From Wallemia ichthyophaga EXF-994 (lineage: Eukaryota; Fungi; Basidiomycota), in contig NW_008806280.1 in NCBI RefSeq assembly GCF_000400465.1, positions 507,634 through 539,633 of the forward strand: a DNA stretch of 32,000 bases. The letters run 5' to 3'. The notes beneath the pieces were generated by a model. The model did not search any database. It saw nothing but the letters and a program-made list of their open reading frames with translations, and was not told the origin of the DNA. This document shows positions 1 through 32,000 of the stretch, one piece after another. Every line of letters starts with the position of its first letter. Position 1 is the stretch's first letter. Both the position numbers and the translations under genes were made by a program.

Positions 1-669
1 ACGGCATACGACGATGAACATTTCGATGTTATCTTCTCTAGTCCGAAGCTCGAATCTCTCACAGTCATTCATTCAGACGCCGCGACGTGGACGACGAATA
101 AAAGCATGGCTCAGCTCAAATCACTCACTGTTAGCAATAGCCACTGCGACTTTTTTTATAATGTTCGCATGCCGAATTTGGAGAGACTGACACTCGCTGA
201 TTGTTTCAGTATCCAGTCTAATGATTTAGCTGTCATGCCTGACTCAATTAAACACCTGGCGGTCATACGCACTGAAACTCCTTATTATTATCACTACCTA
301 CCTAATATCATTTCGCTTAATTTGGAGGGTTCCCCTTTGGAATTGGTTCACTGGGTGGATCGACTGCTGAATGTACAAAACCATAACTTAACATCGCTCA
401 ACTCTCTCAAAGCACTCAACATCTCTTTCACATGTGTGGATTTTGAAACGGTGCTTGAGATAGCCAAGAGGCTCGATCTGGACCAATTGGTATGTGATAT
501 GCCCCCTGGTGAGGGACTAGAGGGATACATAAGAGACTTTGTTCCTCATGTTTGGACGAGCATAGAGCAGTATTATGAGGATGTTGAGAGAAATGATGAT
601 CTGGAGCAGTACTTCTTCCCTGCGCCAGTGGAACCTGGTATACCACCGGATTCAGATGAGGAAACTTAA
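1..669 (+). CDS. Leucine-rich-repeat (RNI-like) protein, 5'-truncated by window edge; probably F-box/LRR family
   Basis: Frame 1 is open from base 1 (TAYDDEHFDVIFSSPKLESLTVIH...) to TAA at 667-669. It has repeated LxxLxL motifs (LKSLTV, LERLTL, IKHLAV, LKALNI) and an acidic C-terminus. An F-box is seen only in the neighbouring decayed paralog. Confidence 0.7.
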   Translation, partial: TAYDDEHFDVIFSSPKLESLTVIHSDAATWTTNKSMAQLKSLTVSNSHCDFFYNVRMPNLERLTLADCFSIQSNDLAVMPDSIKHLAVIRTETPYYYHYLPNIISLNLEGSPLELVHWVDRLLNVQNHNLTSLNSLKALNISFTCVDFETVLEIAKRLDLDQLVCDMPPGEGLEGYIRDFVPHVWTSIEQYYEDVERNDDLEQYFFPAPVEPGIPPDSDEET

Positions 670-805
670 GTGAATTCAGCTGTAACAATATGAATGTATT
701 TATCGCTTATTTTGTTGTTTGTTACGTGCAATTTATTGATACCAAACATCCACCAGGTAATCTTAACGAATCAAATAGCAATCTCAGCTCTAAATATACC
801 AACCA

Positions 806-1073
806 ATGACAATTACAAATTACCCATAAAGATCTGGGAAGAGATCGTCGAACTTTAGTATGATGCTGACGACTGGGGGTATCGGAAGCAATTTTCAAGG
901 AGTCAATAGAAAAAATAAAAAAATAAAAACCGGTTCTATGAAGAGTTTGGTATTATCTGCTCTAGTCCAGAGCTACAAAGCTTAAAGTGTAATGATTAGA
1001 AATGGGTAAATCTCTCGGGGCCAATTTGAAATCGCGAATACTTAGTATAAAATTTAGCAATCACCACTGCTTG
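806..1073 (+). pseudogene. Decayed paralog of the upstream F-box/LRR gene
   Basis: Fragments in different frames with stops: YKLPIKIWEEIVEL* (F-box-like, from 814); RFYEEFGIICSSPELQSL (from 931, versus DEHFDVIFSSPKLESL in the gene at 1-669); ANLKS...SNHHC (about 1019-1070, versus AQLKSLTVSNSHC). Confidence 0.65.
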
Positions 1074-1197
1074 ACCATGACCTGATACTTCCTCGCATAA
1101 TGTACCTGAACTTATTTCTTCCTAATGATTGACGTCATCTTTTCATAAATTGATACAGTACAAAATTGGTGAATGGATAATTAACGAAATCGTAGCA

Positions 1198-3040
1198 TCA
1201 TCTCTGTGTCATGCCAGTCCTCATACCGATGAAGCGCTGGACAAAGGAATAAGCATGTTGAGTGAGACTGTTTGCTTCGGCTGTGTGTGGGGGGATGGTG
1301 TGAGGTGAGTAAGAATGAAAGAAAAGAGAGAGGAAGGTACGTACGCTGTTCATCTTGCTGCCCTTTCTGCTCCTCCTCGTTCTCGTTCCCCTGCTCCTGC
1401 TCATATTCCTCCCCATCGCCATCATCGCCATCATCGCCCTCAAGATCGATGACGAGAGCGGCAGAATGCCAGCCAGCAGCGGCGACGGAGAAAGCGAAGA
1501 AACGTTTGCGAGTGCCGCCGTCACCTTCACCATCGCTTTTGAAGGAGACGGGGAGAGGATCACTAACATCGCCATCGCGGAGGTGGTCCAAACCGTTTAC
1601 ACCAAGTTTACCACCTTTCTGCGACCCCCAAGCACGTACGTGTCCGTCACGCGTGAGCGCGAGAGCGTGGTAATCACCTCTGGCGACATCTACAACATTG
1701 TCCAATCCAACGAGCGTAGGCTGACTGTCATCTCTAGTAGCGTCGCCTGCAAATACGGCAAAATTGCGGTGGATGGAGGGTGCATAAAGGGTGAACTGAC
1801 GGAATGAGCATGTTATGTGGCTGAGATGAGGTGCTTCATCGCCGTCGGGAAGCAGTTTCCGCAGGTTCTCAGGAGCAAAATGAGTGAGCTGTAGTGTGTC
1901 AGCATTATACAACCCCGCAACACCCAATCAATGGTCAACCTACCTCATTCCACCGCCGACTACCATCGAGAAACATCTCGTGCATGTCACGCACCCGCTC
2001 GCTGCCGCGCAAACCACGTCGTGTGGACAGATCCATCCTGTAAACTCTACCAGAAGCAGTGAGGGCGAGCATAGCGTCTTCTGCGTTGGCAATCTGGGCG
2101 ACAGACTGGCCGGGTATGTGAGGTAGTGTGACGGCGTCTGGTGTGTAGTCGAAGACTGAGGCAAGGATAGTCCTCCTACCCCCAGCCCCATCAGCCCGAC
2201 CATGTGCATGCTGTCGCGGACCGGCGTCGTGCGCCACCCTGTACTCCTCGCGCAACAGACAATCATGAGGCCAAAAAACGAGAATGGCGCCGCTGGTGAG
2301 CAGTAGTGCGGAATGCGTCCATCCAGCGCTTATCTGAGCAATTGCGTCATTTTCGAGACATGCGTGCGTGATGCGCTGCGTGAGCGCGGGGGATATCGAC
2401 TGGTAGACGCGGCCTTTGTCGTCGGTGAGGAGGATATGAGCACGACCTGCGCTGTGAATTTAATAGGTTAGTAGATATCACAACACACACCGTCCACCCA
2501 CCTCATATCGACGGTGCGGAAAGGGAGTTCGAGAGTAGATGGAGTGGCTACGCGCGCGCCAGGATTCCTGTAGTCTACATGACCGAAAGGGACGATATCA
2601 CCGTTGAACTGACCCCAGAAGACGACTTGTCCGTTGCGACCGAGAGCGTGGAATGACCAGCCACCAGCAACGACCTGGACAAGATCTATACCGGTGCGTA
2701 TGGGAATGGGAGTGGGAACACAGTTACCGCGTGCTATGCGTGGATCGTGGAAATCAATACCGAGGCGCCCATTGGTGGCTACACCCCAGACGTAGAGCTG
2801 AGGAGAAAGGGCGCGCTTGTAGATGCGCTGCCAGTCGAGGTTATGAGATTGGGATGATTGAGTTAATACACGTAAAGCAATATACTTTGTTTGTGCGCTG
2901 AGCTTGCGTTTCCAAATCAGGGCATCGAGGATCAAGGCGTGGAGAGAGCGTGAAGAGCTGCCAATAGCAAGAATATCGCGGGGAGAGAGGAGAGGGAATA
3001 AAGAATCGAGAATAATTTCAGTTGGAACTTTATCGAGCAT
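1198..3040 (-). CDS. SAF1: F-box protein with RCC1 repeats (SCF-associated factor 1 / Pof9-like), 4 exons
   Basis: N-terminal F-box (VPTEIILDSLFPLLSPRDILAI) and RCC1 motifs (LYVWGVATNGRLG, VVAGGWSFHAL, ISAGWTHSALL, VARGDYHALALTRDGHVRAWG, AAAGWHSAAL). GT-AG introns at 2452-2501, 1889-1943 and 1281-1344 join the ORFs in frame. Confidence 0.85.
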
Positions 3041-3062
3041 TGATGGCGGTTGATCAAATACA

Positions 3063-5048
3063 ATGGACAGTCCCAGTAAATCACTTAAACGAAATCACAA
3101 CCAAGATGATTTGTCGCGGTCGTTGAAGCAGCGCACTTACGAGACTAGCATTAGTAAATCACAGTATGAGCGTAAATTACTGGCATTTGAAACGACAAAG
3201 AGAGAATTCGAGATAACGATGCGGGAGAAGAATCTGCAGCATGGAAAATTGGTTAAGGATATCTCTTATTATAAGGACAAGGCGGAGACAGCGCACAAGG
3301 AGAAGGACGCGGCTCTTGCACTGGCTAATCAGAACAAGACGGAGAATGATAAAACACAGAGCCAGCACAGATACACGCTTGGTCAATTAAAAGAGGAGAA
3401 TATTCAATTGAAAATGGATTTGGACAGCCTTCAATCACAGTACACACGCCAAATCCATTCCAAGGATTCTGTGATTAGTTCAATCGAGCATAGGTGTGCT
3501 TCTCTAGAAGAAGATCTTCATTCTGCCATCGAAACTTCCAATCTGAGACAATCCTTACTCGAAAATACCCGCAGGTCGTTGGATACCCTCGAACAAGACA
3601 AGTCATCGAGTAACATTGACTCCTCACACGCTTACACCTCTTTCATGCGCGATGAGCTCTCTAAGCAGTCCTCCATCAACAAACATTTGGAATCCCAGAA
3701 CAAATCGTTGAACAGAGACTTGAACGGGCTTAAAGAGAAGTCTGCTAAATTTGACGTTCTTAGAGAGGAGAAATTGGCGCTCTCCTCTAAACTAAAGATG
3801 CTCGATAGAGTAAGCACGCAGTTGTCCAGTGTGGAGTTGGAGCGTGATTCCTTACTTAAAGAAAAGGAAGGCTGGCAAGATGTCTTACAACCAGGTGAAT
3901 CACCTGCCACTGTAACCACCCTCATTGCACAGCTAAGACTGGAGAATGCCACTCTCAGAGAGAGTGTAGGATCAACCAACGCTGATAAGAGTGGTCACTC
4001 TACAGAACTAGCTCAGTTGCTGGACCAAATCGACAGTCTGAGAAAGGCAGAAGCGCAGCTGCAAATTAACGTTGAGAAACTCACCACCTCCACCACAAGC
4101 CAGTACAGACTACTAGAGTTGTCACAACAGGAAGTGTCCTCGCTGAAGAAACAACTCGACACAATACTATCAGAAGAAGAGACACTTAATGCTCACAAAC
4201 TTGACACTCTTCATCACGACAGAATGGTTGGTTTGGAGGGGCTATTGCAGCAGCACAAAAGCGAGAATGAGAAGCTGGCAAGAGAGATGTTCAATCTGTC
4301 CAAGAGCACAACGACTGACACGAGTAATGAGAAAGCCTTCCAACTCAAGATAGACCACGCTGAGCAGACAATCGTCTCCCTCAAAGCTGAAGCGCAGGAG
4401 GAAATAAACAAATTGGCTGAGCAAGTGGCACACCTCGAGCATAAAGTGGGCAGAGGAGAGTTCAATTGCAAGAATATTCGCGTGCTAGAAATGCGCGATA
4501 ATCCAATCTCCCAAGACTACGCTATACGCAGCGAGACGCTGAGTGCGTTGAGAGAGGAGAACAGAATGCTTTTGGAGGAGAAGGAGGGGAGGGAGGAGAA
4601 TGCGATGCAATCAGTGCAATCGACACATCCGTCACTCCCCCTCCAAACAACCCTCAATCACACCAAGGAAATAAAGACACTGGAGCAGCAGCTCTCCGAC
4701 AAAGACAAGCGTATGCTGCGCCTCAAGGGCATTTTCTCAGACAAAGCTGCTGAATTTCGCGAAGCTATATACTCGTTGCTGGGTTACAGAGTACAATTTC
4801 TCCCCAACGGACGCGTACGACTCAACTCGGCGTATGCAGCCTCAGAAAGCGGGGGAATACTCTTCCAATCGAATGAAGACGACCAGGGGACTATGAAAGT
4901 GGAAGATGGGGGGCTTGATGGTGTAGAGGATTTGCTAAGGTTCTGGGTTAATGAGAGAGAGTCAATACCGTGTTTCATGGCAAACCTCTGCCTGGAACTG
5001 TGGGATGCAAATGAGAGGAACGAAAGAGGACGCTTGGCTGTGCGGTAG
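3063..5048 (+). CDS. MAD1: Spindle assembly checkpoint protein Mad1
   Basis: 661-aa intronless coiled-coil ORF with a Mad2-interaction motif (RVLEMRDNP) and the conserved C-terminal domain (RLKGIFSDKAAEFREAIYSLLGYRVQFLPNGRVRLNSAY). Confidence 0.95.
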   Translation: MDSPSKSLKRNHNQDDLSRSLKQRTYETSISKSQYERKLLAFETTKREFEITMREKNLQHGKLVKDISYYKDKAETAHKEKDAALALANQNKTENDKTQSQHRYTLGQLKEENIQLKMDLDSLQSQYTRQIHSKDSVISSIEHRCASLEEDLHSAIETSNLRQSLLENTRRSLDTLEQDKSSSNIDSSHAYTSFMRDELSKQSSINKHLESQNKSLNRDLNGLKEKSAKFDVLREEKLALSSKLKMLDRVSTQLSSVELERDSLLKEKEGWQDVLQPGESPATVTTLIAQLRLENATLRESVGSTNADKSGHSTELAQLLDQIDSLRKAEAQLQINVEKLTTSTTSQYRLLELSQQEVSSLKKQLDTILSEEETLNAHKLDTLHHDRMVGLEGLLQQHKSENEKLAREMFNLSKSTTTDTSNEKAFQLKIDHAEQTIVSLKAEAQEEINKLAEQVAHLEHKVGRGEFNCKNIRVLEMRDNPISQDYAIRSETLSALREENRMLLEEKEGREENAMQSVQSTHPSLPLQTTLNHTKEIKTLEQQLSDKDKRMLRLKGIFSDKAAEFREAIYSLLGYRVQFLPNGRVRLNSAYAASESGGILFQSNEDDQGTMKVEDGGLDGVEDLLRFWVNERESIPCFMANLCLELWDANERNERGRLAVR

Positions 5049-5417
5049 GCGAGTGTGATTGTATTTGTAAATGCGATAAGCATGTTTTGTTTTTATATGT
5101 CTGATGTCTGAAAAGTACAATTTTCTGGGGAGCGTAGTTGTGCACCCCTAAAACACGGTGAACGAACGTCTAAAAGGAACAAAATGTTTTGCTATTCCAG
5201 TGGTGCATGACCCCTAACGTTGCAATCTAATGCCTAAACGCGTAGCACTCACCGAAAATGGAAGCAAGCCATGGGAGCTACACAGATTATAGTTACGAAT
5301 AATAAACATAGAATAAAGTCACAGAAATACGGAAACCCCAAATATTTTTATTCGTTTACCCCTTTATTGCCACCACCTCTCAACTCCTGTCATTCCTCAT
5401 CCGCCGCTTAATCCCAA

Positions 5418-8400
5418 ATGAGCATCATCGATAAGGGAAAGGGCGCAGATAGAGACAGCGTATACAATCACGCGCTCAGAGTGGCGTATCTCTCACATCT
5501 CACCTCCCCAAAGCCTTCCCAGCCTTCACAGACGGCAGCCTTCACGTCACCGCACAAGCAGACGTCTTCGAAGCACCTAGCATCCATATCCTCCATCTCC
5601 ATCTCCGACGTTCTCAAGGATTCTCTCACTCGGGACAGCAAAGGTGTCAAGTTCCCCGAGAAATTCGTCAAAGCGTTGGAGAAGAAGTGCGAGCAGGTGG
5701 CTATGGGCAGGGATCCAATGTGGGTTGCTAATTTTACAAGGCCTGCCTTTCTAATTACCCCGCAGCTACAATGACAGAGACTTCAGGGCTATCATCGGCG
5801 TCTTTTACGGCAAATTCAGCAGGAACAAGCAAACTTACAAATCTAATCGCAAAATTGAAGAAATAGTTATGCATTTTGTCTCGGAAGCTGTGGTTCATTT
5901 GAAGAAAATATCCCCTGATAACTGGCAGAATCTGATTATACTACAGTCTGTCAAATTTATTCAGCTTATCTCAAACACGCTTAAGTCCATCTCCGGCGTC
6001 TCCACGGAACTCCTCGATCGTATTAAAGGTTATGAGGCTAAACTTAATCCTGGACATGACATCAGCACGAGAGATGTTACTAGGGAGGGCACAAGGGACG
6101 CTATGAAAGACACCCCAAATAAACAACCAGGCAGCCCTATTCCATCCACTCCAAATCCCGGGATCAGTCATTTGGTTAGCGATATGCCTATGGTCCTCAC
6201 TGTCGGTGAACTCTACGGCAAATCACCCCTCACCCTCCAGGAAGATGTCAACGTCATCAGCCTGATTGTCTCTGAAAAAGCTGCTCTCAACGATATTAAG
6301 ACATGTCTCCAACATCTCGGCTCTGATGAGGCTATCACAGGCAAGGTATCCGACTTTGCCTCCGAGCAGGCATATGATCATTGGAAGTTGATCGAAATGG
6401 AAACTCTCACTCAGCTTATGAAAATGATGGTCCAGCTAAACCCAGCCCTTGCCAAGTCTGGCCCTTCTGATACTCTGCCATCACCAAGACCTACATTTCA
6501 GCAATCCAATTCAAATTCTCAAGAAGACTACTTAAACACCCTTTCGCGTAATACCCACGCTTCAATTTCACGCAAGCCTTCAATGACCTCACGATTCTCT
6601 TTAAGCTCAGTAGCTGATGCAGTCTCAAGAACTACATCGAATGAAGATGAGAAGAGCGGTGAGAATGCAAATTACCATCAAGCGATTCAAACTCATGATT
6701 ACACTATCATTCCACCATCCCCAAGAAGTTATTATGCAAGTCTGCTCAATCAGTCTATGGCTTTCGATTTGGATGCGATGCAAAACATGTCTGAGGATGA
6801 CCAAGTATCGTTGGGTATTATTTCATCTCGCCATCTAGAATTACTCGCTGAATGTGCAGTACGTTGGCGTATTAGCCCACCATCAAAGACGGCAGCATTT
6901 GTCAATGAGATGGTAATGAGATTCGAGACTGACCAAGTACCAATTGACTGCATACATGAGGCAATCAGAGGAGTACAGAAAACACTAGGTGAATGGCAAC
7001 TAGACCAGTGGCCAACAATCGATCGCAATTCTCTTATTAGTCTATACAAGCGAGTAGCATACACATCACTGATTAGAATTGGTGAGAGACTCGATGACGC
7101 TTTGTCTTCTAGTGCGGATGATCTTTACACTGATACAGAGATTCTTCCCATCCTACATGACACTGGACTTCTTATACAAGGTGGCATGGATATCCAGTTC
7201 GAACTTGATAGAATCAAAGGGAGAGTGTCAGAATTCGCTAAAAACACCTACAATGCTGAACGAAAGACTGTTGAAAATACAAACCGTCTAAGCGTAATGG
7301 ATTCCGCTTTCGCTTTAGTTGAATGGGTGCAGAAGACAGGAAAGAAATTAGACAAACTATACCCAATGCCCCTTCTTGAGTGGGTGGGGTGCCTAATTAT
7401 TGATTATCACACTAACAAGCCCCAGTTACATCGACATTGTACCCCTATTTATTGAAAAGGCTGTGCCTTTGTGTATTGCAGATATCAAGTGGAAGATACC
7501 CATGTTCTTGGAACAACTACGAAGCAGGCCAAATGGATTTCCTATAGACGACGCATTTGAGTTAATGTCGAGGGTGAGGAGGTTGATTACTTTTTCAAAT
7601 CAAGCGTGTCCTGGGTGAGGGTGGTGTTATTTTGAGGTACTCTACTTACATCTCTAGCAGAGCTCAACTGGACTTTTCTATAAGCACTGCCTTCGGTCCA
7701 TTTGTGGAGCACTACTTGGAGCAGTCTGGCCGCAAGACAGAGCAGTGGGTGCAAGCTGTGAGTGGGAGTGGGAGTCCATAGTAAAGTACAGTGCAACTGA
7801 CGCGTTACAGGCTATCAGAGCGGATAATTTCCAACAGGAGGACAATATCGGCCACTCGTCGTCAATAGTTGATCTCTTCGCATCGCTCAAAACGTGTGTG
7901 CTAAACATTAAAAACCTCGACTGGCCAGATCAAGTGGAGCACGCCAAGTACATGACCAGACAGGCAAAAACGCTCAGTCGGGCGATCGACCAATACAGCA
8001 GGACGTTACTGGATATGTTTATGAACGAGATGTTTCCAGCCCCGCTACCAGAGACGCCACTGCCTGGACAATCAGCGTGGGTGGCCCGAGCGCAGCATTT
8101 CGTACAGGGTGAAAAGAAAACGGTGCCGTTCAACTTTGACGCAAAATCTTGCGTCAAGTTGAACAACATAGAGTCTGCGAAATCGCTCCTCGACAGTCTG
8201 TATACTCTGTGCGATGCTGACGAGGTAGCCAACATGCTACAGGAGGGTGAAGGTGAGGGTGAGAGTAAAGCTGTGTACTCTAACACCCCATCCACATCCA
8301 CACATAACCCCCGCTACCTCTTCTCTATCAAGGTCGTCATGGCGGAGGATCTTCGCGCGAGAGACCTCTCACCAGGACGATTGGATCCTTTCGTTACTAT

Positions 8401-9818
8401 CGCCGACGAGCGTGGTGATCGCATTTACAAGAGCAGGACTATCTATAACGCCCGCAACCCGCGTTGGGAGGAGAGCGTCGACCTGTCGCTCACAAAGGCG
8501 CTCTGGATCGGCGCTACTCTCTGGGACAGGAGCACAATCGGCGAACACAAACTGATCGGTAGGGGCTATCTCAAACTCGACCCTCCTAAGTATGAAGATT
8601 GTCTGCCGCAGGACAAGTGGCTGAAGTTGGATTCTAATAATGGCGCTGTGCTCCTGCGCGTGAGCATGGAAGGCGAGAAGGATGACATACAGTTCCATTT
8701 TGGCAGAGCTAATATATCGCTCAAGAGGGCAGAGTCTGATATGTGTCGGACGATAGTTGATAAAATGTCACCGTTCATTCAGCAGTGTCTCAACAGAACA
8801 GTGCTGCGCTCTCTTCGCAAAGGGGGTGGATACTCGGAGCAGGTGACCAAGACTATTGACAATATCACGGCCAACTATAAAAATTGGAAAACTCAACGCA
8901 CGAACCAGTCGATGGATAGCGAGATACCACTGCCTAAAGATGAGCTACCACCGACACCACCAACAGCTGCAGTGATGCGCAATCGCAATCGCACTGATCA
9001 GCTGACAGATGAGGAGATCGAGGATGCTATTGGACCTCTTTTTGATTACTTTGATGCTAACTTTGCAGTACTGGCGTCGACGCTGACTGATACTGCCAAG
9101 ATAACAGTCATGTCGAGGGTGTGGAAGGAGGTGCTTATGACAATAGAGGGGTTACTCGTACCTCCGCTGTCGGAGCACTTTAGCGATATGAGGCCACTTC
9201 CAGATAAAGAAGTGGATATAGTGTTTAAGTGGCTGCAGTCGCTGAGACTTTTCTTTTACGCTGATGGTGAAGGACTGCCGCTTGAGACGCTGCAGAACCA
9301 AAAATACAACGAAATAGTATCAATACGGCTGTACTACGACTGGCCGACGTGAGTGGATGTGTTACATGTTCGTTACTCCAACTAACACTAACAATTGCAG
9401 TGATCCACTAATGGAGGAGTGTGTCAAGATGATGCAGATGGGTCTGCGCAAGGCGCCCACATTGCGCAAGAAGAGAAAGACAGTCAAATCGCACAGGAAC
9501 ATGGGTACGATCAAGGCGCGCAAGAAGAAAGATCACAAGCTGCAAGAATCAGATCATGGAGATATCATACTCAAAATCTTGCGTATGCGTCCATCTACTA
9601 AGGATTTCGTCGGTCAGCAGTTAGAGGTATCGAGTAATTACAAACCTGCGAAAAATAGATTAACGGATGGTATTACGCAGATAAAGAAGGGAATCGATAG
9701 CGCGGCTTTGCGCACAAAGAGATCGTCTGTAGTTTCTACCATGAGTAATAGCCCGAATACTGACGCTAGCTATGGTAATACTAGTACTACTGGGAATACT
9801 ACGAATTCGAGCATCTAG
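5418..9818 (+). CDS. Large MUN (Munc13-homology) / C2-domain protein, fungal Git1/YOR296W-like, multi-exon
   Basis: ORFs 5418-5774, 5869-7455, 7400-7618, 7745-9352 and 9357-9818 are joined by short GT-AG introns (e.g. about 5720-5765, about 7380-7430). It has a C2 domain (FSIKVVMAEDL...DPFVTI...RTIYNARNPRWEE...WDR) and an MHD2-like region (AIGPLFDYFDANFAVL...VWKEVLMTIEGLLVPPLS). Confidence 0.8.
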
Positions 9819-9933
9819 TATGGTGCTATATGGCGCCACGCCTTTCTTGTTTGTTTAGCGTATTGAATGCATGTTATTTGTAAAAGCAAAGGAACAATAA
9901 ATGAAGTACTACTAAGTAAGATACATGGGATAA

Positions 9934-10344
9934 TTACAGTTTGGTATCGCCTTGGCGTTTTCTGGATTGATTGGCTTCGTCGTAAGAAGGTAGGGAGTAG
10001 TCTTGGGGATGAGTGGGCGGCTGTGGTTGTGGTTGTGGTTGTGGTTGTGGTTGTGGTTGTGGCTGTGGCTGTGGTTGGTGTGATTGCTGCTGCTGCTGCT
10101 GTGCGCCTTGGACATAGACAATTTTAGGCGGCTCATCCTCATAAAAACCATTGCGGTAGTGGTGTATGATATACCAGGCGTGTATAACCGCAGGTATCCA
10201 TAACACGACAAATAGAACAAGGTTGATGAGGACGTGTGTGGCACCTTTGGTTGAGCAGCCAGTGACAAAAGCGACGCTGAGAGTTGGAATGAAAATTGCT
10301 AAAATCCCATTGAGGATCCTTTCGCAGCCATTGTGTCCTTGCAT
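9934..10344 (-). CDS. Pmp3/UPF0057 (Sna-like) proteolipid with Gln-Pro repeat tail and LPxY motif
   Basis: ILAIFIPTLSVAF...VLINLVLFVVLWIPAVIHAWYII matches the Pmp3 two-helix pattern. The ATG at 10344 (MQGHNGCERILNG) is the likely start. The tail reads Q5-SH-(QP)n...LPSY. Confidence 0.85.
   Translation of the reverse strand: MQGHNGCERILNGILAIFIPTLSVAFVTGCSTKGATHVLINLVLFVVLWIPAVIHAWYIIHHYRNGFYEDEPPKIVYVQGAQQQQQQSHQPQPQPQPQPQPQPQPQPQPPTHPQDYSLPSYDEANQSRKRQGDTKL
10023..10101. repeat. Coding microsatellite (GTGGTT/GTGGCT)x9 plus (GCT)x5, encoding QP and Q tracts on the minus strand
   Basis: Read directly: gtggtt x6, gtggct x2, gtggtt at 10023-10076; gct repeats at 10086-10101. Confidence 0.95.
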
Positions 10345-10474
10345 TTGGATGGCAGTGGGAGTGGAGAGAGCGACACGCACACACGCAGACACCAAACCAA
10401 ACCCAAACACCAAGATATAAATACAATTGTAAAATAAAATAAAGAATATTATAATGTAATATCCCCCTTGAACG

Positions 10475-12379
10475 ATGACGATGATGTCGACGATGACGAG
10501 GTTTCAGGATCCGCTTGTAGCATTCCCACCAGAGCTTGTGCTGCGCATAATATCAGAATTAGATGTTAGCAGTTTATCAGCGATGCGTGAATGCAGTAAA
10601 TCTTGGAACACATTTGTAGACGTACACGAGGAAGTTCTTTTCACGCTTATTAGAGATAAACAAGGTAGATTGTTTGAGGATGCATTGAATACACTTGAGA
10701 GCGTTGGCGGGGGATACGATAAGTGTAATAATTGGAGAGATCTTTGTGAGTTATATAATTATATTCACGCATTAAAACTAAACCCATATTCAGTCATCAA
10801 TGACAATAAAGTTCAATCTAATATCAAATCTAATCATCCAAAGATTTTTGAGCGTTTCGTAAACACTGGTATGACCCTTACTTGGAGATTTAAGCCGGAT
10901 TTTGATTTGAATTTCGTTGTCATCACTGCACATCAAGGTGGAGTCAAAGTCTTTGATTTAAATACTTCAGAAGCTCTATGGGAAATTCCAGAGGTAAAAA
11001 TTTCTTGTTTCAGATGTCACCTCACTCACTCCTTCATAGGAAGAAGTACGCCCGCACGCACACCTCGAATATTCCAATGGTCACTTCTGTATCGATCGCT
11101 TTGGAAATGCTTTGGAGGTTTGGAGGAGAAATGACATTGAAAATGCTTATAGAGGTGAGCATGATGAGATGCTCCCAGAGAATCGTGGTCATTTCACTCG
11201 CGTTGCCATTCTACCCCATGAAAGAGAGACTAGAGGTTTTCAATTAGACTACCCACACCTCTCCGTTGTTTCTAGTGAAGGTCACGGATATCTCTACGAC
11301 GTATCAGGCACACCTAGTTTAATCCGTCAGGTTGATATCGAACGAGGCGCAATTGGTCACCTCGATCAGTGTCCAGCTGCTATTGTCTTCTCGATTGGCA
11401 CAAATGGCTATCACTTCCACAGCAAAACTGATGGTAGACTGATGGGTACATTTCCACCTCAGGAAAGCAATCTCACTCCTGCTAACTACTTCCACGCCCA
11501 TCACCCTCAACCACCAATGCCAGGTGGTAGCGCTGGTACTGAGAATATACCTGCTCCAAGTCAGCATGTCGAGAATACACGACTCGGAAATGGAACACTC
11601 CAAGAAAATCCACCTTCGAGACCTAGAACGCACGAAATGGCAAGTCTTCAAGGTGACGATTGGGGAGCAGGTATGATAGATGGACCGTACTTTGTCGGAA
11701 TAAGTAGGTCAGGTAGATTAGTACTGTGCTCAGATTGGGAAGCTACACTCGCAACACCCTCATTGGCATCGCAAACGGTCAGCGTACTTGAGTCGGAGAC
11801 TGATGACTCGAGGTTTGATCTCGGAGGCTGGCTAAGTGTGAGGCACGGAAAGGTGCTATTCGAAGTTTCTGATAGGATATATATCCTCCATTTACCACCT
11901 CAAGGAGAGTTGTTAAATCCAGCGACAGCACCACCAATACAAACAGTACCTTCAAACTCATACGCACAACTTCCAGTGCCGATTAGTTACATGTCGGTGC
12001 ACTCTGATGCTGTCATGTCTACATACGCCACACTACTATTCAATGCGGTGAGAATTGGAGTGGCGAAACACATAAGAATTCTTTCATTCGCAGGTGAAGT
12101 GGATGATAGTAGTAAGTGGATAGATCCGCAGTCTCCTGAAAATGAGGATCCTCATAGAAGTGCGTGTACGATTGCATGAATTGTGAAGATTTTAACGAAA
12201 GTTCAGATTTTATACTGGAAGTAATGCAAGATAATGCCAACATGCTGGTACCAGAAGATGAAGATGAAATAGAGAATATAATAGAAGATTTTGATCAAGA
12301 CGAGCAGGATTGGGAGGATGTAAGTGAGGAGAGTGAGGAGGGGGAGAATAGAGGGGAGAGAATTGATCAGGTATTGTAG
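10475..12379 (+). CDS. F-box protein with putative beta-propeller-like C-terminal region, multi-exon
   Basis: F-box DPLVAFPPELVLRIISELDVSSLSAMRECSKSW. Introns near 10746, 10993 and 12160 link the ORFs 10475-11134, 11112-12179 and 12164-12379. The tail is acidic. Confidence 0.75.
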
Positions 12380-12780
12380 AAATTACAGAAATTACAGAAA
12401 TTTTCAGTTGAAATATTCACTTGATCCGAATTATGCATAAATTAAATTACCAATTTAGATACGTGAAGACTGTTGGGGCAGATATGAAGATAGGGGAAAT
12501 AGGGGGAAAGTGGAAAAAGGGATATATAGCTCTATTAAATACATATAGACTCTATGAATAAATATAAATATTTAAAATCTCAAAATAATTTTAATTGAAA
12601 TGCCGAACGAATTGCGCAATCAGAATGCCTTGGACACAACCACCATCAAGCGCTTGAATTGCATAATAAACTAAATTAATTGACCAGTCAAGTTCTTAAT
12701 TGAAATTTGGCTAAATACTGGTCAATCTCCCTCTTAACGATTAAGCAACGTATCTCTCTTTTTCTTTAATTCTTAGGCAA

Positions 12781-15700
12781 ATGAGTGAGTTGGCGTGGTT
12801 TATAACACTTGTTACGTCATTAACGGTTAACACAGACTCATCCGCAACTCAACTTTCCTCTCCTCCAGCCTCACCTGCTCATCGATTCATTTCTATCCAC
12901 GAAGCTTCTCATTTCGATCGCAGGCAATCAGCAGCTCAAGCAGCCCCAGGAATTCCAATTACTCCTTCCTCTGAATCTTACCTACCATTTCCACGTTCAG
13001 CTTCACCAGCACCTGCAACTCTAGCCCCTTCTCCATCTCTCTCACACGCCGTCGTTAGCTCCCCGCTAGCTGTACACGCAACTCTCTCTCCACCAGCCAC
13101 ACCTTCACTAGCAAAGAGACCTCTCAACCCAATCACTCATAGCCCACGTTCGTCCATTGCCTCTGTTACTTCCCCAACCCACAGGCAATCTATGGCTCTC
13201 GCTGTCTCTTTGTCCTTGGCTGGTAGCGTCGCCTCTTCTAGATGTTCCTCTAGTTCCGCTCAATCTCGTCTTTCTTCTAGAAGGTCTTCTCTCAGTGACT
13301 ACCCTTCAAAATGGTCAGATGAAGGCGGTGACGAAAGAGACAGCGACGATGATCAAGGCTGCGATATTTTTAAACTCGGTGATGTCTTTGGTGAAGGTTA
13401 CGATTTTCAAGGTCAACCTGTTAGATCTGTTGAATTAGGCACTCAAACTCAACAAAGATTAACTGACAGACCAAAGAAGATGGAAGTTGTTAAAAAATTA
13501 GGTACTGGCTCTTACGCTGCTGTTTACGCGATGAAAGAAATTCTTCAATCCGATCACGATTCAGATGAGGATGATTTCGAATTATCTGGCGTACCTAACA
13601 AAAATGTTAACAAGGGTGGACAACCAAGAATGTTTGCTTTAAAGGCTTTATCAAAGAAGAATCTGGATGATTCTCAACTTGAAATTCAAATGTATGAGGC
13701 GAGGATACATCAATCTCTACCGGTAAACCAAAACATTGTCACGCTTTATCACACACTTGAAACTTCCAATTGGTTATTTTTGTTGATGGAGTACTGTCCA
13801 GGTCAAGATCTTTACTATTGGTTACAAGGTAGATTAGATGAATCTAGTCTGGATTTAGATGAAGAATCTGATCAAGAAGTCAGCATGTCCAATGAAATGA
13901 CTCCTTCTGCCTCCACGTTAGCTGCTACTCCTTTAGCTAGAAACGGTCACTCTCTAATGGATAAATATTTGGGTGGAGTAGGCAACAAAACTCCTTCAAC
14001 TCCCTCTTTGTTGGCAAATGTTGACACAAGAAATACTATGGAAGGTAGAGCCAGACTCAGACTCATCTCAAGAATGTTCGAATCAATGTGTGAAGCTGTG
14101 GCAGTTTGTCATGATAACGGTATAAGTCACAGAGATATCAAGCCAGAGAACTTTATTGTGACTGACGGTGTGGATGTCATTCAACTTGGCGATGGTAGAA
14201 CTAAAAAGGAGAGAAAGGTTATTTGCAAGCTAACTGATTTTGGTCTTTCCACCTTCGATACTCAGTCATCTGACTTTGATTGTGGCAGCAAGTCATATAT
14301 GGCGTTTGAATGTCGCAATAATCTTAACCCAACTTACAATCCAAAACCAGCTGATGTATGGTCACTTGGTATAGTACTCCTCAATATGCTCTTTAAGCGT
14401 AATCCATGGGGCGAACCAAGTGTTGAAGCAGATGAGTCATTCGACTACTATTGCCAGGATCCTCAAATGTTCTTGACTGGTGCATTTGCTTTAACTGAAC
14501 CAGCAGCTGAATTTTTGGCAAAGAATGTCTTATGTGAAGAGACTAAAGATCATCATAGAGTTGGTGCTCGAGAGTTTGGTAGATGGGCAAGAGATTTACA
14601 TAAGCATGTAGAATTGCCAAACCAACCTAGCCCATTATCAAATTCCATCAGACCAGCTGTACTTGGTAATAGTTTTACACCCTTGAATATACCATCAAGA
14701 CCACAATCACCTGTCAAGCTGTCTCGTTCAGATGTACTTAACAACAACTTTTCAGAGATTGCAAACACATCTTCACCTAGACTTAACAAGGTTGCCACAG
14801 GAAATGAAGACTTTGATCCAGATTTGGATGACACTTTACCTTCTCCATTACCAATGCCGGAGAGGAAATTGGAATCTGAAAACGAAATGAATAGAATGGT
14901 TGAAGAAGCTACTCCAAGAGTGACAAAATCGTCACCAAACAAGTCTGCCTTGTTAGAATTTGAAGACAGGGACGACATTACACCGGGACAAAAATCATCA
15001 ATGTCATTCCAGAAGAACAAACCAACTAAAGTACAGAGAGAAAGTTTCGAACACACGACAACACCAACGATGGCAACTGCGTGGAATTCATATGGACAAC
15101 GTAGGGATAGAATTGGAAAAAGGCAACAAGCTGCGAATCAAAGTGGAGGTGGAGGTGGAAATGTTACACCAAATGGTTCAACACCATCAAACCACACAAG
15201 TCCAACAAAATCTACTACCCCAAGTAAACCGGGATTCAGACCTTTGAATACATCAGCACCTGCTCAAGGTGGGATATCGAAGGAAGCACCTAACAAACCC
15301 GTTGGAGTTTACAGACCACCAGCTGCTAGAAAGGAAAAAGATAATAAAGAGATAGGATATGGGGAGAAGAAAGTTTATAACAATGGGAACGTGAATGAGA
15401 ATGCAAATACAAACAAAGATGCTACCACTGCTAATGCTAATGAGTGCGTTAAGTTGCCACTGCCAGTTTGGAGACGGAATACTTCCAAACTGGTAGATAG
15501 TAAAAAGGCCAATAGGTCTAACACTACTTCAGGCAGAGGCAAGCAGAATTACGTAAAATGCAATCGCAAGTACCGTACAAGTCGTCCAGTTTTAAGGTGA
15601 GTATTGGTGGGATAATTGACGAAATAGAAATTAACAAAAAACGCAGACCGGTCCTCACAAGCCAACAACAAAAGGCAACAACAACGGATACCAAGGTGCC

Positions 15701-15908
15701 AATCAAGCCACCAAATCGGCAACCAATTCGTCGACGCATAGAGCAAACGAGAGCGGACAAAGAGCGATTGCGTCAAGACAACAACCAACAAGAGAATTGG
15801 AGACCGATAGCCAACAAACGAGCAAATCGTATAACAAGCACAAACCGACAAAGACTTTTGAACACATCCAGCAAGCGCCGAAATCAAGCAGGCCATTTGC
15901 AAGGCTAG
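12781..15908 (+). CDS. Ser/Thr protein kinase of the RAN (Pat1/Ksp1/Sks1) family
   Basis: KLGTGSYAAVY, FALKAL, HRDIKPEN, KLTDFGL, SSDFDCGSKSYMAFEC and ADVWSLGIVLLNMLFKRNPW motifs. Intron 15597-15646 (GTGAGT...TTAAC...CGCAG) joins the main ORF in frame to ORF 15558-15908. A first intron is probable at 12785-12835. Confidence 0.9.
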
Positions 15909-16177
15909 TTGGATTACCGTTTGGACATGTTCATAGTGAGAGATAGTGCACATAACAAAGGTACAACTTGAACAAGAAATTGATCCAATGAAATGAACTA
16001 AACTGAAAAAAAGATGAAAAAATAAGAAAAACGAAACTTGAAACTTATTTTTCTAAATTTTTTGTAACCACCACTACATGATGAATAAAAAAAAAGTTGT
16101 ACTTTATATCTTTTGGGGGGTATTTCTGTCGCGTAGAACGCACGTATCACCCATCACCCATCGTCACCCACAATGAG

Positions 16178-16891
16178 ATGGAAGTAAATAAAAATTATTT
16201 GAGAGTTGATACGAATATCCTTTTGGAGCTGATTGGGTTCATGTTGTCTAGGCTGGTGCAGCATAATGATCAATTACCGCTAGATAGAAATAAGCTTACT
16301 AGATTTCATTCGAGGGGAGCACCGGGAATATCAATCAACGATTATCTCAGTAGGATACATAAGTATACGAATACTGATGTGGGTGGTGTGCTATTGTAAC
16401 TCTCACGCTTACACCAGCTCAAGCCTTGCTGTTTACTAATTCTACTCATTTACATTGATAGAATAAGCGTAATTCTACCCGAGTTGACTATAACAAGCTT
16501 GACAGTACACAGATTCATCATCACTGCTATCACCGTCTCGTCTAAAGCCCTATGCGATGTTTTCTGCACGGCGAGCCATTACTCCAAGGTTGGCGGTATT
16601 TCACTCAATGAGTTGAATTTATTGGAGAGGGAGTTCTTGCGTATTATCGACTGGAATCTCACTTGCGATAACAAGCAATTAGAAGAGTATTACTTGAATC
16701 TAGTGAATAGCCATCCCAACTATACGCTTGGTGGGGGTGATGGTGATGAGGATATACACACACCTAACGACGACGCTATTACTCTTTATGCCTGCTCGCC
16801 TACCCACTCAAAACCACAAATCATTCCGCAATCGAGACCAAACCACCAAGACATCACCGAATCACCACAGCAACGTCGACGACTGAGTTGA
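16178..16891 (+). CDS. PHO80: Pho80/PREG-type cyclin
   Basis: HNDQLPL...LTRFHSRGAPGISINDYLSRI, then after an intron starting at 16379, CLLILLIYIDRI...LTVHRFIITAITVSSKALCDVFCTASHYSKVGGISLNELNLLEREFL. Confidence 0.88.
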
Positions 16892-16939
16892 TTTTAATAC
16901 ATAAATTTGTACCAATATACATAGATTGATTTTTGTACT

Positions 16940-18089
16940 CTACAGTCTATTTATAACACTCGCCTTGGCTTTGGGTGAGATCGGGTTCTTGTCTGCAAAG
17001 TACGCCAGCAAGAGCTGCGTGGAGATGAACTTGACGCCTTCTGATTTGCTGTCCAGTCGTCCCAGTGTGTCTCCCTATAAATGTTGTTAGATACACACTC
17101 ACCACACAACACAACACACACCTTGTACGACAACACCAAGTCGCCACTCCTTGTCTTTGTCAAAGTCAGTTCATCGCCTTTTGGTACCTTGCTTGGAGGG
17201 AAAAATGACTTGAAAGTCTGCAGCGACTCGTTGACTTGCTTTGAGGGGGGTATTAGTGTGAATGCCGATGTGGGTGTGGAAACTCACCTGCGACTCCTCA
17301 GCGCCCAGCTGTGATGTCTTCATACGCGCCTGAACAGCGCGGACGAATCCATCTCTGAGGTGGCCAAAGTCTGTGTTGCGCACGGGCACTGCGTCAGCAA
17401 GTTAGCAAGTTAGTGCATGTCTTGTCTAATCCTCCACGCACCGATCCTGACTGCAAATGTGTATGGGCTGGTGATCAGCCTCTCCATAAGTTTCTCGCCA
17501 ACCATGTCGCTATCCTGCGAGGCTGTCCTGGTGAGTTTCTCCTTGACGTTCTGGGAGTGGTTTAAGTCAGGTCGGGATGCGCAGTCCGTGGACAGCTTCG
17601 CCACCCACCTCCACGGCAGACAATGCTGAGTGTGCGCTCTCCTCGGCGTATATACCCAGCGAATACACGCGTATACTGAGGAAAGAGACGGTACGCACAC
17701 CCAAGCCAAGCAGCTTGAGCGCTCCGCTGTCGTGTACACTCGCAACCTCATTAGGGAACTTCACCCCGGTATCGCTGTCTTTGCTCAAGTGTGATTCGAG
17801 GTCTTGTAATACGCCGGCCAGGATGGGCTTTGTCGGGGTGTTGGGGGTGTCTAATCTGATGGTATCTGCATCTGCATCTGGGGCGTTGTGAGGTGCGCCA
17901 AGTATCTTCTCAAGACCCACTGTGGCTGTAGTAGGCGAGCACGAGGAGCATCGATGTGGCTCCAGCCACTGCAAGCCTGCCTGTCCTGTGTGCAGTCAAG
18001 CCCTGGCTCTTTGCGATGCTCTTCGATATGTTTCTCACGTTCGCTTGTCGCTGTGCCTGTACACCTCGATGCGCTAATTGGCGGAACAT
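16940..18089 (-). CDS. AIM18: Chalcone-isomerase-fold mitochondrial protein (Aim18/Aim46 family), multi-exon
   Basis: Basic presequence-like start MFRQLAHRG... plus a hydrophobic segment; family motifs LLGLGVRTVSFLSIRVYSLGIY and PVRNTDFGHLRDGFVR; last exon ...LLLAYFADKNPISPKAKASVINRL* with the stop at 16940-16942. Aim18 versus Aim46 cannot be resolved. Confidence 0.8.
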
Positions 18090-18184
18090 GAGTTGGTGGT
18101 GTTGTTAGGAGACGAGTTGCAAAGGTTTGGATTATATGCACCAAGCACCAAGCACAAATCACACAATACAAACAATTTTATTAG

Positions 18185-19709
18185 CTAATGCATCCGTCGG
18201 AACACAACAATATCACCACGTCGTCTGCTATCCTCATGCAAAACCGTGTTGAAGAGGGATAAAGTGACCTCGTATTGCTTCAGCAACTCAGCGTGCAAAT
18301 CACTATAATCGATGAGCAGAGCCTCAAAGACTATGACGACATCCTCAAGATGTCTCTTTCTCATAAACTCTACCGGCGACGCGTAAAAGACGTCCTCCTC
18401 GTTGTATCCACCGGGCTCGCATTGGACAGCATAGAGGGTGAGGTCGGGTCTGTGTATGTGCGACTGCCACGGCGTAGAATGGCACGGCATGTAGAAGCCT
18501 ACACTGCGCACCCCACTAACTTCCCCTACCCACTCAGATACCTCTACTTGACCGCGCATGTGTGTGGTGAGGAGATAGAGCGCAGGTATCACACCCACAG
18601 CCAACCATTTGACTGTCTTCTTACTCAAATTCATCCGCGATGCTGTCAACGCCATCGCTATTGGTAGGAGTGGCTGGATGAAGCGCCATTCTTTGTGTGC
18701 GATGAGCGTGTAAACACCTGTGACAAATATCAGAGTATTTCGCAGCGCTTTCTCGGTAGGTGTGCGCATATCGACCACCGCTTTGTATGTATAGACGATG
18801 CTCGTGTTGAGGAGAATCGGCCATGCCTGTGTAACGTAGTAGAGCGCGCTACTCGTTCCGTAGAAATGCGACACCGAGTTGATTATGTTGCTCTGTATGA
18901 ATCTCACCGGAGTGATTGTGAATGAGCCGTATACCATAGAGTCGAGGGACACAACGGAAATCAGAGCAAATAGCCTGTGGGTATTTTAGGCTGGTGATAT
19001 AGGTAGTAACACATCACTCACCCTACTCCGACTGCCAACATGAGCGCGCTTAGTCGGTTAACGGTTCTTCTTATCAACAAATCAGCCGCTAGGGGTATCC
19101 ATATGAGTACGTTGGTCGGGCGTATTGCCGCCGCTAAAGATATCACCACCAGCGACTTGGTTAACTGGAATTTGCTGTTCAGTGTCAGAAGTGTTGATCA
19201 TATACACATCACCTGCCCTCTGCTAGACCTGCGAAAGGGCCAATAAAACAAAGCTACACTAGTCAAAGCTGCTTCAGCGGTATTTGATAAAGATCTATGT
19301 CGGGTATAGAGGTCATAGACATTGGTGAAGGCTAGCAGAGTCTGGTTGGGTATAAGGAACGTGTCCTATGATGGCAGAGACCCACATAAGACATGGCTTT
19401 CTCATTGCCGTATTCTCTCCTCATAAAGGCGATCAAGGCGATATCCTGTATAGCCGCGAATAAAGCGTTGAGGATCTTTGGAGTGACTTGGACTGGGATA
19501 TTCGCCCAATCACCTAAGGTATATCCAACAGCGTAGATGGCTGGGTAGGCTACAGAACGGATTCGATTTTCCCACTCCCAAGTCAAATAGCCAAATCCAT
19601 AGCGCATCCAGTGTGCGACTTCTAGAGACTGGAAATATTCATCTGGTTGGAAGTAGGTACGTGTAGACAGAGATAGAATTAGTCTCAGTAAGAGGATTAC
19701 TATCAACAT
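18185..19709 (-). CDS. GPI10: GPI mannosyltransferase 3 (PIG-B, GT22 family), multi-exon
   Basis: TYFQPDEYFQSLEVAH, LTWEW, RSVAYP, SNTAEAALT, RPTN, HKEWRFIQPLLP and MPCHSTPWQSHIH motifs. Confidence 0.93.
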
Positions 19710-19744
19710 GGAAGCAAGAAGACAAGGAGGCGATAATAAATAAA

Positions 19745-20749
19745 TTACATGAGCTTGTTAAAAATCTTCTTGAGTAGGGTGAACTGAGGGATGAACATTG
19801 CGACGTGATTCCGGTACTCGTTGTAGGAGGGATACTTTGACAAAGAGATACTCTCTGTGAGTCTGGTAGATGCCTCGAACAGAAGTGACATAGACAGTGG
19901 TGATATGAAGACGCTCAATAGATCTACACCGTCCAATTTGGTTCCTAGAACAACCAGCAACGACCAAATCCACCAATTAAGCTGCTCGAATGCAAAGTTT
20001 GGGTGCCTGGAGATAGCAAATAAGCCCGAACTGTTGAATCCATCTGCGTAGAGTTTCTTCTCTTTTGGAGTGAGTAAATCCTTTTCACTTGCTATCTTTG
20101 TAGAAGAAGCTCTCTTCCAAGATTGATAAGCGTATTGTTGATTATCGGCGATGAACTCGGCTGTGATATTGGCAACACCCAATCCAAAGATGAGATAATC
20201 GTTGCGATTCACGTCATATTGCGGGGTCTTGGCGATGATAAGTGCAGGGATACCTGTGATCAAGTGGAGAATATTCTGTGCAATCGCCACGAAGAAGAGG
20301 TTCAGAAGCTTGAATTGCCACCAGTTCAACTTCCCCCTCACAATGGGCCATCGATAGTCCTCCGAAGCAAAAGCCATGAGACCTCTTCTGGCGGTGTTGA
20401 ATGTTAGCCTCGCGGACCAAATAAGTTGTAATGTGAGCAGCAATAGGGCTCTTTGATTTACGGTTGAATAGAGAATTGAAGTCAGTGGAATTGAAGGGGG
20501 TGCTTGAAGGTAAGTTTTAAAAGCGAGATCGAATGCAGGAATCACGGTGTATAATAGCGGGAGAATTGTCCATACGCGATCAACCTGTGAGACGTTTGAG
20601 GTGATCTCACTAATGCTATATGTCCAGATAGTGTTATATACGCATGCGAGTACCATGAGCTGATCTGTGGATGCATTCAAGTAAATCTCTTTAAGGTTAG
20701 CTGAGTGAGTTATTAGCCGAGTGTAGCTATAAACATCGAGATTGAACAT
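19745..20749 (-). CDS. DUF1295 membrane protein (steroid 5-alpha-reductase-like superfamily)
   Basis: 334-aa intronless ORF with NVSQVDRVWTILP, EDYRW, IADNQQ, GLFAISRHPNFAFEQ and TESISLSKYPSYNEY motifs. Confidence 0.88.
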   Translation of the reverse strand: MFNLDVYSYTRLITHSANLKEIYLNASTDQLMVLACVYNTIWTYSISEITSNVSQVDRVWTILPLLYTVIPAFDLAFKTYLQAPPSIPLTSILYSTVNQRALLLLTLQLIWSARLTFNTARRGLMAFASEDYRWPIVRGKLNWWQFKLLNLFFVAIAQNILHLITGIPALIIAKTPQYDVNRNDYLIFGLGVANITAEFIADNQQYAYQSWKRASSTKIASEKDLLTPKEKKLYADGFNSSGLFAISRHPNFAFEQLNWWIWSLLVVLGTKLDGVDLLSVFISPLSMSLLFEASTRLTESISLSKYPSYNEYRNHVAMFIPQFTLLKKIFNKLM

Positions 20750-21048
20750 GGTGGCGTGTAAGCTAAGAAACGCGGTGTGGATTCATACCACTGCTTATGA
20801 ATATACAAAGAATACGTAGAAATCACTTCTATTGCCCTTTTCTTCCTCCATAAATCTCACCTCGCGTCTTTAACGGGACAAGTGGCTTAACTTGGCGAAA
20901 CCGACCGACGGTAAATACCCGCTTGAAAGAATCCTTTAACGGCAACCACCATCATCAAAACAACAAATGTCATTTATTACAATTCTAATTTTTTCGTGAT
21001 TTCTGACTCGTACGCTTTTCGAAGCACGCCAACCAACTGGGATTGAGA

Positions 21049-22969
21049 ATGCACAGGAGATTTTTACAGCAGAAGCGCTTACAGAGCTCGTCTACTAAGA
21101 ATCTCATTCCAATCAGGACATCTCTAAAGGGCGCTGGTTTGCTTCAGCAGCCCGTCCTCAATAAAGGCTCTGCGTTTAGTAGAGAAGAGAGAGAGATTTT
21201 CCAGGTAGACGGACACATCCCATACGATGTACACAGCCTGGAGAAGCAAATGGTTAGAGCCTATGCTCAGTTTAAGAGACAGCCAAGCAACATCCTTAAG
21301 GTATTTTCATCCCTTCAGCCATGTCTTGTCTCTAAAACCTACACAGCACGCCTTCTTAGCCTCACTCAGAGACCAAAATCAAATTCTGTTTTATGCCTTG
21401 GTTAGCAGCAGGCTCAAGGAAATGCTACCGGTATTGTGAGCATTCTCATTGGCTGTTATTTTTAGCTCACTCGGCTTACTCCCCAGATACACTCCAACTG
21501 TCGGTGAAGCTGTCAGTCAATACTCAGATCTCTTTAGAAGACCTATTGGTTGCTTCCTCAGTTTACCCACTGCTCACACTATGAGAGAGCAACTCCAATC
21601 ACACGCCAATGCCGCTTTTCGTTACAAATATCCACCAGGCATGAAAAATTCAGACACCGAGAGACCTTTCGATATTGTCGTCGTTACCGACAGTGAAGGT
21701 ATTCTTGGTATCGGTGATCAGGGTGTCGGTGGTATCTCGATTTCCACTTCAAAGGCTGCTCTCTACGTAGCAGGTGCTGGCGTTGATCCAAACCGCATTC
21801 TCTCTGTTGTACTCGACGTTGGCACTGACAACCACACTCTCTTCGCCAACCCTCTATACATGGGTTACAAGCACGTCAGAACTAGGGGCGTTGCATACGA
21901 TCATTTTGTCCATCAATTCATGATGAACATCAAGGAGCTCTTCCCAGGTGCTTTGGTTCACTTTGAAGATTTTGGTTTGAACAACGCCGCAAGACTCCTC
22001 GAAACTTACAAGCCCGTATTGCCATGTTTCAATGACGACATTGAAGGTACTGGTGCTGTTGCTCTTGCTGCAACCATGTCTGCTATCGGTGTCACTAAAT
22101 CTAAACTCTGCGATCAAAGAATTGTCGTTTACGGTGCAGGTACCGCTGGTATGGGTATCGCAAACCAAATTAGAGATGCCATGATAGAAGTCGATGGCCT
22201 CACGTTAGAGGAAGCCAATAGCAGATTCTGGTGCATCGACAGAGACGGTCTTCTTCTCAAGAGCAATCCTAGATTGCAGGGTAGTCAACATGATTACGCT
22301 CGCGATGACGAAGAGGTTAGAGATTGGACGAGAGAAATCCAAGAGCAACCTAATTTGCGCATCCTCGATGTGGTAAAGGCAGTCAAGCCAACCATGCTTG
22401 TTGGATGCTCTACCAACGCACGCTCATTCAACGAAGATGTTATCAGGACGATGGCTGAGCATGTGGAAAGGCCAATCATCTTCCCAATGTCGAACCCTAC
22501 ATCCCTCGTCGAGGTCGACCCAGCTGATGCCAACGAGTGGACCGACGGTAGAGCTCTAATTGCTACAGGCTCACCATTCCCACCTGCCAAGAACCCAATC
22601 ACTGGAAAAGATTACTTTATTGCTGAAGCAAACAACGCACTCATTTACCCTGGTTTAGGTTTAGGTACTATTGCATCCAGATCATCAAAGATGAGCAAAG
22701 GTATGATCTTGGCTGGTGTTAAAGCTTTAGCTAGTGCGTCACCTGCATTGGAGGATCCAGATGCACCACTCTTGCCTGACTTGGCTGGAGTTAGAAAAGT
22801 TAGCTTGCAGATCGCCGCTGCTGTCGTCAGGCAAGCTATGGAGGAAGGCGTTGCCAATATTAATCTTAAAAAGGATGATGATGCTATCATCGAACATATC
22901 AAATTTGGTATGTGGGATCCAGTTTATAGACCTTTAGAGTTAGAACCGGAGGATTTAACGAGTGATTAA
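21049..22969 (+). CDS. MAE1: NAD(P)-dependent malic enzyme, multi-exon; start codon uncertain
   Basis: LNKGSAFSREER, YTPTVGEA, VVTDSEGILGIGDQG, LDVGTDN, HFEDFG, FNDDIEGTG, GAGTAG, PIIFPMSNP and NNALIYPGLGLG motifs. Introns start at about 21301 and about 21435. Confidence 0.95.
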
Positions 22970-23270
22970 AATTTCTACTTGAATTACACTCCACGGACGT
23001 TTATAGAATTATTGCATAAACTTATATACCAAAAATACTATCTTTTCCTGCTTCTCTAGAGGTTTTCTAATAAATACTTTGCCATATGTGGTTATGCATT
23101 CTTGGAAACTCGGAGTAATGGGCCTCAACGTAGGCACAAAAGAATATTTTTTCCAATTAAGTCGCATTTATGTTTCCATAGTTTACAAAAATCAACAAAT
23201 ACATTTGAGAGTGAGAGCGTGCGAGAGTAAAACTTTCATCCGTTGACAAGAAAAATCCTTCTATACCCCT

Positions 23271-25245
23271 TTAAACACGTTCATTGTGCATCACTGATCC
23301 TTTTTCAGTGGAGTAGATGGAATCCGTTCCAACTCTCTTCATTTGTCTGTCATTGTCAAAGTTGGCCATGGGTCCGACCTCGTCATCCTCGTGATCACCC
23401 GCACCGGCTTCACCAGCAGTCTTGGCATTCTCGATATCCTTACCGAGATTCTCCTTACCAGCGAGAGCGGTGATGAAAATGAGAGCTCCAATGATTCCGA
23501 CGAAAATACCTGCTACCGTACTGTAATCTTCGATAACTTCACCACTGCAATTAATGATTGTTCTTGTTTCTGCAGCTCTGGCTTCTATTTGAGCTGAGGC
23601 ACTTGATACCATGTTACCGAGCTGATACGTCAATCCGGAGAACAGAGAACGGTATGCTGGTGGCGATGCTTCCTGCAAGAAGATTGGGATGACTGAAGAT
23701 AATTAATCAAATTAGCAAATGATAGCAAAAGAATTTGCAAACTCACCACCCCAAGCGCCCTGTACACCGAATTGAACAAAGAACACACCGGCTGCCAAAG
23801 AATTGAAGTCCATTGGAATGACCCAGAGTGGAATAAATGCACACGCAATTACGGCAAATAGTGCCATCGTGAATCTTCTACCAGCTTTTTGCGACACTGC
23901 ACCGGCAATCGTACCACCAACGACTGCACCGACGTTACCAATGATAGTGAGGAGTGTTGCATCATGTGAGGTTTTACATTTTGCAGTTTCCTGTATTTCT
24001 GGTAAGAGGTGGGTGTTATACATCAGTTGAACACTCACGAAGATCTTTGTGAGAAGGTCTTGTGAGGCGTGGGAGAAAAAGTTGAATAATGTCATCACCC
24101 AGAAACAGTAAAGAGCCATAATCCAGTAGTTCTTAATCATTTTCCAGATTTCCCTCAAGTATGTCTTAGAAGACACTTGCTGATAATCGCCTGATTCGAT
24201 CTGCTCCTTCTTACGTGCCTTGGCTGCCTTGTACGTGTCACTTTCTGGGACAAACATTCTAATTATACCTGCTGCCCATGACAGACCAGCACCTGTGAGG
24301 TGTGAGTGAGGTGTTGATAATTTAAGACACAACCCACCCAAGTAAAACAAACCACGGTATCCAATGTTATCAGGCAATCCCGGCACAAATCCCAGGTTTA
24401 CAACAGCAGCAACTAGGTATCCGACTGCATAACCCTGTTGGAAGATACCTGGTTGGCTTTGTTAGAAATATATTGTTAGTTGCTACCGACGCACCCGAGA
24501 AAAGACCTCTTGCCTCAGAGGGAAGAGACTCAAGTGCAATACTACTTGCAGGTCCGAAAATGGCACCCATTCCTACTTAATGTGAGATGGTTTGGAGGGA
24601 GTGGAGGTTGTCTAAACACACCAATTCCGTAAAGAGACCTGACCTAATGCACTGTCAGCCTAAGTGTAAACATAAATGTTCAAACTCACTGCCAAGAATT
24701 GCGAGAACGTTTTTGCGTACGCAGTTGCCAGAGATAAAGCACCGATGATCGCCATCGTCACGACCAAGACATTGCGTCTACCGAACTTGTCACTAATCAG
24801 ACCACTAATAAGTGCTCCAGCTGAACGCAAAAGAAGCGTGAGAGTCATTGAGGTGGTGATACTCGTTGTGTCTCGCTCGTAATATTCACTAAGCGGGGTG
24901 ACAGACAATGAAACACTGTAACACTAATGTGAGCCGGACATTACGCAAATCGATAATCCAGCCTACCTGAAATAATCATATGCGTCCATGAACCAACCTG
25001 CGTGCTTATGTCAGAAAATTGTCTAAGAAAATTTTAGTGCGACGAAATCGGAGGCTGATTTAGGTGTACTATCAATCAATTACAGCCTTACAGACTTCTT
25101 TCGCACCTTTGTGACACTTACAGAGCCATGCACTCAAGTATTGCATCCAGCCAAGAAAAGTGCTGAGAGTCTTGGTAAGAATGACGAGACTTGACGAATG
25201 GAATTGACTCACATATGTTTGCAGACCTTGAAGCTGAACCGTCAT
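23271..25245 (-). CDS. JEN1: JEN1-like carboxylate:H+ symporter (MFS), many short exons; 5' exon structure uncertain
   Basis: GWFMDAYDYF, TLTLLLRSAGALISGLISDKFGRR, ALESLPSEARGLFSG, QQGYAVGYL, NFFSHASQDL, VQFGVQGAWG and YQLGNMVSSASAQIE motifs. Confidence 0.9.
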
Positions 25246-25813
25246 GTAAGAGGGGATAAAAACTAAATGTAATTTACCCACGGATTCAAGCTGTACTGTC
25301 TATATACGATATTAGCTGGGATATCGCGGAGATAGCAAGGACACTCACTGTTCAGGGTTTTTCGATACTTTAAAGTGCTCGATAACTGCTTGTTTGATCT
25401 TAGCCATTGTTGCTTTTGTTGTTGCTCGTCGCTGCTAAGTAGATTGGTAGGTTGGTTGAGGCTTCGCCGTAAGATGGATTTGATTGAAAGTGTGGGACAA
25501 AAACAAAGAAGCTCTCGTCGTTGTATTTAAATAGAACGGAGAACGGACCACGGACATTTATAGTCTGACAATCAGCTGGGCTGTTTTAACCATTTGACCA
25601 CGAGTGAGTTCCTGACAACATTAATAAGAGGACATGGGTGGAGTTGACGTGTTCATTGCGCTATTATTTGGTCCGCTGGTTACCTTCCTGTTTGAGGGGT
25701 TGGAGTAGGGTCCCGCACTAATGCATTCCTCTACTAAATGGCAAAGGCTCCGACCTCTTTACAGTAAGTGCAGCATCATTGAACAGTCTCAATAACGAAA
25801 AAGTGTAAAAATA

Positions 25814-26551
25814 ATGATACCAGCTCGTCGCCAACAAGCCCAACCTGGCCAATGGCAGTCAAACTGGCCAAGCCCGCAGAATAATCCGAGCAGCCAAGAT
25901 GTTACGGAGAAATCGGCAAGCTCAGCAGGTGAGTTGTCATAGTCAGCAGGTCACCCTCGATCACTGACATTGTGATCAGTTACGACAGGCGAATCACAAC
26001 CTGAGCCAGAATCTTCACAAGAATCCTCACAAGAACAGGATCGTGACACGCTGAGTGATAAGGGCAAGTCAGCACTTGCGCCGACGCTGACGATATTCAT
26101 CGTGATCGCGCTTGTCGCAGTGGCACTTCTGTACTGGACACGCAGGAGAAAGAGATTCGTGAAAGACGAGCAGAAGAAGCTCGAGGTGGAGACAGTCAGC
26201 TCAACAGACAAGGATTACAAGGGTGACATGTTTGATAGGATAGAGAGTCCACCGCCAATATATACCAGAAGTAGCAGTTTATCCGTACCGACGAGAAAGG
26301 ACTTTATTAACGGAAATCGCGACAACGACGAGAACCGTGAATTTTCTGACTACTCACTCACGGCGCCGACAGTGAGATTTGGTGGCTCTCAAATACCATC
26401 TAGAAGTTCATCTGTGACGAGTATGCCCGCATCAAATAGCCGTGCCAATTCATACGCGGGCACAGGCAGCAATCGATCAAGTGTGGCTAATCCAAATATG
26501 GTACTCCCACCAAAGACGTATACGCCATTTGAAGAAACAATGAGAAATTAA
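25814..26551 (+). CDS. Single-pass membrane protein with cytoplasmic PPxY motif (paralog A)
   Basis: ATG at 25814 and intron 25929-25979 give an in-frame join to ORF 26102-26551. The TM segment SALAPTLTIFIVIALVAVALLYW is followed by RRRKR, then ESPPPIY. Confidence 0.7.
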
Positions 26552-26893
26552 TGCATGTACTAAATTTATTATGAATCAACATTCGTTTATGTGAACAAAA
26601 CCACCAAGTGCGATTAGGTGTTTACCGGTATTATTTGTATAAATCAGGCTTGTTACACGGAATTTTATTATTTATCACACTGGTCTACCTTGCTCGATTA
26701 GATTGGATAGATATGACTTCTCGCAGCGTGTACATAAAAGAAGAGCGACAACTCAATTCTAGAAAATGTGGCAAATCTGGCATTCATTCACTTTAATTGA
26801 GATTTCCTCAGCTTAGCTTAGGCACGTATTCATACCAAAGTCCAAAGGCTAAACACTAGCCTCTCACTCTACTTTCCCTATCATCGCAAATCG

Positions 26894-27976
26894 ATGCGGT
26901 TGAAATTAAGCAGAAAGTTGTCAAACAGGCAAGCAACTCTCCCAGATGGTTTTGAAGGCTCGGGTTTGAAGATGGGTTCAAGTAACACCGGCAATAGTGA
27001 AACACAAAAGCAAGCAGGTCAATCTGAAGATGAAGCAGACGATGTCTTCAATATCCCTGAAAGTGAGTCTTACCTTGTACATCCAAAACAAACTAACAAT
27101 ATCCAAGACCCTCCTGACTCTGACCAGCCAAAAATCGACCAGCACCAACATGGCAACGAGAATCACAACGAATATTCCTCAGCTCTCGCACCCTCACTCA
27201 CCATTGGTATCGTCGCAATCATCATCATTTCTGCCGTCGTCGTTCGCTACATGAGAAGGAAGAAGAAGCTGGAAATGCTCGGCAACGCTCCAAACAAACA
27301 GAGCGAAAAGGAGAAGCAGCTGGTGGACAATGAGCCGTATGCCAACTCTTCATTAAACTACGGTGACTACGACACTACGCCTCCACCCACATACACAATC
27401 CTGCCTCGGAGTACGTCCCTTAACACTCACGGCACCTTCGGCAACGACCAATTTGGCACTATAAACAGTGTCAACAGTGGTATCAACCAATTTGGCGCTA
27501 TGAACAGCGTCAACAGCGGCAACAACCAATTTGGCACCATAAACAGCGCCAACACCGTCAACACCATGCAAGATCTCCCTCCGACACCAGCCCCTGAAGA
27601 CGAGGGGGACTTGCGTGGACTTGAACCACCAAGGAGACCTTACGTACAATCGCCGCCAACTGTTCATTTTGCACCAATCATGCCGCGCTCCTCCTCCCTT
27701 GGGAGCGTTAATTTGCCGCAATCAGCTTCCCAAGGTAGTGTCAGGAGTGTAAATGAACGTACTGCCAGTCCAACTGAGCGCGCTGCAAGTCCATTATCAC
27801 ATTCATCAAGTCATGCTTCTTTTCGACCACAGTCTGTCACACCGGTGCCCAGAAAAACCCCTTCCCCATCCCAACTAGTTTCGCCTCCGGCAAGTCAATC
27901 GCAGCCATCATCTCCCGCCTCAGTCACCTTCGTCAAGTCTCCACCTCCATACGCTCCATCTCCCCCACCTGGCTAA
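26894..27976 (+). CDS. Single-pass membrane protein with PPxY motifs and Asn-rich repeat (paralog B)
   Basis: 360-aa ORF. The TM segment SALAPSLTIGIVAIIIISAVVV is followed by RYMRRKKK; it carries PPPTY and PPPY motifs and a Ser/Pro-rich tail. The start is uncertain. Confidence 0.75.
   Translation: MRLKLSRKLSNRQATLPDGFEGSGLKMGSSNTGNSETQKQAGQSEDEADDVFNIPESESYLVHPKQTNNIQDPPDSDQPKIDQHQHGNENHNEYSSALAPSLTIGIVAIIIISAVVVRYMRRKKKLEMLGNAPNKQSEKEKQLVDNEPYANSSLNYGDYDTTPPPTYTILPRSTSLNTHGTFGNDQFGTINSVNSGINQFGAMNSVNSGNNQFGTINSANTVNTMQDLPPTPAPEDEGDLRGLEPPRRPYVQSPPTVHFAPIMPRSSSLGSVNLPQSASQGSVRSVNERTASPTERAASPLSHSSSHASFRPQSVTPVPRKTPSPSQLVSPPASQSQPSSPASVTFVKSPPPYAPSPPPG
27446..27562 (+). repeat. Three 39-bp tandem units encoding (D/N)QFG(T/A)(I/M)NS(V/A)N(S/T)xx
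   Basis: ACCAATTTGGC recurs at 39-bp spacing; the translation is DQFGTINSVNSGI NQFGAMNSVNSGN NQFGTINSANTVN. Confidence 0.9.
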
Positions 27977-28087
27977 CTGAAGAAAGACAATGTATTTATA
28001 TCGAATGTACTCATGAATTAATGGTTTAATGGCTTATATTACTTAATGAAAAGAGAGTTGGCTAATTACTAAGCGAGCGTGATAGAA

Positions 28088-28975
28088 TCAGGGAATCAAA
28101 GAGTACGAGCGCTCAAAGTTTGGTGGGTCTTCATCGGCAAAGCATCCAAAGGGCGTGTCGTTATAGTCCGTCTCAGGTGGCTTGATTGAGCGTGGTTTAG
28201 GTGGCCAAAGCTTTGGGCGAAGCTGAGATGGATCCACCTGGCAAGAGTTTACCATCTGAACATTTGCTGGCTGTGAATGCATATCATCTATGGAAAAGTC
28301 GTTAAGCATCGCGCTGATAGTTTTGTCGATGCCGGACAATCCATCTGGAACGGCAGATTCTGTGCAACGGTTTGTCTTATCTTCAAGGTGTGTGTTATTT
28401 CCTACACACTCCTGATCGTTCTCCACCTGCTTTTGCTTTTGCCCCTGCTCCTTCTGCTTTTGCTTTTTTGGTTTTGCGCGACGCGTGAGCTTGACGCCAG
28501 GGTATTGGAGCTTGTGGTTTTCAGTCTCGATATTCGCCAAATAGTTATAACGGTCGCGCTGCGCTTTCGTGAGCTTGGAGTACTCTGCCGAGGCCAAACT
28601 CGAAACTTGGCCGACGGCCTTCACTTCACATCCTTCAGCTCTGCAGTTACATTAGCTAATATTTCCATCGATTTTTGCGCTCACTTACTTCAGCTTGTCC
28701 TGAAATTCGTTCCGAAATATTAGCCAAGCGCTGTGCTGGTTAAAGTGGACGTAATGAGAGTGGAGGTTGCTTACTCACTTCAACGGTTTGGTGATACTAT
28801 TTCTTTTCCTGCGTCTCTTTTTCGGTGGCTTGTCCTGTGTGGGTGCGACGGGTTCATCGGGAGCACCATGAGCACCGTGGGTACCAGCGTCGATAGCGTC
28901 TCCAAGTACATCGAAAGTCAACGCGTAATCACCCAAAGTATCAAACTCAGGCCAAGCTTGCAAGTACTCGGACAT
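28088..28975 (-). CDS. Divergent HMG-box (MATA/SOX type) transcription factor, 3 exons
   Basis: Two 48-bp introns (28731-28778 and 28641-28688) give ITKPLNAWLIFRNEFQDKLKAEGCEVKAVGQVSSLASAEYSKLTKAQRDRYNYLANIETENHKLQYPGVKLTRR, which aligns with the RPxNAFILFR...ISK...W..L...K..Y...A..EK..H...YP.YK consensus. A basic NLS (KKRRRKR) precedes it. Confidence 0.85.
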
Positions 28976-29328
28976 TGCTAATCATGTGACGCAGTAAAGG
29001 ATGCCCGTAAGGCACAGTAAGAGATTTTAAATACACATGAGCTATTCCACAGTGCATTTTCGCTTATTAAGCATTACAAACGCTAAAGGTGTAAGTGACC
29101 CTTTCCGCTGATCAACTGTGTGAGGAGTGTGTGAGATGCGAGTGGCTTACATTCTGCATGTCTTAGTATCTAGGTCTGCCGTGTGTGAAATCTCTTCACC
29201 TCCATGCTACCCCAACCATAACGTAAGCCAACAAATTGCTGAAATTTAAATCAAACGACCCGATCCAGAGCATTATACGCCAAAAAATAATGTGGAGCAA
29301 AGGTACAACAACATCGTCCAATAATTTT

Positions 29329-29370
29329 AAAAAATTATAAACTCAAGTATATTATGTACTTAGGGCAAAA
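29329..29370 (-). terminator. Candidate Pol III oligo-dT terminators downstream of the permuted tRNA
   Basis: T4 at 29370-29367 (6 nt after G37) and T6 at 29334-29329 on the minus strand. Confidence 0.5.
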
Positions 29371-29376
29371 TTATAA

Positions 29377-29452
29377 CCGTAGTCGAATACTCTACCATTG
29401 AGCCAGCCGGCCGTGGTGACCGACGCAGGGCTCGAACCTGCAACCTTTCGAT
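29377..29452 (-). tRNA. Circularly permuted tRNA-Arg(ACG): 3' half (29452-29417), CCAC spacer, 5' half (29412-29377)
   Basis: Minus strand reads A TCGAA AGGTT GCAGG TTCGAGC CCTGC GTCGGTC A | CCAC | GGCCGGC TG GCTC AATGGTA GAGT A TTCGA CT ACG G. Re-ordered, it gives a 72-nt cloverleaf in which all four stems pair. Confidence 0.88.
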
Positions 29453-29463
29453 ATCAGTTACTC

Positions 29464-29474
29464 CCATTGAGCTA
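29464..29474 (-). promoter_or_regulatory. Pol III A-box-like element (TAGCTCAATGG) upstream of the tRNA 3' half
   Basis: Matches TRGYNNANNNG and is nearly identical to the D-arm A-box of the 5' half (TGGCTCAATGG). It starts 36 nt before the B-box GGTTCGAGCC. Confidence 0.65.
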
Positions 29475-29614
29475 GTTTGAATATGTAAACGTCTTGATCT
29501 TTGTGAGGTGAAACTGCACACAAAGAGCAAGGCGCTGAGATTAATAAAAGAATTAAGTCTAAGATGTATTAAAAGAAAAAGTAGTCGTTTAAATAGTTTA
29601 GAATTCTAGGTTTT

Positions 29615-29697
29615 ATTCCCATTGTCTCGTTATCTTCATTGTCCTCGTGCATAATCATGCATAATCTTCATTGTTCTTTATTCTCATTGTTCTCATA
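29615..29697. repeat. Degenerate short tandem repeat built on CATTGT / (T)TATCTT units
   Basis: CATTGT occurs four times at irregular spacing, with recurring ATAATC/ATCTT motifs between. Confidence 0.5.
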
Positions 29698-29712
29698 GCG
29701 ACCATGATGTCA

Positions 29713-29739
29713 TTAGGTTTATAGGTTAGGTTAGGTTAG
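29713..29739 (+). repeat. Telomere-like (TTAGG)n tract, imperfect
   Basis: Read directly: TTAGG TTTA TAGG TTAGG TTAGG TTAG. Confidence 0.75.
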
Positions 29740-32000
29740 CAAGCATTTAATTATTGTCGATACAATTTGTCTTATTTCTAAAATACTTTAAAAAGATGAA
29801 AAATTTGTGGTAATCCAAATGATCGCTTAGAACTCAAAATACGCTGCCCTTGCGCGTATAAGGCCCAATGATAACAGTCTTGTAAGCATTTCATAATGCG
29901 GCGTTATCTTTCGCCACTTCTGAAACACTTCATTCGAAGAATCCGTTACGAAACCCCCCGCAGTGAGAAGAAGCGGAACAAAGGAAGTATCAGTGAGGTC
30001 CCCGTACTTGTTGACCTTTTCACGCTCATAAAACGACAGCTCCATCTTGTACCGACCCAATGGGCCAAGATTCTTGAGGTGGGTCGCTGCCGTCTTCACA
30101 CTGGCTGTAGGGGCGATTATCGTAAGGTCGTACTCACACGAGTTCCCTTTAGACGCTGCTGGGCCAGTTACCCGAAAGTCCGTTCTTAAATGAGTATTTC
30201 TTACAGCTGGCTCAGGAGTAATTGTTGAAGCGGGAGCTGCTGCAAGAAATCTCATAAGAAGGCCTTTCACATAATCATGCCGAGCCGTCCTAAGGTTTTC
30301 GCGTGAGTTACAGATATCATCATGGCCTACAGAATTCTCCATGCCACATTTCCTGCAATTGTTATCCTTACCAGGACAAAGAGTACGAATGTGTAACGCA
30401 TACGAAATCTCAGTGTCCGAAAGCTTCAGTTGCTTGTTGTATGGTATTGTTGATAACCATTTCCGGCCCAGCTTTGATTGGCTATCCAGCACGACGTTCC
30501 TCTGATCCCGGCTAAGTGTATCAAACTTCTTGTTGAATTCCAACTCATAAAAAGCTCCAGTACGTTGACGCTGCAGCGTTAAAGTCTCATACGGACCACT
30601 ACGTTGATGAAAAATGGCCTCTAACGTAACGCAAGCTTGTTCCATCATCGAAGCATACGCCATGGGAGCCACGTCTGAATGTAACGGTACACCCAAACCT
30701 CCATAGCGCTGAGGAATGCCGATGATCCAAGTGTCCAAGACTTGACGACGTGATGACCCACGTAACTTCTTCACTTTTTCATGAAGAAGCGTATCCAACA
30801 CATTCCATTCCTCCAACATGTCATCAGTCCTGAGGCTGCGCTGCAAATGACGTAGCTCTGCTTGAATGCATCTAAGTAAAAGCAAGAGCTGATGTTGGGA
30901 ATGAACACCGTCTAGTGCTTCGACCTTGGAACGAACTTGAGCAGTCTTGGAACGGAGGAAGCCTGCACGTGCTTCACGCGGCCCGACCATGGATCCCAGG
31001 ATCTCGCGCCCATGTTGCCTCACATCGTCCCATGATACCACCGAACACTTGGAGCGGTTAAGCTGTAGACCACAAGTTACCTTGGCGAAGAACTCCTCGA
31101 CGTCTGCCATGACATCCTCGGTTGCAAAAAGGTACACGTCGTCGAGATACGCAAGCACCATTGCCCTATCACCAAGTATCTTTTGTAAGTCTTGGAGTGT
31201 ATCCTTCACCGCTAACGAAAACAGTAGCGGGCCAAGCGGATCACCTTGCCGAACGCCTTGACTGGATTGAAGGGACGCCTGCGTATCATCGCCGTTGACT
31301 AGGAGTGAGCTAGGTTGATTATAAGCCCACTTGACTGCTTTGGTGATTGGCTGTAAATGCTTGAAGGTTGCGGATGCTAATACTTTCCTATCGATAGTGT
31401 TGAAAGCATTACGAAAGTCCAACGATATCATGTATTTGTACTGTCCTTCATCCTTATCGACTTGCAGTTGCGACGCAAGCACGATGGGCTCTACGCCTCC
31501 ACTTGTACCTACACCAAGCTGATATGGATGGAGACAGGACGGCTTGAAATATGTACGCATAACAACCTTCATAACTAGACGATAAAAGATCTCACCGACA
31601 GCTATTGGACGGACACCACCATCCGATTTTGCAAGAGGGATGAGTCGGCTGGCACAGAGCATCTGTTGAGCGGGGGCTGTACCTTGTACGACTAGACGCA
31701 CTAGCAGATCCATAAAGTGCTTGAATGAATCCACCTTGTACGCCTCCTTGGTTAGACTGTAAGTCCAGCCAGAAGGTCCTGCCGCTGTCGATGTGTTCAT
31801 CCTTTTCATCGCTTCCAAGCTATCCCCATCAGCTGGCATAAGACCCGAACGATACCCGTTGATACCCTTGAAAGGGTTAGGTTCACCTTGAGGGTGTTTG
31901 CTACTTAGCTGATCTATAACCTCACCCGTCACTGGAAGTATGCCGGCTTTGTCTCCCAAGACTCGACTCGCGGTACCGAGGCTTAGGTGAACAAGCATTT
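29740..32000 (-). mobile_element. Non-LTR retrotransposon, CRE clade (Cnl1/MoTeR/SLACS-like): RT + CCHC zinc knuckle + restriction-like endonuclease; 5' part lies beyond the window
   Basis: ORF 29827-31998 is uninterrupted for 723 aa. RT motifs: RPIAVGEIFYRL, QLGVGTSGGVEP, SLDFRNAFNTIDR, QGVRQGDPLGPLLF, AYLDD. Zinc knuckle: CRKCGMENSVGHDDIC. REL motifs: RHD, EP, RTD, YDLT, EKVNKY, FVPLLL. The 3' boundary is inferred from the TTAGG tract. Confidence 0.92.

Follow-up and report, generated by a model that had tools for sequence, protein, structure and literature searches.

The window analysed here, a stretch of 32,000 nucleotides from the basidiomycete Wallemia ichthyophaga EXF-994, carries a tRNA-Arg(ACG) gene whose 3′ half precedes its 5′ half on the minus strand. 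The best reading is that this is a functional, nuclear, circularly permuted tRNA gene of type II, broken between positions 37 and 38 and conserved in the genus Wallemia, and we regard it as very likely (about 0.85). The gene order, its conservation, the covariation, the complementarity of leader and trailer, the T-runs and the match to a native intron are established directly. Expression of the gene, circularization of its transcript and processing of the ends are inferred.

Anatomy of the Permuted Gene

The 3′ half of tRNA-Arg(ACG), positions 38-73, comes first (29452-29417, minus strand; ATCGAAAGGTTGCAGGTTCGAGCCCTGCGTCGGTCA). Starting with A38, this half supplies the 3′ strands of both the anticodon and acceptor stems, with the variable loop and the T arm between them, and it ends with the discriminator A73; it contains the B box GGTTCGAGCCC (29438-29428, minus strand). 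A linker, CCAC, lies between A73 and G1 (29416-29413, minus strand), and is followed by the 5′ half, positions 1-37 (29412-29377, minus strand; GGCCGGCTGGCTCAATGGTAGAGTATTCGACTACGG), with the 5′ strands of the acceptor and anticodon stems, the D arm and the loop residues C32, U33, A34, C35, G36 and G37. Downstream of the 5′ half, the minus strand reads TTATAATTTT. When the halves are re-joined, they form a cloverleaf with all 7 of 7 acceptor pairs (two of them G-U), a D stem of 4 bp, and anticodon and T stems of 5 bp each. The loop CU-ACG-GA, G18G19 and the A15:U48 pair are all present, and the conserved elements of eukaryotic tRNAs that were checked in the re-joined halves (U8, R15:Y48, G18G19, U33 and TTCGA in the T loop) are met.

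The locus had been singled out in an original prediction, made by reading the letters without database searches. That prediction gave the order 38-73, CCAC, 1-37 on the minus strand, placed the break at 37/38, the canonical intron position, and listed the pairings and conserved residues of the re-joined tRNA. On re-reading the sequence, the order and the break position held, and every listed pairing and residue is present. It had also expected a tRNA scan of the re-ordered sequence to return Arg(ACG), and ARAGORN indeed reports tRNA-Arg(acg) for the re-joined 72-mer. In the native order, ARAGORN calls nothing, whether introns are allowed or not, and Rfam gives no match at gathering thresholds, so that the claim that standard tRNA scans miss this locus holds for these two tools. 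With up to 3 mismatches allowed, each half has a single match in the window, and 100 shuffles produced none. Thus no second 3′ half was found downstream in the window at this threshold, as had been claimed.

In the precursor, the linker is inferred to form a loop that closes the acceptor stem. The Wallemia gene does not qualify as a split (trans-spliced) tRNA gene of the kind known from Nanoarchaeum and Caldivirga, whose halves occupy separate loci with their own promoters and complementary flanks. In Wallemia, the halves are 1-4 nt apart on the same strand without a promoter or terminator between them.

The gene is flanked by a leader (-29 to -1; 29453..29481, minus strand; TTCAAACTAGCTCAATGGGAGTAACTGAT) and a trailer (29365..29376, minus strand; TTATAATTTTGC). 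A block of 93% identity with a paralogue described below begins at 29481, and the homology stops at 29365. The first candidate terminator for RNA polymerase III is a T4 run (29370-29367, minus strand). A T6 run located 43-48 nt past G37 (29329..29334, minus strand) may serve as a back-up or alternative terminator, a role that is inferred. A possible extra leader-trailer pairing, AGCUCA with UGAGUU, precedes the T6 run.

Permuted Copies in Wallemia

Another W. ichthyophaga strain is represented by a contig (L003, GCA_004918415.1) that matches the window at 100% identity from position 16894 to 29689, where it ends, and the permuted gene is thus not an artefact of one assembly. Altogether, four independent permuted loci were found: the window locus (shared with L003), a second locus in W. 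ichthyophaga, and one each in W. mellicola and W. hederae. At the second locus, three W. ichthyophaga strains carry a permuted copy (L016-L018). The W. mellicola copy was found both on a metagenome contig (L007), which was placed in this species from the genes that it carries, and in the CBS 633.66 reference genome (L019). On the metagenome contig, the permuted order is that of the window and the flanks are unrelated. The linker reads CCAC in the window and in W. hederae (L015); W. mellicola has just an A, and the second W. ichthyophaga copy has CTAC or CTGC. Since the linker varies in this way across loci, an encoded CCA is not required. The original prediction had proposed looking at related species, and the permuted order is kept in both W. 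mellicola and W. hederae.

One syntenic site, marked by genes for a hydrophobin, a YHM2 carrier, a Rab GTPase and a tricalbin, harbors three of the permuted copies: the second one of W. ichthyophaga and those of W. mellicola and W. hederae. The W. hederae copy adjoins the hydrophobin gene, with the other three close by. In the W. mellicola reference genome, a weak gag-like ORF was noticed about 1.2 kb from the permuted gene. The window copy is a paralogue, because W. ichthyophaga has another copy at the syntenic position, and the window therefore holds one of at least two permuted copies in this species. The two copies have only 117 nt in common (29481-29365, 93% identity), a stretch that extends 29 nt into the leader and 12 nt into the trailer. 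The 3′ half is identical in L003, two of the three second-locus strains (L017 and L018) and both W. mellicola sequences (L007 and L019). The second copy of EXF-994 has an extra T in the T loop, which may be a sequencing error or may mark the copy as damaged.

The exact 36-nt 3′ half was compared with 241 million JGI metagenome records. It matched only once, to the permuted W. mellicola contig, and no canonical copy of the exact 3′ half was found in that scan. When windows were duplicated in tandem and submitted to ARAGORN, the permuted gene was recovered at every locus. A sliding-window version of this procedure over about 150 kb of Wallemia sequence revealed no permuted tRNA other than Arg(ACG). 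The same scan also gave two spurious calls with low support. At tricalbin orthologue loci of a Wallemia-like organism (L009-L014), no permuted gene lies within 10 kb, and the upstream region is not syntenic there. Four other contigs (L008 and L020-L022) stop short of the syntenic site. No Wallemia tRNA inventory was found in the supplements of the genome paper or by text search of the literature.

Conservation and Covariation Between the Halves

Both W. ichthyophaga copies and the W. mellicola copy show 0/72 differences in the mature sequence, while the flanks outside it are essentially unalignable across species. W. hederae has five mature changes. One is in the D loop, and the other four make up two compensatory pairs: in the acceptor stem, C3-G70 is replaced by A3-U70, and in the anticodon stem, U28-A42 is replaced by C28-G42. 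Both compensated pairs (3:70 and 28:42) bridge the 3′ half and the 5′ half; the two substitutions in the W. hederae 3′ half are each matched by a change in the 5′ half. In all five distinct sequences, every one of the 21 cloverleaf pairs is standard; with slid partners, the share falls to 25-44%. In a simulation with 5 random substitutions, retention of all pairs together with at least 2 double changes had a probability of 1e-4. All of this covariation comes from a single divergent lineage, W. hederae. Residues 32-38 of the anticodon loop and all tRNA identity and tertiary positions are invariant. The window copy shows none of the marks of a retro-pseudogene that were looked for, namely an A-tail, flanking direct repeats and decay of the mature part. 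From this conservation and covariation between the halves, it is very likely that selection acts on the permuted unit.

The original prediction had inferred function from the retention of every pairing. Intact pairing in one sequence is insufficient for this, because a retro-pseudogene could not be excluded with a reverse-transcriptase ORF nearby, and that ORF, about 375 nt upstream, was absent from the prediction. The inference is now supported by comparative data beyond the single sequence. An assembly artefact, which the prediction had named as an outcome that would refute it, can be set aside since independent assemblies carry an equivalent arrangement.

Leader, Trailer and Junction

Under an enforced cloverleaf, leader and trailer pair with each other within every species, although the pairing sequences of different species are not homologous. 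In the window copy, the leader segment GTAACTG (29461-29455, minus strand) forms a 7-bp helix, GUAACUG with C35-G36-G37-UUAU, that takes in both C35-G37 and UUAU of the trailer. W. mellicola pairs CCGU with ACGG and adds an outer helix of 13 bp, and W. hederae has a long, imperfect leader-trailer helix of about 20 bp. Compared with 5000 dinucleotide shuffles of the leader, duplex strength is significant in W. mellicola (p=0.0008) and W. hederae (p=0.025) and marginal in the window copy (p=0.054), and the combined p for these three copies by Fisher's method is 1.2e-4. The pairing is weak in the second W. ichthyophaga copy (p=0.30).

G at position -3 is invariant across the four loci. Positions -5 and -4 are only C or U, so that pairing with G37 and G36 is always kept. 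The trailer is followed by T-runs at every locus: T4 and then T6 in the window, T4 plus T5 in the second copy, T7 in W. mellicola and T6 in W. hederae. The first terminator candidate in W. ichthyophaga is only a T4. TTTTGC occurs in the trailer of both W. ichthyophaga copies and W. mellicola, and no T4 is present inside the gene at any locus. It was also considered whether the trailer is a decayed 3′ half (AAAGGTTGC against AAAGTTTTGC). This is plausible by eye and was rejected, with p>0.2 at every locus.

A canonical, strict 3-4-3 BHB at the junction was rejected as well, as pairing of positions 32-35 with -3..-6 gives only C32:G-3 in every species. The conserved junction pairing is instead that of 35-37 with -3..-5, and in the window copy the 5′ cleavage site falls within the 7-bp helix. 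A native intron provides a local standard: the W. ichthyophaga pre-tRNA-Arg(UCU), with a 36-nt intron, adjoins the syntenic copy. Its fold comprises the anticodon stem, a 3x3 internal loop in which 32-34 face -2, -1 and 38, and a helix that starts at 35:-3 and runs across the 5′ splice site. The geometry of the permuted junction is the same, with cleavage inferred, and because native Arg(UCU) folds alike, the permuted junction resembles a local intron with its loop opened. Eukaryotic splicing endonuclease measures from the mature domain, and this domain is intact in the permuted gene.

Promoter Clues and Ancestry of the Leader

The W. ichthyophaga leader contains TAGCTCAATGG (29474-29464, minus strand), a D-arm sequence that is near-consensus for an A box, 36 nt before the B box. 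It is a copy of the D arm of the gene itself. Similarity between the leader and its own 5′ half is supported in the window copy (p=0.002) and the second copy (p=0.018), borderline in W. mellicola (p=0.06) and not significant in W. hederae. It is likely that the leader carries the decayed D arm of a former upstream 5′ half, and because of this decayed arm, ancestry from a tRNA dimer is also likely. A linker consisting of CCA and one further base, seen at 2 of the 4 loci, possibly hints that the dimer was reverse-transcribed from mature tRNA. This is no more than speculation, because the W. mellicola linker is A alone.

Further upstream, a hexamer CACAAA (-53 to -48; 29500..29505, minus strand) is a candidate promoter element whose function is inferred. 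It is invariant in the window copy, W. mellicola and W. hederae, with a similar box in the second W. ichthyophaga copy, and it lies within an upstream block whose similarity among the loci goes beyond the hexamer. A TATA box was rejected as a common element, since TATACAC at -59 of W. mellicola and W. hederae is missing in both W. ichthyophaga copies. The promoter is likely made up of the B box and the A-box-like relic of the leader, and/or the upstream CACAAA/TATA-like block, an inference from sequence alone. Since a T-stretch follows the 5′ half and the linker is free of terminators, the gene is likely a single transcription unit, although its promoter and its transcription are inferred.

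Proposed Maturation

In the proposed pathway, RNA polymerase III would make one RNA consisting of the leader, the 3′ half, the linker, the 5′ half and the trailer, and would stop at the T-run. The halves would fold into a cloverleaf with the acceptor stem closed by the linker of 1-4 nt, and the leader and trailer would pair together and with C35-G37. The tRNA splicing endonuclease (Sen complex) is predicted to cut after G37 and before A38, and tRNA ligase would join 37 to 38 to produce a circular RNA of 73-76 nt. RNase P would then cut 5′ of G1, and a 3′ nuclease would trim the linker, followed by CCA repair or addition. An equivalent pathway has been demonstrated experimentally for algal permuted tRNAs (PMC3978253). 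In Wallemia, maturation via a circular intermediate, as the original prediction proposed, remains an inference.

Alternative Explanations

The window also contains ordinary fungal genes, among them MAD1, an HMG-box gene and genes for malic enzyme and a protein kinase, and its proteins match W. ichthyophaga. An ORF of 723 codons with an RVT_1 domain (31998-29827, minus strand) starts within 2 nt of the window edge and ends about 375 nt upstream of the tRNA gene on the same strand. Its best solved relatives are R2 retrotransposon proteins. A match to a reverse transcriptase of Pyricularia oryzae would be compatible with a telomere-targeted element of the MoTeR type. A telomere-like tract, (TTAGG)3.6, lies about 90 nt past the ORF stop codon (29722-29739), and the R2-like element ends about 270 nt from the tRNA gene. 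Relatives of the element in metagenomes (L004-L006) are head-to-tail units joined by AACCTAAC or (CCTAA)n, not by tRNA sequence.

Because an R2-like element and a (TTAGG)n tract are just upstream, debris of reverse transcription was the first suspicion. In this scenario, an R2-like reverse transcriptase copied a nicked or CCA-tailed tRNA, jumping template from G1 to the CCA end at a chromosome end that was being healed, and left a retro-pseudogene. The reverse-transcriptase ORF on the same strand, the telomere-like tract and the CCTAA-type repeats joining the relatives are in favor of it. A linker of CCA and an extra C is what would be expected from cDNA of a mature tRNA followed by a template jump. 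Furthermore, m1G at G37 is a likely stop for reverse transcriptases, and the break follows G37. However, the permuted gene stands at the syntenic site in three species, where no retroelement was found beside it at any of the three loci. The mature part is conserved or compensated while the flanks diverge, the linker is not CCA in 3 of 5 sequences, leader-trailer pairing and terminators are maintained, and the element stops about 270 nt off rather than at the tRNA. More specific variants, site-specific insertion of the element into a tRNA gene or cDNA stopped at m1G37, were rejected given the CCTAA-type ends of the relatives and the element-free orthologues. A retro-pseudogene is therefore very unlikely, and reverse transcription survives only as a possible ancient origin of the gene.

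A second alternative is that the locus is a decaying relic of a tandem dimer, not expressed as tRNA, which gene conversion from canonical Arg(ACG) genes keeps alike. The decayed D arm in the leader fits such a relic, and canonical Arg(ACG) copies are not excluded, as whole Wallemia genomes have not been scanned. Gene conversion occurs among tRNA gene copies and could in principle copy compensatory changes into a relic. However, conversion cannot yield leader-trailer complementarity that is specific to each species. It also leaves unexplained why G at -3 is invariant, why a T-run directly follows the trailer helix at each locus and why conservation between the paralogues stops sharply at -29..+12. 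Decay is seen in the outer halves but not in the inner ones, which have 0/72 changes between W. ichthyophaga and W. mellicola, and the metagenome scan with the exact 3′ half gave no canonical copy. We consider this explanation very unlikely as well.

Third, the locus may produce a stable, permuted tRNA-like noncoding RNA akin to bacterial YrlA, which is bound by a Ro60-like or other tRNA-binding protein and never takes part in decoding. The Rfam YrlA model (RF02553) matches 29370-29461 with E=4e-6 and 34.9 bits, and the leader-trailer stem and anticodon stem share the YrlA topology. This score is far under the gathering threshold of 69, and the search at gathering level is empty. The putative Ro-binding stem is not conserved in sequence between species, whereas the anticodon loop and the tRNA identity and tertiary positions are invariant and the molecule is otherwise an ordinary eukaryotic tRNA-Arg. 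Besides, the split coincides precisely with the canonical splice position, and its geometry is that of a native intron. This role is very unlikely, too.

Finally, an assembly or chimeric-read artefact might be suspected since the locus adjoins a repeat where short-read contigs break (L003 ends at 29689), but identical or equivalent arrangements in the window, L003, L016-L018, L007, L019 and L015 all but exclude it.

Comparison with Known Permuted tRNA Genes

The closest counterparts of the permuted Wallemia gene are type II genes of prasinophyte algae (Ostreococcus and Micromonas) and of the Bigelowiella natans nucleomorph (Maruyama et al., 2010; PMC3978253). They have the same order on one strand, 3′ half, short linker and 5′ half, with the same 37/38 junction, leader-trailer pairing, a downstream T-stretch and no terminator in the linker (PMC3978253). 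In contrast to these, the host of the Wallemia gene is a heterotrophic basidiomycete, and only Arg-ACG was found permuted in about 150 kb. The Wallemia junction does not form a clean BHB but mimics a local eukaryotic intron, sharing its 3x3 loop and its helix over the 5′ site, and the A-box-like relic of its leader could permit ordinary transcription of the TFIIIC type, as inferred.

The red alga C. merolae follows the same concept (Soma, 2007), and the route proposed there starts with a circle made by endonuclease and ligase and continues with RNase P, tRNase Z and CCA addition (PMC3978253). Of its 43 tRNA genes, 11 are permuted, with several junction positions, intervening sequences of 7-74 nt and no encoded CCA. 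Transcription is thought to be TFIIIC-independent and to start from an upstream TATA, and homologues of TFC1 and TFC3 are unidentified (PMC3978253). Wallemia differs from C. merolae in its linkers, which are 1-4 nt long and include CCA in some cases. In this respect, tRNA-iMet and tRNA-Tyr of Thermofilum pendens, with intervening sequences of 1 and 7 nt and an encoded 3′ CCA (Chan, Cozen and Lowe, 2011; PMC3978253), are similar; their short, CCA-bearing linkers resemble the CCAC of the window and the 1-nt linker of W. mellicola. However, T. pendens is an archaeon with an archaeal splicing endonuclease, its junction is at 59/60 in the T loop, and its permuted genes have additional introns at 37/38.

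Canonical intron-containing tRNAs of Wallemia itself, such as Arg(UCU) and Val(AAC), are predicted to have the same splice-site geometry as the permuted gene, and in exon sequence, Arg(UCU) is clearly related to Arg(ACG). They differ from it by the normal exon order and a closed intron loop, and are found by ARAGORN when introns are allowed.

No fungal permuted tRNA gene is reported in the full-text literature searched, in agreement with the original prediction, which knew of no fungal case. A review of August 2026 still confines eukaryotic permuted tRNA genes to certain unicellular algae. Within the literature searched, the Wallemia gene is thus likely the first circularly permuted tRNA gene outside algae and archaea. 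A basidiomycete case would mean that the standard tRNA splicing and end-processing machinery of opisthokonts can support permuted genes, maturation being inferred, and that the arrangement arose independently outside photosynthetic lineages. Because routine annotation overlooks permuted genes, a genome may seem to lack an essential tRNA, and fungal genomes with "missing" isoacceptors merit re-scanning.

A bolder reading can be put forward. In five long ORFs of the window, CGU, CGC and CGA account for 52/166 Arg codons, and therefore tRNA-Arg(ACG) is needed. If Wallemia has no canonical Arg(ACG) gene, these three codons would be read only by way of permuted genes, and their decoding would require a circular-RNA step performed by the ordinary Sen endonuclease, Trl1 ligase and RNase P of fungi. 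With whole genomes unscanned, the balance tips slightly against this reading. As a further step, it is possible that the gene originated from a head-to-tail tRNA dimer, the upstream 5′ half of which decayed into a leader that supplies the A box; if true, the "duplicate and lose the outer halves" model would have its first living intermediate. The linker of CCA and C leaves room, too, for an origin by reverse transcription of a CCA-tailed tRNA. Wallemia is culturable and the enzymes open to yeast genetics are homologous, so that experiments can address how permuted genes originate as well as the pathway through a circular intermediate; the leader retains a relic of the lost 5′ half.

Apart from permuted tRNA genes, the bacterial YrlA RNA (RF02553) has the same linear order of T arm, acceptor-like stem and D arm, closed by a stem of the 5′ and 3′ ends. 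It is Ro-associated and not processed to tRNA, whereas the Wallemia locus has a full ACG anticodon arm. The sub-threshold match to the YrlA model is an independent recognition of the permuted topology in a locus that is not a member of that family.

Copies of the permuted gene in Wallemia

The W. ichthyophaga EXF-994 reference has a second permuted copy (KE007226.1; positions 12133-12209 of locus L016), in which the T loop carries one additional T, GGTTTCGAGCC, and the linker is CTGC. In two other strains of W. ichthyophaga, the T loop of this second copy has the normal 7 nt and the linker is CTAC. The additional T is either an error in sequencing the homopolymer or a sign that the copy is damaged in this strain.

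The next gene downstream of the window's tRNA gene, about 400 nt away on the same strand, is an intron-containing HMG-box gene (window 28088-28975, minus strand). The syntenic copies of the permuted gene have a hydrophobin gene as the neighbor in place of the HMG-box gene. From this difference in neighbors it is inferred that the window copy either arose by duplication of a segment of only about 117 nt or no longer has any homology in its flanks.

Metagenome and Logan contigs of a Wallemia-like organism (L009-L014) contain a tricalbin with 70% identity to that of W. mellicola, and the cluster of this tricalbin has no NCBI member. The gene order upstream of tricalbin is different at these loci, and the permuted tRNA was not found there within 10 kb.

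Detection of Wallemia tRNA genes

Canonical Val(AAC) and Arg(UCU) tRNA genes are located at 15373-15475 and about 20888-20996 in the loci of the second copy (L016-L018), at 4010-4113 in the W. hederae locus, and at 19282-19382 in the W. mellicola locus. They have introns of 28-36 nt at 37/38 and are found only by ARAGORN with the intron option (aragorn -i). Because such genes escape a run without introns, a result of zero tRNAs from that run is uninformative for Wallemia.

The Rfam model of YrlA, a bacterial Y-like RNA whose tRNA-like domain is permuted, matches window 29370-29461 (minus strand) over its full length, below threshold (34.9 bits, E=4e-6). In other genomes, sub-threshold YrlA matches could point to permuted tRNA genes at little cost.

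Retrotransposon and repeats at the window end

An R2-like non-LTR retrotransposon together with a TTAGG tract occupies window 29722-32000 (minus strand). Its ORF (31998-29827, minus strand) encodes RVT_1 and, on the C-terminal side, a CCHC/REL-endonuclease-like region. The telomere-type repeat, (TTAGG)3.6 at 29722-29739 (minus strand), adjoins the 3′ end of the element. Among its metagenome relatives, L004 and L005 are assembled as head-to-tail units of 3351 bp, and L006 has (CCTAA)n at its end. The contact of the element with TTAGG and the arrangements in its relatives suggest a family of telomere-targeted elements in Wallemia and a subtelomeric position for this end of the window. That TTAGG is the telomere repeat of Wallemia is no more than hinted at. 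The stretch that separates the telomere-like tract from the conserved block upstream of the tRNA gene contains short tandem repeats, both imperfect: TGCATAATCA x1.9 and TCATTGTTC x3.4 (window 29648-29696).

Follow-up and report, generated by a model that had tools for sequence, protein, structure and literature searches.

The analyzed window (32,000 nt) is the terminal part of a contig of the salt-loving basidiomycete Wallemia ichthyophaga EXF-994, and its end coincides with that of contig KE007230.1. At 29452..29377, 2.6 kb from the contig end, it carries a tRNA-Arg(ACG) gene in which the 3′ half is followed by a 4-nt linker (CCAC) and then by the 5′ half. The 3′ half (29417..29452; A38..A73) comprises the 3′ strand of the anticodon stem, the variable loop, the T-arm, the 3′ strand of the acceptor stem and the discriminator. 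It includes the B-box GGTTCGAGCCC (29428..29438; positions 52–62), which was located by direct sequence reading and is the same in all intact copies of the gene. The linker (29413..29416) separates discriminator A73 from G1 and corresponds to a genome-encoded CCA plus C. The 5′ half (29377..29412; G1..G37) contains the 5′ strand of the acceptor stem, the real D-arm, the 5′ strand of the anticodon stem and the anticodon ACG, with the true A-box at 29405..29395, 33 nt downstream of the B-box. The first-pass annotation had correctly recognized that the B-box precedes the gene's own A-box; all the features described are encoded on the minus strand.

The gene is preceded by a 28-nt leader (29453..29480), the interval flagged earlier, in which similarity to a paralogous copy begins at −29 relative to A38. 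It is followed by the trailer TTATAATTTT (29367..29376), whose first four nucleotides (+1..+4) pair with the leader. The trailer ends with a T4 run (29370..29367; from +7), the candidate Pol III terminator nearest to the gene; a T6 run is located farther 3′ (29334..29329; from +43).

ARAGORN analysis of the rejoined halves identified a tRNA-Arg(ACG) with a perfect cloverleaf containing U8, G18G19, U33, the T-loop UUCGA and a 7-nt anticodon loop. The permuted order (3′ half, linker, 5′ half) was also found at four further loci, and the same ARAGORN call was obtained for all five copies. The locus is therefore a circularly permuted tRNA-Arg(ACG) gene with a 37/38 junction (“type II”). No tRNA was detected by ARAGORN or Rfam in the unrearranged window, i.e. 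an essential-looking tRNA is missed by standard finders in Wallemia genomes.

The same permuted gene is present at the syntenic hydrophobin locus of W. ichthyophaga, W. hederae and W. mellicola. The tRNA halves of W. ichthyophaga and W. mellicola are identical at 72/72 positions, while their tricalbin proteins share 72% identity and the flanks are unalignable. The W. hederae tRNA differs at five positions, four of which form compensatory pairs (U28-A42 to C-G and C3-G70 to A-U); in the comparison of the three lineages both pairs, 28:42 and 3:70, bridge the two separated halves. Standard pairs occupy all 83 pair cells examined across the copies, and the boundaries of cross-species conservation are exact, ending at G37 and resuming at A38. 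Outside the halves, three features recur in all copies: the nucleotide at −3 is a G, the leader pairs with C35–G37 and the trailer, and a T-run follows. The hydrophobin-locus copy of W. ichthyophaga has T4 and T5 runs, whereas the run is T6 in W. hederae and T7 in W. mellicola. Since the halves are either identical or compensated across the junction, and the flanks cannot be aligned, the comparison argues for a working gene, and it is very probable that the permuted tRNA-Arg(ACG) is genuine and under selection. A scan of a single metagenome for tRNA-Arg(ACG) returned only the permuted W. mellicola locus. The gene is absent within ±10 kb of the tricalbin gene at the loci (L008–L013) of a more distant Wallemia-like lineage, and a W. 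mellicola-like contig (L018) showed no additional leader divergence.

The two W. ichthyophaga paralogues, i.e. the window copy and the copy at the hydrophobin locus, are both present in one strain. They differ at 4/29 leader, 1/4 linker and approximately one third of the trailer positions, but at 0/72 positions of the tRNA. Their similarity is confined to −29..+12, and the window copy has nothing in common with the ancestral locus upstream of −29. The linker is CCAC in the window copy and in W. hederae, CTAC or CTGC at the W. ichthyophaga hydrophobin locus, and a single A in W. mellicola.

The surroundings of the window copy are subtelomeric in character. A reverse-transcriptase ORF of an RT-only non-LTR element (29827..32000; Pfam RVT_1) runs into the end of the window, and the 3′ UTR of this element is followed by a (CCTAA)n tract (29715..29745), which marks either a former chromosome end or a telomere-repeat target. 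A related element (L017) has the same (CCTAA)n-type ending; comparison of the 234 nt between the tract and the tRNA gene with L017 revealed nothing significant beyond the repeat tract. Homologs of the ORF include the Pyricularia oryzae reverse transcriptase I1VC87 (approximately 32% identity), which we take to belong to a telomere-targeted RT-only retrotransposon of the MoTeR type, with the properties attributed to that family. Through this match, the RT-only ORF, the position at a contig end and the telomere-like repeats that follow resemble MoTeR of P. oryzae. The resemblance is limited by the repeat unit (CCTAA instead of CCCTAA) and the low identity, and it concerns the context and not the permuted gene. 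A CCCTAA hexamer (29360..29365; TTAGGG on the plus strand), one of four in both strands of the window, lies 1 nt after the T-run; any connection to the tRNA gene is speculative. A retroelement primer-binding site (plus strand, TGGTGACCGAC...) was also considered as an explanation of the locus and rejected: the neighboring element has neither LTR nor integrase, and the same arrangement occurs at a non-repeat locus in three species.

This setting raises the question of whether the window contains only a dead subtelomeric duplicate of the gene, which could be a precursor retrocopy made by the neighboring reverse transcriptase, kept identical to its parent by gene conversion and carrying a leader motif with no role here. 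The proximity to the contig end and to an RT-only element with (CCTAA)n, the restriction of parental similarity to roughly one transcription unit, and the CCCTAA after the T-run are all in keeping with such an origin. However, a conversion tract spanning the two halves should have homogenized the linker, which differs (CCAC versus CTAC/CTGC), as do the leader and trailer. Without selection, the absence of any tRNA difference at approximately 15–20% flank divergence would have a probability of <1e-5. In addition, the hydrophobin-locus copy in the EXF-994 assembly has an extra T in the T-loop and, if this is real, the window copy is the standard one of the pair. We regard a dead duplicate as very improbable.

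Within the leader, a repeat search revealed a D-arm-like relic, TAGCTCAATGGGAGT (29460..29474; −22..−8 relative to A38), which is a direct repeat (family D8) of the real D-arm located 69 nt away (13/15 ungapped matches). When one 2-nt gap is allowed, the match extends to 17/19 (CTAGCTCAATGG--GAGTA versus CTGGCTCAATGGTAGAGTA), a score reached by only 0.15% of dinucleotide shuffles of the leader (n=2000; p≈0.0015). Thus, the motif is, as previously proposed, a near-copy of the D-arm minus 2 nt, and the distance of 36 nt to the B-box given for it is correct, counting from T at 29474 to the first G of GGTTCGAGCCC at 29438. The accompanying proposal that no acceptor or anticodon strand surrounds it holds for the upstream side, where no acceptor strand was found, but a possible ACT (A31 C32 U33) follows downstream. 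The D-arm match is also significant in the paralogue (p=0.005) and in W. mellicola (p=0.04), but not in W. hederae. On the strength of these alignments, the relic is probably homologous to the D-arm and a leftover of a second 5′ half. The hydrophobin-locus copy has another D-arm-like motif at −51, AAGCTCAACAG, which was rejected as not significant (p=0.14).

The first 11 nt of the relic (29474..29464) constitute an A-box-like element. Using the consensus T-R-G-C-N-N-A-R-N-G-G (8 specified positions), this 11-mer matches at 8/8 positions, for which the chance probability in a 60-nt leader is approximately 0.001; the background was 10 such 11-mers in 207 kb-strands of Wallemia DNA from which tRNA genes and their immediate upstream regions had been excluded. 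The window copy is the only one with a complete match. The counterparts are TATCTCAATGG at −22 in the paralogue (7/8; G10 to T), TGGTTCAATTG at −19 in W. mellicola (6/8; C11 to T and G18 to T) and, in W. hederae, only TAATCCAGCGG at −18 (6/8; p≈0.05–0.2, chance level). The W. mellicola 11-mer is identical to the real A-box at 9/11 positions (p≈0.0003, with the position window picked after seeing the data); the position windows for the 11-mer statistics of the other copies were likewise set post hoc. A-box-like 11-mers occur at −22, −22, −19 and −18 in four lineages, with T8, R9, A14, R15 and G19 kept throughout.

It had been proposed that this relic supplies a replacement A-box. The complete match in the window copy and the recurrence in the paralogue and W. 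mellicola speak for this proposal, and the broken positions, the chance-level W. hederae counterpart and the short spacing speak against it. Wallemia, being a fungus, is expected to have TFIIIC. The natural A-to-B spacing is approximately 43 nt or more start-to-start, and yeast TFIIIC accommodates 30–60 bp between the boxes. The start-to-start distance is 36 nt in the window copy (approximately 25 bp between the A-like element and the B-box); the other species have 33 and 32 nt, and the tRNA itself 43 nt. The spacing is thus 7–11 nt shorter than within the tRNA and below the natural range, yet consistent across lineages; we know of no natural tRNA geometry with an A-to-B start spacing as short as 32–36 nt. 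Taken together, these comparisons leave the relic's service as an A-box-like TFIIIC site a tentative reading, a little short of an even chance.

The suggested contrast with the upstream TATA-dependent promoters of algal permuted genes is also not clean, because W. mellicola and W. hederae have in common an upstream TATA-like sequence, TATACACA, at −59..−51, which could drive TFIIIB directly in these species. In favor of the A-box role, the window copy, the only one with an 8/8 A-box match, contains no TATA-like motif at the ancestral −59..−51 position. A TATA-like motif common to all leaders was considered as well, but ACATATTCAAACT in the window probably resembles the TATACACAAACT of W. mellicola and W. 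hederae by coincidence, since the syntenic W. ichthyophaga copy lacks the motif.

The relic might instead be a passive fossil, either a remnant of the D-arm or a recent copy made by gene conversion or slippage, without any function. Transcription would then proceed via the B-box and a TFIIIB-binding upstream sequence, namely TATACACA in W. mellicola and W. hederae or TACATAT (−35..−29) in the window. Consensus positions are broken in 3/4 copies, W. hederae being at chance level, and the copies without certain strong A-box positions show no less conservation of the tRNA gene. The first-pass annotation had suggested comparing the 11-mer with its flanks across species; this comparison confirmed recurrence at −22 and −19, but only 6/8 positions matched in W. 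hederae, and between the paralogues the element (0/11 changes) is not significantly more conserved than the rest of the leader (4/18 changes; hypergeometric p≈0.13). Moreover, the canonical, intron-containing tRNA-Arg(TCT) gene of W. mellicola is preceded by an 8/8 A-box-like relic, TGGCGCAACGG, which lies 20 nt upstream of the real A-box and matches it at 9/11 positions. Since such a relic also precedes a canonical gene, short 5′-end duplications seem to arise near Wallemia tRNA genes anyway, and relics of this type may be a mutational by-product. On the other hand, the W. ichthyophaga paralogue and W. mellicola, the two most distant lineages sampled, both retain a 9–10/11 D-arm match at corresponding positions, although the remaining leader is unalignable between them. 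If neutral, a relic of the same age as the genus would be expected to have decayed, and a recent origin needs two independent events in the same place. A passive fossil appears rather unlikely.

RNAfold predictions, made with and without the cloverleaf enforced, revealed that the leader segment GTAACTG (29455..29461; −9..−3) pairs with C35-G36-G37 and with trailer positions +1..+4. The −6:+1 pair is A-U in the window copy and, at the hydrophobin locus, G-C in strain SPNX and G.U in strain SPOL. In the predicted folds of all copies, a 2x2 or 3x3 internal loop containing the 3′ site is followed by a helix composed of the leader (from −3), C35–G37 and the trailer. Every copy has G at −3, as expected for an anticodon-intron pair of the eukaryotic type. 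The W. mellicola fold is close to h-B-H(4 bp)-B-h′, whereas a strict BHB is not satisfied in the predicted W. ichthyophaga fold because the 5′ site lies within a continuous helix. The leader-trailer helices start at −28 and −27 in the other species, and the paralogue similarity starts at −29.

As RNA, the relic itself is predicted to form a 4-bp hairpin (GCUC/GAGU). In the paralogue (TATCTCAATGGGAGA) the hairpin is maintained by a change from G.U to U-A; the predicted energies of the two W. ichthyophaga hairpins are −3.2 and −2.9 kcal/mol. This double change preserves the RNA hairpin and breaks the A-box, and is thus compatible with a role of the element at the RNA level, in which the leader hairpin would stack on the leader-anticodon/trailer helix, take the place of the outer helix in a BHB-like substrate and assist the splicing endonuclease or ligase with the open ends. 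The closing pair changed on both sides, the hairpin abuts the leader-anticodon-trailer helix with its covarying −6:+1 pair, and structures occupy the same zone in W. hederae (a leader hairpin, AATCC/GGATT) and W. mellicola (a 13-bp leader-trailer helix). However, the hairpin is weak, a single compensatory event in two paralogues is thin evidence, and the model requires a transcription start site upstream of the element. Furthermore, the predicted folds of the element differ between species: it forms a hairpin in W. ichthyophaga, lies partly in the leader-trailer helix and partly in a loop in W. mellicola, and belongs to another hairpin in W. hederae. The lack of a common RNA structure speaks for a constraint at the DNA level. 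The structural role is, in our judgment, distinctly unlikely.

The explanation that we prefer, although we give it slightly less than an even chance as a whole, is that a functional permuted tRNA-Arg(ACG) gene has its leader, transcribed or promoter-proximal, at 29453–29480, and that the D-arm relic acts as an A-box-like site. The relic would offer TFIIIC such a site ahead of the B-box, restoring the A-then-B order, and it would be most important in the subtelomeric copy, since the ancestral upstream region has been lost there. Pol III would produce a transcript consisting of leader, 3′ half, CCAC, 5′ half and trailer and ending at the T-run. Once the tRNA body had folded, the 3′ end of the leader would pair with C35–G37 and the start of the trailer, resembling an opened intron. 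The tRNA splicing endonuclease would cut after G37 and before A38, tRNA ligase would circularize the product, and the circle would be opened at the 1–4 nt linker by RNase P and 3′ trimming. Maturation via a circular intermediate is inferred by analogy with Cyanidioschyzon.

A more far-reaching version combines these elements: Wallemia, with a ruler-type Sen endonuclease, Trl1 ligase and TFIIIC-dependent Pol III, would decode CGU/CGC/CGA only via the permuted tRNA-Arg(ACG), overcoming the inverted order of the boxes with a fossil A-box retained from the lost upstream 5′ half and routinely passing through a circular tRNA intermediate. The window copy would have arisen by retroposition of a precursor to a chromosome end through a telomere-targeted reverse transcriptase, and would still be active because the promoter was carried within the transcript. 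We consider this combination unlikely.

Concerning the origin of the permutation, the tandem duplication proposed for this locus, a model already published for permuted tRNA genes (PMC3978253), is supported in the window by the upstream 5′-half remnant (p≈0.0015), but no resemblance to a lost downstream 3′ half was found in any trailer (p 0.26–0.66). No intron remnant was found in W. ichthyophaga, and there is no room for one between the relic and A38. In W. mellicola, leader positions −30..−15 repeat trailer positions +1..+16 (14/16; p 0.0015–0.008); this stretch, a palindrome, is also the one that makes up the leader-trailer helix. In two of the four copies, the 1–4 nt linker starts with CCA, in agreement with a junction formed at the RNA level at least as much as with DNA duplication. 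A CCA+C spacer is expected when a mature 3′ end is joined to a 5′ end in RNA (models B and C in PMC3978253). Given this linker and the absence of a 3′-half relic, an RNA-mediated origin is as likely as DNA tandem duplication, and the linker-encoded CCA bears directly on the choice between DNA duplication and reverse transcription of RNA.

Two other derivations were rejected. A chimeric retro-pseudogene (mature tRNA plus a tRNA half), prompted by the CCA, is possible as an origin, but as a description of the present state it is ruled out by covariation and conservation. The body of the permuted gene also seemed to resemble the yeast tRNA-Trp, which suggested Trp-derived fragments with a fortuitous ACG anticodon. 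This reading was dropped because the ACG loop is conserved throughout the copies and because the W. mellicola tRNA-Arg(TCT) shares the D-arm of the permuted gene and has a T-arm that is nearly identical.

Permuted tRNA genes have so far been described from algae and one archaeon; according to a 2026 review, eukaryotic cases are reported only from a few unicellular algae and a nucleomorph. A literature search found no earlier permuted tRNA gene for fungi or Wallemia. A conserved fungal case would mean that the standard fungal tRNA splicing machinery is able to mature an “inside-out” precursor. It also poses the problem of permuted-gene transcription in a lineage where A/B-box promoters are expected and yeast genetics and extracts can be applied directly, and the relic A-box idea provides a concrete target for such a transcription test.

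A close parallel is the alga Cyanidioschyzon merolae (Soma et al. 2007; PMC3978253), in which the 3′ half likewise comes first on the same strand, a short insert joins the acceptor ends, a T-run follows, and the leader and trailer pair at the junction. The alga has several junction types and presumably relies on upstream TATA sequences, as it lacks recognizable TFIIIC subunits binding the A/B-boxes (PMC3978253), whereas the basidiomycete Wallemia has the 37/38 junction alone and, unlike C. merolae, a leader with an A-box-like relic. Some Wallemia copies encode CCA, which none of the algal permuted genes does. The insert is 1–4 nt long in Wallemia and longer (7–74 nt) in C. merolae. Across all organisms, the intervening sequence ranges from 1 to 74 nt (PMC3978253).

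In the archaeon Thermofilum pendens (Chan et al. 2011; PMC3218864), the insert of one gene is also reduced to 1 nt and CCA is genome-encoded at the junction, which is normal in archaea but abnormal for a eukaryote such as Wallemia; the T. pendens junction (59/60), archaeal promoters and strict bulge-helix-bulge endonuclease are different. The 37/38 type II junction and a proposed origin by duplication of an intron-containing gene are reported for prasinophyte green algae and the Bigelowiella natans nucleomorph (Maruyama et al. 2010). Ostreococcus lucimarinus has a comparable “fossil”, an extra 5′ half beside the permuted tRNA-Cys. That half lies downstream, however; no A-box role is known to have been proposed for it, and the upstream side has only an ambiguous AT-rich region. 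Compared to the canonical type-2 Pol III promoter (A-box 8–19, B-box 52–62, TFIIIC), the Wallemia gene has the same order, an A-like element followed by a perfect GGTTCGAGCCC, but its A-like candidate lies outside the mature tRNA and at a shorter start-to-start distance (36 versus 43 nt).

On the minus strand a leader is followed, over 29452..29377, by ATCGAAAGGTTGCAGGTTCGAGCCCTGCGTCGGTCA (3′ half, A38 to A73), the linker CCAC and GGCCGGCTGGCTCAATGGTAGAGTATTCGACTACGG (5′ half, G1 to G37), and beyond these by TTATAATTTT. Neither ARAGORN nor Rfam detected anything in this native order; when the second block was moved ahead of the first, ARAGORN identified a 72-nt tRNA-Arg(ACG) with a perfect cloverleaf. 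The permuted tRNA body is of the Arg type for the genus; its D-arm is the same as that of a canonical W. mellicola tRNA-Arg(TCT), which has a 38-nt intron at 37/38.

A single metagenome scan with a 24-mer of the 5′ half returned one contig, from W. mellicola, again in permuted order. The W. mellicola reference genome has an identical arrangement adjoining a hydrophobin gene, and the permuted gene is present at the syntenic locus of both W. hederae and W. ichthyophaga. The latter thus carries two copies, since its hydrophobin locus holds one besides the window copy; both are also present in strain SPOL. Among the three species-level lineages compared, W. ichthyophaga and W. mellicola are identical at all 72 tRNA positions, although their tricalbin proteins share only 72% identity and no alignment of their leaders and trailers was possible. 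The W. hederae tRNA differs at five positions, one in the D-loop and four as compensatory changes of two pairs (U28-A42 to C-G, C3-G70 to A-U), each pair bridging the separated halves. Across copies, 100% of 83 cells were paired, and the conserved blocks end exactly at G37 and start exactly at A38. At the sequence level the gene qualifies as a permuted tRNA gene of type II, and we conclude that it is very probably functional, with a type II junction.

In the literature searched, no permuted tRNA gene was reported for fungi or Wallemia, and a 2026 review describes such genes in eukaryotes as confined to unicellular algae. The Wallemia gene differs from the algal ones in its host, very short linker, encoded CCA and A-box-like relic.

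The window copy and its paralogue differ at 0/72 tRNA and 4/29 leader positions, in the linker and at about one third of trailer positions; judged by these counts, the relocated window copy is still under purifying selection. In the EXF-994 reference assembly, the T-loop/B-box of the hydrophobin-locus copy (L021, ~1679-1755; contig KE007226.1) contains one additional T (GGTTTCGAGCCC), and the linker of this copy reads CTGC; in two other strains the sequence is standard and the linker is CTAC. Of the three differences between EXF-994 and the other strains in 1.6 kb of this locus, two sit within the 76-nt gene. The extra T is either a real defect, the window copy then being the standard one in EXF-994, or a mistake made in assembling a repeated sequence. 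An apparent inversion beside the permuted gene was also observed among W. mellicola metagenome contigs (L003:1-500 versus L004:1-170 and L005). Positions 1-147 of L004 are the exact reverse complement of 4-150 of L003, and the two contigs come together again at GCGTTTATAG (L003:494). It is the L003 arrangement that the reference genome shows. The inversion may be polymorphic, or a short inverted repeat (AAACGCGC/GCGCGTTT) may have given rise to an assembly artefact.

RNAfold, with the cloverleaf enforced or free, predicted a common precursor design in all copies: the anticodon stem, a 2x2 or 3x3 internal loop with the 3′ cut site, and a leader helix. In the predicted loop, -2, -1 and A38 (negative positions are counted upstream from A38) face C32, U33 and A34, and the leader from -3 upstream would pair with C35-G36-G37 and the first trailer bases. 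Leader position -3 is G in every copy, and -4 and -5, pairing with G36 and G37, are always pyrimidines. The predicted additional leader-trailer helix comprises 13 bp in W. mellicola and ~20 bp in W. hederae, but only 5-7 bp in W. ichthyophaga, where the -6:+1 pair is A-U in the window copy and, in the hydrophobin copy, G-C in one strain and G.U in another. The modelled precursor looks like a normal intron-containing pre-tRNA with the intron opened. A Sen-type endonuclease and TFIIIC are assumed in Wallemia, as in fungi generally. By analogy with Cyanidioschyzon, both sites would be cut and then ligated into a circle, which would be opened at the 1-4 nt linker by RNase P and 3′ trimming.

The first-pass annotation had described a D-arm-like element 36 nt ahead of the B-box, and this was confirmed. 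The relic, TAGCTCAATGGGAGT at 29474..29460 (-), starts 36 nt before the B-box at 29438 and matches the real D-arm at 13/15 positions ungapped, or at 17/19 with one 2-nt gap (p≈0.0015, dinucleotide shuffles). Its first 11 nt (TAGCTCAATGG, start -22) agree with the A-box consensus at every specified position (8/8). With tRNA genes and immediate upstream regions excluded, 10 A-box-like 11-mers were found in 207 kb-strands of Wallemia DNA. The corresponding 11-mers are TATCTCAATGG at the W. ichthyophaga hydrophobin locus (start -22, 7/8, 36 nt to the B-box, start to start), TGGTTCAATTG in W. mellicola (-19, 6/8, sharing 9/11 positions with the real A-box, 33 nt) and TAATCCAGCGG in W. hederae (-18, 6/8, chance level, 32 nt). 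The A-to-B start spacing within the tRNA itself is 43. T8, R9, A14, R15 and G19 are retained in 4/4 copies; G10, C11 or G18 is lost in 3/4, the window copy being the only one of the four with a perfect match.

It is possible, at somewhat below an even chance, that the relic works as an A-box, as had been proposed; the Wallemia gene would thereby add a candidate promoter variant to permuted tRNA genes. In favour are the retention of a D-arm-like element, at a constant distance and amid decayed surroundings, in the two lineages that diverge most, and the purifying selection on the relocated copy. On the other side, the W. hederae match is at chance and the excess of conservation between paralogues is non-significant. 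Broken consensus positions, short spacing and a position window picked post hoc also count against an A-box role, as does a comparable relic that precedes the A-box of a canonical tRNA-Arg(TCT) gene by 20 nt. That the relic is a passive fossil appears rather unlikely. A role as an RNA hairpin is more doubtful still: RNAfold predicted a hairpin in W. ichthyophaga, its closing pair changing from G.U to U-A between paralogues, but placed the relic partly within the leader-trailer helix in W. mellicola and in a different hairpin in W. hederae. No RNA structure common to the three species was found, which favours the A-box role.

In W. mellicola and W. hederae, TATACACA is shared at ~-59..-51, a position that would place the start near -30. 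The leader-trailer helices of both species, and the similarity between the W. ichthyophaga paralogues, begin near this point. The window copy lacks a TATA-like motif at that distance, and its sequence upstream of -29 is unrelated; its promoter must lie within ~117 nt or have been newly acquired.

The relic upstream of the tRNA-Arg(TCT) gene (W. mellicola, L014:21670..21660 (-)) is likewise A-box-like and D-arm-like (TGGCGCAACGG, 8/8). It lies 5′ of the real A-box of this intron-containing gene; taken together with the flank (CAGTGGCGCAACGG), it agrees with CAGTGGCTCAATGG of the gene itself at 12/14 positions. In W. hederae, a GC-rich self-complementary stretch, GGCAGCGCGTGATGTAGCGCGGTGAGCGCTAGCTCCCGCGCC, lies 5′ of tRNA-Val(AAC) (L015:4114-4175 (-)), with a TATACATACA motif on one side and the tRNA on the other. 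The stretch includes the A-box-like TAGCGCGGTGA (6/8) and is missing from the W. ichthyophaga orthologue.

A duplication-and-loss model and two reverse-transcription models for permuted tRNA genes have been published (PMC3978253). The relic had been taken to record a tandem duplication, and the upstream 5′ half has indeed left a relic, but none of a downstream 3′ half was found. The initial 16 bases of the W. mellicola trailer match leader -30..-15 at 14/16, a repeat that would fit a duplicated 30-nt intron but is a palindrome and also makes up the helix. The relic-to-A38 interval in W. ichthyophaga is too short for an intron. In W. hederae (L015:5983-5986) and the window copy (29413-29416 (-)) the linker reads CCAC, so that CCA adjoins the discriminator; the W. 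ichthyophaga paralogue has CTAC or CTGC and W. mellicola has A, and the encoded CCA is thus not conserved. This distribution points to a hederae-ichthyophaga branch ancestor in which a mature-looking CCA end was joined almost directly to G1. Since CCA is normally not genome-encoded in eukaryotes, a junction formed in RNA and then reverse-transcribed explains the gene at least as well as DNA tandem duplication, and the relic alone is therefore no record of the latter.

Coordinates place the window as the final 32 kb of contig KE007230.1 (assembly GCA_000400465.1), which encodes the same residues as the MAD1-like ORF at 3063-5045; the window ORFs are eukaryotic (MAD1, MUN/C2 protein, kinase, malic enzyme). 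An RT-only ORF of a non-LTR element (29827-32000 (-)) occupies the last 2.2 kb and reaches the contig end. Proteins homologous to it are likewise RT-only and encoded on contigs of 3-4 kb, and they include a Pyricularia oryzae reverse transcriptase. The 3′ UTR of the element is followed by a (CCTAA)3-4 tract (29745..29715 (-)), and a metagenome relative (L017:2966-3105; RT 50% identical) ends in CCTAACCTAACCTAACTAACCTAA, the same repeat. The two look like members of a telomere-repeat-targeted, MoTeR-like retrotransposon family, and the terminal CCTAA repeat points either to telomeres of the TTAGG type in Wallemia or to a repeat of the element's own. Contig end, RT-only element and telomere-like repeat together place the permuted gene in a subtelomere-like setting. 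One CCCTAA (TTAGGG on the plus strand; 29360-29365), among only four such hexamers in the 32 kb, both strands counted, lies 1 nt beyond the T4 run of the gene. Because of this position, and because similarity to the paralogue spans only -29..+12, roughly a transcription unit, there is a hint that the window copy arose at a chromosome end through reverse transcription of the precursor. Elsewhere in the window, a 360-aa ORF without a Pfam match (26894-27976) contains three 39-nt tandem repeats, 74-83% identical, at 27430-27554 (+).
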